Source: Pseudomonadota bacterium (GTDB taxonomy: Bacteria; Pseudomonadota; Gammaproteobacteria; Burkholderiales; REEB80). Taken from it: a stretch of DNA of 64,000 bases. The DNA lies in contig JAGXAQ010000002.1 of the NCBI GenBank assembly GCA_018971485.1, positions 171,706 through 235,705 of the forward strand. The letters are read 5' to 3'. The stretch's first letter is position 1; every line of letters starts with the position of its first letter. Shown piece by piece: positions 1 through 64,000 of this stretch. The notes beneath the pieces were generated by a model. That model searched no databases. It had not been told where the DNA came from and worked only from the letters and a program-made list of their open reading frames with translations. The translations under genes and the position numbers were made by a program.

Positions 1-635
1 ACCACCCGACGTTCCACAAGAGTTTCTGTACGGCTTCGATAATGAATCAAGTCTGCAATAGTACCTATCTTGAGGCCATGTGTCCTGGAGAATTCAATTA
101 AATCTGGCAAGCGCGCCATTTCGCCGTCATCCCTCAAAATTTCGCAAATCACTGAAGCCGGGCCAAATCCCGCAAGCTGCGCGATATCACAACCGGCCTC
201 AGTATGGCCTGCACGAACAAGCACTCCGCCATTTTGGGCCATCAGCGGAAAAATATGACCTGGCTGGACAATATCTTCAGGCCGGGCATCAGATTTAACA
301 GCAGCCTGAACGGTTGTCGCACGATCTGCTGCTGAAATGCCTGTAGTCACCCCGTGCGCTGCTTCAATCGACAAGGTAAAATTAGTTCCATAGGGGGAAT
401 GGTTATGAGTCACCATCAATGGTAAGTGCAATTGCCGGCAACGGGCCTCTGTCAAAGTCAGGCAAACGAGTCCTCGACCATAGCGGGCCATAAAATTGAT
501 ATGGGCTGGTGTAACACACTCTGCTGCAATAACCAGGTCACCTTCATTCTCCCGATCTGCCTCATCCACTAGAATAACCATCTGTCCGGCACGAATCCCC
601 CCGATAACTTCCTCAATCGGGCTAATTCCTTTCAC
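1..635 (-). CDS. ribB: 3,4-dihydroxy-2-butanone-4-phosphate synthase (RibB domain, probably bifunctional RibBA); N-terminal part only, continues off the window
   Basis: Manual translation of the minus strand from GTG at 635 gives [39 protein letters not shown]...[17 protein letters not shown], the RibB hallmarks. The GTG overlaps the ribE stop (GTGA). Position after ribD-ribE fits. Confidence 0.85.
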
Positions 636-1237
636 AAGCTTTCTCCTTTCAGGACAAACGGTGCTATCCGTGCAACATAACGTGCCAGCATATCTACCTC
701 AATATTAACCTTACCGCCTACTTTCAGGAGGCCAAGATTGGTCACTTTCAAAGTATGGGGGATTACCATGACACTCACTATCAAGGATTGAATAGCATTC
801 ACAGTCAAACTAACCCCATTCACCGCAATCGAACCTTTGGTGGCAATAAAAGGAATCAATCTATGCGACACTTCAAACTGGAGCACACAATAAGGTTCAG
901 CCTGTTCAACAGAAACCACTGAAGCTGTTTCATCAACATGACCTGACACAAGATGACCCCCAAGCTTACTGCCAAAACGCAACGACCGTTCCAGGTTAAC
1001 CAGAGAAAAATCATCCAGGCCATGACTACAGGCCAGTGTTTCCTCCGACACTTCCACTTCAAATCCAGCTTTATCCTGTTCAACAACCGTCAGACACACT
1101 CCATTGACTGCAATGGAATCTCCAATTTCCACCTCATTTAGGAACGCGCCTGGGATTTCAATCCGAAGGCGCACTCCCGTACCCAATGGACTTACCCTGA
1201 CAATTCGTCCTTGTGCCTCAATCAAACCGGTAAACAT
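632..1237 (-). CDS. ribE: riboflavin synthase (alpha chain)
   Basis: 201 aa starting MFTGLIE..G, with an internal duplicated lumazine-binding repeat ([13 protein letters not shown] / [13 protein letters not shown]). Lies in a rib operon. Confidence 0.9.
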
Positions 1238-1245
1238 CCTGTCTC

Positions 1246-2337
1246 CTAGATAAGCCCTTGAACTGATCGTCGACGAAGAATGACTTTCAAGTCTTCACCC
1301 ACAAGACCGCTTTCAACAAATCGGAACGGGTTTGAACCCTCAAGCTCCTCTAACATGTTTCCATCAAACATCCCACGCGCCTGATTCTTAAGGACAGAAG
1401 GAGCAAAATAAACAATCAGTTCATCCACCAGCCCCATATCAAGCAAAGCCCCATTCAACACTGACCCGGCCTCTACCAGGATTTCATTTAATTCCATCTG
1501 GGCCATGCAGGCTATCAGGCTTTCCAGACTAACCCGCCCGTCACGGGACTCAACCACATGGACAATAACCCCCTTGTCTTCATAGGGGCGAAACGAGACA
1601 TGATCATTCACAGTTATTAAATGTGTGCCAAAGCGGGTCAGCGCATGATCTGGCGTTATCCTGAGTGTTGAATCAACTATAATGCATAGAGGCTGCCTCG
1701 GAGTGGCTACATGCCTAACTGTCAACTCAGGATTATCCTGTATCACCGTACCGATTCCAGTCAGAATGGCACAGGAACGGGCTCGCCACCGATGCACATC
1801 CAGTCTGGCATCCTCTCCTGTAATCCAGCGGCTGGCACCATTTGCCAAAGCAGTCCGTCCATCAATTGAAGCGGCAATCTTGCTTCTCAGGTAGGGGCGG
1901 CCCTTCTGATGGCGAAAAATAAATCCAATATTAAGCATTGCCGCCTCATTTGCCATTACACCGCTATCGACTCGGATACCTGCCGCCCGAAGCCTTGCTA
2001 TACCCTGCCCGGATACTAAAGGGTTAGGATCTTGCATGGCCACAACAACCCGATTTACACCCGCTCGAATCAAGGCATCAGAACAAGGCGGTGTACGTCC
2101 AAAATGAGAGCAGGGTTCAAGAGTCACATAAGCTGTCGCTCCCTTAGCAGCATCTTTTGCCGCAAGCAAGGCCATAATTTCTGCATGTGCCCCCCCTGCC
2201 CGGACATGAAATCCCTCTCCGACACAGACTCCTTTCCGAACGAGCACACAACCTACACGCGGGTTAGGTGTAGTCGAATACAGGCCACGCTCAGCCAAAG
2301 CAAGCGCGTGGCTCATCCAATGTCTATCTTCATTCAT
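1246..2337 (-). CDS. ribD: bifunctional diaminohydroxyphosphoribosylaminopyrimidine deaminase / 5-amino-6-(5-phosphoribosylamino)uracil reductase
   Basis: 363 aa with the deaminase zinc motif HAE...[11 protein letters not shown] and a C-terminal reductase domain. Its start overlaps the nrdR stop. Confidence 0.9.
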
Positions 2338-2780
2338 TCGAGATCCCGGATAACATCCCGAAAATCATCGACACCCTGAAAACTCCGATAGACCGATGCA
2401 AACCTGACATAGCCAATCTTGTCGAGCTTATGCAATTCTTCCATCACCATTTCTCCGATCTGACGGGAAGGAATCTCACGTTCACCTTGTGCAAGAATCC
2501 TTTGCATGATGACCTCTATCGCATCATCCACCTTCACAGCGGCAACCGGTCGTTTATGCAGGGCCTTCAAGAAGCTGCTCTGTAATTTACCCCGTTCAAA
2601 TTCTTCGCGGGTTCCATTCTGCTTGATAATTTGTGGCATACGTAAATCAGCAGTCTCAAATGTAGTGAAACGCTTGCCGCAATCAGAGCATCTACGCCTA
2701 CGACGCACATTATCTCCTATTTCACTAACCCTGGAATCAACTACCTGAGTATCTGCAGCACCACAAAATGGGCACTTCAT
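2334..2780 (-). CDS. nrdR: transcriptional repressor NrdR
   Basis: MKCPFCG...[12 protein letters not shown] zinc ribbon plus an ATP-cone. The start was moved to the ATG at 2780 (MKCPFCG), the conserved N-terminus. Confidence 0.9.
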
Positions 2781-2878
2781 CTGGATCTCCTGCAAAACAG
2801 AGTGTTCAATAAAACAAAAAATAAAAAAACCAACGCTTCAGGTTTCGGATCCTGATTCCTTTTTTTGGCTAAACGTTT

Positions 2879-4219
2879 TCAGGACCCCCCCACCATCATC
2901 CCATCAATAAGAATTGAACCACACTGACGAGAGCCTGCTATATGCCGATCAGTAGCTATCGCAGCCATATGGGCAAACATCTCGCGCAGATTCCCAGCAA
3001 CCGTAATTTCCTCAACCGGATAACAAATCTGGCCATTTTCAACCCAAAATCCGGCTGCTCCACGAGAATAGTCCCCTGTCACCATGTTAATTCCATGACC
3101 TAGTAATTCTGTGACCAAAAGACCTTGGTCCATCTGGGCAATCAAGGCATCAATACTCTGACCAGTGCTTTCAACAATCAGGTTATGATTCCCACCGGCA
3201 TGACCTGTAGTCTGCATGCCTAATTTACGGGCTGAATAGCTGCCAAGAAAATATCCGGCCAGCACTCCTTTATCTATAAACCGCCGATGCTGTGTTGCCA
3301 CACCCTCATTATCAAAAGGGGTACTGGCTTGAGCACGCAGAAGATAAGGATCCTCATCAATTACCATCCAGTCCGGTGCAATCTTTTTGCCTAACATATC
3401 AAGCAAAAATGAGGAACGCCGGTACAGCGCACTACCCGAGGCTGCACTAACCAGATGGCCAATCAGGCCACATGCCATAGGCGCCTCAAACAACACAGGT
3501 ACGCGGGTTGTCTTGATTTTACGGGCATCAAGCCGTCTAATTGTGCGCTGTCCTGCTTTTCTTCCAATGTCTGCAGCAGAAGGAAGCAAGCCAGGGTGAC
3601 GAGATGAATCGTACCAGTAATCCCGTTGCATGCCAGATGCAGATTCTGCTATTACCGCACAACTAATATCATGCCTTGAAGCAGGATACCCCCCCATAAA
3701 TCCATTTGTATTGGCATATATGAATTGGGATTCAACCGTAGACACACCAGCACCTTCTGAATTGGTGATGGACGGACTAACATCCAGTGCCGCCTGCTCA
3801 CATTCCCGAGCCAGATCTGTAGCCTTTTCAACCGATAATCTCCAGGGATGATACAAATCCAGATCAGGCCAATCCCGGGCAAACAGTGCGGCATCAGCCA
3901 ATCCGGCACAGTCATCCTCAGCCATGTGCCTTGCAATTGAGCAAGCCGCTGAAACAGTTTCACGCAACGCGTTAAGACTTAAATCAGAGGTGCTGGCATG
4001 GCCCCGACGCTGCCCAAAATAAACCGTGACGTTCAACCCCTTATCTCGGTTATACTCAATTGTCTCAACCTCACCTAGCCGCACATTGACAGTTTCACCA
4101 AACCCTTCTGAAACATCTGCCTCAGCAGCACTTGCTCCTGCCTCCGCTGCCAAGTCCAGTACAGTTGAAGCCAAATTTGAAAGCTGTTCACAACTATAAG
4201 TAAAACCTGTATCTGCCAC
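2879..4219 (-). CDS. pmbA: metalloprotease PmbA (TldE)
   Basis: 446 aa of the PmbA/TldD family with the C-terminal GDYSRGAAGFWVENG motif. Divergent from yjgA, as in E. coli. Confidence 0.85.
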   Translation of the reverse strand: MADTGFTYSCEQLSNLASTVLDLAAEAGASAAEADVSEGFGETVNVRLGEVETIEYNRDKGLNVTVYFGQRRGHASTSDLSLNALRETVSAACSIARHMAEDDCAGLADAALFARDWPDLDLYHPWRLSVEKATDLARECEQAALDVSPSITNSEGAGVSTVESQFIYANTNGFMGGYPASRHDISCAVIAESASGMQRDYWYDSSRHPGLLPSAADIGRKAGQRTIRRLDARKIKTTRVPVLFEAPMACGLIGHLVSAASGSALYRRSSFLLDMLGKKIAPDWMVIDEDPYLLRAQASTPFDNEGVATQHRRFIDKGVLAGYFLGSYSARKLGMQTTGHAGGNHNLIVESTGQSIDALIAQMDQGLLVTELLGHGINMVTGDYSRGAAGFWVENGQICYPVEEITVAGNLREMFAHMAAIATDRHIAGSRQCGSILIDGMMVGGS

Positions 4220-4454
4220 AATATCCTCATTAACTATCCAGTATCATCCCAGCATTATACCGGTCATAAATCCTCTTTGCTTAAAATCTCCGCTTTTTCC
4301 CACCCAGTCAACATTCTAAATGCCTTCTTTTACACCAGGCCTGTTTGCCCTTAACCTGTTTTCATCCCCATTTTTCTTGCCTGCAATTTCTTGTATTGGA
4401 GTCTTAGAGCGCGACAGGATAAAATAAAGGTTTATTATTCAAATTGCCTGCAGC

Positions 4455-4961
4455 ATGCCTGAAGAAAAAATCAGCAAGACCCAGCTTAAGAAAACAATGT
4501 TATCCCTTCAGGATACGGGAAAATCTCTTGCAGAATTATCCACCTCACGTTTAAACCAACTGCAACTGCCTGATACCCTGCGTGAAGCCATCATAGCTGT
4601 CAGACACATGTCCCATGAAGCCAGGCGACGACAGCTGCAGTATATTGGGAAACTGATGCGACAGATTGATGTTACCCCGATACGTGAAAAACTGACTGCA
4701 TGGGCAGGAGACAACCAGGAAGAAGCAGCCCGCTTTCATATGATGGAACGGTGGCGGGACAAGCTAATCCATGATGATGCAGCCACCCAGGATTTTATTC
4801 AGTTGTACCCATCAACCAATATCCAGCAGCTTCGCAACCTTATCCGGAACAGCCGACAGGAAACCCAAAAGGAGGCCCCACCTAAAAACAGCCGCCTGTT
4901 ATTCCGTTACATACGAGAAATTCTGACGCTAAGTGACACTGAAAGGAAACAACATGATTGA
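4455..4961 (+). CDS. yjgA: ribosome-associated DUF615 protein YjgA (DarP)
   Basis: 168 aa, charged and helical (RRRQLQYIGKLMR motif). Conserved divergent pairing with pmbA. Confidence 0.7.
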   Translation: MPEEKISKTQLKKTMLSLQDTGKSLAELSTSRLNQLQLPDTLREAIIAVRHMSHEARRRQLQYIGKLMRQIDVTPIREKLTAWAGDNQEEAARFHMMERWRDKLIHDDAATQDFIQLYPSTNIQQLRNLIRNSRQETQKEAPPKNSRLLFRYIREILTLSDTERKQHD

Positions 4962-5520
4962 CCCTAAGGCAGACGCCATTCAAATTGGCCTGGTCTCAAT
5001 AAGTGATCGTGCTTCAAGCGGCATTTATGAAGATGAGGGCATACCAGCTTTAAAAGCATGGCTTGAACCTGTACTCATCAACCCCTGGCAAGGCTTTGAA
5101 AAGGTAGTGCCTGATGAAAGACAGGTTATTTCCCAAACCTTGATTAACCTGGTTGATACACAACAATGCTGCCTCATCCTGACTACCGGCGGAACCGGGC
5201 CTGCACCAAGAGATGTAACACCGGAAGCAACCAAAGATATTGCTGAACGGGAATTGCCTGGATTTGGAGAACTTATGCGTTCAGTCAGTCTCCAATATGT
5301 TCCGACAGCCATTCTTTCCCGCCAGACTGCTGTTACAAGAGGGCACTGCCTAATCATTAATCTGCCAGGGCAACCTAAAGCCATTAAAGAAACGCTAGAC
5401 GGCGTTTTTTCAGCCGTTCCCTACTGTATTGATTTAATTGGTGGGCCCTACCTTGAAACGGATGAAAACGTCATACAGGTCTTTCGTCCAAAAGCCGCTC
5501 TGCGCCCACCTAGAACATGA
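4954..5520 (+). CDS. mog: molybdopterin adenylyltransferase MogA
   Basis: MoaB/Mog fold motifs SDRASSG...TTGGTGPAPRDVTPEA. The ATG at 4954 follows an AAAGGA RBS. The ORF-track start at 4933 is a GTG. Confidence 0.8.
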   Translation: MIDPKADAIQIGLVSISDRASSGIYEDEGIPALKAWLEPVLINPWQGFEKVVPDERQVISQTLINLVDTQQCCLILTTGGTGPAPRDVTPEATKDIAERELPGFGELMRSVSLQYVPTAILSRQTAVTRGHCLIINLPGQPKAIKETLDGVFSAVPYCIDLIGGPYLETDENVIQVFRPKAALRPPRT

Positions 5521-6203
5521 AAGAAACCAGCATGATCGCAACCACACTCGAAACACATGAAATCAACACGGATAGCTCACCCCGACACAGCATCATCTGG
5601 ATGCATGGCTTAGGGGCTGACGGCTATGATTTTGCACCCATCGTACCTGAACTTGCACTTCCTGCCTCACTATCCATCCGTTTCATTTTTCCTCATGCTC
5701 CATTCCGATCCATTACCCTGAATCAAGGCATGCAGATGCGCGCCTGGTATGATGTTTCAGGATTTGATCGCGACACGCATGAAGACCGGGAAAGCATTGA
5801 ACAAAGCGCTGCCCAGGTCGGCGAGCTGATTCAAAAGGAAAACGAACGGGGGGTCCCGTCCTCTCATATTATTCTGGCAGGATTTTCCCAAGGTGGGGCT
5901 ATTGCTCTTTATACTGGACTAGGATATCCAGAAAAACTGGCTGGTATTATGGCCCTTTCAACCTATCTACCCCTTCGGAACAACCTCATCCAGCATTTAA
6001 CCCCAGCCAACAAGTGGACGTCCATATTCATGGCACATGGCCAGAATGACCCGGTCATTGATATAGAATTCTCAAAAAAATCCCGTGATGCACTTAAGGT
6101 GGCCAATCTTCCTATTCAGTGGGAAGAGTACCCAATGGCCCACTCAGTCTCAAAAACAGAAATTGATGACATAAGCACATGGATTCAACAGGTTTTCAGA
6201 TAA
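5517..6203 (+). CDS. alpha/beta hydrolase, phospholipase/carboxylesterase family
   Basis: 228 aa with WMHGLGADG, the GFSQGG nucleophile elbow and a late HG..D. ATGA overlap with the mog stop. Confidence 0.75.
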   Translation: MKETSMIATTLETHEINTDSSPRHSIIWMHGLGADGYDFAPIVPELALPASLSIRFIFPHAPFRSITLNQGMQMRAWYDVSGFDRDTHEDRESIEQSAAQVGELIQKENERGVPSSHIILAGFSQGGAIALYTGLGYPEKLAGIMALSTYLPLRNNLIQHLTPANKWTSIFMAHGQNDPVIDIEFSKKSRDALKVANLPIQWEEYPMAHSVSKTEIDDISTWIQQVFR

Positions 6204-6247
6204 CAGGTTAATGCGGGACATTTTCATAAAACTACACGCTGATTCCA

Positions 6248-7489
6248 TCAGGCGAGTGTTAGACGGCTGACCCATTGCATGGTATCAACCTGTGCTGTCA
6301 TAAAATCATGAGCAGAAATATTCATGATATCAATCTTATCTCCAAGATTCTCAAAATCACCTTTTTCCGCGTACTCAGCCAATCTTAAAATCTGCCCCAG
6401 GATCCCTTTTCTGTCTATGACCGCAAGCATCACTTCTTCTGCCAAATTAAGGCCATTCAAAGCCTCTTCAATCGGTATTCCAAAAAGGGCATCAACAAGT
6501 GATAAAAGTCCAACCATAAAAGCCGACCCCGCCAAATCGGACGAATTACGCGTACGCTTAATAATTGAAAGAGATAAGAGCTCCATCAGTTTTCCCCTTC
6601 TCGCAGCCAATTGCATCAATGAGCTTGGGGTATGATCCTGTTCACTAGTATAAAGCAATAGCAGCACCCAGTTTTGTAACTGCCTCATCCCCAGAACCTG
6701 CAAGGCCTGCTGAATGGAATCAATGATGAGGGCCCCGCCCACACCTACTGAATTAACCAGCCTCAATAATTTAAGGCTTAAGGCCGGATGCTCTTGAAAA
6801 GTCTGCTCTATCTGCTGAAAACTATCATCAGCCTGGATCTGTTTAAGTAATTTTAGAAGTGCCATTCGTGCGGCATCAATCCGCCGCCCACTAACAATAA
6901 CCGGTCGGGCAAAATAATACCCCTGGAATAGCTCGAAGTCCAACTCCTGGCACAAATCAAACTGTTCTCTGGTTTCAACTTTTTCAGCTAAAAGTCGAAT
7001 TTTTTTCCCTTTAAATCGCTTGACTGTTTCACGAAGACCTACATTATCAGTCTCCATCAAGTCCACTTTAACAATATCGATGTATGGAATAACCGGATCA
7101 AAACGTTCCGATGAGACAAAATCATCCAGGGCTAACATGTATCCCTTGACTTTCAGGACAGCACAACGCTCGACAATTTCAGGAGTAATGGGGATTGTTT
7201 CCAGTAGTTCAATCACAATCCTGTCTCGTGGCAAAACCTCAATCAGATCACTCATCAGCAGATCTTCATTTACATTAATAAAACCTAGCTGACGGGAAAG
7301 AATCTGTTCCAGCCCAAAATAAGTAAAAGCCTGGGCAATGACAGTGGTACTAGCAGCCATGCCATCAACAAAATCAGCAGCCATAGTACGTGCCGAGCGA
7401 AATAAAAGTTCATAAGCAACAGTTTGCTGTTTTGCATCCAGAATAGGTTGCAAAGCAAGATAAGTTTTTTCTTCTAAGTGGGCTGGCAT
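6248..7489 (-). CDS. EAL plus HDOD domain protein (c-di-GMP related)
   Basis: N-terminal EAL-like motifs YELLFR, INVN, ELLE, DDF, KVD, EKVE, QGYYF. The C-terminal half has the HDOD pattern. Confidence 0.75.
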   Translation of the reverse strand: MPAHLEEKTYLALQPILDAKQQTVAYELLFRSARTMAADFVDGMAASTTVIAQAFTYFGLEQILSRQLGFINVNEDLLMSDLIEVLPRDRIVIELLETIPITPEIVERCAVLKVKGYMLALDDFVSSERFDPVIPYIDIVKVDLMETDNVGLRETVKRFKGKKIRLLAEKVETREQFDLCQELDFELFQGYYFARPVIVSGRRIDAARMALLKLLKQIQADDSFQQIEQTFQEHPALSLKLLRLVNSVGVGGALIIDSIQQALQVLGMRQLQNWVLLLLYTSEQDHTPSSLMQLAARRGKLMELLSLSIIKRTRNSSDLAGSAFMVGLLSLVDALFGIPIEEALNGLNLAEEVMLAVIDRKGILGQILRLAEYAEKGDFENLGDKIDIMNISAHDFMTAQVDTMQWVSRLTLA

Positions 7490-7631
7490 CTTTTTTTCAA
7501 ATCAGGGCCACAAACAATCAATAAGATAGTTACCATTCTCAACCAGTCATGCATAATCAGTGAGTGCTTGCAGTCATGATTACATTCCAAGGGTAGAAAA
7601 AAACAGCCCTCTCCAAACCAGGATCAATTTT

Positions 7632-7868
7632 TTACAGTGATTTATGCGAGCCATCGCAAAAAGGGGCATGCTTCGTCGTTTTACAGCCGCATAGGTATTT
7701 GGTCTCTTTCTGAGTTACAGTAAACTTCACCGGAAGAATATCCGTCTTGACATGTGAGCCATCGCAAAACGGCTGGTTCTTTGAACGTCCACATGCACAC
7801 CAGAAATAATCTCCTGATTCTAGCCCAACGGCATAGGGGCTTTTTTGTGCACAAACAGGTTCAGTCAT
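7632..7868 (-). CDS. CDGSH iron-sulfur domain protein (two CDGSH motifs)
   Basis: 78 aa with two C.C....CDGSH units (CACGRSKNQPFCDGSH and CGCKTTKHAPFCDGSH). Confidence 0.85.
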   Translation of the reverse strand: MTEPVCAQKSPYAVGLESGDYFWCACGRSKNQPFCDGSHVKTDILPVKFTVTQKETKYLCGCKTTKHAPFCDGSHKSL

Positions 7869-8052
7869 GATTCTGTCCTTTATCCAAGTAATACGATAGA
7901 AGGAATATATCAGGAATAGCTGTTAAACACATTAATTTCAACTGAAACAAATGAACGGTGGTTTCCTGATCTGTGCGTAACTTTAAAAATCAAACAAATC
8001 AATTTCGCACAAGGAAAATAGACTCGCCTATTTCAGGCCAAAAACTTTTAAT

Positions 8053-10140
8053 TTAAATGGATTCATAATTTAAAGATACCGGACTTCTAGCAACAGAATC
8101 TAGATCCTCCAGTCCCCACTGGGCCATTTTTACTTTATCGGCCAATGACCATACACCCAGATGCAAGGACAGCATAGAATGACGATCACCTAGCAGGGTA
8201 TTACGTTCTTTCTGTGTCAAATGATCAGGGCCAAGTTCAAGCGCCTTCTGACATAACAGCCTATGTTTGGCACTGTAATTACGATTGCGCTGCAAAGCCA
8301 CATGGAGTGCATTAAGCTGGGGATCAACGACTACTTGAACAAATGGATCATCTTTTAAACAAGGAAACTTAATCCAGATATCCTGCGACAGTTCCAGCAA
8401 TTCTGCAGGAGGATCATGCTCTTCCGGGATCACAAACAGACAATTCTGCCTCGCTGCACGCCCAACGGATGCCCGGCTAGTCCAGACTGCCAAGGGTACC
8501 GCCACTGACATGCCTAATAAAACTGGGGCAAGCCAATCAAAATAACCCTTGCCCAGAAAAAGATAACCCAAGGCGGCCAGAACAAGCCCGACAACTGAAC
8601 ACCATCCAAAATCCTGCCAACCCCCAGCCCATGAAATGGCTTGATCTGAACGAACCTGTACACCCCAACGAGCACTTTTCCCACGAAAAACCTGAAAAAC
8701 AAACTGGCTATGAAAGAACATCCGGATAGGAGCCATTAGAATAGAGTATAGCATCTCCAGGATTACGCTTAATCCTAAACGAATTCTCCCTCCAAACCGA
8801 GTGGCTTGATGAGGCTGGGCTATAACCCAAAATAATGCCATAAATTTTGGAGAAAAAAGCAAAAATGCGGTTAACCCGAATATCCAGGCTGGAAACAGTT
8901 CAAATATTCCTTCTGCATTCATTCCTCCCCCGCTTCTTTGCCAGTACCAGGCAGCAACTGCACCTAACAACAGAAACGCCCCCCATAAGGGAGCAGCGAG
9001 GAATGACATGACACCATTGACAAACAATAATCGATGCGCGGAACGTAATCCTTCACTCCACAACAATCTCATATGCTGAAGATTACCCTGTACCCAACGC
9101 CGATCCCGTTTTAAATCATCAATTAGAGTAGGCGGAACTTCCTCATAACTTCCATCCAGTTCAGGCACAAACCATACTTCCCACCCCCCCTTGGCCATAA
9201 GAGCTGCTTCTACAAAATCATGGCTAAGCAAAACCCCACCTAAAGGCGGATCTCCAGGCAGAACAGGCAAAGCACAATGCCGCATGAATGGTGCTACTCG
9301 CAAAATGGCATTATGTCCAATATAATGCCCATCCCCTAACTGTAAAAACCTCAGGCCAGCGCTAAATAAAGGGCCATAAAGCCGATGCGCAAACTGTTGC
9401 AACCGGGCATAGAGGGTTTCACGATTCACAGCAACCGGCTGAGTCTGGATAATGCCGATCTGGGGATTACCTTCCATCATTTTTAACAAATCCAACAACG
9501 TCCTGCCACTCATGACACTATCAGCATCCAACACCACCATATATTCATATCCCCTACCCCACCGCCTGCAGAAATCGGCAATATTTCCGCTCTTCGCCTT
9601 TTTGTTCATAGACCGGCGACGATAGTGTATGCGCCCAAATCCTTCAAGCATCTTACATAAACCTGCCCAGGCAATTTCTTCTTTAAGCCAAATCTCGGGA
9701 TCACGAGTATCACTGAGTAGAAAAAAATCAAAATAAGACAAGGCGCCTGCCGACTCAAGTGAACGGTACGTTGCCAACAGGCCCAACGCTACACGCCCGA
9801 CTTCTTCATTATAAATAGGTATAACAACCGCCACCCTGGTCTTTTCACGAGGCTGCCCCATAGATAGTTCCGGGCTTCCCTGAGAAATATGCACACTCCC
9901 ACGCAATAATAATATGAAGCCAGCCAGTGCAGTCCAAAAACCTACAGAAACCCAAGAAAAAAGCAGAATAAAAATAACCAGGATAGGTATTTCAAGCCAT
10001 AATGGCAAAGAATAGGCAAATGATTGGGCCAAAAGGGCAGATGCAAAGATAGTAGGAAAGATAACCAACGCCGTAAACCACATACGACGAGACTGGGCAA
10101 TGAGTTTCCAGGCGGGAGGGGGTTTTGTTAAGGCCAACAT
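8053..10140 (-). CDS. opgH: glucans biosynthesis glucosyltransferase H
   Basis: 695 aa multi-TM GT2 with VLDADSVM and QRxRW-like RDRRWVQGNLQH. Downstream of an OpgG/D gene. Confidence 0.9.
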   Translation of the reverse strand: MLALTKPPPAWKLIAQSRRMWFTALVIFPTIFASALLAQSFAYSLPLWLEIPILVIFILLFSWVSVGFWTALAGFILLLRGSVHISQGSPELSMGQPREKTRVAVVIPIYNEEVGRVALGLLATYRSLESAGALSYFDFFLLSDTRDPEIWLKEEIAWAGLCKMLEGFGRIHYRRRSMNKKAKSGNIADFCRRWGRGYEYMVVLDADSVMSGRTLLDLLKMMEGNPQIGIIQTQPVAVNRETLYARLQQFAHRLYGPLFSAGLRFLQLGDGHYIGHNAILRVAPFMRHCALPVLPGDPPLGGVLLSHDFVEAALMAKGGWEVWFVPELDGSYEEVPPTLIDDLKRDRRWVQGNLQHMRLLWSEGLRSAHRLLFVNGVMSFLAAPLWGAFLLLGAVAAWYWQRSGGGMNAEGIFELFPAWIFGLTAFLLFSPKFMALFWVIAQPHQATRFGGRIRLGLSVILEMLYSILMAPIRMFFHSQFVFQVFRGKSARWGVQVRSDQAISWAGGWQDFGWCSVVGLVLAALGYLFLGKGYFDWLAPVLLGMSVAVPLAVWTSRASVGRAARQNCLFVIPEEHDPPAELLELSQDIWIKFPCLKDDPFVQVVVDPQLNALHVALQRNRNYSAKHRLLCQKALELGPDHLTQKERNTLLGDRHSMLSLHLGVWSLADKVKMAQWGLEDLDSVARSPVSLNYESI

Positions 10141-10613
10141 TACCCCTGTAATGCGCGTCGAACTGCTGGAGTTCCTCTCCGAATGCCCAAAACGGTCAAG
10201 AAACGCCTACAAGCATCCCGCCATGAACGATTCAGTCTGAGAGGGACCATGGGCTGTCTCGCTAACGGCGGCTGTAGTTGCTGTTTCAACCACCCGGATA
10301 ATTTTTCCTGATTTTCATGCCGTTTCCGGTTTACACCTGACCAGGGCTGAAGCCGGATACCAAGTTCATCTCCTCCGGAAAGCCGGGCAAGAACTGTCTG
10401 CAAAACAGAAAAAACCAGACCGTAAGATACCTCGGTTTCTCCTGAAAGATTAACCCGTTCCAGCACCTCCTGCCTAATCCTGAAACGCTCGATATCATTC
10501 AATTGCAGACACCGCAGATATTGTTCAATCCGGCTCATTGCCAAATCATTCTTTTTAAGAACAGGAATATCATGGTGTAAACCTGCATTTGCATGGCGAA
10601 TTAGATTATCCAT
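10140..10613 (-). CDS. hypothetical basic protein embedded in the opg operon
   Basis: 157-aa ORF with no TM segment or signal peptide and an Arg-rich C-terminus. Its stop overlaps the opgH start (TAATG at 10138-10142), and it begins 10 nt after the opgD/G stop. I recognise no family. Confidence 0.5.
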   Translation of the reverse strand: MDNLIRHANAGLHHDIPVLKKNDLAMSRIEQYLRCLQLNDIERFRIRQEVLERVNLSGETEVSYGLVFSVLQTVLARLSGGDELGIRLQPWSGVNRKRHENQEKLSGWLKQQLQPPLARQPMVPLRLNRSWRDACRRFLTVLGIRRGTPAVRRALQG

Positions 10614-10622
10614 GAATAAAAG

Positions 10623-12167
10623 TTACTCCTTTGCCGCATTTAATAAATATAGCCAAGTATCACTCATCGTTTTATCATTCAAAACAAGATAGCAACGCAC
10701 ATCAGAAGGATGGCCAGAAACCGGGAGAATCGTAGCAGTTACTCGCCAGGAATGCTCAAAACGATCCCATTTAACTGATTGGTTCAAAATTTTCGCGCCC
10801 CTATCTACTCCTATTACAGCATGGACCCGGGCAGATGCTGACAGGTCTGACAGGCCAGGTCCAGCAAAATCAATCACTACCTGCCTTGATCCAGGTGCTT
10901 TTCCATCGCCTATGTAAGTAGCCACCGGATGACCGTTAGGGATAAGCCTTGGATTATCCAGAAAAAACCTGAGCCGATAGTTAAAATGATACGCTACACC
11001 CGGTGCTGGTTGGTGTTCGGGTATCCAAAAGGCGTCAATATTATCCAGATCTCGATTGTTTGTAGGCAATTCAACAAGCTGGATATGGCCCTTACCCCAT
11101 TTTCCTATGAAACTTACCCAAACACTGGGGCGTAATTGATATTTCGTCTGCAATCCCTCGTAAGAGGAAAAGTGGCGGTCCTGCTGAATCAGGCCAAACC
11201 CCTGAGGTTGATTCATGCCATAGGAAGTTATTTGCGTGTAAAGGGGATCGTTCAAGGGGCGGGTCACCCATTCCCCATTTCCATTTGCCATGACCAAATC
11301 GCTGGAATCATGCTGGGCAGGATGCCAATCTCCTGCCCTGACCCCTCGACCCCTTCCATGCCAGAACATGCTCGTTAAGGGTGCAATCTCAAGCTTCTGA
11401 ACAGGCTTTCTCATATAAATAACAGCCTTGACGCCCACCGTGACTGCTTTGCCTGGGTGAATGGTAAAACAATAGGCCCCAGTCGCAACCTTGCTGTCCA
11501 GAAGAGCATATACCACCATTTTTCTTGAACCATGATGGGGCTTTACAAGCCAGAACTCCCTAAAGTATGGAAAGATCTCACCGGACGGCAAAGCGGTATC
11601 AATACCCAAGCCACGGGCTGACGTACCATAAATCTGCCCAGTACCTACTGCCCTGAAATAACTCGCGCCCAAGAAAGAAATAAACTCATTTCTATGAGGG
11701 GGGGTATTAAGTGGGTACAAAAGCCGGAAACCGGCATAACCCATGTTCGATGGTAACTTATCCCCAATTCGAAGATCGCCAAAAGTGAAGCGGCGGGGTG
11801 AGAACGGGATAGGCTGAACCTGGCCATTAACAACACTATGAATCAAGACTGGGCGTTTAAAATAAGAACCAGGCAAATAAAACTGGGCATCAAATAACAA
11901 ATGTTCCTGATGCCATAAAGGATCCACATCCTGGATCATGGCATATTGAGACGGGGTCAGTTTCCTCAGCAGGCCTGGCACAGGGAAAGGTTTATTGTGA
12001 TAGGGCAAGCCAAGCAACTTTCTGGCTTTGGCCTGAACCTGAGCAAAGCCGAAAACGGTTGCAAATACTGGAGGAACTTGCCCTATGCCCAAAACGAAAA
12101 TACAACATGCAAGAAATAACCGTCTTCGAAACTGGCTTCTCAATACAATTAAGTTTTTTTGATCCAT
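10623..12167 (-). CDS. periplasmic glucan biosynthesis protein, OpgG/OpgD family
   Basis: 514 aa of the MdoG family (GASYFRA, FREFWL motifs). The N-terminal signal contains FRRRLFL, which is Tat-like and so OpgD-like. Confidence 0.85.
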   Translation of the reverse strand: MDQKNLIVLRSQFRRRLFLACCIFVLGIGQVPPVFATVFGFAQVQAKARKLLGLPYHNKPFPVPGLLRKLTPSQYAMIQDVDPLWHQEHLLFDAQFYLPGSYFKRPVLIHSVVNGQVQPIPFSPRRFTFGDLRIGDKLPSNMGYAGFRLLYPLNTPPHRNEFISFLGASYFRAVGTGQIYGTSARGLGIDTALPSGEIFPYFREFWLVKPHHGSRKMVVYALLDSKVATGAYCFTIHPGKAVTVGVKAVIYMRKPVQKLEIAPLTSMFWHGRGRGVRAGDWHPAQHDSSDLVMANGNGEWVTRPLNDPLYTQITSYGMNQPQGFGLIQQDRHFSSYEGLQTKYQLRPSVWVSFIGKWGKGHIQLVELPTNNRDLDNIDAFWIPEHQPAPGVAYHFNYRLRFFLDNPRLIPNGHPVATYIGDGKAPGSRQVVIDFAGPGLSDLSASARVHAVIGVDRGAKILNQSVKWDRFEHSWRVTATILPVSGHPSDVRCYLVLNDKTMSDTWLYLLNAAKE

Positions 12168-12605
12168 TACCGAGTTAGAGCAATAACCTAAATAAAGATT
12201 ACTTCAAGCCCTGTCCGTTTCTATTTAAAACGCTGGCCATGTTAACAATTTTATTCAATGACGTATACGCATCTACGCCCTATAACGCCACAACTTAAAC
12301 AGGAAGGAAACAACTCGATACATGTCAACTGCTGAAGCCAGTTAACTGGTTTAGACATAACAGGATCAGGCCAGACATCTTGATTATCTCTAAAACAGAC
12401 GTTACTAAACAGTTCCTTATCCCTCCTGGAACCCATCTCCCTTACCCACCAGCCTTATTGGATCTTCTTTAAACTAATCCAGTTGAATATAGAAGAAATT
12501 ATCTGTAAATTAAGCCCTAAATAAATTAAACAGATCTGGGCCAGCTTGTTTCCTAACCTTGCCCAAAAAGCAATATGAATCCATTTTTTCACATAAGTAG
12601 AAATC

Positions 12606-13202
12606 ATGCCCAATTCCAGCACACGTCCCATGCTTAACCCGGAAAACTGGCTGGATACATATGGAAACAAGCTATTTCGCTACGCTTTGGGCCACCTTCA
12701 GAATGAAGCCATGGCTGAAGACTGTCTTCAGGATACTCTTCTTGCAGCGCTTGAAAGTATGGGATCATTTCATGGCCAGTCCTCAGAATTAACCTGGCTC
12801 ACCGGGATTCTCAAGCATAAGATAATTGATCTGTATCGGAAGAAACACCATATCACCTATGAAAGCGATCTCACATCAAATGAGGATGAAGATCACACTG
12901 GTGATTTCTTTGATAGTACTGGCCACTGGATTGAAACTCCAACTGATTGGGGAAACCCGCAAAAACTTCTGGAAGAAAAGGCCTTTAAACAGACATTCGA
13001 AACCTGTTTAAAAAATATGCCTGCCGCCTTGGCGCTTATATTCAGCTGCAGAGAATCTTTGGAAATGAATACACAGGAAATCTGCAGGGCATTGGAAATT
13101 ACTGCAGCTAACAGCCGAATCATGCTCTATCGGGCAAGGTTACTTCTTCAAGGTTGCATTCAAACAAAATGGGGCAACCCCCAGGAGGAAAAACTTTCAT
13201 GA
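12606..13202 (+). CDS. ECF-type RNA polymerase sigma-70 family factor
   Basis: 198 aa. Region 2 is FRYALGHLQNEAMAEDCLQDTLLAA. Region 4 HTH is EICRALEITAANSRIMLYRARLLLQ. Confidence 0.85.
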   Translation: MPNSSTRPMLNPENWLDTYGNKLFRYALGHLQNEAMAEDCLQDTLLAALESMGSFHGQSSELTWLTGILKHKIIDLYRKKHHITYESDLTSNEDEDHTGDFFDSTGHWIETPTDWGNPQKLLEEKAFKQTFETCLKNMPAALALIFSCRESLEMNTQEICRALEITAANSRIMLYRARLLLQGCIQTKWGNPQEEKLS

Positions 13203-13453
13203 TGGACTGCCACAAAGCCACACGGCTCATTTCACGTTCTCGCGAAATCAGGTTATCCCTTCTCAAACGCTTTAGCCTATTGCTACACCTGAAAACCTGT
13301 GATCCCTGTAGTCATTTTCTTCGGCATCTTGCCCTGTTTTCACGCGCAGCCAAAGCTACTACCCCTTCTGACAAGAACCTGGATGAAGCTACGAAATCCC
13401 GCATTCTTTCAAACCTAAGTCAACATACCCCCACTCCACGCACGCCCTCTTAA
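13199..13453 (+). CDS. zinc-finger (zf-HC2 / ZAS) anti-sigma factor, short and without a TM segment
   Basis: The ATG at 13199 overlaps the sigma stop (ATGA). The HLKTCDPC motif equals HxxxCxxC, with an extra Cys at residue 4. 84 aa with no hydrophobic span. Confidence 0.65.
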   Translation: MMDCHKATRLISRSREIRLSLLKRFSLLLHLKTCDPCSHFLRHLALFSRAAKATTPSDKNLDEATKSRILSNLSQHTPTPRTPS

Positions 13454-13469
13454 AGAATCTTATTTTTTT

Positions 13470-13497
13470 TGTAACAGATCTTGATTCTGTCCGACTA
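13470..13497 (+). promoter_or_regulatory. candidate ECF-type promoter upstream of the DUF2282 gene
   Basis: TGTAACA at 13470-13476 and CCGACTA at 13491-13497. The AAC-N16-CGAC spacing resembles the ECF consensus GAAC-N16/17-CGTC. About 70 nt upstream of the start codon. Confidence 0.3.
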
Positions 13498-13568
13498 ATG
13501 CTCAGATCGGTCAACGATCACCTCCCCCGGTCTTAAGCCGGTTTCATGACTTGAAAAAAGGAAATAAA

Positions 13569-13838
13569 ATGAAAAAAGAATTTGCCATCCAATCTGCCAT
13601 TGCGGGGCTAGTCGCACTTGGCGCAATTGCTGCCACATCTCCCGCATTTGCGGCAAGTGCCCCCGTCGAAAAATGTTTCGGCATCAATGCACCTCATATG
13701 AATGATTGTGCTGTCGCAAACAGTAGCCACTCCTGTGCCGGACAGGCAACAAAAGCTGACGAAAAAGATGCTTTTGTGCTCGTTCCTCATGGAACATGCC
13801 ACAAAATTGAAGGTGGCAGTCTGACACCTACACTATAA
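13569..13838 (+). CDS. DUF2282 secreted Cys-containing peptide (BufA1-like RiPP precursor)
   Basis: The ATG at 13569 follows an AAGGA RBS. Sec signal is MKKEFAIQSAIAGLVALGAIAATSPAFA|AS. The mature part has 4 Cys (EKCFG, NDCA, HSCAG, GTCHK). The stop overlaps the next start (TAATG). Confidence 0.8.
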   Translation: MKKEFAIQSAIAGLVALGAIAATSPAFAASAPVEKCFGINAPHMNDCAVANSSHSCAGQATKADEKDAFVLVPHGTCHKIEGGSLTPTL

Positions 13839-14689
13839 TGCCAAGTGCCCATCGGGCCATGCCTATTCCGGTTGCGGCCGGAATAGGCTTAAGAAGCCCC
13901 CACTACCGCGATATAGCTACACTATCTCCTTCTATCCCATGGCTTGAGGTCCATGCAGAAAATTTCTTTGGGGACGGAGGTCCCGATATAGCCTGGCTGG
14001 ATCAAATCCGACAGTGTTATCCACTCAGCATCCATGGAGTGGGGTTATCACTAGGAACAGCCGGACAACTTGATATGCAACATCTCAAGGCATTAAATCA
14101 AGTTGTCAGTCATTTTAAACCCGCTCTTGTTTCAGAACACTTAAGTTTCAGCAGGACATCATTTGCTCATGCCAATGATCTGCTTCCCATGCCTTATACG
14201 CGAGAAGCGGTTGAAACCATTGCCACCCACATTATCGAAACCCAAACCGTACTCGGACAAAAGATACTGGTTGAAAATATTTCAAGTTACCTTGAATTTC
14301 CAGAATCCATCATGCCTGAATGGGCTTTTATTGGTGAGGTAGTCAATGCTGCAGATTGCTATCTTCTTCTGGATGTCAATAACCTTTACGTCAATAGTAT
14401 CAATCATGGTTTTGATGCTCTTACCTATCTGGGAGGACTTCCAACAAGCCAAGTCCGCGAAATCCATCTGGCTGGACATACAGTAACCCATCATGCCCTA
14501 ATTGATACCCATGACACTCAAGTCTGTGATGCGGTATGGGATCTTTACACCAAATCTCTCAAGCTAACCGGAAACCAACCCACCTTAATCGAATGGGACA
14601 GCAATATCCCTGAGCTTTCTGTTCTTCTATCTGAAGCTAAAAAGGCTCAGACCTGTCTGGAGCAAAATCATGCCATTATCCCTTGCTGA
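13838..14689 (+). CDS. DUF692 / MNIO (multinuclear non-heme iron oxidative) enzyme, MbnB/BufB-like
   Basis: 283 aa TIM-barrel DUF692 pattern: GIGLRSPHY, WLEVHAENF, SIHGVGLSLG, SEHLSF, LVENISSY, LLLDVNNLYVN, IHLAGH, LIEWD. Confidence 0.85.
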   Translation: MPSAHRAMPIPVAAGIGLRSPHYRDIATLSPSIPWLEVHAENFFGDGGPDIAWLDQIRQCYPLSIHGVGLSLGTAGQLDMQHLKALNQVVSHFKPALVSEHLSFSRTSFAHANDLLPMPYTREAVETIATHIIETQTVLGQKILVENISSYLEFPESIMPEWAFIGEVVNAADCYLLLDVNNLYVNSINHGFDALTYLGGLPTSQVREIHLAGHTVTHHALIDTHDTQVCDAVWDLYTKSLKLTGNQPTLIEWDSNIPELSVLLSEAKKAQTCLEQNHAIIPC

Positions 14690-15446
14690 CTGGCAAACCA
14701 CATTCATGAAAGAACTACAAGGGTCCCCTTCTGCTTTTTTCAAAAAGGCAGTGAACCCTAAAACTGTTCAGGCAAGAACGCTGATTTACCGGAACACTAT
14801 ATTTAACAACAAGCTTAATGCACTTAAAATCTCATTTCCAATCGTTCATGCGCTGATCGGAGACGCCTGTTTTCAGGGGCTGTCACATTCTTATATTGAA
14901 AACCATCCCTCCACTTCAGGGAACCTGAATTTTTATGGAAAAAATTTCCCTGAATTTATTAAAAATAATAATATTATCAATCAGGTAATCTATCTGGCAG
15001 ATATGGCCCGATTAGAGTGGCTTATTCATGAACTTCGATTTACAGCAGAAGACTCACCCAATAATTTAAGTCGATTAGAGTTTGTCCCCAGCCATGCACT
15101 TGAGTCATTACGCTTTCACTTTCAACCTTCAGTCAAAATGCTCCACTCCCCATTCCCGGTAAGCACCATCTGGAAAATGCATCAACCGAACTCAGATATA
15201 AAAACTGTCCACTTGAATGAAGGTGAGGACTGGATCCTGTTACGTCAACTTCAAGGAAAATACTTATTCTTATCTTTATCTCCCGATGCCTGGGTATGCA
15301 CTGAGGCTCTGTTTCGCTTTGAAACCATAGGCTCAGCCTTTAGCCTTGCCATTGAAAAAAACGAACAATTCGATCTTTCAGCCCATCTTACCACCCTAGC
15401 AACACTCAATCTTTTAACTGATTATGTTTTTAAGGAAAAACCATGA
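14670..15446 (+). CDS. DUF2063 protein (BufC-like MNIO partner)
   Basis: 258 aa with N-terminal LQ..F...L and the YRN motif (LIYRNTIFNN..ALKISFP) typical of DUF2063. Overlaps the MNIO gene by 20 nt. Confidence 0.8.
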   Translation: MPLSLADWQTTFMKELQGSPSAFFKKAVNPKTVQARTLIYRNTIFNNKLNALKISFPIVHALIGDACFQGLSHSYIENHPSTSGNLNFYGKNFPEFIKNNNIINQVIYLADMARLEWLIHELRFTAEDSPNNLSRLEFVPSHALESLRFHFQPSVKMLHSPFPVSTIWKMHQPNSDIKTVHLNEGEDWILLRQLQGKYLFLSLSPDAWVCTEALFRFETIGSAFSLAIEKNEQFDLSAHLTTLATLNLLTDYVFKEKP

Positions 15447-15895
15447 AAAACAGCTGCAAAGCCGTCATTAAACTAGCCAAAAATGGAATTGCCGGGCTGG
15501 ACTATTTAAGTCCAGTTATGGATCTGGCCGCCAGAATCTGGCTTGCCAATGTTTTTTTTCGGGCAGGATATGTCAAGATTTCAAGCTGGAGCAGTACACT
15601 TCAACTGTTTGATTACGTTTACCACGTCCCTTATCTCCCACCCCATGTCGCAGCCTATCTGGCAGCAGGCGTTGAACTAGGTGGCTCAGTTCTTCTTGCT
15701 CTTGGATTCGGGGCACGATTTGCTGCCATAGCCTTATCCATTCTCAATGCAACCGCTGTCATATCCTATTCTGGATTAGGAGCAGCTGGGCTTGAAGAGC
15801 ATTTTTTCTGGGGCTTATTACTTCTTATTTTTATTTTTCATGGGCCAGGTAAATTATCACCGGATTACCTCATTAGAAAAAAAATAACAGGCTGA
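15443..15895 (+). CDS. DoxX family membrane protein
   Basis: 150 aa with four hydrophobic helices and a DoxX-like LAARIWLANVFFRAGYVKI. ATGA overlap with the upstream gene. Confidence 0.8.
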   Translation: MKNSCKAVIKLAKNGIAGLDYLSPVMDLAARIWLANVFFRAGYVKISSWSSTLQLFDYVYHVPYLPPHVAAYLAAGVELGGSVLLALGFGARFAAIALSILNATAVISYSGLGAAGLEEHFFWGLLLLIFIFHGPGKLSPDYLIRKKITG

Positions 15896-16140
15896 CTCAA
15901 TGGATAACAGACCCCAGCCTTCGGGCCAAGGAACAGGGCCGTGCTAGAAACTTAAAATACAGTCGACTGTTGTTTCACGGCAAACAATCGAAATCGAAAA
16001 TGAATCGCCCCGTGTTTTGAAGGGGTTGATTGAAGTAAGTCATGCCGCTTGACCGGTCTGACGTCCGGGTTGCTGCTTATTAACTAAACCAGGCCATTGT
16101 GTTTCGTAGTGGCAGTCCATTCACTCATGTTGTTTTTTGC

Positions 16141-16425
16141 TTAGCATGCTTCAGCCAGGCGCTGAACTTCTTTTGGCGGATTCTGTTGCGCCTGCCATAA
16201 ATCGTATTGAGACTGCATGTTAATCCAGAATTCAGGGGTAGTGCCAAGTGCCATGGAAAGTCTTAACGCCATGGTGGCAGTGATATTGGCGCGGCCATTA
16301 AGTACTGCAGAAATGGCTTGACGGCTCACACCGAGAGCATCGGCTACCTGGCCTATGGTTAAGTTGGCGGGCAAGTACTCGCGCAAAACCTCGCCAGGGT
16401 GTGCGGGATTGAACATTGTGCCCAT
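16141..16425 (-). CDS. higA: HigA-family antitoxin (XRE HTH)
   Basis: 94 aa with HPGEVLREYL...GQVADALGVSRQAISAVLNGRANITATMALRL, the canonical HigA pattern. Lies downstream of the toxin. Confidence 0.8.
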   Translation of the reverse strand: MGTMFNPAHPGEVLREYLPANLTIGQVADALGVSRQAISAVLNGRANITATMALRLSMALGTTPEFWINMQSQYDLWQAQQNPPKEVQRLAEAC

Positions 16426-16470
16426 GATTTATCTCCTCTGACTAACCCTATCAGGGTTGGTTTTAGTAAT

Positions 16471-16749
16471 TTAATGATAGTCCTCATAATCAACCAGTAT
16501 GGCGTTCTCTCCTTCGAATCTGAAAGTTAGCCGCCAGTTGCCATTTACTGAAACTGCATAGACATCTTTCATGTCCCCTTTCAGGGGATGAAACTGCCAG
16601 CCGGAAGCATCCATGTCTTCTGGCTGGATTGCGGAATTAAGCGCTGTAAGTTGTATACGCACTCTTTTTTCATGGGAGGGCTGAATCCCGGCTTTGCTAC
16701 CTGATTCGAAAAACTCCTTAAGCCCCTTATGTTGAAAGCTTTTAATCAT
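16471..16749 (-). CDS. higB: HigB toxin (RelE/ParE superfamily, plasmid maintenance system killer type)
   Basis: 92 aa: MIKSF.HKGL..FF..G...GI........L..L......DM....FHPLKGD....YAVSVNGNWRLTFRFEG....VDYEDYH. Confidence 0.8.
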   Translation of the reverse strand: MIKSFQHKGLKEFFESGSKAGIQPSHEKRVRIQLTALNSAIQPEDMDASGWQFHPLKGDMKDVYAVSVNGNWRLTFRFEGENAILVDYEDYH

Positions 16750-16790
16750 TTTTACATGCTGTATCTCTGATGGATAAGTTGATTGTAAAG

Positions 16791-16809
16791 TGACAAGTTA
16801 CACTTGTCA
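16791..16809. promoter_or_regulatory. perfect 8-bp inverted repeat (TGACAAGT-TAC-ACTTGTCA), candidate HigA operator
   Basis: Read directly from the sequence. Lies 42 nt upstream of the higB start, in the divergent higB / HNH-like intergenic region. Confidence 0.4.
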
Positions 16810-16882
16810 AATGCAAGTATAAATTAATCATTCATTAAACATGAGCCGCTTCGGCGGGTATTTTTATATCTGGAGAAACAAG

Positions 16883-17320
16883 ATGACTCGCGTATCACAA
16901 ATCCACGAAGAAAAGGAAACACTGGTTGTGGACATCAATATCCCTGGTCATGAAGTCCGCACGACAACCAGGTTGTTCACGGAATCAAAGAAGATCCTGG
17001 TCAAACGGGTTGGTGGCCGCTGTTATGTCTGTGGCAGGACGACAGAAGATTCTGGCCACCCCTTGGAAGCCCATCATCATCCCATTGAACGCAGCCTTGC
17101 CAACATGATCGATTGGGATCTGTTCCGCAAGGATTGCGAGGCTGGGGTATGGGGCGAGCATGCCCAGGGTTTTGACTGGTCAAAGTTCGATCCGGCTGAT
17201 CCATACACTTTCGTTGCTGACATGACGGTCAACGGGGAATTACTCTGTAAGGAACATCATACAGGCAAGGATGAAGGCAAGCATAATCTGCCTTTTCCGC
17301 TCTGGATTGCACAGAAATAA
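16883..17320 (+). CDS. HNH-like (Cys/His-rich) phage-related protein
   Basis: CYVCG...EAHHHPIE...NG.LLCKEHH pattern. The ATG at 16883 follows a GGAG RBS. Family assignment is tentative. Confidence 0.4.
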   Translation: MTRVSQIHEEKETLVVDINIPGHEVRTTTRLFTESKKILVKRVGGRCYVCGRTTEDSGHPLEAHHHPIERSLANMIDWDLFRKDCEAGVWGEHAQGFDWSKFDPADPYTFVADMTVNGELLCKEHHTGKDEGKHNLPFPLWIAQK

Positions 17321-17358
17321 GGAAGGTTACCGTTTCACGGACAAGGAGGTTATCCATC

Positions 17359-17823
17359 ATGAAGCCGTCTGAGTTTATTTCCAGAATTTCCCCTGCAGCG
17401 CAGGACTCGATGCAAAGAACCAGGATTCCTGCGAGCTTTGTCATAGCAGAAGGGGCACTGGAATCCGGTTGGGGATCTTCACAGCTGACTGAAATGGGGC
17501 TCAACCTGTTCGGCGTGAAAGCCGACCCGTCATGGCATGGTCCGACCATCGAGATGCGTACACGGGAATACCTGCATGGTGAATGGCTCATGGTGCCAGC
17601 AAGATGGCGAAAATATTCTACATGGCTTGAATGCATTGACGATCACGCGCGGTTCTTGCTGAATAACCCGCGCTATGAGAAAGCGTTCACACATGCCAAT
17701 GATGCGGTTGCATTTACAAGAGCCATCGCGGCAGCTGGTTATGCAACCGATCCATCCTATGCCGGCAAAATCATCTCAATCATCCATGGCCATAACCTGA
17801 TCCAATTCGACAAGGTCGATTAA
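17359..17823 (+). CDS. glucosaminidase-domain peptidoglycan hydrolase (GH73 / FlgJ C-terminal type), phage lysin-like
   Basis: AEGALESGWG, NLFGVKA, TREY, NPRY and AGYATDPSYAGKI motifs. Confidence 0.75.
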   Translation: MKPSEFISRISPAAQDSMQRTRIPASFVIAEGALESGWGSSQLTEMGLNLFGVKADPSWHGPTIEMRTREYLHGEWLMVPARWRKYSTWLECIDDHARFLLNNPRYEKAFTHANDAVAFTRAIAAAGYATDPSYAGKIISIIHGHNLIQFDKVD

Positions 17824-18040
17824 ATCATGAACTGGAAAGGTAATCCTCCCACAAAAAGTTGGGATAGAAGTAGGATTTCCTTCCTCTCAAAAAAAATCAC
17901 GCTAACTGATAGTTAAATGATGATAAGTTAGATGAAGTCGACCGGATAATTTCAATAAATGAAACGCGTAAATTACTGCGCAAATCTTTTTTGAAGATTC
18001 ACCTGCAGAAGTTCTTTTAGAGCTTTTTAAATTCAATCCG

Positions 18041-19039
18041 CTACTTGAATGGTAGCCTTCCTAGTTTAAAGTTTTTAGCTATTTCCTCGGCAGATTCGTT
18101 GTAATAGCGTTGCAACATCTTTAGTTCTCGATGCCCGACCATCCTGCCCAACTCCAGGATGTTCAGCTTCCTTGCCAACATGGTAATCGCATAATGACGT
18201 GAATCATGAAAATGCAGATCCTCGATGTTGGCTTTTTTCCTCACCTTCCTGAACAGATTTTCAATTTGAGAAAGGGTTAATTTGAAGTCACACCCTACAC
18301 GCTCAAGATTAGTGATAGCCTTATCCAACAAAGGAACATCTCGCCTGGCTGCTCGTGTTTTTCCTGCACCGAGTTCACTCCCCCTGATCTTGAGGTAGCG
18401 CTTGTCCAGATAAACATCTTCGGCCTTAAGGACACATATCTCACCCTGCCTCATCCCTGTTTCCAGGGCAAACAAGAATACCTGGCCCACTCTTCCCATC
18501 ACGCTTTTGATATTGTCTCCGAATACTTGCATCAGCTGGTCAATTTCATCCTGCGTGATAAGCCTATCCCGTCCTTCGGGTTCTTTTGGTTTGGAAGCAT
18601 CACTAAATGGATTTTTAGCAAGCAGTTTCCACTCCTTAACAGCCTTGGTGCAAATGGAAGAGAGAAGGTTCCATTCACGCCGGACAGTACCCTCTGATAC
18701 GGACTGCAGGCGTTCATCCCGCCACTTGCCAACATGAGTCTCGCATCCATCTCTGATAAGCACACACTGGCGATGCTTTGGCGGCTTATGGCTTGTATCC
18801 TTATTTTTTCCACACGCTCCCCTTTTTTTCTTGATCGAAACCTCATTGGCATATTTATCCATGAGCTCACTGAAAGCCATGGTGACGACCTTTTCGTGTT
18901 TACCGGATAAAATGGCCTGCTCGGTTTCTTCAATCCACTGAAGCGCTTCCAGCTTCGTATCACGGGTTGCCGATTTCCTGACACCTTTTAACACGACTTG
19001 CGCCCTCCATGTTTTGCCTCGTTTAGTAAGAGTACCCAT
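18041..19039 (-). CDS. tyrosine-type site-specific integrase (open ORF, but the central segment is probably frame-disrupted)
   Basis: Catalytic signature ETGMRQGE (R), HDSRH (HxxR), GH and LQRYY (Y). Adjacent to a tRNA. See the finding on the 18740-18829 frame anomaly. Confidence 0.8.
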   Translation of the reverse strand: MGTLTKRGKTWRAQVVLKGVRKSATRDTKLEALQWIEETEQAILSGKHEKVVTMAFSELMDKYANEVSIKKKRGACGKNKDTSHKPPKHRQCVLIRDGCETHVGKWRDERLQSVSEGTVRREWNLLSSICTKAVKEWKLLAKNPFSDASKPKEPEGRDRLITQDEIDQLMQVFGDNIKSVMGRVGQVFLFALETGMRQGEICVLKAEDVYLDKRYLKIRGSELGAGKTRAARRDVPLLDKAITNLERVGCDFKLTLSQIENLFRKVRKKANIEDLHFHDSRHYAITMLARKLNILELGRMVGHRELKMLQRYYNESAEEIAKNFKLGRLPFK

Positions 19040-19186
19040 ATGACCCCATAGGAGGTCTGGTGTAAATTTGGTGTAAACCTACCACAAAATACAGGGTGAA
19101 ATGTGATATTTTGGGAATATGCAGGAAATAAAAAATCCGTTTAATCAAAAAGATAACGGATAATCATTATATTGCAGGTATAGGGG

Positions 19187-19262
19187 TGGTGCCGGAAAGA
19201 GGAGTCGAACCCCCGACCTTCGCATTACGAATGCGCTGCTCTACCAACTGAGCTATTCCGGC
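19187..19262 (-). tRNA. tRNA-Thr (anticodon CGU)
   Basis: The reverse complement reads GCCGGAATAGCTCAGTTGGTAGAGCAGCGCATTCGTAATGCGAAGGTCGGGGGTTCGACTCCTCTTTCCGGCACCA. It forms a cloverleaf with anticodon loop TTCGTAA and is nearly identical to E. coli thrW. Confidence 0.95.
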
Positions 19263-19323
19263 CAATCTTATTCAAGGAAAAACAAGAAGGGTGAATTATA
19301 GGAGACTCAGCTCAGATGGGCAA

Positions 19324-19746
19324 CTATTGAGACTTAGGCCTGATACGGATAACAATCTCAATCCCATCGGCTTCCATCCCAGTTGGAAGAGAAGGTAAAC
19401 CATGAATAGCGATATTTTGTGCATCAACATCGTATAAACGACCATTAACCACATCATAAAAGTGATGATGCTCAAGTGTATTTGGATCATAAAAAACTTT
19501 ATTTGGATCAACTATTACTTCTCGAATCAGGCGTTGACGCACAAAAAGATTCAATGTGTTATAAACCGTCGCCTTTGACGTCTCGCTATATAGGTGGTTC
19601 ACAGCTGATAATACCTGGTCTGCACTCAAATGCTCTCCTCGAGAAAAAAGCGCATACGCTATCTCGATCCTCTGGTGGGTAGGACTAATATCATGTTCCC
19701 TTAATAAGGCATGGGCCTGTTCACGAGAATGAATCATTTGTGTCAT
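19324..19746 (-). CDS. Fur-family transcriptional regulator (no cysteines)
   Basis: 140 aa with a winged helix (PTHQRIEIAYALF...HLSADQV...ATVYNTLNLF) and an HHHF metal-site motif. It lacks both CxxC pairs. Confidence 0.7.
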   Translation of the reverse strand: MTQMIHSREQAHALLREHDISPTHQRIEIAYALFSRGEHLSADQVLSAVNHLYSETSKATVYNTLNLFVRQRLIREVIVDPNKVFYDPNTLEHHHFYDVVNGRLYDVDAQNIAIHGLPSLPTGMEADGIEIVIRIRPKSQ

Positions 19747-19788
19747 CGTTTCAGTTTAACGAACAAATTATACTCTGTCTAATCTTGC

Positions 19789-20877
19789 TCAAAATCCATC
19801 CAGCTGATGTGGCCAGACATAAGGTTTAAGAGAGATAGCCGCTTCCTGATCCAGAAAACGGCTAACCAATAATTTTGCTGAACCAGGTGCCATAGTTACC
19901 CCATAACGAAAATGCCCGGTATTGACATATAAATTACTCAAAAGTGGATGCCTATCAATAACCGGGATACTCTGCGGCGAACCTGGACGCAGTCCTGCCC
20001 ATTGCTGAACAAACTCTGAGTCCCTTAACCAAGGCAACAGGTCTGTGGCACGATGGAATAGATTTTCACGGGCATCCGACGTTGGATTTTTATCAAAACC
20101 AACCTCTTCAAGCGTACTCCCCGTCAAAACGTGCCCGTCCTTGCGAGGAATAATATATGTACCTTGATGATAAATTATCTGCTTCAACCGTGATGGCCTG
20201 TCCTTAAAAAGAAGCATTTGACCCCGTACTGGCCGAATAGAAAGATTTAAGGCATATGCGCCTAGGATAGACTGGCTCCAGGCTCCACCTGTAATCACAT
20301 AAGAACCTGCCTTGTATTGTCCCGAACTGGTTTCAAGTGCAATTATTCGGCTGTTTCGGGCTATCAAGCCAGTTACATCAACCCGTTCAACAATCTGAAC
20401 ACCACGCTTTTCCAAAACAGTTTTAAGGGATTGAGTAAGTCTCGGGTTACGAACCTGATATACATCTGGAAACCATAAAGCTTCTGTTTCAGATAAAAGA
20501 TCAGAAACAATCTCCTGGGGATTCACAATCTCACAGCGCATCCCACGTTGATTTATCCATGAAAGCGCTGAATGCATATCATAAGGAAACAAATGCACAA
20601 GCCCACTTTGTATCAGCTCTGGATCTACTCCTCCTTCCGCAAACAATTGTTCAGTCCAATTATGATAAAGAGATAGACTGTATTCTGCCAAAATATTGAC
20701 AGGTTCTGCATAGTCCCAAGGCATCAATGGAAACAGGATTCCGCCGCCTGCCCAGGAAGACTCTTGGCCCACCAAGCCTCGATCAAGAATAAGAACCTGA
20801 TATCCTGCCCTGGAAAATTCATAGCCCGTAGCAAGCCCAATTAAGCCTGCTCCCACTATCAAGACGTCAGCAGACAT
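19789..20877 (-). CDS. thiO: FAD-dependent oxidoreductase, glycine oxidase ThiO-like
   Basis: 362 aa with the VLIVGAGLIGLATGYEFSRAGYQVLILD Rossmann fold and SSWAGGGIL. DAO family. The substrate assignment is tentative. Confidence 0.55.
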   Translation of the reverse strand: MSADVLIVGAGLIGLATGYEFSRAGYQVLILDRGLVGQESSWAGGGILFPLMPWDYAEPVNILAEYSLSLYHNWTEQLFAEGGVDPELIQSGLVHLFPYDMHSALSWINQRGMRCEIVNPQEIVSDLLSETEALWFPDVYQVRNPRLTQSLKTVLEKRGVQIVERVDVTGLIARNSRIIALETSSGQYKAGSYVITGGAWSQSILGAYALNLSIRPVRGQMLLFKDRPSRLKQIIYHQGTYIIPRKDGHVLTGSTLEEVGFDKNPTSDARENLFHRATDLLPWLRDSEFVQQWAGLRPGSPQSIPVIDRHPLLSNLYVNTGHFRYGVTMAPGSAKLLVSRFLDQEAAISLKPYVWPHQLDGF

Positions 20878-20947
20878 ATCATTATCCTGGTTCGCTCATG
20901 GAATGAAGCATAGACATTAGAAAGCGTAAAAAAACTACCGCTTGGAT

Positions 20948-21898
20948 TCAATCCTGAATTGCCCGAATAGGAATCAGGTTCTTAGGGAGTGGGAACGTTA
21001 CGGATTCAGCTACACCATCTAGCTCAATTACATCTGAAGTAGCACCCAGGGCTTTTAATCGATCAATGACCGCCAGAACCAACACTTCAGGGGCTGACGC
21101 ACCTGCGGTTAAACCTACACGTGCTACGCCACGCACCCAATTCGGATCCACCTCATCGGCATTATCAACCATATACGCATCTACACCCTGATTTAGGGCA
21201 ACTTCACGCAAGCGGTTGGAATTCGAACTATTCGGAGAACCCACCACGATAACCACGTCACATTGAGCTGACAAACTCTTGACCGCATCCTGACGATTCT
21301 GGGTCGCATAACAAATATCCTCTTTCTTGGGACCTTTAATATCAGGGAATCGCATATGAAGCGCTTCAATAATTCCACTTGCATCATCGACTGACAAGGT
21401 GGTCTGAGTTACATAAGACAAATGAAGGGGGTCATTCACCAACAAGGTATCTACATCTGCCAATGACTCCACCAGATAGATTCCGGAACGGGCCTGGCCC
21501 ATCGTTCCTTCAACTTCCGGGTGCCCCCTGTGCCCAATCATAATGACTTCCTGGCCCTGTTCTCTCATACGCACAACTTCCATATGAACCTTAGTCACCA
21601 ACGGACACGTCGCATCAAAAACCCGAAAATTACGTGAAGAGGCAGCATCTCTTACCTGTCTTGATACACCATGAGCTGAAAAAACAAGTACAGCACCATC
21701 TGGTACCTCACTGACCTCATCAACAAATATGGCTCCCTTAGCACGTAGATTACCAACCACGAACTTGTTATGTACTACTTCATGACGCACGTAAACAGGA
21801 GGACCGAATAGATCCAGGGCACGATCAACAATCTCAATGGCCCGATCAACCCCTGCACAAAATCCGCGCGGGTTCGCAAGCAGAATCTGCATAAGCAC
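20948..21898 (-). CDS. ispH: 4-hydroxy-3-methylbut-2-enyl diphosphate reductase
   Basis: 316 aa starting [15 protein letters not shown], with [14 protein letters not shown] and SSNSNRL motifs. Confidence 0.9.
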
Positions 21899-21949
21899 TC
21901 CATTTCACTCTGTCATTTTTTCTAGCCAAAAAACTTTACCCCAAAAGAA

Positions 21950-22417
21950 CTAACGGCGTTTAAACATTGTATCCTGCACAATGAGCAAAACTGCTCCAAT
22001 TGTAATCGCCGAATCAGCCACATTAAACGTCGGCCAATAATGCACACCATAATGCAACTGGATAAAATCAATCACATGGCCATAAAGCAGCCGATCTAAC
22101 ATATTGCCCAATGCACCACCCAAGATAAGGCTTAAAGCAAAACAAAACCAGCGGTTCGTAAAATTGCGCACAAGCAGAACGAGAATAATCAAGGCTGCAA
22201 TCCCGGCAATACCGATAAACAATAACTTCTGCCACCCCCCAGCAGAAGCCAGAAAACTAAAAGCAGCACCCTGATTCCAGGCAAGGGCAAAGCTGATATA
22301 AGGACAAAGCACAACCGTATGTCCATCTGCAAGCCACCTGCTAACCTCCAGCTTGCTTAAATAATCCATTGCTATAATCAATGCAGATAAGGCAAGCCAG
22401 GGTAAAACCTTACGCAT
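21950..22417 (-). CDS. lspA: lipoprotein signal peptidase II
   Basis: NQGAAFSF and FNVADSAI motifs. Start set at the ATG at 22417 (MRKVLPWL), overlapping the ileS stop by 8 nt. Confidence 0.9.
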
Positions 22418-25193
22418 AATGGCGAACCTCTCCTTCTCCAAACAGGTTAACAATGCACCGATCACATAAATCCGGGCAAGATGGATTTAATCCAACGCTT
22501 GGACGGTAGTGCCAGCAACGTTCACATTTCTGACCAGAAGAAGAGCCTACCTTAAAACTTACCCCATCAAGGCGGCTGGGACACTCCAAAGTTTCCGACG
22601 AAAACGAAACAGAAGAAGTCAGCAGGACAAATCTCACCTCTTCCCCCATTTCCTTCAAGAACGAACCAGTTTCACCTTTGACATGTAATTTCACTTCTGC
22701 TCCTAGAGAAGAGCCTATCAGGCCACTCACGCGGAGCTGTTCAAGTTCCTTCTGAATATCTTCACGCAATAGCCTTAGTGCTCTCCACCGTTCTACAAAT
22801 GCAGTATCCGGCACATCAGGCAATTCGTACCAATATTCCATAAAAATGGTATATTCATTGGAGCCTTGCAGTTCAGCCCAGACTTCTTCAGCAGTAAAGC
22901 TTAAAACAGGAGCAAGCAAGCGAACCAGGGCATGGGCAATATGATGCAGGGTCTGCTGGGCGGCACGCCGTTCATGGGCATTCACCTGACAGGTATAAAG
23001 CCTGTCCTTTAATATATCAAGATAGAATCCACCCAAATCCTCCGAACAGAAAACCTGTATTAACTGAACGATTTGATGAAAATCATATTGCTCATAGCAA
23101 CGACGCACATTGTTCTGCAACGTTGCCACCAGGCTTATGGCATAACGATCTATATCCAGTAAATCCTCTATGGGCACCGAATGCTTCTGGGCATTAAAAT
23201 CTGCAAGATTAGCCAGAAGAAACCGCAAGGTATTCCGGATACGTCGATATGACTCGACAACCCGCTTCAGAATCACGTCAGAGATACTCATTTCACCCGC
23301 ATAATCAGTTGAAGCCACCCAAAGTCTAAGAATATCCGCACCAAGACTGTTCATGATTTTCTGAGGTGGAATCACATTACCCCGGGATTTACTCATCTTG
23401 AGTCCCTTGCCATCCACAACAAAACCATGGGTTAAAAGGCCATGGTAAGGGGCATAGCCATCTGTTGCACATCCTGTCAGCAATGAAGACTGAAACCAGC
23501 CTCGATGCTGATCCGAACCTTCCAGATACATATCGGCAGGATGAGAAAGATCTTCCCTTACCTTTAACACACAGGCATGGGTTACACCAGAATCAAACCA
23601 GACATCAAGGGTATCAGTCAGTTTATGATATTCTTTAGCCTCGTCCTTAAGCAGTTCGGCACAATCCAACTCAAACCATGCATCTATTCCAGCCTGCTCA
23701 ACCCGTTTAGCTACCTCTTCAATCAAATGAACGGACATGGGGTGAATAGCTTGTGTCTCATTATGTACAAATAATGGAATAGGCACCCCCCAGCTACGCT
23801 GTCTTGAAATGCACCAATCCGGGCGATTCGCAATCATACCATCGAGGCGAGCACGCCCCCACTCCGGATAAAATGCCGTTACTGCAACTGCTGTGCCGGC
23901 AATATGTCTTAATGTAGGGTTGTTATCCATGTCCATACCAATAAACCATTGGCTTGTTGCCCTAAAAATAATAGGGGTTTTATGTCGCCAGCAATGAGGA
24001 TAGCTGTGTTTATGCTGAAGTTGTGATAAAAGACGTCCGTTTGAGCATAACTTATCAATAATGATTTTATTAGAATCAAATACTTCAATACCGCCAACCA
24101 AAGGTTCATTACAACGAAAATGACCATTCGCCTCTACGGGGTTATCCACTCGCAATTGATAGCGGCTTCCAACAATATAATCATCCAACCCATGAGCCGG
24201 CGCGGTATGAACCAGTCCAGTTCCTGCTTCCAGGGTGACATGATCGCCCAGAACAATCGGGACCGTTCGATCATGGAATGGATGCTGAAAATACAGGTTC
24301 TCAAGATCCCGGCCTTGTGCCTGACCAAGCAAGGTTCCATCCAATCCATATCGTGACAGCGCCCCTTCAGCCAGGTCATGGGCAAGAATCAAGGCTCCAC
24401 GGGGCGTCTCAATCAAATCATAAACCAGATCCGGATGAACGCTGATTGCCTCATTAGCCGGCAAAGTCCAGGGTGTCGTTGTCCAAATAACGGCATGGAT
24501 ATCGGAAAAGGGATCTTGAAGCTTGAAGACCTTGGCCATGGCTTGAGGATCTACTGCATGAAACATTACATCCACAGCTGGGGAGACCCGTTCTTCATAT
24601 TCGACTTCTGCTTCTGCCAAGGCTGAAGAGCAGGAAATACACCAATGGACTGGCTTTTGCCCTTGATATAAATAGCCATTTTTCAAAACCTGTCCTAACG
24701 TACGGATAATGTTGGCCTCAAAACGAAAATCCATTGTCAAATAGGGATGATCCCAGTCCCCCATAACCCCTAGACGGATAAAATCCTGCCGTTGCCGGTC
24801 AATTTGTTCCTTTGCATATTGCCTGCAAAGTGAACGGAATTCCCGGGCTGGAATGTTCTTGCCATGTTTTTTTTCCACCATAAGCTCAATAGGCAGGCCA
24901 TGACAGTCCCAGCCAGGCACATAAGGCGCATCAAAACCTTCAAAGGTCTTACTCTTAACAATCATATCTTTCAGGATCTTGTTGACAGCATGCCCAATAT
25001 GAATATCACCATTGGCATAAGGAGGCCCATCGTGCAGGATAAATTTAGGTTTCCCTTTTCTCGCGCGACGTACCTGCCCATAAAAATCGTTTTTCTGCCA
25101 AAGATCCAGCATCATAGGCTCTCGTTTGGCCAGATCTCCCCGCATAGGAAAATCCGTGTCAGGCAAATTCAATGTATTCTTGTATTCAGACAT
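22410..25193 (-). CDS. ileS: isoleucine--tRNA ligase
   Basis: 927 aa with HIGH ([12 protein letters not shown]), KMSKS and a C-terminal zinc-finger CERCW...CDRC. Confidence 0.95.
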
Positions 25194-25208
25194 GCATATA
25201 ATCCCGAT

Positions 25209-26153
25209 TCAGGTTACCGATTCATTCAGTTGACCAAAATAATCCCTCACTTCTTCAACATCACGATGGATCTGTTCAGCCAATAGTCCCAGGTTCGAAT
25301 ACTTGATTTCATCCCTCAATTTACGCATAAACTCAACACGAACAATATTCCCATAAATATTACCTTTAAAATCAATTAGATGAACTTCAAGAACCGGGGT
25401 TGTTGAATGAGTTACCGTAGGCCTGGTGCCCAAACTGGCAGCCCCGGGCAGAGGCTTTTCAGAAATGCCGTGGAATTGTACGGCAAAAATACCGGACATA
25501 GGAGGAACGTTGATGTTCATCTTGACATTGGCTGTCGGGAAACCCAAAGTACGTCCGATTCTTTGGCCCGCAACTACCCGGCCAGACATACTGTAGGGAC
25601 GGCCAAGAAGTTCCCGGGCTTTTGTCAAATCTCCTTTTTCTAAGGCCTGGCGAAGAGTTGTACTAGAAATACGCACTCCTGATGCCATCACACTCGGCAT
25701 TCTTGATAATCCAAAACCCATTGGGCTAGCCAAAGATTCAAGCAATGCATAGTCCCCTGCCCGCCTTGCCCCAAACCGAAAATCATCTCCCACCAGCAGG
25801 CTTTTCATGCCAATATACACAAGCCTTTCAACAAAATTTATCGCGCTGATTGCAGCAGTATCATGATTAAAAGGCAAAATAATGACTTCTTCCACCCCCA
25901 TATCAGACATTACGGACAACTTGTCCCTCAAACTTGTCAGACGGGATGGTGCAGACCGGGGATTGAAATACTCACGGGGATGCGGCTCAAAAGTCATCAC
26001 ACAGGCAGCCAGGTTACTGGCATGTGCATTCATGACCAGATCTGCCAGTAGCCTTTGATGGCCAGCATGCACTCCATCAAAATTACCGATGGTTAGTGCA
26101 AAAGGTCGGCCACTACGGCTTGAGAATCCATGGGAAATCAGCATAGGGGACAA
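25209..26153 (-). CDS. ribF: bifunctional riboflavin kinase / FAD synthetase
   Basis: 314 aa with GNFDGVHAGHQ and GFPTAN motifs. ribF-ileS-lspA-ispH synteny. Confidence 0.9.
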   Translation of the reverse strand: MSPMLISHGFSSRSGRPFALTIGNFDGVHAGHQRLLADLVMNAHASNLAACVMTFEPHPREYFNPRSAPSRLTSLRDKLSVMSDMGVEEVIILPFNHDTAAISAINFVERLVYIGMKSLLVGDDFRFGARRAGDYALLESLASPMGFGLSRMPSVMASGVRISSTTLRQALEKGDLTKARELLGRPYSMSGRVVAGQRIGRTLGFPTANVKMNINVPPMSGIFAVQFHGISEKPLPGAASLGTRPTVTHSTTPVLEVHLIDFKGNIYGNIVRVEFMRKLRDEIKYSNLGLLAEQIHRDVEEVRDYFGQLNESVT

Positions 26154-26208
26154 ATATGGGAATCATACCGCTTTCACGTATTAAAAACCAGTTACCCTGT
26201 TATCATAA

Positions 26209-26958
26209 TCAGGAAAGAGCTTTGAGCAATTCTTTAGCTTCTGCCCTAACGAGGCGATCAAAAACCCGTCCAATCAGAACCAGAACAGGGCCACTTTCCC
26301 GCCATTGCTGAGCTGAAGGAAGCTCTGACAAGGTTGTAGCCAACTGTCTTGCCTGACCAGTAGATACATTTTCCAGAACCAGAACCGGCATGTTTCCAGG
26401 CACGCCCTGTGACATCAGGGAATGCATCATACGTTCGGATTGATTAAGCCCCATATAAAGTGCAACTGTAGACTGGCTCTTAATTGCTGCTGCCCAATCA
26501 GAATCTGCTTCACCCTCACCTATGGCCGGTGTGGCTAAAATAATACTCCGGCAGGATCCCCGACGAGTCAGGGCTATCTTGACTTGAGCACTTGCAGCCA
26601 ATACGGCGGTAATCCCGGGAACTACCTCTGTCTCAACTCCGGCCATGTCCAAGGCATCCAATTCCTCCTGGGCCCTGCCAAAAACCATCGGGTCGCCCCC
26701 TTTCAGACGTACAACACACTGGTAATGCTGCGCTGCGGTAACCAGGCAACGATTGATTATTCTTTGATCTGTTGAGGCAATACCAGAACGTTTGCCAACG
26801 GGAACCTGGATGGCCTGCGCTGCCAATGCCAATATCTCTTTGCTCACCAAGGCATCAAAAAATACAATCTCGGCCTCAGCCAGAATGCGGGCACCGCGTA
26901 ACGTCAGAAGATCAACGGCACCAGGCCCTGCACCGACAAGATAAACCTTGCCCATCAT
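26209..26958 (-). CDS. cobA: uroporphyrinogen-III C-methyltransferase (SUMT)
   Basis: 249 aa with VYLVGAGPG..DLLTL and RLKGGDPMVFGR motifs. Confidence 0.8.
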   Translation of the reverse strand: MMGKVYLVGAGPGAVDLLTLRGARILAEAEIVFFDALVSKEILALAAQAIQVPVGKRSGIASTDQRIINRCLVTAAQHYQCVVRLKGGDPMVFGRAQEELDALDMAGVETEVVPGITAVLAASAQVKIALTRRGSCRSIILATPAIGEGEADSDWAAAIKSQSTVALYMGLNQSERMMHSLMSQGVPGNMPVLVLENVSTGQARQLATTLSELPSAQQWRESGPVLVLIGRVFDRLVRAEAKELLKALS

Positions 26959-27043
26959 TTCTCCAGATCAATAATTAAATGATATATTACCGAACAATAT
27001 TATTCATATAAAGAATATATTCTTATTTTTTTATGCTTTTTTA

Positions 27044-28582
27044 TTATTTCTCGGCACGCTTTATAAAATCTTTTGCATTCACACCGAACATGCGTAGCCC
27101 CCCGAAGTAAACCAATGCTCCCCCTGACACCAGAAAACCTAAATGTCCAAACCGCCATTCAACACTTGTACCAAACCAGGAAGAAACGGGAGAGGCAACA
27201 TACCAGAGGAACAGCCCCAACATTAAAAGAGCCATGCCCAGGGCCAAAATAAAGCGTTTCCAGCCTGGCCTGGGAATATAAATCTTTCGCTTTAACAAGA
27301 CTCGATACAACAACAAGGCATTTACACATGCGCCAAGCCCTATCGATAAAGCCAGCCCAGCATGCTTTAAATGCCAGATAAACACCAAATTGAAAAGCTG
27401 GGTACAAATAAGGCTGATCACTGCTATCTTTACTGGTGTACGAATGTCCTGCCGGGCATAAAATCCAGGGGCCAGGACCTTGATCATGATCAATCCTGAC
27501 AAACCGACACTGTAAGCCAGTACAGCACGCGCTGACATCAGGGCATCAAAAGGACTAAAATGGCCATATTGAAATAAGCTGATCACCAGTGGCTTCGATA
27601 ATATTGCCAGTGCAAGTGCGGCAGGAAGGCTAAAAAGCAGGGTCAAACGGATGCCCCAGTCCAGCAGGTCGGAATAGGCTTCATGGGAAGCATCAGCATA
27701 ATGTTTAGACAGGCTAGGCAAAAGAATGGTCCCTAAAGCCACACCCATGACTCCCGTGGGAAATTCCATCAGACGATCAGCATAATAAAGCCATGAAACA
27801 CTCCCTGTAGCCAAAAAAGAGGCCAGAATGGTATTGATTAGGATACTAATCTGTGCAACAGAGACACCAAAAATAGCTGGCCCCATCTGTTTCATGACAC
27901 GACGCATTCCGGAATGATGCCAGTTCAACCGGAACCTGGGCATCAACCCCACAGCCCGGATAAATGGCACCTGAAAAAGAAACTGGATAATTCCTCCAAA
28001 AATGACTGCCCAGGCCAGTGCCATTACAGGGGGATGAAACCAATGGGCTAAAAAAAGGCTAAACAGAATGAATGAAAGATTGAGTAGTGCCGGGGTAATT
28101 GCTGGAATCGTAAAGACGTTGCAGGTATTCAAAATTGCACCCAGCAACGATGAAAGGGAAATCATCAAAATATAGGGTATAGTGACGCGCACCAGCGAGA
28201 CTGTCAGTTCAAACTTTTCCGGATCAGAAACAAAACCCGGGGCATTGATATAAACAATCAAGGGGGCAAGCAAAACACCAGCAACCGATACAAATGCCAG
28301 AACAAATCCAAGCATGCCAGCCACATGATCCACCAAGGATCGAGTCTCATCTTCTGTATACCGCATACGGTACTCGGCCAGTATCGGAACAAAAGCCTGT
28401 GAAAAAGCACCTTCAGCAAATACCCGACGCAACAGGTTCGGGATTTTAAATGCTACAAAAAAAGCATCGGTTACCAATCCCGCTCCAAATATTCTGGCAA
28501 TTATCACATCCCTGACAAAACCGAGCAGACGGGACAGAAAGGTCATACTGCCAACGCGAGCTAATGCTTTAAGTAGATTCAC
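27044..28582 (-). CDS. murJ: lipid II flippase MurJ
   Basis: 512 aa polytopic protein starting MNLLKALARVGSMTFLSRLLGFVRDVIIARIFGAG. Confidence 0.9.
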   Translation of the reverse strand: MNLLKALARVGSMTFLSRLLGFVRDVIIARIFGAGLVTDAFFVAFKIPNLLRRVFAEGAFSQAFVPILAEYRMRYTEDETRSLVDHVAGMLGFVLAFVSVAGVLLAPLIVYINAPGFVSDPEKFELTVSLVRVTIPYILMISLSSLLGAILNTCNVFTIPAITPALLNLSFILFSLFLAHWFHPPVMALAWAVIFGGIIQFLFQVPFIRAVGLMPRFRLNWHHSGMRRVMKQMGPAIFGVSVAQISILINTILASFLATGSVSWLYYADRLMEFPTGVMGVALGTILLPSLSKHYADASHEAYSDLLDWGIRLTLLFSLPAALALAILSKPLVISLFQYGHFSPFDALMSARAVLAYSVGLSGLIMIKVLAPGFYARQDIRTPVKIAVISLICTQLFNLVFIWHLKHAGLALSIGLGACVNALLLYRVLLKRKIYIPRPGWKRFILALGMALLMLGLFLWYVASPVSSWFGTSVEWRFGHLGFLVSGGALVYFGGLRMFGVNAKDFIKRAEK

Positions 28583-28821
28583 CAGATGATCCTGACACTT
28601 TTTTTAAACTGCTATGGTATAGAGTTCAACACAACCCGCCAAGATAAACAGCCCTTTCGCCCACAAATACCTTCATTATCCAGACCAAACCAGCAGAAAC
28701 CGGACAAACCAAAGCTTTTTACGCCCTGTATCCAAGCTAGACACACAGGATAGGAGTTGCGAAAATTTTAAAAAAATCTTATCATGCAAGGTTTTTACGG
28801 CACATTGTATGAGGAGTTTTT

Positions 28822-29085
28822 ATGGCCAATAGCGCACAGGCAAGAAAACGCGCGAGACAATCAATCAAGCAGCGTGCACATAACGCAAGCTTGCGCTCAA
28901 CTTTACGCACTGCCATCAAAAAAGTTACGAAAGCTATTGCAGCTGGGGACAAAGCAGCTGCCCAGACAATATACAACGAATCAGTCAGCGTTATCGACAG
29001 GATAGCTGACAAGAGGATTATTCATAAAAATAAGGCAGCCCGTCATAAAAGCCGCCTGAATAGCGCAATAAAGGCATTAGCTTAA
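28822..29085 (+). CDS. rpsT: 30S ribosomal protein S20
   Basis: [26 protein letters not shown], 87 aa. Confidence 0.95.
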
Positions 29086-29106
29086 ACCAGCCCCATCCTA
29101 TCTTCT

Positions 29107-29156
29107 AGCTGGACGTTTGAGAATAACCCTGCTTGCTGAAAAACAAACGTCCAGCT
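29107..29156. repeat. 13-bp perfect inverted repeat (AGCTGGACGTTTG ... CAAACGTCCAGCT) between convergent rpsT and the DUF3579 gene
   Basis: Read directly. Arms are at 29107-29119 and 29144-29156 with a 24-nt loop. Probably a bidirectional terminator-like hairpin, though there is no clean U-tract. Confidence 0.5.
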
Positions 29157-29165
29157 TAAATATAG

Positions 29166-29462
29166 CTAGCCTGCATCCTGATCGTTTGATTCAAACAACT
29201 TCAGATCATTATCTTTAGCAAAAGAGAGTAAAAAATGGTACGCCCGCTTATCCTTTTCCTCAAGGGTTTTGCTTACAGCTACACACTTGACTCCATCTAT
29301 ATCCACCGGACGAACATAAGGTGAATAGCACATACGGCGATTTTCACCAAAAGTTGAAAAAACACCTGATAGCCGCTCAGCCCAATCACTAGGCCTGAAA
29401 GTTTTACCAGCATTCGTCAAGCCTTGAATTATAATTTCCGAATTCGCGCCCATAGATCCCAC
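29166..29462 (-). CDS. DUF3579-like small protein
   Basis: 98 aa with the FRPSDWAERL...YSPYV pattern that I associate with betaproteobacterial DUF3579. Assignment is from memory. Confidence 0.5.
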   Translation of the reverse strand: MGSMGANSEIIIQGLTNAGKTFRPSDWAERLSGVFSTFGENRRMCYSPYVRPVDIDGVKCVAVSKTLEEKDKRAYHFLLSFAKDNDLKLFESNDQDAG

Positions 29463-29871
29463 ATTTCAAAAAAGTGACATTAATACAGGTTTCAGTGCCC
29501 AATGAAGCCCAATCCAATGAAACCCGGCAAAAAACCCGTTACAGTTTATCAGATAGTGGGCCAAAGCGTAACTCCAGGAAAGCGCCCACAACTTTTTAAC
29601 ACCTTCTATCCTTTACATAAGCAAGCAAGGCAGACAAACGAAACCTCCTTTTCAAACCGGATCAGCGCCGAAAACCAAAGTTGTGTTAGAATGAAGCCAA
29701 ATAACTTGCGGGAATAGCATTTTCAGATAAAAATTAACATTTTCTGGTTCGACAAACACGGCTACGACATCCATACGGGTATTCCCGTAATCACAAAGCG
29801 GCGTTGTTAACTGAACCCCTTTTCTGATCGGCTGATAGTCGAATTTAAAAAACAGGGACAATCAATCACAC

Positions 29872-29904
29872 GCACGGCGACCTGCTCCCCGTGCCTTTTG
29901 TTTT
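29872..29904 (+). terminator. terminator-like hairpin plus T-tract immediately upstream of argD
   Basis: GCACGG (29872-29877) pairs with CCGTGC (29889-29894) across an 11-nt loop, followed by CTTTTGTTTTG. It ends 12 nt before the argD ATG. Confidence 0.4.
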
Positions 29905-29915
29905 GATTCTACATT

Positions 29916-31097
29916 ATGTCTATATCACATTTAATGAATACATATGCCCGACTGCCTATCGCTTTTGATCACGGCAAAGGAGTCTGGTTATGGGATAAAG
30001 ATGGCAATCGTTATCTAGATGCCTTAAGTGGTATTGCCGTAAATGGCCTTGGACATGATCACCCAGATCTAACCCGAGCCATTAGCGAACAGGCAAAACG
30101 CCTCATTCATACATCCAATCTCTACAGGGTTACTGAGCAGGAAATGCTGTCTGAACGACTAGCGGAACTTTCGGGCATGCAGGAGGTTTTTTTCTGTAAC
30201 TCCGGAGCTGAAGCCAACGAAGCGGCGATCAAGCTGGCACGTCTATATGGTCATCGCAAAGGAATAACCTCCCCTACCATTATTGTAACCGAAAAAAGTT
30301 TTCATGGACGCACGATTGCAACTCTTTCTGCAACAGGCAACAGAAAAGTACAGGCAGGATTCGAACCGCTGGTTGCTGGCTTTATCCGCGTTCCATATGG
30401 AAATGCAGATGTGATTCAACCTACAGCCGAACACCTTAGCAGTATTGTCGGTATACTGGTAGAACCCATACAAGGCGAGGGCGGAATCAATGTACCCCAC
30501 CCCGATTATCTGCCAGCCTTACGGGCACTTTGTGATACCCATGGATGGCTATTAATTCTGGACGAGATCCAAAGTGGCATTGCCCGAACTGGCAACTGGT
30601 TTGCCTATCAGCATTCTGGCGTACGACCAGACGTGATGACTCTTGCCAAAGGATTAGGCTCAGGTGTTCCAATTGGTGCCTGCTTGGCTTCAGGCGTAGC
30701 AGCAGGGGTCTTCGGGCCAGGAAATCACGGTTCAACATTTGGTGGAAACCCACTAGCCTGTGTTGCTGCATTAACCACGCTGAATGTAATTGAAAGAGAT
30801 GGTTTGATAACACATGCCAAACAGCTTGGCGAATTTTTACTTACGGCCTTGTCAACCCAGCTACGTGATCAAAAAGGAGTCACCACAATTCGTGGCCATG
30901 GCCTTATGATCGGTATTGAGCTAGACAGGCCTTGCACACGGCTTGTAATGGATGCACTTGAGCAGGGGCTATTAATTAATGTCACCTCTGATAACGTCAT
31001 CAGGCTTCTGCCACCATTAGTCATGAAACATGAAGAAGCTGAAGAATTAATTAAACGGCTCATTCCATTAATTAAACGTTTTCTGGCTGAAGGCTAA
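29916..31097 (+). CDS. argD: acetylornithine aminotransferase
   Basis: 393 aa class-III PLP aminotransferase with FCNSGAEANEAAIKLAR, DEIQSGIARTG and a TLAKGLG lysine. Confidence 0.85.
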   Translation: MSISHLMNTYARLPIAFDHGKGVWLWDKDGNRYLDALSGIAVNGLGHDHPDLTRAISEQAKRLIHTSNLYRVTEQEMLSERLAELSGMQEVFFCNSGAEANEAAIKLARLYGHRKGITSPTIIVTEKSFHGRTIATLSATGNRKVQAGFEPLVAGFIRVPYGNADVIQPTAEHLSSIVGILVEPIQGEGGINVPHPDYLPALRALCDTHGWLLILDEIQSGIARTGNWFAYQHSGVRPDVMTLAKGLGSGVPIGACLASGVAAGVFGPGNHGSTFGGNPLACVAALTTLNVIERDGLITHAKQLGEFLLTALSTQLRDQKGVTTIRGHGLMIGIELDRPCTRLVMDALEQGLLINVTSDNVIRLLPPLVMKHEEAEELIKRLIPLIKRFLAEG

Positions 31098-31126
31098 TTC
31101 AACAAACCCAAACAAGGCAGTTTCTT

Positions 31127-32044
31127 ATGCAAGTCAGGCATTTTTTACAATTCAAGGATTTAACCCAAAGCGAACTGGATTATCTGTTTCGCAGGGCCGC
31201 TGTACTCAAGCGCATGTTAAAACAAGGGGAACTTTACCAACCACTCATAGCACAGTCCCTGGCCATGATTTTTCAGAAAAATTCCACCAGGACCAGAGTG
31301 TCTTTTGAAACAGGAATGTACCAGCTCGGAGGAACCGCACTTTTCTTATCTCCAAGAGATACCCAGCTAGGGCGTGCTGAACCTATCGAAGACACTGCAC
31401 GCGTCCTGTCAAGGATGGTCAATATTGTCATGATTAGAACCTTTGAACAGGAGATTGTTGAACGTTTTGCAAAACATTCAGCAGTTCCGGTTATCAACGG
31501 GCTGACAGATGAATATCATCCCTGCCAAATTCTAGCAGACATTTTTACCTATATTGAAAAACGGGGTCCAATTAAAGGACGGACTGTTGCCTGGATTGGT
31601 GACTCAAACAATGTCTGCAACAGCTGGATGCAGGCTGCCCAGATTCTGGACTTCAACCTGCACGTTTGTACACCACCAGGGTATGAAATTGAGCCTGAGC
31701 GTGTCGGTAACTTTGATTCCATGCACGTTGAATGCTTTACCAACCCCAATGAGGCAGCCATAGGGGCTGATCTAGTCACAACCGATGTCTGGACAAGCAT
31801 GGGCTATGAAGATGAAACCGAAGAACGAAAGCTTGATTTTGCTGATTTCAGGGTAGATGAGGAAATGATGCAACTGGCTCATCCTGACGCCCTTTTCATG
31901 CACTGCCTACCGGCTCACAGAGGAGAAGAAGTCCAGGCAGAGGTTATTGATGGACCGCAATCTGTTGTCTGGGATGAAGCTGAAAACCGTTTACATACAC
32001 AAAAGGCGCTGATGGAATTTCTACTGATTGGTAAAGTCCAATAA
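31127..32044 (+). CDS. argF: ornithine carbamoyltransferase
   Basis: STRTR, HPCQ and [10 protein letters not shown] motifs, 305 aa. Confidence 0.9.
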
Positions 32045-32070
32045 CATTCATAACCTGCAGGACATCTTCA

Positions 32071-33294
32071 ATGCAAAACGTCAAGAAAGTTGTACTTGCC
32101 TACTCAGGCGGCCTGGATACTTCAGTCATTCTAAAATGGCTTCAGGATACCTACCAATGTGAAGTTGTAACCTTTACTGCCGATATCGGCCAAGGTGAAG
32201 AAGTTGAACCCGCCCGAGAAAAAGCCAGAAAACTCGGGGTCAAGGAAATTTTCATTGAAGACCTGAAGGAAGAATTCGTCAAGGATTTTGTCTACCCCAT
32301 GTTTAGGGCCAACACCCTCTACGAAGGGGAATACCTGCTTGGCACATCTATCGCACGCCCCCTTATTGCCAAACGCCAGATTGAAATTGCCCGAAAGACA
32401 GGCGCAGATGCGGTATCTCATGGGGCTACCGGCAAAGGAAACGATCAAGTCCGGTTTGAGCTCGGCTATTATGCCCTAGAACCCAATATCCGGGTTATCG
32501 CCCCCTGGAGAGAATGGGATCTTACCTCACGTGACAAACTTCTTAACTATGCAGAACGCCACGGGATAGACATTACCCGTAAAAAAGGGGGGGGCTCACC
32601 CTATTCCATGGATGCCAATCTTTTACACATCTCATATGAGGGCGGTATTCTTGAAAATCCTGCAAATGAACCCGAAGAAAACATGTGGCGCTGGACCTCT
32701 TCACCTGAGAATGCACCAGATTCTTCTGAATATATTGAATTGACATATCAAAATGGGGATATTACAGCACTCAATGGCACACCTATGAGCCCGGCGCAAA
32801 TTCTTGCCGAACTCAACCAGCTGGGCAACAAGCATGGTATTGGACGACTTGATATAGTTGAAAACCGCTACGTTGGCATGAAATCCCGGGGATGTTACGA
32901 AACTCCGGGGGGAACTATTATGCTCAAGGCACACCGTGCTATCGAATCTATTACCCTGGATCGTGAAACTGCTCACCTCAAGGACGATCTAATGCCACGA
33001 TATGCCTCCCTTATCTATAATGGTTACTGGTGGAGCCCCGAAAGGCGGCTCATTCAGAATATGATAGATAGTTCACAAAAAAGGGTTAACGGCCAGGTTC
33101 GACTCAAACTCTACAAGGGTAATGTAACTGTAGTTGGACGTGAGTCAGCAACAGACTCTCTATTCGATACAAGCATAGCCACTTTTGAAGATGATGCAGG
33201 AGCCTACAACCAGCAAGATGCCGAAGGATTTATCAAGCTAAACGCCCTACGCATGCGTATCAGCGCAAAATTTCGTAAATCGGATCCACTATGA
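32071..33294 (+). CDS. argG: argininosuccinate synthase
   Basis: AYSGGLDTS and [13 protein letters not shown] motifs, 407 aa. Confidence 0.95.
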
Positions 33295-33602
33295 AACATT
33301 TTAAGAATGTAACTGTTCTAACAAAAGCTAATATTTATTTTGACGGGAAATGTGTAAGCCATACCATAGAGTGTTCCGACGGCTCTAAAAAAACACTTGG
33401 GGTCATTTTCCCTGGTCGGCTCACCTTCAATACGAATGCCCCTGAACGCATGCAAATAACGGATGGCACATGCCGGGTCAGAATTGCCCAGGATCCTTCC
33501 TCTCAGCAGTATCAGGCCGGACAATCGTTCAGCATTCCTGCCAACTCCTCATTTGAAATTGAAACAGAAGAAGTATTAAATTATATCTGTCACTTTGAAT
33601 AA
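33291..33602 (+). CDS. ppnP: pyrimidine/purine nucleoside phosphorylase PpnP (DUF1255)
   Basis: 103 aa cupin with [13 protein letters not shown]...G...PG.L.F.T..PE.M. Confidence 0.8.
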
Positions 33603-33614
33603 GGATGCTTATTT

Positions 33615-34100
33615 ATGCCTTCATTTGATATTGTCTCAGAAGTAGATAAACAGGAAATACGGAATGCGCTTGAACAGGCCAATCGCGAAATCTCTACACG
33701 GTTTGACTTTAAGGGCTCAGATGCGCGGGTTGAGCTAAACGGGCTTACCATGTCCCTCTTTGCTGATGATGCCTTTAAGCTCGATCAGATAACCGATATC
33801 CTGCACAATAAACTAGTCAAACGAAGCATTAACTTAAAATGTCTGGCGCCTGAGGAGCCCCAGAAAATTAGCGGCAACAAAGTTAAGCAAACCGTTCAAA
33901 TCAAGACTGGAATCGAAGCAGAACTGGCAAAGAAGATAGGCCGGACACTAAAAGACAGCAAGCTCAAGATTCAATCAAGTATCCAAGGCGACAGCATGCG
34001 GGTATCAGGTACCAAAAGAGACACCCTGCAAGAAGCAATTGCCCTCATCAAAAAAACCCATACCGAATTACCCTTGCAATTCGCTAATTTCAGGGACTAA
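33615..34100 (+). CDS. yajQ: YajQ-family nucleotide (c-di-GMP) binding protein
   Basis: [34 protein letters not shown], 161 aa. Confidence 0.85.
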
Positions 34101-34156
34101 AGACTAACTGCTACACCCTGACCTACAGCAAGACCACAAACACCAGAACAATTCAC

Positions 34157-34960
34157 TCATTCAGCACGTTTGTCCTTATGAATCAGGGCATATGCAGAAT
34201 GATTATGAATAGATTCAAAATTTTCAGATTCTACTGTAAAAGCCACAATCCGATCATCCTTTGCCAGACGGGCCGCAACATCACGAACCATATCCTCAAC
34301 AAATTTTGGATTATCATACGCCTGTTCCGTCACATACTTCTCATCCGGCCGCTTAAGCAGGCCATAAAGCTCACAGGAGGCTTCTTCTTCAACAATCCGA
34401 ATCAAATCTTCAATCCATACAAGACCATTGGTCGTTACTGTCACAGTTACATGCGAACGCTGGTTATGTGCCCCATAACTTGAAATCTCTTTTGAACAAG
34501 GACAAAGACTTGTAACAGGAACAACAACCCTCATCTCTAATTCATAGTGACCATCACGAATCTCTCCATTATAGGTGACTTCGTAATCCAGCAGGCTTTG
34601 CACGCCTGATACCGGGGCAGATTTATTGATGAAATAAGGAAAACTCATTTCAATATGACCTGAACCTGCCTCCAAACGCTTAACCATATCCCGCAGCATG
34701 GGTTCAAAAGAACGCACAGAGATTTCCCGTTCATGGCTATTAAGAATCTCCACAAACCTCGACATGTGTGTCCCCTTGAAATTATGGGGTAAATGGACAT
34801 ACATATTAAACAGAGCAATCGTATGCTGAATGCCACCATTTTTATCAGCAACTTTTACTGGATGACGAATAGCCTTGATTCCTACCCGATCAATTGCCAG
34901 TTTTCGGGTATCAGGAGTATTTTGTACATCTGCTATCGGCAATACTTCACATTGATTCAT
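34157..34960 (-). CDS. folE2: GTP cyclohydrolase FolE2 (type IB)
   Basis: [20 protein letters not shown] motifs. The ATG at 34960 follows a GGAAG RBS. The ORF-track start is a TTG. Confidence 0.85.
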
Positions 34961-35029
34961 GATGGCTTCCAAAATTACGGCACGTGCGCACTATCGAGAA
35001 TTATATGACAAAGACTATACCTGAGCAAT

Positions 35030-36877
35030 CTACTCGGATAATCTTGACAGTATCGAGGCTAAAATTCCTGCTGAATCCAGCCCACAACGAGCAAGCAATT
35101 CTGCCTGGGAGCCATGTTCAACAGGCGCATCTGGTAATCCAAGCTGCAGAACCGGAATCCGGATACCCCGACGCTCCAGACTTTCCAAAACAGCTGAACC
35201 AGCACCGCCCATGATGACATTTTCTTCAACTGTAACAATCAGATCATGGCCAGAAGATAGTTTTTCGAGCAATTCATCATCCAGTGGCTTAATAAACCGC
35301 ATGTTCACAAGCGTGGCATCCAGCTTATCCGCTGCTGCCAAAGAAGACATGACAAGACTACCGAATGCACAAATAGCAATCCTTTTCCCCTGCCGGAGGA
35401 TTTCACCCCGACCAATAGGTAATACATGCATTGGTTGTTCAACCCTTGCACCACATCCAGCTCCGCGAGGGTAACGTACTGCAGTTGGGGTATTTTGCAT
35501 ATAAGCGGTATACAGCATCTGGCGACACTCATTTTCATCCTTTGGTGCCATAATCATCATATTAGGCAGACAGCGCAAAAAACTTAAATCATACGCCCCC
35601 ATGTGGGTTGAACCATCAGCACCAACTATTCCTGCCCGATCAATGGCAAACATGACTGGAAGCTTCTGGACAACAATATCATGAATCAACTGGTCATAAG
35701 CCCGTTGTAGAAAGGTGGAATAAACTGCTACTACGGGTTTATATCCCTCACAAGCCAGACCGGCAGCAAAGGTTAATGCATGCTGTTCAGCAATTCCTAC
35801 ATCAAAATAGCGTTCTGGATATTCCTCGGCAAACCGGACCAAGCCAGAACCTTCACGCATCGCAGGTGTAATTGCCACCAGATGTTTGTCGACTGCAGCC
35901 ATATCACATATCCAGTCACCAAACACCTGGGTGTAAGATGGGCGCGTTGAAGGCGCTGGCTGATCCATACCATTTTGCGGATCAAACTTGGTGACACCAT
36001 GATAAAAACACGGATCATCTTCTGCAAGCTTATAGCCCTTGCCCTTTTTAGTCACAACATGCAGAAACTGAGGCCCTTTGAAATCACGAATATTCTGAAG
36101 TGAAGACAGCAGGGCATCCAAATCATGCCCATCAATTGGACCAATATAATTAAAGCCAAACTCTTCAAACAGTGTGCCTGGCATCATCATACCCTTGACA
36201 TGCTCTTCCGCACGTTTGGCCAGTTCCAAAATACTCGGCGCCATACCCAGCACTTTTTCTCCACCCCGACGAACCACAGAATAAAAACGACTCGCCAGCA
36301 ATTTGGCAAGGTATTGATTCAATGCACCCACATTAGGCGAGATTGACATATCATTATCATTCAATACCACCAGTAAATTAGCGTCCATTGCACCTGCATT
36401 GTTCAATGCTTCAAAAGCCATTCCTGCCGTCATAGCCCCGTCACCAATGACCGCAACAACCTTACGATCTTCGCCTCTCAGACGTGCGGCAACAGCCATA
36501 CCTAATGCTGCAGAGATCGAAGTCGAAGAATGGCCCGTACCGAAAGTATCATATTCACTTTCCTCGCGCCGAGGAAACCCGGATATACCACCTAGCATCC
36601 GTAAATGCTGCATGGCAAGACGCCGCCCTGTCAAAACCTTATGGGCATAAACCTGGTGACCCACATCCCAGACCAAACGATCATAAGGCGTGTTATAGAT
36701 ATAATGTAATGCAATGGTTAACTCAACTGTTCCAAGATTTGAGGCAAGATGCCCCCCTGTTTTAGATACGCTATCCAGTAAAAAAGCACGAAGCTCATCA
36801 GCGACTTCATGCAATGCCTCCCGATCCAGATTACGTAAATCAGCGGGTGAGTTAATCCTGTCAAGATATTCAGTCAT
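35030..36877 (-). CDS. dxs: 1-deoxy-D-xylulose-5-phosphate synthase
   Basis: 615 aa with [21 protein letters not shown] and [15 protein letters not shown] motifs. Confidence 0.95.
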
Positions 36878-36882
36878 GAGTT

Positions 36883-37770
36883 TCAGAACTGCCGTTGCAA
36901 AATAAAATCAGCAAGCGCGGCAAGATAACGGCCTTTTTGCCCAAAGGGCGAAACCGAACCAATAGCCGACAGATGTAAATCCATAGCTAATCGACGTGCT
37001 GCATCAAGAGTTAAAATAGTGGCATAGGTCGGTTTATGATGGTATGCATCCTTACCAGCCGTCTTACCAAGCATCTGGGTCGAGGCGGTAGCATCAAGCA
37101 CATCATCCACCACCTGAAATAACAATCCGACCTGTTTTCCAAAAATATCCAGCATTAATTCTTGCTCATGATCCCAGTGCCCTGCGAGTCCGCCCAGCAT
37201 AACAGCAGCATGAATAAGGCTACCCGTTTTAAGCTGATGCATGCGCTCAATCTGATCATGATTTAGGGATTGGCCGATATGTTCAAAATCAATCGCCTGT
37301 CCTCCTACCATCCCATCCGGGCCTACCGCATGTGTTAAAGTTCTCAACAGAAGTGTTATCCGTTCAGACCCCAACGTAGCCAGATGGTTCACCAACAATT
37401 CAAAGGCCCTTGTCTGAAGGGCATCACCTGCCAGAAGCGCCATTGCCTGGCCAAACTGGACATGGCAGGCCGGCTTTCCACGCCGAAGAACGTCATTATC
37501 CATTTCCGGCATATCATCATGCACAAGCGAATAGGCATGAATCATTTCTACTGCAGCAGCAATGATCTCAAGATGGTCTATAGACGCACCAACACTTTCA
37601 CCAGCAGCAAATACAAGCAGGCTACGTATGCGTTTCCCGCCATCAAGAACAGCATAACGCATAGCTTCATACAAACCCGCCAGATCCTGAGAAGGTGCCT
37701 GCAGGCATCGGGAAAGCACCCCTTCCATCCTTTGCTGAATGCCTAAGGCCCAGTCTGAAAAATTAGTCAC
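36883..37770 (-). CDS. ispA: (2E,6E)-farnesyl diphosphate synthase
   Basis: [12 protein letters not shown] and FQVVDDVLD aspartate-rich motifs. ispA-dxs synteny. Confidence 0.9.
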
Positions 37771-37995
37771 TCTGCAAAATTCCGAAAATAAAATCAGGGT
37801 AAATCTGCCACATCACAGAAAAGATTGTGAAATATATAAAAGTATCGAAACATACCCTATTCAACCTGGCCGGTCAATCTGGTCAAATTAACTTTGACCC
37901 TAAAAAGCCTTGAGTTTTACGGGTAAAACAATATAATGAGCAATTTGTTTTCGAGCCTGCCCGCTCGATGTTTACACTACTCCACAGGGGGGTAT

Positions 37996-39105
37996 ATGAC
38001 ACATCTAGCAGACGCTTCTTCACTCGTTCAGGCAAACGCTCAGTTACCTGTTTCCTGGTACATTGAACCCCAAGTTCACGATATTGAACAGCAAAATTTA
38101 TTCTGCCGTTCAGCATATTATTTAGGTCATGCTTTGATGGTACCTAATATGGGTGACTTTCATGCCATTTCCTGGCTTGATGAAGCAAAAACAATCGTAC
38201 ATAGCCAAAACGGAATAGAATGCCTTAGCAATATCTGCAGGCACAGACAAGCTATAATGCTTAACGGTAGAGGAAACACCTCTAATATTGTCTGCCCTTT
38301 GCACCGCTGGACTTATGATCTAAAAGGAAACCTGCTTGGAGCTCCGCATTTTCAGCAAAACCCCTGCCTTAAGCTTGATTCTATCCCCCTCACCAACTGG
38401 AATGGTCTTTTATTTACAGGCCCCCGTGACGTTCTAGCTGATCTTGGACATATTGGCGTCATGAAGGATCTCGATTTTAAAGGATATATTTTTGATCGTT
38501 ATGAAATAACCAGTTATCCCTTTAACTGGAAAACGTTCATTGAAGTCTACCTTGAAGACTATCATGTAGCACCGTTTCATCCAGGACTCGGGCAATTTGT
38601 TGACTGCAATTCCCTTCAATGGGAATTCGGTGACTGGTATAGCATCCAAACAGTCGGGGTTCATGAAGCTTTAAATAAACCCGGAACAGCTACCTACAAA
38701 CGCTGGCATGAACAGGTACTCACCTACAATAACGGAACTCCACCTATCCATGGGGCAATCTGGATGCTTTATTACCCTAATATCATGATTGAATGGTATC
38801 CCAATGTACTGGTTATCAGTACCATATTGCCTACAGGGCCTCAATCTTGTAAAAACATTGTTGAATTTTACTACCCAGAAGAAATCGCACTCTTTGAACG
38901 GGATCTGGTGGAGGCTGAACAGGCTGCCTATCGTGAAACGGCCAAGGAAGATGAAGAAATATGTACCCGCATGCAAAGAGGGCGCCATGCTCTTTATCTC
39001 CAAGGAAAAAATGAAACCGGGCCTTACCAGTCCCCTCTAGAAGATGGCATGATCCATTTTCATGAATTCTTACATCGCGAGCTAGATCCCTTTCTGACCA
39101 CATAA
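37996..39105 (+). CDS. Rieske [2Fe-2S] ring-hydroxylating oxygenase alpha-subunit-like protein
   Basis: Rieske motif CRHR...x16...CPLHRW. The catalytic domain has NWK..E.YLEDYH....H. Start preferred at the ATG at 37996 (GGGGGG upstream). The ORF also opens at 37936. Confidence 0.75.
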   Translation: MTHLADASSLVQANAQLPVSWYIEPQVHDIEQQNLFCRSAYYLGHALMVPNMGDFHAISWLDEAKTIVHSQNGIECLSNICRHRQAIMLNGRGNTSNIVCPLHRWTYDLKGNLLGAPHFQQNPCLKLDSIPLTNWNGLLFTGPRDVLADLGHIGVMKDLDFKGYIFDRYEITSYPFNWKTFIEVYLEDYHVAPFHPGLGQFVDCNSLQWEFGDWYSIQTVGVHEALNKPGTATYKRWHEQVLTYNNGTPPIHGAIWMLYYPNIMIEWYPNVLVISTILPTGPQSCKNIVEFYYPEEIALFERDLVEAEQAAYRETAKEDEEICTRMQRGRHALYLQGKNETGPYQSPLEDGMIHFHEFLHRELDPFLTT

Positions 39106-39109
39106 CAAC

Positions 39110-39544
39110 CTAATTCAATAAATCCACTCTCTTTTTAACCCTGCTCATAGTATCACTACAAATTTTTAATTCGGCAGAGGAAACATCAGCCAAAACTTCC
39201 AGGCGCAGGTTTTCAGCAATTTGCTCAATTTGAAGTAAAAGGGGTGCCGCCTTTACAGTCAAGTGAATCTTTCGAATACGCCGATCTGCCAAGGAAGGGG
39301 TTCTGGTTATCAGCCCGTCTATCTCAAGGCGGTCCAGCAAGCGAACCAAGGTAGGCCCTTCAATACCAATGAGTTTGGCAAGCTCTTTTTGAATCAATCC
39401 TTCGGGATGATGAAAAACATACAGCAATGTTACCCATTTTGCCTGACTCAGACCGAACACCCGTAACCGTTCGTCAAGCTTATTACGCCACGCGCGAGAC
39501 AGCGCTACTAAAGCCAGACCAAACTCCTGTTTCGGGTTATCCAT
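39110..39544 (-). CDS. MarR-family transcriptional regulator
   Basis: 144 aa with a winged helix: LSQAKWVTLLYV....GLIQKELAKLIGIEGPTLVRLLDRLE.DGLI.R...DRR. Confidence 0.8.
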   Translation of the reverse strand: MDNPKQEFGLALVALSRAWRNKLDERLRVFGLSQAKWVTLLYVFHHPEGLIQKELAKLIGIEGPTLVRLLDRLEIDGLITRTPSLADRRIRKIHLTVKAAPLLLQIEQIAENLRLEVLADVSSAELKICSDTMSRVKKRVDLLN

Positions 39545-39783
39545 ATATCAACCTCAAAAAGGATTAATTTTAGTCTTGATTGTAATAAATCTAAACTTCT
39601 AAGAATGATTTAGATCAAAATCATAAAAACTATATTACCGTCAACTGCAACAGGTGGTTATCTGTAAAACTTCCCCTAAATCAACAATCCAGCACTCAAA
39701 CCGGATCCCGTTTTTTATCCAAATTCATTCCTGTAACACTATCAGTATCAAACTTTACCAAAGTCTTGCAATTTATCGTTCAT

Positions 39784-39817
39784 AAAAAAACGCGCCTGGA
39801 TATATTCCAAGCGCGTT
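39784..39817 (-). terminator. rho-independent terminator downstream of clpA
   Basis: AACGCGC (39789-39795) pairs with GCGCGTT (39811-39817) as a 7-bp stem. On the minus strand it is followed by a T7 tract (A-run at 39784-39790). 40 nt after the clpA stop. Confidence 0.6.
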
Positions 39818-39856
39818 AGACCTGATAGCAATAAAAAATAGGTTTTAAGCTTACCC

Positions 39857-42118
39857 TTACGCAACAGGCTCAACCTCCTCTTCCTGGAACAGGAGCTTAA
39901 TCTTCCCAGTTCCATCAAAATCAAAAGTGACCTTACCTCCATGAACCAGACGCCCAAACAAAAGTTCATCAGCTAATGGACGCTTGAGAGTATCCTGGAT
40001 AAGCCTCGCCATCGGTCTGGCCCCCATCAGAGGATCAAACCCTTTTTTAGCCAAATGTGCTCTTAAAGCATCTGTAAAGGTGACTTCAACCTTTCGTTCA
40101 TGCAACTGGCCCTCGAGTTGCATGAGAAATTTATCAACCACTTTCAATATAACAGGATAATCCAGTGATTTAAATGAAATCATGTCATCCAGACGATTGC
40201 GGAACTCTGGGGTAAAGAGCCGTTTAATTTCTTGCATTTCATCCCCTTCTGTTTCAGAGGGAGTAAATCCCATACCTGACTTATTCAATATGTCAGCCCC
40301 AGCATTCGTTGTCATGATAAGAATAATATTTCTAAAATCTGCTTTTCTTCCATTATTGTCAGTTAAAGTGCCATGGTCCATAACCTGTAACAGGATATTA
40401 AAAATATCCGGATGTGCTTTTTCAATTTCATCCAGGAGCAAAACTGCATAAGGTTGCTTGGTAATAGCCTCCGTCAACAATCCACCCTGATCAAAACCCA
40501 CATAACCAGGCGGAGCGCCAATCAGCCTGGATACAGCATGACGCTCCATATATTCAGACATGTCAAACCTGATAAGTTCAATACCTAATGTATAAGCCAA
40601 CTGACGTGCCACCTCAGTTTTTCCAACCCCGGTAGGACCAGAAAACAGAAAAGCACCAATTGGCTTTGAAGGCACACCCAACCCGGACCTGGACATTTTA
40701 ATAGCTGAAGCCAAAGCATCAATTGCCCTGTCTTGCCCAAACACAACAGATTTCAAATCACGATCCAGGGTCTTGAGCGCTGCCCGATCATCACTTGAAA
40801 TATTCTTGGGGGGGATTCTCGCAATTTTTCCAATGATTTCTTCAATCTCTCGGTTGGTAATCGTTTTCTTCTGTCGCGATTTAGGTAAAATGCGTTGCGC
40901 AGCTCCTGCTTCATCAATCACATCAATAGCCTTATCAGGTAAATGACGATCATTGATATACCGCACTGAAAGTTCTGCTGCAGTACTTAAAGCCGCAGCC
41001 GTGTACTTGACACCATGATGGGCTTCAAAACGCGATTTCAATCCGCGGAGAATTTCAATCGTTTCCTGAATAGAAGGTTCAGACACATCAATTTTCTGGA
41101 ATCGTCTTGATAGGGCATGATCTTTTTCAAAAACTCCACGGTATTCCTGGTACGTCGTCGCACCGATACATTTAAGCAGGCCCGAACTTAACGCAGGTTT
41201 CAATAAATTTGAGGCATCTAATGTACCACCAGAAGCAGCACCAGCCCCAATCAACGTATGGATTTCATCAATGAATAAGATGGCATTTGGATTATCAGTC
41301 AAATGTTTTAGCACTGCTTTCAGGCGTTGCTCAAAATCCCCACGATATTTTGTTCCTGCAAGTAAAGCTCCCATATCCAGAGCAAAAACCGTGCTTTCCA
41401 AAAGCAATTCAGGAACCTGGCCTTCAACAATCCGACGTGCCAGCCCTTCTGCTATAGCAGTTTTTCCCACTCCTGCCTCTCCAACCAAAAGGGGGTTATT
41501 CTTGCGTCGCCGACACAACGTCTGAATCACACGCTCCACCTCTTGATCCCGACCAATAAGTGGATCAATTTTCCCGGCTAAAGCCTGGGCATTCAAATTC
41601 AATGTATAATTTTCAAGGGCTGTCGCCGGAGGCTGTTCAGCATCAATTTCTTGTTCCATTTCCTGGCGTGGAACGGCGTGATCCGTTACCTTACTGATCC
41701 CATGGGTAATATAATTAACCACATCCAAACGAGACACACCTTGTTGATGAAGAAAATAAACAGCATGTGAATCTTTCTCACCAAAAATTGCAGCCAGGAC
41801 ATTTGCCCCTGTTACTTCTTTCTTGCCTGAAGACTGCACATGTAGAATCGCTCTTTGAATGACACGCTGAAATCCAAGCGTGGGCTGGGTATCCACCTCA
41901 TCTGTCCCAGACACAATGGGTGTATGTTCAGTAACAAAATCTGCAAGGGCTTTACGTAAATCCTCAATCTTGACAGCACACGCTCGCAGCACTTGTGCAG
42001 CAGATGGATTGTCCAGCAAAGCTAATAGCAGATGCTCTACGGAGATAAATTCATGGCGTTTTTGACGCGCATCAATAAATGCCATATGTAACGAAACTTC
42101 CAGTTCCTGCGCAATCAT
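39857..42118 (-). CDS. clpA: ATP-dependent Clp protease ATP-binding subunit ClpA
   Basis: 753 aa with two AAA+ modules (GEAGVGKT and GPTGVGKT) and an N-terminal Clp_N repeat. Confidence 0.95.
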   Translation of the reverse strand: MIAQELEVSLHMAFIDARQKRHEFISVEHLLLALLDNPSAAQVLRACAVKIEDLRKALADFVTEHTPIVSGTDEVDTQPTLGFQRVIQRAILHVQSSGKKEVTGANVLAAIFGEKDSHAVYFLHQQGVSRLDVVNYITHGISKVTDHAVPRQEMEQEIDAEQPPATALENYTLNLNAQALAGKIDPLIGRDQEVERVIQTLCRRRKNNPLLVGEAGVGKTAIAEGLARRIVEGQVPELLLESTVFALDMGALLAGTKYRGDFEQRLKAVLKHLTDNPNAILFIDEIHTLIGAGAASGGTLDASNLLKPALSSGLLKCIGATTYQEYRGVFEKDHALSRRFQKIDVSEPSIQETIEILRGLKSRFEAHHGVKYTAAALSTAAELSVRYINDRHLPDKAIDVIDEAGAAQRILPKSRQKKTITNREIEEIIGKIARIPPKNISSDDRAALKTLDRDLKSVVFGQDRAIDALASAIKMSRSGLGVPSKPIGAFLFSGPTGVGKTEVARQLAYTLGIELIRFDMSEYMERHAVSRLIGAPPGYVGFDQGGLLTEAITKQPYAVLLLDEIEKAHPDIFNILLQVMDHGTLTDNNGRKADFRNIILIMTTNAGADILNKSGMGFTPSETEGDEMQEIKRLFTPEFRNRLDDMISFKSLDYPVILKVVDKFLMQLEGQLHERKVEVTFTDALRAHLAKKGFDPLMGARPMARLIQDTLKRPLADELLFGRLVHGGKVTFDFDGTGKIKLLFQEEEVEPVA

Positions 42119-42427
42119 TTAATTCTCCTCCATCGTGCACTGCAATGGGTGCTGGTGCTGTCGTGCATATGAAACCACCTGTTCAACCTTTGCTGTTGCA
42201 ATATCCTTGGGATAGACGCCGCACACTCCCATACCCTCGCGATGCACCTTAAGCATAATCTGTGTCGCCTGTTCCCGCGATTTAGCAAAAAAACGTTGCA
42301 GTACAGCTACGACAAACTCCATCGGCGTATAGTCGTCATTCAACAAAACTACTTGATACAGGGGCGGCGGCTTAACTTTGCTTTCGCGAACCGCCAGCAA
42401 TGTATCTTCTTGATGCTGGGTCGCCAT
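42119..42427 (-). CDS. clpS: ATP-dependent Clp protease adaptor ClpS
   Basis: 102 aa with [18 protein letters not shown]. Immediately upstream of clpA. Confidence 0.9.
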
Positions 42428-42673
42428 GACATTCCTTACTCTTCAGATACTATTTTGACGCTGTTACTGAAATTTTCAAGTCCCAAATTACTATAGATTC
42501 AGATGGTTTAAAATTTCTTGACTTCTTTATGCATTAGAAGTAAAAAGCTCGAAGGGAGTTGATCTACCCCAGCATTAACTATAACAATATAACTAATTAT
42601 ATGCTGTTTTGAGAACTGACGCCCACAAACAGTAACCGGGCCTGGCCCGCAATTTGTCTTTTAAGGAAGTAAT

Positions 42674-42880
42674 ATGGCAACAGGTACAGTAAAATGGTTT
42701 AATGATGCCAAGGGTTACGGCTTCATTACACCAGATGATGGCAGCGATGATTTATTTGCGCATTTCTCAGCTATTAATATGGCTGGATTCAAGACTCTCA
42801 AGGAAGGCCAGAAAGTCACATTCGATGTCACGCAGGGGCCCAAGGGTAAGCAAGCCTCAAATATCCAAGCCCAGATATAA
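42674..42880 (+). CDS. cold-shock protein, CspA family
   Basis: [32 protein letters not shown], 68 aa. Confidence 0.95.
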
Positions 42881-43018
42881 AAAGGGGAAACAAAGTTGGC
42901 TCCGGTTTATCGGGGAAGTTATAAATTTCGCAGATTCTATCAGATAAATCTCCATAAACTATTTAAAGTTATGTGAATTTTGATTACTGCGAGTAACACA
43001 TTAAGGAAGAACGAGATT

Positions 43019-43222
43019 ATGGCAACTGGAATTGTTAAATGGTTTAACGACGCAAAAGGGTTTGGCTTTATTACACCTGACGATGGCGGGGACGATCTTT
43101 TCGCCCACTTTTCAGCCATTAACATGAATGGCTTTAAAACCCTAAAAGAAGGACAGCGTGTCGCTTTTGAGGTGACACAAGGGCCAAAGGGGAAACAGGC
43201 TTCAAATATCGTTTCGGCCTAA
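43019..43222 (+). CDS. cold-shock protein, CspA family (tandem paralog)
   Basis: [34 protein letters not shown]. The ATG at 43019 follows an AAGGA RBS. 67 aa. Confidence 0.95.
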
Positions 43223-43296
43223 TCTTCCCGATACCGATTTATTCTCTTTTTTTCATGTCCCGCTAGTCATCCGATCCTGGGAACTAGCGGGCATGG

Positions 43297-43316
43297 CAGG
43301 TTTAAAACCTGTTTTT
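43297..43316 (+). terminator. small hairpin plus T5 downstream of the second csp gene
   Basis: CAGGTTTAAAACCTG followed by TTTTT. It is preceded by a 9-bp perfect inverted repeat, CCCGCTAGT (43259-43267) / ACTAGCGGG (43283-43291). Confidence 0.45.
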
Positions 43317-43337
43317 AGCTTCAATATACTTGTCTGA

Positions 43338-44576
43338 TCAGGCCATAAGACGAATAATTGCATCACCAAAACCTGAACTGCTCACTTCAGTCGCATCAGG
43401 CATCAATCTTGCGAAATCATAGGTTACAATCTTCTCGCTAATTGCACGGCGCATACCCTGAATGATGCTTTGCTCTGCCTCGACCCAACCCATATGTCGC
43501 AACATCATGGCAGCAGAAAGTATTATGGAGCCAGGATTCACCTTGTTCTTACCGGCATGTTTTGGCGCTGTGCCATGAGTAGCCTCAAATATCGCCACTG
43601 TATCAGATAAATTAGCACCTGGAGCAATGCCTATACCGCCCACCTGGGCTGCCAGAGCATCAGAAAGATAATCCCCATTAAGATTAAGCGTAGCAATCAC
43701 ATCATAATCCTCTGGCCTAAGAATAATCTGCTGCAAGAAAGCATCAGCTATCACATCCTTAATTCGCAACCCATTAGGTAAAATACAGGAACCATCTTCT
43801 TGCATCCGGCCAGAAAACTCGTTCACACAAAGTTCATACCCCCAGGTTTTAAATCCCCCCTCGGTGAACTTCATGATATTTCCCTTATGAACCAACGTTA
43901 CCGATTTTCTCCCATTCTCAATTGCATAACGGACTGCCTTACGAATAAGCCTTTGACTCCCTTCCCGTGAAACGGGCTTAATCCCTATTGCAGATGTTTC
44001 TGGAAAACGAATACTGGTTACGCCCATTTCCTGCTGCAAAAAAGCAAGCACTTTCTTAACCTCTGGGGTACCAGACGCCCATTCGATTCCCGCATAGATA
44101 TCTTCCGAATTTTCCCGAAAAATCAACATATTGGTCTTCTCAGGCTCTTTTAAGGGACTAGGCACACCCTTAAAATATTCTATCGGCCGCAAGCAAACAT
44201 ATAAATCAAGCTGTTGTCTTAGAGCAACATTTAACGAGCGCATCCCCCCACCTACCGGGGTCGTCAATGGCCCCTTAATGGATACCACATAATCTTTTAC
44301 CGCCTGTATCGTCTCTTCTGGCAACCAGGTATTATGACCATAAAGCTTATTAGCCTTCTCACCTGCATAAATCTCCATCCAGTGGATCTGTCGCTTGGTG
44401 CCATAAACCAGATGAACAGCATGGTCAACCACCTGTCGCATAACAGGTGTAATATCTATACCCGTGCCGTCGCCTTCAATAAATGGAATAATGGGTTCAT
44501 CAGGCACAATCAGACTGCTATCCTGGGCCACGCCAATTTTATCTCCCCTGGAGGGCACCTTGATATATTCAAACAT
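43338..44576 (-). CDS. icd: NADP-dependent isocitrate dehydrogenase
   Basis: 412 aa with [22 protein letters not shown] and [10 protein letters not shown] motifs. Confidence 0.9.
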
Positions 44577-44637
44577 AACGAACTCTCCTTAATCCTACAA
44601 CCTTGCCAAATTTTGTCTAATTATAGACAATCAAGGC

Positions 44638-45177
44638 ATGACAACACTGATTCTTTTTAACAAGCCTTATGGCGTCGTCTGCCAGTTCAGTCCTCATGAA
44701 AAACACCCTACACTCAAGAATTTTATCCCGATTACGCATGTCTATCCTGCAGGAAGGCTCGACACTGACAGCGAAGGATTACTGCTTCTGACAGACAATG
44801 GATCCTTGCAGTATAAGCTTAGCCATCCAGATCATCATCTTCCAAAAACGTACTGGGTACAAGTGGAAGGAGAACCTTCAGATAAAGCAATTAAAGAACT
44901 CAGAACTGGTGTTAACCTTGGCCCTTACACAACCCGTCCTGCACTTGTCAAACAAATTGACCCACCAGAGATTCCCTCCAGAAATCCTCCAGTCAGATAT
45001 CGAAAATCCATCCCAACAAACTGGCTTGAGATCATTCTTAATGAGGGGAAAAACAGGCAAATCAGACATATGACCGCAAAAGTTGGTTATCCAACTCTCA
45101 GGCTTATCCGCTATAGCATAGGAAATTATAACATAAGCTCCCTTAACTTCGGACAATGGAGCATTCAGGATAATTAA
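44638..45177 (+). CDS. rluE: 23S rRNA pseudouridine synthase RluE (RsuA family)
   Basis: 179 aa with the AGRLDTDSEGLLLLTDNG catalytic Asp motif. No S4 domain, which matches RluE. Confidence 0.8.
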   Translation: MTTLILFNKPYGVVCQFSPHEKHPTLKNFIPITHVYPAGRLDTDSEGLLLLTDNGSLQYKLSHPDHHLPKTYWVQVEGEPSDKAIKELRTGVNLGPYTTRPALVKQIDPPEIPSRNPPVRYRKSIPTNWLEIILNEGKNRQIRHMTAKVGYPTLRLIRYSIGNYNISSLNFGQWSIQDN

Positions 45178-45206
45178 TTCTTTTTTAGAGATACCCCTGG
45201 TGTCTT

Positions 45207-45878
45207 TTATTCAAGCTTGCCGCACAGGAGTTCCTTCATTTGCATTCTAAACTGATTTGCTCCCCCTCGAGCTGGATGACGCACAACTTTACACTCCAAC
45301 CCCATGTCCGCCAGAAGGCTTTGGGCTTTCAAACCTACTGCTACTAACCTTACATCATCAAAAAGATCAAGGAACTGAAGAAACAAGGGCTTTATCATAT
45401 TTAACTCATTCCGCGTGGGAGGCCGATTAGTTAAGCTTTTCTTCTCTAAATGAGGATGCCATGGGAAAGCATTCCACAATACAACTGTATAGGGATCCAC
45501 ACCTGAATGAATCATCATGTCCCACACAATCGATGCCGTAGGTTCATTAAATCCACCAGCCTTGATACTGGTTTGAACGGGGTTCCCTGCAAACACGCTG
45601 GAAGGCGAAATGTTTTCTTTTCCCCCCAGAATTATCCTCTCGCTAGTCATGGCGATTCCCGTAAATTTCCCTCCCTGATACGACAAGCCTTCTGCAACCA
45701 GAATTAAATTAGCCTTACCTATACGTTGGGCCAGATAAGTTTTAAGCTGCTCCTGACGTACAAGACTAGATCCTGGTTTGTCCCATACCGGATCAACATC
45801 ATGCCAAGGATTAAAAACCTGTTCATTACCAGGCCAACTGCTTAAGTTTTCTATGAACGCCTCAAGTTTTTCACTCAT
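45207..45878 (-). CDS. uracil-DNA glycosylase superfamily protein
   Basis: 223 aa with a UDG-like layout: FNPW, LILVAEGLSYQGG.FTG, and a late HPARGG. Subfamily not assigned. Confidence 0.5.
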   Translation of the reverse strand: MSEKLEAFIENLSSWPGNEQVFNPWHDVDPVWDKPGSSLVRQEQLKTYLAQRIGKANLILVAEGLSYQGGKFTGIAMTSERIILGGKENISPSSVFAGNPVQTSIKAGGFNEPTASIVWDMMIHSGVDPYTVVLWNAFPWHPHLEKKSLTNRPPTRNELNMIKPLFLQFLDLFDDVRLVAVGLKAQSLLADMGLECKVVRHPARGGANQFRMQMKELLCGKLE

Positions 45879-45991
45879 ACCTCTATCCTACCGATCAACA
45901 TGATAAAATAAGCGCAACTAGCGTAGTCCAAGTTTAGCAGAGACCTTTTTGACCTGCGACACGGCAAATCGCACGGATCTATGGAGAAAAC

Positions 45992-46453
45992 ATGGTTTGG
46001 AATCCAAATATAACTGTTGCAGCCATTATTGAAGAAAAAGGACGTTTTCTCCTCGTAGAAGAAAAGGTTGATGGCGAACTGGTTCTCAATCAACCAGCAG
46101 GACATCTTGAACGTGGCGAGAGCCTAACGCAAGCAGTCATACGCGAAACCCGTGAAGAGGCAGCCTGCATATTTGTTCCCGAATCCTTAATCGGTATCTA
46201 CCATTGGCAACATCCAGCTAAACCCATAACCTATATCCGCTTTGCCTTTTCAGGAACAGTCCAAGAATACCTGGCAGACCAGCCTCTTGATCAAGGAATC
46301 ACTCGGACTGTCTGGATGAATATCAGCGAAATTCGGGCTAATCGCATTCATCACCGCAGCCCGATGCTACTCGCAAATATTGAAGATTACCTGGCTGGTC
46401 AGATCCATAATCTGGATCTGATACACACTCTCTTCATCTCGGAAAATAAATAA
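45992..46453 (+). CDS. NUDIX hydrolase
   Basis: Nudix box [21 protein letters not shown]. Immediately upstream of mnmA, a common synteny. Confidence 0.8.
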
Positions 46454-47502
46454 TGGCAAGAGTAATTGTTGGCATGTCAGGTGGAGTTGACTCTTCCGTT
46501 GCAGCCATGCTGCTCAAAGAACAAGGCCATGAGGTCATTGGCCTTTTTATGAGAAACTGGGAAGATGATGATGGATTCTGTCCTGCTAAACAGGACTTTC
46601 TGGACGTTGCCGCTGTAACTGATAAATTGGGTATTGATCTGGAAGCTGTTGATTTCAGTTCCGAATACAAAGAAAGGGTGTTCAGCTATTTTTTAACTGA
46701 ATATAACGCTGGCCGCACACCAAACCCAGATATCCTGTGTAATTCAGAAATCAAGTTCAAGGCTTTTCTTGATCATGCGTTAAAACTGGGCGCAGATTTT
46801 ATCGCTACTGGTCACTATGCAAGAATTCAATACCACGATGGCCGTCCATTCCTGTGCAAAGCTTATGACAAAAACAAAGACCAAAGCTACTTTCTCTATC
46901 GGCTAAAAGAATGGCAGCTTGAAAAAACCATATTCCCCCTGGGTGAACTCAACAAACCTACTGTTCGTGATCTTGCCCGAACAGCGGGTCTCATCGTTCA
47001 CGACAAAAAAGATTCAACAGGTATCTGCTTTATTGGAGAACGCCCTTTCCGCGCTTTTCTTTCCCAATATCTCAAGGGAACACCAGGTCCTATTAAAACC
47101 GCGGAAGGAAAAACTATAGGAGAACATGTGGGGCTTATGTTTTACACAATTGGGCAAAGGCAAGGGCTTGGCATCGGAGGGCCGGGCGCACCCTGGTTTG
47201 TTGCTGGGAAAGATCTTAAAAATAACACCCTGACGGTTGTTCAGGGGCGAGACCACCCACTACTCAAAACTCTATCTGCATGGGCATCTGATCTTAGTTT
47301 TATCAATAATAGCCCTCTGCCTGAGTATCAAATTAGTGCCAAAACACGCTACAGACAAACCGACGCTTCCTGCCTTATCCAGAAGATTCAGGACACACAG
47401 GTTGAAGTTCGCTTTAATGTTCCTCAGTGGGCCGTTACACCGGGACAATCATTAGTATTATATGATCGTGAGGTTTGTCTTGGTGGAGGCATCCTCGTCT
47501 AA
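46453..47502 (+). CDS. mnmA: tRNA 2-thiouridine(34) synthase
   Basis: [14 protein letters not shown]-loop, NPDILCN and DQSYFL motifs. Confidence 0.95.
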
Positions 47503-47721
47503 CATTCAAAATCCTTAACAAAAAACAGCTCGCTATATTTCTAAAAGCAATATTTATTATTGCCGTAAACCAATCTCCTATAAACTCGAATTTTTTCGAA
47601 CCTTAAAGGAGCGCCTTAACCTCATTTACCTTTATTTTTCAGACAGCTGATTCAAAAAATAATCAGAACACGCCCTTGGTTCAATCATGCCTGCCCAGAG
47701 ACTCTAAATATTACTCCCCGT

Positions 47722-50286
47722 TTACTTCGGATTAGAAAAAGCAACCCCTTTTCTGGACCGTGACTGATACTGGCTCATCTGATCAAAATTAAGATAACGG
47801 TAAATATTGTCCGCCAAAGGTGCAATACGGTTCGAAACCTTTTCCAGGTATTCATCTGGAGTCGGTATTCTTCCTAACTGTGCACACACTGCTGCCAATT
47901 CGGCAGAACCAAGATAAACCCTCGCCCCACGACCCATACGATTGTCGAAGTTTCTTGTACTTGTAGAAAACACTGTAGCTTGATCAAGAACACGGGCCTG
48001 ATTACCCATGCATAATGAACATCCAGGAACTTCCGTACGGGCTCCAATCCGCCCAAGCACTCCGTAAACCCCTTCTTCACGTAACTGGGCTTCATCCATT
48101 CTTGTAGGAGGGGCTACCCATAACCTGGTCGGCAGGATTCCAGAATCCTCAAGAATTTTGGATGCGGCCCGATAATGGCCAATATTCGTCATGCAGCTGC
48201 CTATAAACACTTCCTGAACAGGATCATTGGCAACCTGTGATAACGGACGAACATCATCAGGATCATTTGGACAGGCTACAAGGGGTTCCTTAATCTTATC
48301 CAAATCAATCTCAAGTTGATAAGCATACTCAGCATCTTCATCAGCCTCCAGCAATTCAGGCGTTTCTAGCCACGACTGCATGGCAGAAATTCGTCGTTCG
48401 AGAGTCCGTCTATCTTGATATCCCTGTTCAACCAGGTACTCAAGCAACGCAACATTCGAATTCAGATACTCAATCACAGGTTCTTTGGAAAGCTTTACCG
48501 TACAGCCATTCGCAGACCGTTCCGCAGAGGCATCAGCAAACTCAAAAGCTTGTTCAATTTTAAGATCCGGCAAACCTTCAATTTCCATAATCCGGCCCGA
48601 GAAAACATTTTTTTTCCCCTGCTTGCCTACAGTCAACATGCCAGCCTGAATTGCAGCATAGGGAATGGCATTCACCAAATCCCGCAATGTGATTCCAGGT
48701 TGCATTGTTCCTTTAAAACGCACTAAAACAGATTCTGGCATATCCAGAGGCATCACACCCAAAGCTGCTGCAAAAGCGACAAGACCCGAGCCAGCTGGAA
48801 AGGATATACCGATTGGAAAACGGGTATGCGAATCTCCTCCAGTTCCAACTGTATCGGGTAATAACATACGATTTAACCAAGAATGAATGATTCCATCCCC
48901 AGGTTTGAGTACGACCCCGCCACGAGTAAACATAAATTCTGGCAGCTCATGCTGCAGCTGAATATCAATCGGTTTTGGGTAAGCTGCAGTATGACAAAAG
49001 CTTTGCATAACCAGATCAGCAGAAAATCCCAAACAGGCAAGTTCCTTCAATTCATCCCGGGTCATCGCACCCGTTGTGTCCTGAGAACCTACAGTCGTGA
49101 TTTTAGGTTCACAATACGTCCCAGGTCTGACGCCAGTTACCCCACAGGCACGCCCTACCATTTTCTGTGCAAGTGTAAACCCCGTCTTGTTCTCCTGGCC
49201 AGGAAGAGCCTCTATAAAAAGAGAGGGGGTAACCATATCCAGTGCTTTCCGGGCCTTAGCCGTCAGTTCACGACCAATAATAAGCGGAATTCGTCCTCCA
49301 GCACGCACTTCATCCGGCAAAGTAGCAGGAACCATTTTAAACTGGCTTAGCAACTGGCCCCCCGGGGTAGTCACTTCACCCTTATAGGGATGAATCAGGA
49401 TTTCATCTCCCGAGTTCAGGCCACTTACATCACATTCAATTGGAAAAGCTCCTGAATCTTCAGCAGTGTTAAAAAATATCGGGGCAATCTTTCCCCCTAA
49501 AATTATCCCGCCAGTTCTCTTGTTTGGGATACAGGGCATATCGTGACCCATATGCCACTGCAGCGAGTTAATTGCAGATTTTCGAGAAGAGCCTGTCCCC
49601 ACCACATCACCTGCATAGGCCAACCGATATCCCTTTTCCCTCAATTTAGAAAGCTCAACCAGAACATCAGGAAATTTTGCAGTCAACATATGCTGGGCAT
49701 GAAGTGGAATATCAGGGCGGCTCCACGCTTCTTGCGCAGGTGAAAGATCATCTGTATTGGTTTCGCCTGAAACCTTAAACACAACAGCATGAATCACTGA
49801 TTCCAATTTAGGTCTACGTAAAAACCATTCGGCTTCTGCCCAGGATTGCATCAGCCTTCGTGCAGCTTGATTGCCTGCACGCATCTTTTCTTCGACATCA
49901 TGAAACGCATCAAATACCAGGATAATATTAGATAAGGCAGCAACAGCTGCATCAGCGGCTTCTGAATCCAGCAAATCCACAAGAACAGAAACATTATATC
50001 CCCCCAACATAGTCCCAAGTAATTCTATGGCTTCAACAGGGGTAAGCAGTGAACTGTCAATCTGTTTTTTGGCCACATCCGTCAAAAAAGCTGCCTTAAC
50101 ATAAGCAGATTGATCCACTCCTGCCGGAATCCTGTTTTTAAGCAGATCCAACAGGAATTTTTCTTCCCCCGGGGGAGGAGATTTAATTAATTCAATCAGC
50201 TGAGCGGTCTGCGTAGCATTCAGAGGTAAAGGGGGTAGCCCCATCTCCTGACGTATTGCTGCCTCTTTGCGATATTCTTCTAGCAT
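47722..50286 (-). CDS. acnB: bifunctional aconitate hydratase 2 / 2-methylisocitrate dehydratase
   Basis: MLEEYRKEAA...PPLPLNA N-terminus matches E. coli AcnB. The ATG is at 50286; the ORF-track start at 50307 is a TTG. About 854 aa. Confidence 0.95.
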   Translation of the reverse strand: MLEEYRKEAAIRQEMGLPPLPLNATQTAQLIELIKSPPPGEEKFLLDLLKNRIPAGVDQSAYVKAAFLTDVAKKQIDSSLLTPVEAIELLGTMLGGYNVSVLVDLLDSEAADAAVAALSNIILVFDAFHDVEEKMRAGNQAARRLMQSWAEAEWFLRRPKLESVIHAVVFKVSGETNTDDLSPAQEAWSRPDIPLHAQHMLTAKFPDVLVELSKLREKGYRLAYAGDVVGTGSSRKSAINSLQWHMGHDMPCIPNKRTGGIILGGKIAPIFFNTAEDSGAFPIECDVSGLNSGDEILIHPYKGEVTTPGGQLLSQFKMVPATLPDEVRAGGRIPLIIGRELTAKARKALDMVTPSLFIEALPGQENKTGFTLAQKMVGRACGVTGVRPGTYCEPKITTVGSQDTTGAMTRDELKELACLGFSADLVMQSFCHTAAYPKPIDIQLQHELPEFMFTRGGVVLKPGDGIIHSWLNRMLLPDTVGTGGDSHTRFPIGISFPAGSGLVAFAAALGVMPLDMPESVLVRFKGTMQPGITLRDLVNAIPYAAIQAGMLTVGKQGKKNVFSGRIMEIEGLPDLKIEQAFEFADASAERSANGCTVKLSKEPVIEYLNSNVALLEYLVEQGYQDRRTLERRISAMQSWLETPELLEADEDAEYAYQLEIDLDKIKEPLVACPNDPDDVRPLSQVANDPVQEVFIGSCMTNIGHYRAASKILEDSGILPTRLWVAPPTRMDEAQLREEGVYGVLGRIGARTEVPGCSLCMGNQARVLDQATVFSTSTRNFDNRMGRGARVYLGSAELAAVCAQLGRIPTPDEYLEKVSNRIAPLADNIYRYLNFDQMSQYQSRSRKGVAFSNPK

Positions 50287-50366
50287 GCCTGGGTATCTTC
50301 CCTTCAATTAATTTTAGATGGATGATGAAACAATTATACTCGAACTCCTGAATGCAAAGGATAGAA

Positions 50367-51119
50367 ATGAATTTTCCTGCAGTTGACTTTAGTGGAATCT
50401 CACCAGCCATGGCAATTGAACAACAAAAAAAACTGGCACAGAAGATCCATTTAATCGATAAACAACCTTCACCCCGATATATCGCCGGAATCGATGTTGG
50501 TTTTGAACAGAAAGGACAGATAACACGTGCAGCTGTTGCACTCCTTTCCTTCCCGGAACTGTCGCTTATCGACTTTGCAGTGGCCAGACGCCCTACCCAG
50601 TTCCCCTATATTCCAGGACTACTCTCTTTTCGAGAGCTACCCGCCATTCTCGATGCAATGAACCTGCTTGCCTTACTTCCTGATCTACTGATGATAGATG
50701 GCCATGGGATAGCCCACCCCAGACGGTTTGGTCTAGCCTGTCATATTGCACTTATAACCAGCCTACCCTCAATCGGAGTAGGTAAAAGCAGACTCATTGG
50801 TACGCATGAATTAATATCAGATAAGAACACGAATCAAAATCTGATTCATCATGGGGAAATCATTGGCAAAGTCATCCAAAGCAGAATCAAGGCACGCCCT
50901 ATCTATATTTCCCCAGGTAATAATATCAGCCTGGATCACTCAGTTGAACTGGTTCTTGCGAGTCTGAAAGGTTATCGCCTTCCCGAACCCATTCGCTGGG
51001 CTCATCGTATTGCATCAGATCCAAAAAACAAGCTTCTTCGAGCATTATCTCAGGAGAAAAATTTAATTGAACGCGTGCGCAACCATGTAGAGCGTCAGAA
51101 TCCTGACGAAATATGTTAG
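50367..51119 (+). CDS. nfi: endonuclease V
   Basis: IAGIDVGF, YIPGLLSFRE, DGHGIAHPRRFGLA and GVGKS motifs. The ATG at 50367 follows an AAGGA RBS. Confidence 0.85.
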   Translation: MNFPAVDFSGISPAMAIEQQKKLAQKIHLIDKQPSPRYIAGIDVGFEQKGQITRAAVALLSFPELSLIDFAVARRPTQFPYIPGLLSFRELPAILDAMNLLALLPDLLMIDGHGIAHPRRFGLACHIALITSLPSIGVGKSRLIGTHELISDKNTNQNLIHHGEIIGKVIQSRIKARPIYISPGNNISLDHSVELVLASLKGYRLPEPIRWAHRIASDPKNKLLRALSQEKNLIERVRNHVERQNPDEIC

Positions 51120-51137
51120 TATTTCTAGTTAAATTAA

Positions 51138-52571
<1,434 letters not shown>

Positions 52572-52577
52572 CAATTT

Positions 52578-53510
52578 TTAGGCTGTTCCTTCTTTTCTTC
52601 CTGATGATTTCACAAGATCTGAACGGGACACCCCCATCCACAATACCAAAGGAGAAGCCACAAGAACCGAGGAATAAATTCCAAAAAGAATCCCTATGGT
52701 CAAGGCCAAGGCAAAATAGTGCAATGGAGGCCCACCAAAAAACAGCATGGCACATACCATTGTCTGTGTCATGGCATGCGTTATGACAGTCCGAGACATA
52801 GTACGAGTAATCGCATTATTGATAACTTCAGGCACACTAGCTGTACGCATCTTGCGGAAATTTTCGCGGATCCTATCAAATACAATAACAGACTCATTAA
52901 CCGAATATCCCAACACAGCTAAAACCCCAGCAAGAACAGGCAAGGAAAATTCCCATTGAAATGCTGCAAACATCCCTAGAATAATCACAATATCATGAAG
53001 ATTGGCAATAATTCCGGACACTGCAAAACGCCACTCAAACCGCATCGTCAAATAAAGCATAATACCTACTGAAACAACCAGTAGAGCAAGTGCTCCGTTA
53101 TTAGCCAGTTCCTTACCCACTTCTGGCCCCACATACTCAACGCTTCTCAGATGAATACCGGAATTACTCTGGGACAGCACCCCCATTACTTCATCACCTA
53201 TTTTGCTACTAGAAGTTCCGGCCTTGGACCGCATCCGGATCAACACATCATCAGCATTACCTATCGTTTGCACTACAACATCTCGTAAATCAAGCTTGGA
53301 ATGCGCGAGCTCTGTCCGAATATCAGACAAATTAACCGATTGGTCATAATGTACCTGCATTACCGTCCCTCCCGTAAAATCCACAGCAAAATTCAATCCA
53401 CGGGTATACAGGAAAAAAACTGCGGCAACAAAGGTCAGAAGGGATATTACGGCTGTCACATGCGCATAGCGCATAAACGGGATATCTTTTTTAATATGCA
53501 ATAATTCCAT
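52578..53510 (-). CDS. secF: protein translocase subunit SecF
   Basis: 310 aa with GLNFAVDFTGG and a 6-TM SecDF core. Follows secD. Confidence 0.9.
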   Translation of the reverse strand: MELLHIKKDIPFMRYAHVTAVISLLTFVAAVFFLYTRGLNFAVDFTGGTVMQVHYDQSVNLSDIRTELAHSKLDLRDVVVQTIGNADDVLIRMRSKAGTSSSKIGDEVMGVLSQSNSGIHLRSVEYVGPEVGKELANNGALALLVVSVGIMLYLTMRFEWRFAVSGIIANLHDIVIILGMFAAFQWEFSLPVLAGVLAVLGYSVNESVIVFDRIRENFRKMRTASVPEVINNAITRTMSRTVITHAMTQTMVCAMLFFGGPPLHYFALALTIGILFGIYSSVLVASPLVLWMGVSRSDLVKSSGRKEGTA

Positions 53511-53528
53511 AGTACTCTTTGCCCACCC

Positions 53529-55355
53529 CTAAATTGAAATATGAGCCAGTTTACGTTTACGGCCATAAATTAGATTAACCATGGCTCTAGACACCATAAT
53601 GCCTGAGAACATGGATGTAAGAATACCTATGCATAACGTCACTGCAAAACCCCTGACCGGGCCAGATCCCAACCAAAACAATGCAATACCTGCAATCAAT
53701 GTAGTGATATTTGAATCAATGATGGTAGCCATGGCTCGATTATAACCGGCATGAATGGCCATATGAGACGTTGCTCCATTACGCAGTTCTTCCCGGATGC
53801 GTTCAAATATCAGAACATTAGCATCAATAGCCATACCAACAGTCAGGGCCATACCTGCTATACCTGGCAAGGAAAGCGTTGCCTGCAGCATGGATAAGAC
53901 AGCGACCAGAAGCATCAGGTTCACAGCCAGTGCAATCGAGGCAATTACACCAAAAACCCGATAATAAACCATCATAAAAACAACAATCGCAAGAAAGCCA
54001 AACAAAGTTGAATCAAAACCACTCTTAATATTGGCTGCCCCCAGACTCGGACCGACTGTACTTTCTTGAACGATGTCCATCGGCGCCGCCAAAGCTCCGG
54101 CCCGAAGCAATAAGGCAGTGTCAGTTGCCTCCTGTACACTGCGCATCCCGGAGATTTCCACCCGCCCACCAGCTATCTCCTCCTGGATAACTGGAGCGGT
54201 TACAATCTGCGACTCATGTTTGTCAACCAAAACAATCGCCATACGCTTACCGACATTATCCCGAGTCACATCCTTAAATATCCTCGCACCACGGCTATCC
54301 AGAGTCACATTAACCACTGGCAATCCCGTACGATTATCCATGCCTGGAGAAGCATCCGTAATATAATCACCAGTCAGAATGATATTCTTCTTAAGAAGAT
54401 AGGGCTCACCAGCCCGGGTTTTCTCCAGTTCGTCATTAAAGGGGACATTGCCAGCGAGGGCCTCTTGGATCGCATTCGGGTCTGCCATCTTTTCCTCATC
54501 CACCATATGCACTTCCAGTGAGGCAGTACGACCAAGAATATTCTTGGCTTTGGCTGTATCCTGAATGCCGGGCAATTCAACTACGATCCGATCCATCCCC
54601 TGCTGCTGGATAACCGGCTCAGCCACACCTAATTCATTAACCCGGTTTCGCAAGGTGGTAATATTTTGCTGCAATGCATAATTCTCAAACTGCTGGATAG
54701 CTTGATGTGTAAGCTGAATACGCATTACAAATCCTGAACTATCCTGTGAAAGAGTTGCCTGAAGGTTGGGGTATTTCTCCTGAACCAGCTGGCTGGCCTT
54801 GCTAGCATCCTCTTTCGTCAAGAAATTAAAAATCACCTTGTCCTGATTACGTTCCACACCAGAATATCGGATATCCTTCCTGCGAAAAGCAGAACGAAGA
54901 TCATTGGCTTCACCATCTATGGATTTTTTGAGCGCGGACTGCATATCAACCTGAAGCAGAAAATGCACCCCACCACGCAGATCGAGCCCAAGATACATCG
55001 GAAGTGCATGAATAGATTCCATCCATTGAGGTGAAGAGGAGAGTAAATTCAAAGCTACTGAGTATCCCTGACCCAAGCCCTTTTGAAGGGCGTTTTTAGC
55101 CTTATCTTGATCTTGGGTGTTATAAAGACGAATTTTTACGTCATGTTTTCCAGCATCAATACGCAGGGGTGAAATATGCTGGGCAGATAAAATACTTTTG
55201 ATTGAAGCAAGCAAGCTTGAGTTATTGGGACGTCCATTTAAAGGCAAGACCTGAACAGCTGGTACCTGCCTATAAAAATTAGGGGTCATGTAAACCGCCC
55301 CGACCACAATCACCACAGCAATCAGAATATACTTCCAGAGTGGATATCGGTTCAT
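53529..55355 (-). CDS. secD: protein translocase subunit SecD
   Basis: 608 aa with LGLDLRGGVHFLL, a large periplasmic domain and a C-terminal 6-TM region. Confidence 0.9.
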   Translation of the reverse strand: MNRYPLWKYILIAVVIVVGAVYMTPNFYRQVPAVQVLPLNGRPNNSSLLASIKSILSAQHISPLRIDAGKHDVKIRLYNTQDQDKAKNALQKGLGQGYSVALNLLSSSPQWMESIHALPMYLGLDLRGGVHFLLQVDMQSALKKSIDGEANDLRSAFRRKDIRYSGVERNQDKVIFNFLTKEDASKASQLVQEKYPNLQATLSQDSSGFVMRIQLTHQAIQQFENYALQQNITTLRNRVNELGVAEPVIQQQGMDRIVVELPGIQDTAKAKNILGRTASLEVHMVDEEKMADPNAIQEALAGNVPFNDELEKTRAGEPYLLKKNIILTGDYITDASPGMDNRTGLPVVNVTLDSRGARIFKDVTRDNVGKRMAIVLVDKHESQIVTAPVIQEEIAGGRVEISGMRSVQEATDTALLLRAGALAAPMDIVQESTVGPSLGAANIKSGFDSTLFGFLAIVVFMMVYYRVFGVIASIALAVNLMLLVAVLSMLQATLSLPGIAGMALTVGMAIDANVLIFERIREELRNGATSHMAIHAGYNRAMATIIDSNITTLIAGIALFWLGSGPVRGFAVTLCIGILTSMFSGIMVSRAMVNLIYGRKRKLAHISI

Positions 55356-55410
55356 CGTCTTCTTTGCACCTTGCTATTACCAGTCATACCAAAGATCTGG
55401 CCTCATGCCA

Positions 55411-55737
55411 CTAATCCTTAATTGTTCCTTTAGGCAGAACCATCTGCACTGAAGCGCGCTGCACCTTAATGACGACTTTTTCTGCTACTTCCAAACTAAT
55501 GATATCATCTGACACCTTGGTCACTTTCCCCAACACACCTCCTGACGTTGCCACCTCATCTCCTGCCTGAAGCGCCTCTATCAAGGCCCTGTGTTCCTTC
55601 TGCCTTTTTAGTTGCGGGCGAATAGCCAAAAAATAAAACAAGGCAAACAATAAAATAAGCGGCAAAAAATTACGCAACAATGATTCTGGATCAAATCCAG
55701 CACTTCCTGCAGCAGCATAAGCATCGTTTATAAACAT
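55411..55737 (-). CDS. yajC: preprotein translocase subunit YajC
   Basis: The ATG at 55737 gives a 108-aa product with FYFLAIRPQ.KRQKEH and a GD.V.T.GG..G.V core. Confidence 0.85.
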   Translation of the reverse strand: MFINDAYAAAGSAGFDPESLLRNFLPLILLFALFYFLAIRPQLKRQKEHRALIEALQAGDEVATSGGVLGKVTKVSDDIISLEVAEKVVIKVQRASVQMVLPKGTIKD

Positions 55738-55826
55738 GCACATCTCCATAAAATAACTCAAACAGGCAGTTGCAAAGATACCTGCCCTACACTCATTCAA
55801 GTCAAAATTTTCTAAACCGGGCCATT

Positions 55827-57958
<2,132 letters not shown>

Positions 57959-58086
57959 AAAATGATCAACAAAAAGGGCAAATTATATCATGTTGAAACC
58001 AAAGGAATCACACATGGCTTGCAGGAAAGCTTACTTTTAACGATAATTACGTCTTGTAATTTTCTGTAATCAGCCAAACTTGATTG

Positions 58087-58174
58087 GCCCAGGTGGCGGA
58101 ATAGGTAGACGCACCGCACTCAAAATGCGGCGGGGTAACCCCCCATGCCGGTTCGATTCCGGCTCTGGGCACCA
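58087..58174 (+). tRNA. tRNA-Leu (anticodon CAA)
   Basis: GCCCAGGTGGCGGAATAGGTAGACGCACCGCACTCAAAATGCGG...GCCGGTTCGATTCCGGCTCTGGGCACCA. Long variable arm, anticodon loop CTCAAAA. Confidence 0.9.
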
Positions 58175-58276
58175 GACGATACAGACAAGCTGGCCTGCTT
58201 AAGCGGCTTGGATATAGCTATTCACTCCAGCGCATGGCCCAGAAAAATCCCATATAAGCCAATAAGGCCAAACGTC

Positions 58277-58657
58277 TCATACCCTCTGAGCCGCAATAGA
58301 CAATCTTTTTTCCTTGACACGGTTGGATTCATCCACATAAACCAGTTGAGGATGATAGCTTTTAAGTTCCTGTTCGGATAAGTGGGAAAAAGAGGCAATA
58401 ATCAGAATATCACCTGGACATGCACGACGTGCTGCTGATCCATTGACTGAAATAATCCCGGAATGCCGCTCCGCACAAATGGCATAGGTCGTAAACCGCT
58501 CCCCATTGGTCACATTCCATATCTGGATCTGCTCATATTCAAGAATATCAGCTGCTTCCAACAACGCCACATCAATCGCGCATGAACCCTCATAATGAAG
58601 CTCTGAATGCGTCACCCGCACCCGATGTAACTTGGAATGAAGCATGGTTCTTTGCAT
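58277..58657 (-). CDS. panD: aspartate 1-decarboxylase
   Basis: [29 protein letters not shown] (the self-cleavage G-S site) matches E. coli PanD. Confidence 0.9.
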
Positions 58658-58755
58658 CGGCAATAACTCTAGAAATTGAGGTAAAATCAGCTATTATATT
58701 CGCCAATTAATCGTGTTTCAAATCCTGATTCCAAAAATCCATTATAGGACATGAA

Positions 58756-59595
58756 TCAATCCTTATCCAAAAAAAACTCAAGATTATCAATTAGGCGGGT
58801 CTGACCAATCACCACAGCCGCCAACACCACCAAAAAATTGGAGCTTGGCGTTGGAGCTTGAAGGGTATTAGCATCCCGAATGGTCACATATTCAACCTTC
58901 CATCCTTTCAAACGCATTTTTTCAGCCGCTATTTCACAAGCATCGCCAAAAACAACTGTTCGCGAAGAAACAACACGAATAATCTCTTGAAGGGTGGCAT
59001 AAAGAAAAGAAGCTGCCAATCGATCGGATTCATCCAAATAGCCATTGCGCGAGCTTAAGGCCAACCCATTTGAATCCCTTACCGTATCCACTCCCTTGAT
59101 CCTGACCGGCACATTCAGTTGTTCAACCATTTCCCGAATAATGAAGAGCTGCTGATAATCCTTTTTTCCAAACAACGCCACTTGGGGTCGAACCAGATTA
59201 AAAAGCTTAAGAACAACAGTAGCAACACCCTTAAAATGGTCTGGGCGTGTCCGACCACATAAATCGGCAGCTACAGGTGAAGGCTCAACCATAACCGTTT
59301 GCCGGACAGGATAAAGCAACTTCACATCAGGAAGAAAGACAGCATCGGCACCTGATTGCTCCAACCGCATCAGATCAGCCTTCTCAGTTCTAGGGTAACG
59401 CTCAAAATCCTCTCCGGCACCAAACTGGAGAGGATTGACAAATATACTGACCAGAACCCGCCTGGCTTCATTACGGGCTTGTTTGATAAGAGCCATATGT
59501 CCTTCATGGAGATTCCCAAGTGTAGGTACCAAGGCAATTGAATCTCCAGCCTGAACATATTGCTCCAACTCTAACAAATCCCTAATCACTTGCAT
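58756..59595 (-). CDS. panC: pantoate--beta-alanine ligase
   Basis: PTLGNLHEGHMALI and FVNPLQF motifs. The ATG at 59595 lies 1 nt after the folK stop. Confidence 0.9.
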   Translation of the reverse strand: MQVIRDLLELEQYVQAGDSIALVPTLGNLHEGHMALIKQARNEARRVLVSIFVNPLQFGAGEDFERYPRTEKADLMRLEQSGADAVFLPDVKLLYPVRQTVMVEPSPVAADLCGRTRPDHFKGVATVVLKLFNLVRPQVALFGKKDYQQLFIIREMVEQLNVPVRIKGVDTVRDSNGLALSSRNGYLDESDRLAASFLYATLQEIIRVVSSRTVVFGDACEIAAEKMRLKGWKVEYVTIRDANTLQAPTPSSNFLVVLAAVVIGQTRLIDNLEFFLDKD

Positions 59596-59596
59596 C

Positions 59597-60082
59597 TTAT
59601 GTTCCTTTGATACGCTCAACCCCGGACTGATCAACTTTTTCCAACAATTGGGCTACATACCCATGACCAGGAATCAATATCCCCATATCCATATCCGCCA
59701 AAGGTACCAAAACAAAAGCCCGCTCATGCATTCTAGGATGCGGGATAGTCAACCGTTCATCAGCCAGGATCCTGTCACCATATAACAAGATATCCAGATC
59801 CAAGGTTCTTGGCCCATTTAAGATTCCACGCTCCCGACCATGTATCTGCTCAATTCTTTGAAGTGCATCCAGCAAGTCATGGGGGGACAGCCCTGTCTCA
59901 ATTTGGGCACAGGCATTAATAAAATCAGGCTGGTCACAATAGCCAACCGGGGAGGTCCTGTACAGCGATGAACAACCTTGCACAACAATACCCGGCCATT
60001 CATGAAGTTGTTCAAAAGCAGTCCTGATCTGGCCAATAGGCTCAGCCAGATTGCTTCCCAAGGCAATAAAGGAGACGGTCAC
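59597..60082 (-). CDS. folK: 2-amino-4-hydroxy-6-hydroxymethyldihydropteridine diphosphokinase
   Basis: ALGSNL, RTLDLDILLYG and PHPRMHERAFVL motifs. Confidence 0.85.
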   Translation of the reverse strand: MTVSFIALGSNLAEPIGQIRTAFEQLHEWPGIVVQGCSSLYRTSPVGYCDQPDFINACAQIETGLSPHDLLDALQRIEQIHGRERGILNGPRTLDLDILLYGDRILADERLTIPHPRMHERAFVLVPLADMDMGILIPGHGYVAQLLEKVDQSGVERIKGT

Positions 60083-61407
60083 TGTTTCACCTGACTGCTA
60101 ACAGAACGTTTACGGCGTTTACGACGATGTGGGGAAGCTGTTTGAACCAACATCTGTTTCCGTTCAGATTCAGATGACACCTGAAACTGCTCCCACCATC
60201 GACCCAATTCCATGTCCACTTCCCCGCTTTCACAACGCAGGAGAAGAAAATCATAGCCTGCCCGGAAACGGGGGTGAGCCAATAACCGTACAGGCTTATG
60301 ACCACTTCGCAATTCAAACCGGGGTTGAAGCCCCCATATTTCTTTCATGCCGATCTCAAACCGGCGTGGAATAGCCAACTTTTCGGTCAAATCATCCATC
60401 ACCTGATCCATGGCCTCATACAAGGCAGAAACAGATGAATCTGACTGCAACTGAACATCATGCCAGGCTGATATCAGGTCATGCCAGAAAAGGGTGGCAA
60501 AAAGAAAGGCAGGTGAAACTGATTTACCTTCCCTGATTCGAAGATCAGTATTCAATAGCGCAAGCTCTACAAATTTTTGCCCCATAGGCTGCTCCAGTAC
60601 ACGGTCAAGCATCGGCAAAATTCCATGATGCAAACCCTCAGCCCTTAACCGATTAATACCTTCTTGAGCATGCCCTGACAATAACAATTTAAGCATCTCA
60701 TCAAAAATTCTCGAAGCAGGGACATGATTAAGAAGATGCGCCATTGAAGCAATGGGGACTCTTGCTGCTTCATCTATCTGAAAATCCAGTTTGGCAGAAA
60801 GACGAACAGCACGCAGCATTCTGACAGGGTCCTCCCGAAACCGTAATGAAGGATCACCTATGACTCGCAAAAGACGGTTTTCTATATCCCTTACCCCTCC
60901 AACATAATCCAGAATAATTTCAGTAGAAGGATCATAATACAAGGCATTAACTGTAAAATCCCGTCTCAAGGCATCTTCGGACTGTGTCCCAAAGACATTA
61001 TCACTAATGATTCTACCCCGCTCGTCTGAAGCAGGGGCATCTGGCCCTTGAGTCACTGCACGTCTAAAGGTGGATACTTCAATAATGTCCCCTTTCATGA
61101 CATGCACCAATTGAAAACGACGCCCAATAATCCTGGAACGCTTAAAAAGTGCGTGTATTTCCTGAGGTGTTGCGTCCGTCACCACATCGAAATCTTTAGG
61201 CGTCATGCCAACTATCAGGTCTCGTAACGCACCTCCAACCACAAAAGCACTAAAGCCTGCAAGCTGTAGCTGCTCTGTCACCCACAAAGAAGCAGGGCTC
61301 AGGCTTGTCCTGTGAAGACCATAACGTTTAGCAGGAATCGTACGAGGCTGCAAAGAACCCAGACTGGCAGGCTTACCAAACGCAGCCCGAAAAAATTTAG
61401 CAATCAT
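60079..61407 (-). CDS. pcnB: poly(A) polymerase I
   Basis: VVGGALRDL..G..PKDFDV, RDFTVNALYY, and a C-terminal basic tail. pcnB-folK synteny. Confidence 0.9.
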   Translation of the reverse strand: MIAKFFRAAFGKPASLGSLQPRTIPAKRYGLHRTSLSPASLWVTEQLQLAGFSAFVVGGALRDLIVGMTPKDFDVVTDATPQEIHALFKRSRIIGRRFQLVHVMKGDIIEVSTFRRAVTQGPDAPASDERGRIISDNVFGTQSEDALRRDFTVNALYYDPSTEIILDYVGGVRDIENRLLRVIGDPSLRFREDPVRMLRAVRLSAKLDFQIDEAARVPIASMAHLLNHVPASRIFDEMLKLLLSGHAQEGINRLRAEGLHHGILPMLDRVLEQPMGQKFVELALLNTDLRIREGKSVSPAFLFATLFWHDLISAWHDVQLQSDSSVSALYEAMDQVMDDLTEKLAIPRRFEIGMKEIWGLQPRFELRSGHKPVRLLAHPRFRAGYDFLLLRCESGEVDMELGRWWEQFQVSSESERKQMLVQTASPHRRKRRKRSVSSQVKQ

Positions 61408-61569
61408 GGAAATCCTCAGACATGGGATCGCCTATACAGGCTCATAATGCGGCTGGATTTAAAATTAAAACAAGACAAGAAGAAAAATTCAGAAAAAAAC
61501 AAACTTGCAGCCCGAGAAAAAAAATATGTCCTAATGCGGCCATTTTACAGCTACCATTATTTTTTTCCA

Positions 61570-62328
61570 TCACTTTTGTGGCACAAGCCATGTATCTCCT
61601 GCATTTACAGATACGAATTCAACCCCGTAAAGCAACTGTAAATCAAACGGTGTCACAATATCTTTAACTTGTCCCATTCTGGCTTGCCTGTCATCAAACA
61701 ACAACAAAGCTTGGTCACAACTCGATTGCACCCAATAAATATCATGAAGGACACATAAAACAACCTTTCCACTCCTGGCCTGTAAACCAAGCATGTCCAT
61801 GACACGTCCCTGATAGTCAATATCAAGATTCTGTAAAGGCTCATCAAGCAATAGCATCTGGGTTTCTTGTGCCAATAACTGCGCAATCCTTACCCTTTGC
61901 TTCTCTCCCGCTGACAAATAGTGAAAACTTTCATCTGCCAATGAATCCAGATCAAGCAGATAAAGGCTCTCAGTAACTGCCTGTTTATCTTTTGAGGTAA
62001 ACTTCCAGCCATTTGTCCATGGGATTCTTGCTAACCCTACATAATCCCGGACTGTCCCATAAAAAGCTTCAGGCTCATGCTGAACAAGGACCCCAATCAG
62101 TCGGGCACGCTCACGAGGAGCAATTGTCTGAAGATCAACTCCATCCAGACCAACCATTCCAGCCATGGGCTTTACCAATCCGGCCAGAACCTGAAGCAAT
62201 GAAGTTTTCCCGCTTCCATTCCTTCCCATAACCGCGGTAAGAGCACAAGGATTAAACTTTAAATTAAGGTTTTGGAAAAAAAGGCTCCCGCCTACCGAAA
62301 TCACCCCATCTCTTATTTCAAGGTTCAT
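61570..62328 (-). CDS. ABC transporter ATP-binding protein (iron-siderophore/cobalamin FecE/BtuD type)
   Basis: Walker A GRNGSGKTS, signature LSAGEKQR, Walker B LLLDEP. Confidence 0.8.
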   Translation of the reverse strand: MNLEIRDGVISVGGSLFFQNLNLKFNPCALTAVMGRNGSGKTSLLQVLAGLVKPMAGMVGLDGVDLQTIAPRERARLIGVLVQHEPEAFYGTVRDYVGLARIPWTNGWKFTSKDKQAVTESLYLLDLDSLADESFHYLSAGEKQRVRIAQLLAQETQMLLLDEPLQNLDIDYQGRVMDMLGLQARSGKVVLCVLHDIYWVQSSCDQALLLFDDRQARMGQVKDIVTPFDLQLLYGVEFVSVNAGDTWLVPQK

Positions 62329-63326
62329 GCCGGCTTCCTGGCCAGCAGCAAAAGGAAAAGAGGAACACCAATCAGGGCAGTAACGACCCCAACCGGTAAC
62401 TCCACGGGTGAGAAAAGCACACGGCCAAGCGTATCCGCATCACAAAGAAATCCGCCACCTACCAGTATACTCAGAGGTAACAAACGCCTGTAGTCAGTAA
62501 CACGCACCAAACGAAGGGCGTGAGGGATAATCAATCCAACGAACCCTATTGTACCAGCTTGAATCACCGCTGCCGCAGTTGCAAAAGAAGCAATTAAAAA
62601 AATAGCTAGCTTGGTAGGCCATAAGGCTATGCCCAGTGTTGCTGCTTTTTCATCGCCAAGCAATAGCAGATTCAGGATAGGTGAGAGCCAAATTGCGGCT
62701 AGAGATGTTATCACCAAGACAACCAGTGCCAGTTCCGGCACTCCCGCCTGCGACAGGTCCCCCATCAACCAAAACAGCATGCCTTTTAAATTATTGTTAG
62801 ATGCCAACGACAGGATTAGGGTAATCACGGCACCGAATCCAGCTGATAGCGCAACACCTACCAATAAAAGACGATCGCTCCTCCATCCACCTGTTCTTAG
62901 GCTGACAATCAAAACAAGGCCAATGCTGATCAGCGACCCAATCAATGCGCCTGGCCTTAGAAGCCAAGCGGGGGCATCCAGAAAAATTAACAGCAGCACT
63001 GCAGTTGAAGCCCCTCCAGACACCCCCAACAAGTAAGGATCAGCCAAGGGGTTCCGCAGCAGTACTTGAAGCAAAGCGCCAGATAACGCAAGAAGCGAAC
63101 CACAAACAAAAGCAGAAGCCACACGCGGGAAACGGATGCTCCAAAAAATCAGGATATTCTGGGTTGAACCCTCATGCCACATTGCCTGCCATAAATGTGC
63201 CATTCCTACATGAACGCTTCCCAGAGCAAGACCTAAGCCAATGCTAATACCAGCAAAAACAAGAGCAAGCCCAATCTGGAACTCAAACTCACAACGACAC
63301 CCTAACGCAAGCTGACGATAGGCCAT
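62325..63326 (-). CDS. FecCD-family ABC transporter permease
   Basis: 333 aa polytopic protein with RNPLADPYLLGVSGGAS and a C-terminal GVVTALIGVPLFLLLL. The true start may be internal, since the ORF overlaps the upstream gene by 25 nt. Confidence 0.8.
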   Translation of the reverse strand: MAYRQLALGCRCEFEFQIGLALVFAGISIGLGLALGSVHVGMAHLWQAMWHEGSTQNILIFWSIRFPRVASAFVCGSLLALSGALLQVLLRNPLADPYLLGVSGGASTAVLLLIFLDAPAWLLRPGALIGSLISIGLVLIVSLRTGGWRSDRLLLVGVALSAGFGAVITLILSLASNNNLKGMLFWLMGDLSQAGVPELALVVLVITSLAAIWLSPILNLLLLGDEKAATLGIALWPTKLAIFLIASFATAAAVIQAGTIGFVGLIIPHALRLVRVTDYRRLLPLSILVGGGFLCDADTLGRVLFSPVELPVGVVTALIGVPLFLLLLARKPA

Positions 63327-63976
63327 TGATTCAATCCTGCATGAGCTCTAAGAACCTCGTCCGGGTCAACTGCAACAGGCTCGGACACCATTTGCAACAG
63401 CGGAAGATCATTATGTGAATCGCTATAAAAGCGGCTGCTATGAATATCACCCCATGACAATCCCTGTTCGGCAAGCCACTGATGTAAGCGGGTAACTTTG
63501 CCTTCTCGAAAGCAGGGTGTTCCTTTCACCTTACCCGTATAAACCCCGTTTTTCATTTCCGGCTCAGTTGCAATCAAATGTGTAATACCCAGTTCCTGAG
63601 CAATAGGAGCCGTAACAAAACTGTTGGTGGCAGTAATCAGGGCCACAAAATCGGCGCTCCCCACAGCCCTGCTGACTTCTACCCTGGCCCGCTCCGAAAT
63701 CATGGGGAGAATTTTCCGGGACATAAACTGTTCATGCCAAGTACTTAACTCGTTCATGTCATGACGTGAAAGCGGTTTAAGCTGGAAATCCAGAAAGGCA
63801 TAAATATCCAATGTTCCATTCATATAGGCATTATAAAATTCCTTATTCCTTGCCTCATAAAGCTCACGATCAAGCACCCCTTCCCCAATAAGGAACTGAG
63901 CCCACTCAAAATCGCTATCACCACTTATAAGTGTATGATCCAAATCAAATAAAACTAACCTCAAACTCTTCTCCAC
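63302..63976 (-). CDS. HAD-IB family hydrolase (SerB-like)
   Basis: FDLDHTLI motif I, a late SDSHNDLPLL motif IV. 224 aa. Confidence 0.7.
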   Translation of the reverse strand: MEKSLRLVLFDLDHTLISGDSDFEWAQFLIGEGVLDRELYEARNKEFYNAYMNGTLDIYAFLDFQLKPLSRHDMNELSTWHEQFMSRKILPMISERARVEVSRAVGSADFVALITATNSFVTAPIAQELGITHLIATEPEMKNGVYTGKVKGTPCFREGKVTRLHQWLAEQGLSWGDIHSSRFYSDSHNDLPLLQMVSEPVAVDPDEVLRAHAGLNQWPIVSLR

Positions 63977-64000
63977 TTTAATCCATGAAACAAATAAATC

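Follow-up and report, generated by a model that had tools for sequence, protein, structure and literature searches.

A predicted membrane-free anti-sigma factor of the MseR/HrsE family encoded between an ECF sigma factor gene and a bufferin operon

The protein type considered here, including the positions of its four ligands, is already known from work on Neisseria published in 2010 and on Haemophilus published in 2021. Hopman et al. (2010) reported that MseR of Neisseria meningitidis matches the C11/H37/C41/C44 ligand set of RsrA (PMC2893595). Deletion of MseR derepresses the rpoE operon and msrAB, and the substitutions C34A and C37A lead to loss of anti-sigma activity, and C4A to its loss or weakening (PMC2893595). 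HrsE of Haemophilus influenzae co-purifies with the sigma factor RpoE2 and blocks promoter activation; Nasreen et al. (2021) assigned RpoE2 to ECF group 13, and the ZAS motif is defined as C/H-x23-26-HxxxCxxC (PMC7907618). MseR and HrsE have both been shown to bind and inhibit their sigma factors. Of RsrA, MseR, and HrsE, RsrA alone has demonstrated zinc binding (PMC4960319); its residues E39, E40, L45, and E46 confer redox sensitivity (PMC3177212).

Here we describe a gene pair of this type in the window, that is, the whole 64,000-nucleotide stretch of burkholderialean DNA that was analyzed (table 1). Judged from its sequence and that of its relatives, the 84-aa product is a real, membrane-free anti-sigma factor of the zinc-finger type, predicted to bind zinc, that probably keeps the adjacent sigma factor off an operon for a copper-binding peptide.

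Table 1. Features of the sigma/anti-sigma locus and the adjoining operon (positions in the window)
Feature	Coordinates	Strand	Basis or remarks
Possible autoregulatory promoter 5' of sigma gene	12527..12557	+	TAAACAGAT-N14-TTCCTAAC; weak call
ECF sigma factor, 198 aa	12606..13202	+	Pfam Sigma70_r2 9e-13 + r4_2; TIGR02943
Shine-Dalgarno AGGAGG of anti-sigma gene	13183..13188	+	Within sigma gene 3' end; direct read
Anti-sigma gene	13199..13453	+	84 aa + stop; soluble; CHCC ZAS type; MseR/HrsE family (predicted)
Cys4 codon	13208..13210	+	Predicted N-terminal zinc ligand, counterpart of RsrA Cys11
ZAS motif His30-x3-Cys34-x2-Cys37 (HLKTCDPC)	13286..13309	+	Invariant; aligned to RsrA H37/C41/C44
Predicted helix IV, residues 63-75 (LDEATKSRILSNL)	13385..13423	+	Conserved C-terminal element of long form; AF2
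Putative sigma-dependent bufferin-operon promoter	13463..13499	+	T8 tract, -35 GTAACAGAT, 12-nt spacer, -10 CGACTAAT
BufA1-type precursor (DUF2282), signal peptide	13569..13838	+	Pfam PF10048 8.2e-21
BufB, MNIO maturase	13838..14689	+	NF050167 MNIO_BufB 359 bits (cut-off 310); Pfam PF05114 6.6e-103
BufC/HvfC-type partner protein (DUF2063)	14670..15446	+	Pfam PF09836 1.7e-19
DoxX-family membrane protein, operon's last gene	15443..15895	+	Pfam PF07681 1.2e-17

The 84-aa protein and its relatives

The forward-strand translation of 13199-13453 begins MMDCHKATRLISRSREIRLSLLKRFSLLLHLKTCDPCSHF and runs for 84 aa to a stop codon; the source record annotates this ORF as a hypothetical protein. Its ATG at 13199, with AGGAGG 10 nt upstream, forms an ATGA (13199-13202) in which the start codon overlaps the stop codon of the sigma gene. 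The neighboring gene product scored 185.8 bits against NCBIfam TIGR02943 (cut-off 162.2), and 564 homologues of this sigma factor were found. The closest orthologue of the anti-sigma protein, at locus L082, is also 84 aa long, starts with the same ATGA overlap, and is 57% identical, a figure taken from the near-identical representative P0122. A word-indexed homologue search with the 84-aa query returned the query itself as its sole match and was insufficient, so the relatives were gathered by an exhaustive phmmer search. A word-indexed search with the family alignment had no named Neisseria or Haemophilus member among its matches.

Cys4, His30, Cys34, and Cys37 are the only invariant columns in the 87-sequence family alignment. 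[quoted passage not shown] A gapless hhalign alignment of the family profile with RsrA, whose sequence was verified against PDB 5frf, placed C4/H30/C34/C37 on C11/H37/C41/C44. Of 81 loci with a related sigma gene, 78 have a short ORF with the pattern C-x25-HxxxCxxC directly 3' of that gene. Because the ligands alone are invariant (n = 87) and the pattern recurs at these loci, we rejected the idea that the ORF arose by chance or is non-coding. The ATGA overlap with the TIGR02943-family gene places the ORF beside an ECF sigma factor gene with which it is presumably co-transcribed.

Profile searches placed the relatives more clearly than the protein itself. The ZAS HMM alignment suggested with the original prediction left the 84-aa protein below the cut-offs of both NF052368 and zf-HC2. 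NCBIfam NF052368 "antisigmaE" covered residues 1-46 (model positions 1-46 of 48) at E = 4.9e-11, although at 42.3 bits the match missed the curated cut-off of 50; all 87 relatives matched this model (best 2.4e-23). Pfam zf-HC2 (PF13490) gave 10.3 bits and E = 0.78 against a gathering threshold of 22.2, whereas 53 of the 87 relatives matched at E ≤ 0.01 (best 5.3e-9), so the protein is a zf-HC2 member by transitivity through these homologues. The RsrA model TIGR03988 had no match to the 84-aa protein at E ≤ 1 and matched 16 of the 87 relatives weakly (best 4.1e-6). Comparison of the family profile with PDB sequences returned no ZAS structure, only spurious weak matches (CENP-S, bL31).

The protein is small (below about 110 aa) and has neither a transmembrane segment nor an extra domain. 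Its Kyte-Doolittle hydropathy averaged over 19 residues peaks at 0.61, and stretches without D, E, K, R, H, N, or Q reach at most five residues. The relatives at the 78 sigma-linked loci are 55-103 aa long (median 82.5), and no transmembrane-like segment was found among them (maximum 19-residue mean 1.24). Short three-helix forms of 55-67 aa account for 27 of the 78, the 84-aa protein being of the long form, for which four helices are predicted. [quoted passage not shown] Of the 51 long-form relatives, 48 have a helix IV motif of the type L-x-x-x-A-x-x-R-I, which is absent from all 27 short forms. In the PDB, six of the seven best Foldseek matches were anti-sigma domains (MucA, RslA), none of them significant.

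The original prediction of a soluble protein with these four ligands at RsrA-equal spacing is thus borne out by the hydropathy values, the translation, and the gapless alignment. The pairing it proposed, of a ZAS protein with the adjacent sigma factor upstream of a RiPP operon, agrees with the ligand invariance, the NF052368 matches, and the gene order. Its description of the protein as minimal was inaccurate, since this is the longer form with four predicted helices, and 27 of 78 relatives, as well as HrsE at 67 aa, are shorter.

The bufferin operon and putative sigma-dependent promoters

The anti-sigma gene is followed by an operon of precursor, MNIO (DUF692), DUF2063, and DoxX genes at 13569-15895; the product of such operons is bufferin, which binds copper (PMC11626156). 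An MNIO gene lies downstream in 20 of the 70 related loci that have enough downstream sequence. An earlier suggestion that DUF2063 acts as an anti-anti-sigma factor was set aside; current annotation makes this family the partner of the MNIO enzyme in RiPP maturation/recognition (HvfC/BufC).

The 115-nt gap between the anti-sigma gene and bufA contains a conserved promoter-like site, of which the part GTAAC-N-CGACTAAT occupies 13471-13499. L082 retains the T-tract, GTAAC, and CCGACTAATGC, with divergence in the flanking bases. The -10 element agrees at seven of eight positions with CGTCTAAH, which is the consensus of another organism's sigma factor, Neisseria sigmaE; the spacer is 12 nt compared with 12-13 nt in Neisseria, and the -35 element opens with GTAA, as does GTMAGBWTT (PMC2893595). 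The pattern GTAA-N16-19-CGNCTAA has a single match within the window, upstream of bufA, and no sigma-70-like promoter was found at this site. A search for k-mers common to the sigma-upstream and precursor-upstream regions found no shared motif in 20 other loci, so the basis of the promoter call is the footprint at L082 together with the Neisseria consensus.

A second candidate site precedes the sigma gene. The 9-mer AACAGATCT is common to this site and the bufA promoter and has only these two exact copies in the window, and the elements xxAxCAGA...CCTAA are kept with equal spacing at L082. Its spacer exceeds that of the bufA promoter by 2 nt, so that an autoregulatory promoter of the sigma gene is suggested only weakly.

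Release of the sigma factor and nature of the signal

The account toward which we lean, with moderate confidence, is that the protein is a CHCC anti-sigma factor of the MseR/HrsE family and that modification of its thiolates frees the sigma factor to transcribe the bufferin operon. Translation of the anti-sigma factor would be coupled to that of the upstream sigma gene through the ATGA overlap. The product would fold into a four-helix anti-sigma domain with helices I-III tied together by zinc held by Cys4, His30, Cys34, and Cys37 and would sequester the sigma factor, by analogy with other anti-sigma domains with helices I-III on region 2 and helix IV on region 4. Modification of the thiolate ligands, probably by strong oxidants such as HOCl and H2O2 and possibly by thiophilic metals, would expel the zinc, collapse the domain, and release the sigma factor. 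The freed sigma factor would then transcribe bufA-bufB-bufC-doxX from the 13471-13499 promoter and perhaps its own operon too.

The cytoplasmic signal originally proposed (thiol oxidation, an electrophile, or a thiophilic metal) is plausible but unproven, and the evidence is mixed. The N-terminal Cys of RsrA is required for disulfide-stress sensing and oxidative release (PMC4960319). Exposure of H. influenzae to HOCl or H2O2 increases rpoE2 expression, and the induction by HOCl of a DoxX/COG3220 (MNIO)/DUF2063 cluster needs RpoE2 (PMC7907618). Neither H2O2, diamide, singlet oxygen, nor SDS-EDTA, however, activated meningococcal sigmaE (PMC2893595), so a CHCC site is no guarantee of RsrA-like redox sensing. 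The cytoplasmic signal originally proposed therefore stands in part: the N-terminal Cys and the H. influenzae responses favor it, while the unresponsive meningococcus and the missing RsrA determinants speak against it. A cytoplasmic sensor for a product acting in the periplasm had also been called notable, but this arrangement was already documented in Neisseria and Haemophilus.

It is possible, though on our assessment unlikely, that the zinc site is purely structural, so that the anti-sigma factor does not itself sense thiol chemistry and release of the sigma factor depends on regulated proteolysis of the anti-sigma factor, on another protein that partners it, or on control of the operon's transcription. 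The failure of meningococcal sigmaE/MseR to respond to H2O2, diamide, and singlet oxygen (PMC2893595) would fit such a role, as would the redox insensitivity of many ZAS proteins (PMC3177212) and the potential OxyR sites 5' of H. influenzae rpoE2, which suggest added transcriptional control (PMC7907618). The residues that determine redox sensitivity in RsrA (E39/E40/L45/E46) are moreover missing from the 84-aa protein, where they are replaced by K32/T33/S38/H39, and from its family; neither of the two residues before CxxC is acidic in any of the 78 relatives. Against a structural role, the N-terminal ligand is invariantly Cys and never His in 87 sequences, and by the RsrA work this Cys sets disulfide-sensing CHCC proteins apart from HHCC proteins (PMC4960319); the induction of the H. 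influenzae system by HOCl and H2O2 (PMC7907618) also argues against it. Direct sensing of cytoplasmic Cu(I) or Au by the Cys3His site, with the metal displacing zinc, freeing the sigma factor, and so switching on a copper-chelating peptide, is improbable. The controlled operon does encode a copper-binding bufferin (PMC11626156), Cu and Au induce gig/bufferin operons of Legionella and Cupriavidus, and the chemistry of a thiolate-rich site suits Cu(I). Yet a metal response has been demonstrated in no homologue, and the Cu/Au-induced operons studied so far use other regulators, namely membrane-bound NrsF/RsqA with ECF16 (Caulobacter, Cupriavidus), or, in Legionella, have no identified regulator. 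In both Neisseria and Haemophilus, msrAB is under the control of this sigma family, a link that suggests damage by oxidants and not metal. Should sensing of Cu(I) or another thiophilic metal nevertheless prove true, entry of metal into the cytoplasm would be tied to the making of copper-chelating RiPPs for the periplasm (bufferins and oxazolins) in many Proteobacteria, and an anti-sigma factor that senses metal in this way, by metal exchange, would be of a type so far undescribed.

Least credible of all is that the ORF is an artefact, whether a piece of a longer, membrane-anchored anti-sigma factor cut off by a frameshift or an ORF that arose by chance and is non-coding; the short length and the "hypothetical protein" annotation speak for this and nothing further. 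A frameshift concealing a longer protein, a transmembrane helix, or an additional domain had been named from the outset as an observation that would overturn the interpretation, and comparison contradicts it: the relatives are short and free of transmembrane segments across the 78 loci, and the L082 orthologue has the same length and overlap. The strong Shine-Dalgarno sequence and the conserved promoter-like site in the gap before bufA also count against an artefact.

Comparison with described systems

The annotation of the ORF can be changed from "hypothetical protein" to predicted anti-sigma factor for the sigma factor encoded next to it and likely switch of the bufferin operon. What is added to prior knowledge is small: in many uncultured Beta- and Gammaproteobacteria, the same sigma/short-ZAS module precedes MNIO clusters of the DUF2282-bufferin type as well as those of the EGKCG/oxazolin type.

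MseR (NMB2145), compared through its published description, has its ligands at Cys4, His30, Cys34, and Cys37, numbering identical to that found here (PMC2893595). Both proteins are small, lack a membrane anchor, are encoded directly 3' of an ECF sigma gene, and are linked to an operon for DoxX, DUF2063, DUF692, and a small periplasmic protein (NGO1943-1948 in the Neisseria context). The Neisseria sigma promoter has a similar -10 element and spacer (PMC2893595). In Neisseria, however, the four genes precede rpoE within one six-gene operon, whereas here they follow the sigma/anti-sigma pair and have a promoter-like site of their own.

HrsE is likewise a cytoplasmic, peptide-sized ZAS protein with the C/H-x23-26-HxxxCxxC motif, and its sigma factor RpoE2 controls a DoxX/MNIO/DUF2063 cluster (PMC7907618), a cluster of the same kind adjoining the gene pair here. 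At 67 aa HrsE falls in the size range of the short forms, and the 84-aa protein has an extra conserved element, the predicted helix IV. The H. influenzae DoxX cluster is unlinked and has an oxazolin precursor (HvfA), in contrast to the adjacent DUF2282 bufferin of this locus. RsrA of Streptomyces coelicolor (PDB 5frf/5frh) shares the CHCC set with identical spacing and the solubility, and the AF2 model of the 84-aa protein resembles it in having four helices with the ligands in corresponding places, but RsrA differs in partner sigma family and phylum, and the 84-aa protein has no extra cysteines.

The SigF/NrsF pair of Caulobacter and the RpoQ/RsqA pair of Cupriavidus also combine an ECF sigma factor with an anti-sigma factor next to a bufferin/gig cluster. 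NrsF and RsqA are membrane-bound ECF16 partners thought to sense the periplasm, unlike the soluble, ZAS-type 84-aa protein. RpoQ/RsqA was rejected as a homologous pair, having an ECF16 sigma factor, a membrane-bound anti-sigma factor, and no demonstrated control of gig by RpoQ. A 2025 MNIO survey recorded sigma and NrsF genes in Buf1 clusters and left ZAS anti-sigma factors unmentioned; the ZAS protein is poorly detected by Pfam and does not appear in recent bufferin surveys, which list sigma and NrsF genes only. Since the ZAS module is found at MNIO clusters, bufferin-type clusters have at least two regulatory designs, one with membrane-bound NrsF and one with a cytoplasmic ZAS protein.

The 84-residue product and its relatives

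The start codon of the anti-sigma ORF shares ATGA with the TGA stop of the upstream sigma gene, and the product carries the label ‘hypothetical protein’ in the source record (Proteobacteria MAG). Its translation holds only three cysteines and places the ligands at Cys4, His30, Cys34 and Cys37, as originally noted. The expectation of a soluble product was likewise borne out: the Kyte–Doolittle mean over 19 residues peaks at 0.61, stretches without charged or strongly polar residues reach at most five residues, and no membrane-spanning segment was found in 19-residue windows.

A word-indexed homologue search returned no match besides the protein itself; phmmer, run exhaustively against 1.84 billion cluster representatives, recovered 119 proteins (E ≤ 0.001), nearly all of 56–125 aa. 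In an alignment of 87 of these, only C4, H30, C34 and C37 are invariant. One match, P0191 (276 aa), has an unusual multi-domain anti-sigma architecture: C-x25-HxxxCxxC recurs in three ZAS-like domains in tandem, and the C-terminal segment beyond them is hydrophobic. As an independent test, we examined the ORF just 3′ of the sigma gene in 80 fetched loci with sigma-factor relatives and in the source contig. At 78 of the 81 loci, this ORF encodes 55–103 aa (median 82.5) containing C-x25-H-x3-C-x2-C, the first Cys being residue 3 or 4 in most, and none of the 78 has a TM-like segment (maximum 19-residue mean 1.24).

The closest orthologous locus, L082, encodes a sigma factor 69% identical to that of the window and an 84-aa anti-sigma factor with the same ATGA overlap and four downstream genes; the latter is one residue off a phmmer representative (P0122) that shares 57% identity with the window protein. 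A frameshift or hidden extra domain was ruled out because the relatives are comparably short and TM-free and this orthologue is of equal length. NCBIfam NF052368 ‘antisigmaE’ aligns to the window protein (E = 4.9e-11, model positions 1–46 of 48) at 42.3 bits, under the curated cut-off of 50, and Pfam zf-HC2 matches it weakly (E = 0.78). NF052368 matches all 87 aligned relatives, zf-HC2 matches 53 of them (E ≤ 0.01) and the RsrA model TIGR03988 matches 16. The window protein is very probably a functional anti-sigma factor of the MseR/HrsE type.

Gene neighbourhood and candidate promoters

A complete bufferin-type cluster follows the anti-sigma ORF after a gap of 115 nt (table). Our proposal is that the protein works as ZAS proteins typically do: its Zn(Cys3His) site would tie helices I–III into an anti-sigma domain sequestering the co-translated sigma factor; thiolate modification would release zinc and the sigma factor, which would then transcribe from a promoter within the gap. 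No sigma-70-like promoter was predicted there. Compared with the Neisseria sigmaE consensus (−35 GTMAGBWTT, 12–13 nt spacer, −10 CGTCTAAH, AT-rich element upstream; PMC2893595), the putative bufA promoter agrees at seven of eight −10 positions and exactly in its 12-nt spacer, and its −35 begins GTAA. L082 keeps the T-tract, GTAAC and CCGACTAATGC while adjoining bases diverge, and GTAA-N16-19-CGNCTAA occurs only at this site in 64 kb. A second, weaker candidate, possibly autoregulatory, lies upstream of the sigma gene and has a spacer 2 nt longer; it shares with the putative bufA promoter the 9-mer AACAGATCT, present in exactly two copies in the window.

Between the putative bufA promoter and the bufA start codon lies a small hairpin, CCGG-TCTTAAG-CCGG, which in L082 (~5920–5940) reads CGGG-CTTACAA-CCCG, one base pair being changed on both sides. 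In 12 related loci, GTAAGG...-N12-CG[AT]CTAA, agreeing with the Neisseria consensus and correctly spaced, lies within the 3′ portion of the sigma gene, where it encodes C-K-x-L-x-I-[ST]-x-[ST]-N in sigma region 4, against a rough chance expectation of about 2–3 loci; it is absent from the window's sigma gene (13083–13112). This motif could drive the anti-sigma gene and those downstream as an internal sigma-dependent promoter, or could be a coincidence of codon use.

A small integrated island separates doxX from fur in the window. In L082 fur directly follows doxX, which marks the island as an insertion at the tRNA. OpgH/MdoH and OpgG/MdoG, whose presumed relatives lie just upstream of the sigma gene, are makers of periplasmic glucans.

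Features of the window and in-gene motifs of related loci
Feature	Position	Strand	Detail
Presumed OpgH/MdoH-like (695 aa) and OpgG/MdoG-like (514 aa)	8053-12167	−	by eye from translations
Possible autoregulatory site	12527-12557		TAAACAGAT-N14-TTCCTAAC
ECF sigma factor gene	12606-13202	+	Pfam Sigma70_r2 + r4_2; TIGR02943 above curated cut-off
AGGAGG	10 nt upstream of ATG (13199)	+
Anti-sigma ORF	13199-13453	+	MMDCHKATRLISRSREIRLSLLKRFSLLLHLKTCDPCSHFLRHLALFSRAAKATTPSDKNLDEATKSRILSNLSQHTPTPRTPS, 84 residues
T8 tract, putative promoter	13463-13470
Putative −35	13471-13479		GTAACAGAT
Putative −10	13492-13499		CGACTAAT
Leader hairpin	13526-13548
DUF2282/BufA1 precursor	13569-13838	+	signal peptide
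BufB, MNIO maturase	13838-14689	+	NF050167, 359 bits (cut-off 310)
DUF2063/HvfC-type partner	14670-15446	+
DoxX	15443-15895	+
Island	16141-19262
Presumed HigB/HigA-like toxin-antitoxin pair	16141-16749	−	from ORF translations
Presumed HNH-like ORF	16841-17320		from ORF translation
Presumed lysozyme/glucosaminidase-like ORF	17359-17823		from ORF translation
Presumed tyrosine integrase	18041-19039	−	from ORF translation
tRNA-Thr(CGT)	19187-19262		confirmed; beside integrase ORF
In-gene motif	L002 2070-2097; L017 4018-4045; L024 6491-6518; L025 6464-6491; L026 921-948; L027 884-911; L033 6108-6135; L054 2144-2171; L059 6449-6476; L061 6470-6497; L069 6434-6461; L077 2285-2312

Predicted fold and the possible signal at the predicted zinc site

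The AlphaFold2 model, with the family alignment as input (pLDDT 88), has helices at residues 4–14, 21–33, 35–53 and 63–75. Helix I opens with Cys4, His30 falls close to the end of helix II, and Cys34/37 sit where helices II and III meet, a layout also described for Streptomyces coelicolor RsrA (PMC4960319). The seven top Foldseek matches in the PDB include six to anti-sigma domains (RslA and the cytoplasmic domain of MucA), all at E > 1; a sequence search with the family profile found no solved ZAS protein. Alignment of the family to RsrA with hhalign (RsrA sequence checked against PDB 5frf) is gapless over 39 columns (E = 0.019) and pairs C4/H30/C34/C37 with C11/H37/C41/C44, upholding the proposed RsrA-equivalent spacing.

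The original prediction of a thiol-type signal fared less evenly, and sigma release by thiol oxidation at, or modification of, the predicted zinc site is in our view plausible but a little short of probable. In its favor, the N-terminal ligand is Cys in all 87 aligned relatives, the Cys11-to-His (HHCC) change in RsrA abolishes oxidative dissociation (PMC4960319), and the H. influenzae system is responsive to HOCl and H2O2 (PMC7907618). Against it, meningococcal sigmaE is unresponsive to H2O2, diamide, singlet oxygen and SDS-EDTA (PMC2893595), and E39, E40, L45 and E46, which confer redox sensitivity on RsrA (PMC3177212), are K32, T33, S38 and H39 in the window protein; among the 78 sigma-linked relatives, the two residues preceding CxxC are hydrophobic, none being acidic, and the ones that follow it are mostly basic or polar. 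That the zinc site is only structural seems unlikely, and direct metal sensing decidedly more so: among the Cu/Au-induced gig/bufferin operons studied to date, those of Caulobacter and Cupriavidus have membrane NrsF/RsqA-type anti-sigma factors, whereas the window protein is of the soluble ZAS type, and the Cu/Au-induced operon of Legionella has no identified regulator.

Family forms, RiPP clusters and known systems

Two forms make up the 78 sigma-linked relatives. The long form (51/78) carries in 48 of 51 cases an LSxxAxxRI-type C-terminal motif predicted to form helix IV; the short form (27/78), in which the last Cys is followed by no more than 32 residues, is without this motif and in the size range of HrsE. 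The window protein is a long form with predicted helix IV and therefore not ‘minimal’, as first described, 27 of the 78 relatives being shorter. An adjacent downstream MNIO gene occurs at 19 of 51 long-form versus 2 of 27 short-form loci (Fisher p = 0.006). Fifteen loci (L001, L002, L004, L005, L007, L008, L011-L016, L019, L020, L035), from Methylophilaceae, Gallionellaceae and similar, have an EGKCG/oxazolin-type repeat protein as precursor together with an MNIO gene; DUF2282 bufferins take that place in the window, L082, L024 and L060. Since it precedes both precursor types, one sigma/short-ZAS module serves both RiPP classes. For Buf1 clusters, a 2025 MNIO survey reported genes for sigma factors and NrsF and left ZAS proteins unmentioned, which fits the family's weak Pfam signal. 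The two forms, the skew of the MNIO link to the long form and the single module before both precursor classes are modestly new.

For NMB2145/MseR of Neisseria meningitidis, encoded directly 3′ of rpoE in the operon NMB2140-2145, Hopman et al. (2010; PMC2893595) had reported Cys4/His30/Cys34/Cys37 and their match to RsrA C11/H37/C41/C44. Deletion of MseR derepressed the operon and msrAB; the H30A variant kept its anti-sigma activity, which the C4A, C34A and C37A variants lost. Nasreen et al. (2021; PMC7907618) found that HrsE of H. influenzae (67 aa) is cytoplasmic, co-purifies with RpoE2 and blocks RpoE2-dependent promoters; rpoE2 expression rises with HOCl and H2O2, and the DoxX/COG3220/DUF2063 cluster needs RpoE2 after HOCl. 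Because these studies cover its key points, the original observation, including the RsrA comparison and a cytoplasmic regulator for a periplasmic product, repeats published findings on homologues. The gonococcal operon comprises NGO1943 (unknown function), NGO1944 (ECF sigma), NGO1945 (DUF2063), NGO1946 (DUF692), NGO1947 (periplasmic protein) and NGO1948 (DoxX) (PMC2954202), the same gene set as in the window.

Follow-up and report, generated by a model that had tools for sequence, protein, structure and literature searches.

A probable bufferin-1 precursor gene, bufA, at the head of a coupled bufABCD operon in an uncultured Pseudomonadota genome

Introduction

A short open reading frame (ORF) in a 64,000-nucleotide stretch of DNA from an uncultured Pseudomonadota bacterium (the window, meaning the whole stretch that was analyzed) raises the question of what kind of peptide it encodes and what becomes of the cysteines in its product. 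A sequence-only reading had proposed a Sec-exported RiPP precursor of the DUF2282/BufA1 kind, and had considered the fate of each cysteine unreadable from the sequence. In the present analysis, family membership, cysteine conservation, the composition and coupling of the operon, the cytoplasmic location of BufB and BufC, and the predicted fold were computed. The ORF is very probably bufA, the precursor gene of a bufferin-1 (Buf1/DUF2282) peptide metallophore and the first gene of a coupled bufABCD operon. The finding is correct, yet of an already known kind, that of the published bufferin family.

The bufA reading frame

The bufA ORF (13569..13838, + strand) runs from the ATG at 13569 to the TAA at 13836-13838, and its 89-aa product consists of a 28-aa signal region, MKKEFAIQSAIAGLVALGAIAATSPAFA, followed by a 61-aa core, ASAPVEKCFGINAPHMNDCAVANSSHSCAGQATKADEKDAFVLVPHGTCHKIEGGSLTPTL. 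A ribosome-binding site, AAGGAA (13558..13563, +), was read from the sequence 5 nt 5' of this ATG and is kept upstream of bufA in a related locus (L001). Met occupies exactly the same start column in 95% of 135 aligned bufA homologues, the in-frame stretch upstream of the ATG differs in the L001 orthologue and is non-conserved, and independent gene calls as well as the NCBI record give bufA a length of 89 aa. All of these observations support the ATG at 13569, which the sequence-only reading had preferred to the TTG at 13551. A start at this TTG was rejected, since AAGGAA would then be internal to the ORF and the Met of the homologues aligns with the ATG at 13569, where the annotated start should be fixed.

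The core peptide and its family

The core with its stop codon (13653..13838, +) holds a DUF2282/BufA1 domain (Pfam PF10048) with CysI to CysIV. There are exactly four cysteines, at precursor positions 36, 47, 56, and 77 (core 8, 19, 28, and 49; codons 13674-76, 13707-09, 13734-36, and 13797-99), in the contexts EKCFG, NDCAV, HSCAG, and GTCHK, and histidines stand beside them at core positions 15, 26, 46, and 50. The translation thus agrees with the earlier description of a 61-residue core with these four contexts and with flanking histidines.

The PF10048 match covers residues 34-85 (profile positions 2-53 of 53) and scores 74.2 bits (cut-off 22.4; E = 8.2e-21), and one gene-call record labels this domain BufA1. 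A word-indexed protein search gave 5 relatives, too few to judge conservation, and an exhaustive HMMER search was used instead; it returned 769 homologues at E <= 1e-3. The Pfam E-value (8e-21) and these homologues exclude a chance ORF. In the alignment of 135 sequences, the four cysteine columns are 100% Cys (134 homologues), which is how the comparison with the DUF2282 family proposed in the first reading turned out. The product follows the family motifs E-K-C-[YF]-G, N-D-C, H-S-C-A-G, and G-x-C-x-K, and matches the family consensus at E34, K35, G38, N45, D46, H54, S55, A57, G58, P73, G75, K79, G82, and G83. Its cysteine spacing, 11/9/21, is common to 45 of the 135 sequences, the others having mostly 11/7/21 or 11/8/21, and is one of the three spacing classes of the family (11/7-9/21).

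An AF2 model based on a 61-sequence alignment gives the core a pLDDT of 86-97, with predicted strands at residues 33-37 (Cys36 within) and 68-73 and a short helix at 77-79 (Cys77 within). The predicted fold, which has CysI in its first strand and CysIV in its helix, agrees with the published description of Buf1, where these two elements are tied together by a disulfide (PMC11626156). A PDB sequence search with the precursor gave only chance matches (E > 0.6), and a Foldseek search of the model against the PDB returned nothing at E <= 0.001, there being no solved structure of such a fold for comparison.

Membership in Bufferin 2, whose precursors have six or twelve cysteines, was rejected: the ORF has four, and scores 19.6 bits with the BufA2 model (NCBIfam NF050166) against a cut-off of 60. 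Membership among the EGKCG-repeat captophorins was also rejected, as such repeats were not found in the core and the HvfB, HvfC, and HvfX (56 against 80) scores are all below their cut-offs.

The bufABCD operon

The start codon of bufB (13838..14689, +), the gene for an MNIO (DUF692) bufferin maturase, overlaps the bufA stop codon by one base (TAATG). BufB scores 344 bits with Pfam MbnB_TglH_ChrH and 359.2 bits with NCBIfam MNIO_BufB (cut-off 310), and is below the NCBIfam cut-offs for HvfB (251 against 360), ApyH, ChrH, and MbnB. It matches PDB entry 3bww with E = 8.5e-40. The putative Fe ligands H66, H101, E146, D179, N182, H210, D223, H225, and E252 are at least 97% invariant among 81 homologues and align with conserved motifs of 3bww, TglH, and MbnB; by motif, they would correspond to H54, H90, E133, D163, N166, H192, D208, H210, and E239 of MbnB.

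The gene for the DUF2063 partner, bufC (14670..15446, +), overlaps bufB by 20 nt. BufC was identified solely by its N-terminal Pfam DUF2063 domain (70.3 bits, cut-off 27.2); its match to HvfC is weak (54.2 bits, cut-off 142), and a PDB sequence search with it gave no match. The gene for a DoxX-family membrane protein, bufD (15443..15895, +), overlaps bufC by 4 nt (ATGA). BufD scores 64.7 bits with Pfam DoxX (cut-off 23.6), hydrophobic segments are seen in it, and it would act as an accessory membrane protein. Neighboring coding regions thus overlap at each of the three junctions and, judging from these overlaps, bufA is translationally coupled to bufB, bufC, and bufD.

This arrangement is widespread among relatives. 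In 76 of 80 related genome loci a DUF2282 gene (bufA) lies directly 5' of bufB, bufC follows bufB in 78, and bufD occurs in 58. In L001, the closest relative, all six genes (the four buf genes and the sigma/anti-sigma pair described below) are found in the order seen here. The PF10048 signature, the invariant cysteines, and the complete bufB-bufC-bufD set next to the gene bear out the proposal of an MNIO RiPP precursor of the DUF2282/BufA1 kind. A hydropathy scan found neither a signal peptide nor a hydrophobic segment in BufB or BufC, from which it follows that the modification would be cytoplasmic and precede export, as had been proposed earlier.

A G+C-rich hairpin (15912..15931; 8-pair stem with 5 GC pairs) lies 17 nt after the bufD stop codon. 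The terminator-like scan that detected it placed it on the - strand, the + strand having no T-run; it possibly marks the end of the operon, and its role is uncertain. No second copy of bufA, bufB, bufC, or bufD was found within the window. A Rfam scan of the whole window gave two tRNAs only, with no known RNA element in the bufA 5' UTR. The operon lies in a housekeeping chromosomal region and adjoins a small element integrated at tRNA-Thr; a search for att direct repeats bounding an island between bufD and tRNA-Thr gave only short, chance-level pairs.

Sigma factor, anti-sigma factor, and promoter

Upstream of bufA on the same strand lies an ECF sigma factor gene (12606..13202, +; Pfam Sigma70_r2 and r4_2), whose product scores 185.8 bits with NCBIfam TIGR02943 (cut-off 162.2); the call in another assembly (L081) has its start 8 codons further in and a product of 190 aa. 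In 10 of the 80 loci, the buf operon is flanked by a homologous sigma gene (E <= 2e-36), and there are two further matches at ~1e-14. The sigma stop codon is overlapped (ATGA) by the start of a gene for a small soluble ZAS-type anti-sigma factor of 84 aa (13199..13453, +), a length also found in the L081 call. This protein has no hydrophobic segment and scores 41.7 bits with NCBIfam NF052368, below the cut-off of 50. Its pattern C4-x25-H30-x3-C34-x2-C37 is present in 6/6 anti-sigma homologues adjoining buf operons.

The candidate ECF-type promoter TGTAAC-N16-CGAC (13470..13495, +) is situated ~75 nt upstream of the bufA start codon and is the only such motif within the window. Both of its halves are identical in L001, where the spacer is divergent. 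It resembles the sigmaF site of Caulobacter, GTAACC-N16-CGAA, which drives the homologous operon (PMC3511200), with a spacer 1 nt shorter when written in the same way. A sigma-70 promoter scan gave nothing above shuffled expectation upstream of bufA or of the sigma gene, and no copy of the ECF motif that would indicate autoregulation was found upstream of the latter.

The regulation proposed here is drawn from motif conservation only. The ECF sigma factor would be held by the small cytoplasmic zinc-finger (ZAS) anti-sigma factor until metal or thiol stress frees it, and the operon would then be transcribed from TGTAAC-N16-CGAC. Since Buf1 clusters are reported to have an anti-sigma factor of another type, NrsF, this operon may answer to a different inducing signal.

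Predicted modification of the cysteines

In Buf1, CysII and CysIII are converted into 5-thiooxazoles via BufB and BufC, a disulfide joins CysI and CysIV, the peptide is exported by Sec, and its KD for Cu2+ is ~6e-15 M (PMC11626156). In this Caulobacter model, BufB and BufC are necessary and sufficient for the modification of BufA1, and unmodified Cys-to-Ser variants of BufA1 lose function (PMC11626156). The comparison made here relies on the residue numbers and neighbors quoted in that paper. The neighbors of the cysteines match: D precedes CysII, S precedes CysIII, and A follows it. Since flanking residues and spacing agree with Buf1, Cys19 and Cys28 should become 5-thiooxazoles, and Cys8 and Cys49 should form a disulfide in the periplasm. 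The cysteine fates can therefore be assigned by homology, contrary to the first reading. By the same analogy, the mature product should chelate copper. We infer the chemistry, the assignment of each cysteine, and copper binding from the characterized Caulobacter homologue; modification, cleavage site, and metal binding are transferred by homology, with ~35-60% identity to aligned family members.

Under this proposal, BufB, an iron-dependent MNIO oxidase, and its partner BufC would together bind the 89-aa precursor in the cytoplasm. With O2, the two would convert core Cys19 (NDC) and Cys28 (HSCAG) into 5-thiooxazoles, with 4 H lost per conversion. Sec export would come next, with signal peptidase I cutting after AFA, and in the periplasm the Cys8-Cys49 disulfide would lock the two beta strands and the short helix into a small fold. 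There, the thiooxazole loop would chelate surplus copper and the periplasm would be buffered. The calculated mass of the core is 6231.93 Da unmodified and 6221.86 Da in the mature form, and in a predicted digest Cys19 and Cys28 are both contained in the tryptic peptide CFGINAPHMNDCAVANSSHSCAGQATK.

The same peptide and chemistry could serve mainly against something other than copper, either another metal (Zn, Ni, Cd, or Au) or thiol/oxidative stress, by way of the His-enriched core and the cytoplasmic anti-sigma factor, whose ZAS type is one that senses thiols or zinc. With 4 His, the core is above the family median of 1; His46 occurs in only 0.7% and His50 in 3% of 134 homologues. In place of NrsF, there is a soluble anti-sigma factor with the pattern C-x25-H-x3-C-x2-C. 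Operons homologous to buf, the gig operons, are induced by copper and gold (PMC10304878; PMC5413113); chromium and cadmium are also among the signals to which homologous operons answer, and the authors of the family survey themselves raise homeostasis of other metals (PMC12452194). In Cupriavidus metallidurans, moreover, the homologous gig operon contributed little to copper resistance (PMC10304878). Against this, the NDC and HSCAG thiooxazole motifs are the same as in the copper-binding model, for no Buf1 has binding of another metal been shown, no metal-specific genes were found nearby, and the extra His are limited to two orthologues and may be neutral. A main target other than copper thus appears unlikely, and copper is retained as the probable ligand.

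It is much less probable that the product is an unmodified, exported, disulfide-bonded Cys protein, such as a periplasmic metallochaperone or redox protein, with the neighboring genes acting elsewhere. This was the pre-2024 reading of the C. metallidurans homologue GigP (PMC10304878), and a sizeable share of DUF2282 genes in public genomes do not adjoin an MNIO gene (PMC12452194). At this locus, however, bufA overlaps bufB by one base and bufBCD are intact with invariant catalytic residues; the requirement for BufB and BufC and the loss of function in Cys-to-Ser variants of the model argue in the same direction.

Signal peptide and export

The modified core would be exported by means of the signal-peptide region (13569..13652, +), which was recognized by its charge, hydrophobic stretch, and A-x-A site. 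The n-region is MKKE, and a hydropathy scan of the precursor shows a single, N-terminal hydrophobic segment, in which the Kyte-Doolittle 9-mer mean reaches 2.57 and the 19-mer maximum is 1.84 (residues 4-24). A-F-A|A is the sole A-x-A site without a Pro after it. K/R followed by a hydrophobic stretch before CysI is shared by 122 of 135 family members, and AF2 places a low-confidence helix at residues 4-21. On inspection, neither an RR (Tat) motif nor a lipobox was found in this region, and Tat and lipoprotein signals were rejected. By this heuristic (n-region charge, hydropathy, A-x-A site), BufA is predicted to carry a Sec-type signal peptide cut at AFA|A, between A28 and A29, in agreement with the earlier proposal of a Sec signal peptide.

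That reading had also treated the signal peptide as the leader. In Buf1, modification in E. coli does not require the signal peptide, and the core takes part in recognition (PMC11626156); by analogy, the signal peptide is probably not a recognition leader here either.

A membrane-anchored protein with an uncleaved N-terminal signal anchor is scarcely credible. The idea might be drawn from the former title of the Pfam entry, "Predicted integral membrane protein (DUF2282)", from the name given by JGI, "uncharacterized membrane protein", and from the N-terminal position of the sole hydrophobic segment. This segment, however, is short and rich in Ala and Gly, a helix-breaking SP and a canonical A-F-A|A site come after it, and the Pfam match, limited to residues 34-85, leaves it outside. 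In the case of Buf1, MS found the precursor cut where signal peptidase was predicted to act, and Bla fused to the signal peptide was exported (PMC11626156).

Comparison with known systems

Bufferin-1 of Caulobacter vibrioides (Buf1; BufA1/CCNA_03363, from buf1ABCD; Leprevost et al., 2024, PMC11626156) is likewise made from a DUF2282 precursor with a Sec signal peptide. It shares with the present product the flanks E-x-C (CysI), D-C (CysII), and S-C-A (CysIII), two beta strands and a short helix as predicted here, the identical gene order bufA-bufB(MNIO)-bufC(DUF2063)-bufD(DoxX), and ECF sigma control with a similar promoter motif. The two differ in several respects. The core here has 61 aa against 68 aa in Buf1, its spacing is 11/9/21 instead of 11/8/21, so that the loop between the modified cysteines has one more residue, and CysIV has two additional His around it. 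The gene for the sigma factor, a TIGR02943 member, immediately precedes the operon and shares its strand together with the anti-sigma gene. The anti-sigma factor here is a ZAS protein, soluble and 84 aa long, whereas that of Buf1 is the membrane protein NrsF. Finally, Buf1 has been characterized experimentally, while bufA is known here from its sequence alone.

The gig operons, gigPABT of C. metallidurans (PMC10304878) and lpg2105-2108 of Legionella pneumophila (PMC5413113), are built from these four gene families, arranged as they are here. In C. metallidurans an ECF sigma/anti-sigma pair also adjoins the operon; there, however, rpoQ-rsqA is divergent from it and RsqA is predicted to be membrane-bound, whereas at this locus the pair runs in the direction of the operon and its anti-sigma factor is soluble. 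In Legionella, the operon is part of an integrative conjugative element, in contrast to the chromosomal housekeeping location of the present one.

Precursors with a signal peptide are also known for Buf2 and oxazolin. In Bufferin 2 (BufA2, Buf_6/12Cys) and the EGKCG-repeat captophorins, MNIO and DUF2063 enzymes likewise produce 5-thiooxazole copper ligands, and "captophorins" has been proposed as a common class name that includes oxazolin, fontiphorin, and gonophorin (bioRxiv 10.1101/2025.11.18.689057). BufA2 has 6 or 12 cysteines against four here, and EGKCG peptides are repetitive, whereas EKC occurs just once in this core, which lacks repeats.

A more distant parallel is offered by the methanobactins (MbnA/MbnB/MbnC), in which a DUF692/MNIO iron enzyme and a partner also form a Cys-derived heterocycle and the product is a copper-binding peptide. 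Methanobactins are made with a classical leader and, once secreted, serve as chalkophores in copper uptake. They carry oxazolone/thioamide groups, whereas bufferins carry thiooxazoles. No signal peptide is predicted for methanobactin precursors (PMC12452194). Membership of the present system in this group was rejected: BufB scores 37.2 bits with the MbnB model (TIGR04159, cut-off 325), its partner is a DUF2063 protein and not MbnC, and the precursor has a signal peptide.

Annotation and the histidine-enriched sub-lineage

The bufferin-1 family, whose members already number in the thousands, gains with this locus a further intact operon, found in the genome of an uncultured Pseudomonadota bacterium. 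Annotators should call the gene bufA (bufferin precursor) instead of "membrane protein", and should treat its upstream and downstream partners as one regulon.

Only two details of the locus are unusual: the rare His pair flanking Cys49, within a P-H-G-T-C-H-K stretch around CysIV that is almost unique in the family, and the soluble ZAS-type anti-sigma factor in place of NrsF. Both are small leads on bufferin metal selectivity and regulation, and open no new question. It is improbable, though conceivable, that the peptide and its single close orthologue (in L001) form a His-enriched Buf1 sub-lineage (H15, H26, H46, H50) with a ZAS anti-sigma factor and altered metal selectivity or stoichiometry. 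If this were true, the extra imidazoles beside the thiooxazole loop could give a second Cu(II), Zn, or Ni site, and the ZAS sensor could tie expression to cytoplasmic thiol/metal stress and not to a periplasmic signal.

Family Membership of the Precursor

The bufA open reading frame (13569..13838, + strand; 89 codons, read from the sequence) encodes MKKEFAIQSAIAGLVALGAIAATSPAFA followed, after the predicted cleavage site, by ASAPVEKCFGINAPHMNDCAVANSSHSCAGQATKADEKDAFVLVPHGTCHKIEGGSLTPTL. The product contains exactly four cysteines, residues 36, 47, 56, and 77 of the precursor (8, 19, 28, and 49 of the core), in the local contexts that the sequence-only reading had quoted. Its proposal of a precursor of the DUF2282/BufA1 kind is borne out by the match to Pfam PF10048 (DUF2282; 74.2 bits, gathering score 22.4), a family labeled BufA1 in the gene-call record, and by the presence of E-K-C-[YF]-G, N-D-C, H-S-C-A-G, and P-x-G-x-C-x-K-[IL]-x-G-G, which are motifs of the family. 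When 1.84 billion representative proteins were searched exhaustively with HMMER, 769 homologues passed E <= 1e-3, and 74 of them also passed E <= 1e-10. The suggested alignment with DUF2282 members was made with MAFFT on the query and 134 homologues of 75–125 aa, and all four cysteine columns (CysI to CysIV) were 100% Cys. Their spacing is essentially fixed across the family (11 / 7–9 / 21), the arrangement of the query being 11/9/21, as in 45 of the 135 sequences.

The bufA product is a Buf1-type bufferin and falls within the proposed class of captophorins (bioRxiv 10.1101/2025.11.18.689057). BufA2 was rejected as an identity (19.6 bits vs. a cut-off of 60; four cysteines, not six), as were an EGKCG-repeat peptide and, on NCBIfam scoring, a methanobactin. 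NCBI already lists an identical protein as a "DUF2282 domain-containing protein," and bufA is an ordinary, intact addition to a very large family known from the literature. Another name for such a peptide is gig operon product (gigPABT in C. metallidurans, lpg2105-2108 in Legionella).

Predicted Chemistry and Fold

In Caulobacter vibrioides, the DUF2282 precursor BufA1, which bears a Sec signal peptide, is modified by BufB1 (an MNIO with two Fe) and BufC1 (DUF2063); both are required, and together they suffice (Leprevost et al., 2024, PMC11626156). They oxidise Cys23 (CysII, after an Asp) and Cys31 (CysIII, within Ser-Cys-Ala) to 5-thiooxazoles (-4 Da each), while a disulfide joins Cys12 (CysI) to Cys52 (CysIV); the modification proceeds without the signal peptide, and the product binds Cu2+ (KD ~6e-15 M) and protects cells from copper (PMC11626156). 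The window peptide has the same Cys-adjacent residues (E-x-C; D-C; S-C-A) and a similar spacing (11/9/21 vs. 11/8/21), so that Cys19 and Cys28 can be assigned by homology as the putative heterocycle sites and Cys8–Cys49 as the putative disulfide. The calculated monoisotopic mass of the core is 6231.93 Da unmodified and 6221.86 Da mature. In an AlphaFold2 model from 61 sequences, whose core is predicted with confidence (pLDDT 86–97), Cys36 lies in a strand (33–37) and Cys77 in a short helix (77–79), with a second strand at 68–73; this predicted core fold agrees with the published description of Buf1.

The observation made from the sequence is confirmed and its interpretation supported, with two corrections. 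The roles of the four cysteines had been considered unreadable, yet the comparison with Buf1 assigns them. The signal peptide noted in place of a classical leader stands as a predicted export signal; it is probably not the recognition element.

Regulation and Physiological Role

An ECF sigma gene (12606..13202; NCBIfam TIGR02943, 185.8 bits, cut-off 162.2) sits just upstream of bufA; its stop codon is overlapped (ATGA) by an 84-aa candidate anti-sigma open reading frame (13199..13453, +). The latter has no Pfam match and no hydrophobic segment, and its NCBIfam anti-sigma match is weak (41.7 bits, under the cut-off of 50). It carries the motif C4-x25-H30-x3-C34-x2-C37, which is kept in each of the six homologues located next to buf operons (in the closest relative, L001, and in five Burkholderiales loci) and which we take to be the HxxxCxxC zinc-finger (ZAS) arrangement of anti-sigma factors such as RsrA.

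The 115-nt gap ahead of bufA contains a candidate ECF-type promoter (13470–13495, +) made of TGTAAC (13470–13475), N16, and CGAC (13492–13495), and no sigma-70-like site. Both elements and the downstream CTAATGC are identical in L001, with a divergent spacer. The motif occurs once in the window; the sigma gene itself is not preceded by a copy, so nothing points to autoregulation. A similar promoter, GTAACC-N16-CGAA, has been mapped experimentally as the sigmaF site of the homologous operon in Caulobacter (PMC3511200); written alike, the spacer of the window motif is one base shorter. We infer that the upstream sigma/anti-sigma pair controls bufABCD. In the bufA 5' UTR there is also a short hairpin (13527–13541, +; CCGG-tcttaag-CCGG) with a stem of only 4 bp, and L001 has CGGG-cttacaa-CCCG at this position, i.e., one compensatory pair change.

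Departures from the Buf1 model are minor. The core is 61 aa rather than 68 aa, and the loop separating the modified cysteines is one residue longer. The core (13653–13835, +) has four histidines, including His15, His46, and His50, vs. a family median of one (134 homologues); His46 and His50, extra relative to Caulobacter Buf1, lie on either side of CysIV (PHGTCHK) and are found in 0.7 and 3% of the homologues, respectively. Beyond the window, only the L001 orthologue has both; one homologue (P0099) carries just His46 and four others just His50. Finally, the anti-sigma is soluble and of ZAS type, whereas an NrsF/DUF1109 membrane protein is reported for Buf1 clusters and RsqA of C. metallidurans is predicted to be membrane-bound. 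The extra histidines and the ZAS sensor, together with the response of homologous operons to Au, Cr, and Cd, would fit a peptide serving another physiological metal or stress, a variation on the same mechanism to which we give a rather small probability. Most likely, the product would work as Caulobacter Buf1 does, as a thiooxazole-bearing, exported, copper-binding peptide.

The bufABCD Operon

The precursor gene is followed by bufB (13838..14689), which encodes an MNIO enzyme (Pfam MbnB_TglH_ChrH, 344 bits; NCBIfam MNIO_BufB, 359.2 bits, cut-off 310) scoring under the HvfB, ApyH, ChrH, and MbnB cut-offs in NCBIfam, then by bufC (14670..15446; Pfam DUF2063) and bufD (15443..15895; Pfam DoxX). 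Each of the three junctions has overlapping start and stop codons (TAATG, then 20 nt of overlap, then ATGA), which indicates a single, translationally coupled operon. In BufB, H66, H101, E146, D179, N182, H210, D223, H225, and E252 each show at least 97% invariance (81 homologues) and match the iron ligands of MbnB by motif; with these positions retained, the maturase looks functional. An exported Cys protein that escapes modification is unlikely, given that the bufBC genes are intact and coupled to bufA.

Of 80 related genome loci collected by way of BufB, a DUF2282 open reading frame lies directly 5' of bufB in 76, bufC downstream of it in 78, and bufD in 58. The closest relative, L001, is a Pseudomonadota MAG (BufB 73% identical) with the same six genes ordered as in the window and a nearly identical core peptide. 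The window holds no second copy of any buf gene.

Start Codon and Export

The start had been placed at ATG 13569 instead of the TTG at 13551 used by the ORF track, and several observations agree. The TTG is unlikely because a Shine-Dalgarno-like AAGGAA (13558–13563) sits 5 nt ahead of the ATG and would fall inside a TTG-started gene, Met occupies the M1 column in 95% of the 135 aligned sequences, the codons of the L001 orthologue corresponding to those upstream of the ATG are unrelated, and the ATG is the start both of the 89-aa protein recorded at NCBI, with 100% identity, and in an independent gene call on another assembly (L081).

Judged by heuristics and by family pattern, the N terminus is built like a Sec-type signal peptide, as proposed: a predicted n-region with Lys-Lys is followed by one hydrophobic stretch rich in Ala, Leu, Gly, and Ile (Kyte-Doolittle mean of up to 2.57 over 9-mers), a helix-breaking Ser-Pro, and A-F-A|A, the sole A-x-A site without a following Pro. 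Neither a twin-arginine motif nor a lipobox was found there, and K/R plus a hydrophobic stretch precedes CysI in 122 of the 135 aligned sequences. Membrane anchoring, after the old Pfam title, is unlikely in view of this canonical cleavage site and of the experimentally shown cleavage of Buf1 at its signal-peptidase site (PMC11626156). Since BufB and BufC carry no export signal, the predicted modification must precede Sec export, in agreement with the cytoplasmic step originally proposed.

Other Features of the Window

The remaining window is housekeeping chromosome (rib genes, pmbA, opgGH, ileS, ispH, murJ, arg genes, dxs, acnB, and secD) and has no other copper genes. In this setting, a 223-aa open reading frame (45207–45878, -) with no Pfam family at E <= 1e-5 lies near genes of the RNA pseudouridine synthase family (44638–45177) and with an MnmA-like tRNA-methyltransferase domain (46453–47502). 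A 157-aa frame without a Pfam match (10140–10613, -) lies between an opgG-like gene (MdoG family; 10623–12167) and an opgH-like glycosyltransferase gene (8053–10140), abutting the start of the second, and looks like an unannotated extra gene in a periplasmic-glucan operon.

Between bufD and tRNA-Thr (19187–19262, -) there is apparently a small integrated element (16141–19262), for which no bounding direct repeat was found. It comprises higB/higA toxin-antitoxin genes (16141–16749, -), a 159-aa Cys/His-rich frame without a Pfam match (16841–17320), a glucosaminidase-domain protein (17359–17823), and a tyrosine integrase (18041–19039, -) adjoining the tRNA. Just past the tRNA, a gene for a 140-aa Fur-family regulator (19324–19746, -) adjoins one for a DAO-family FAD oxidoreductase (19789–20877).
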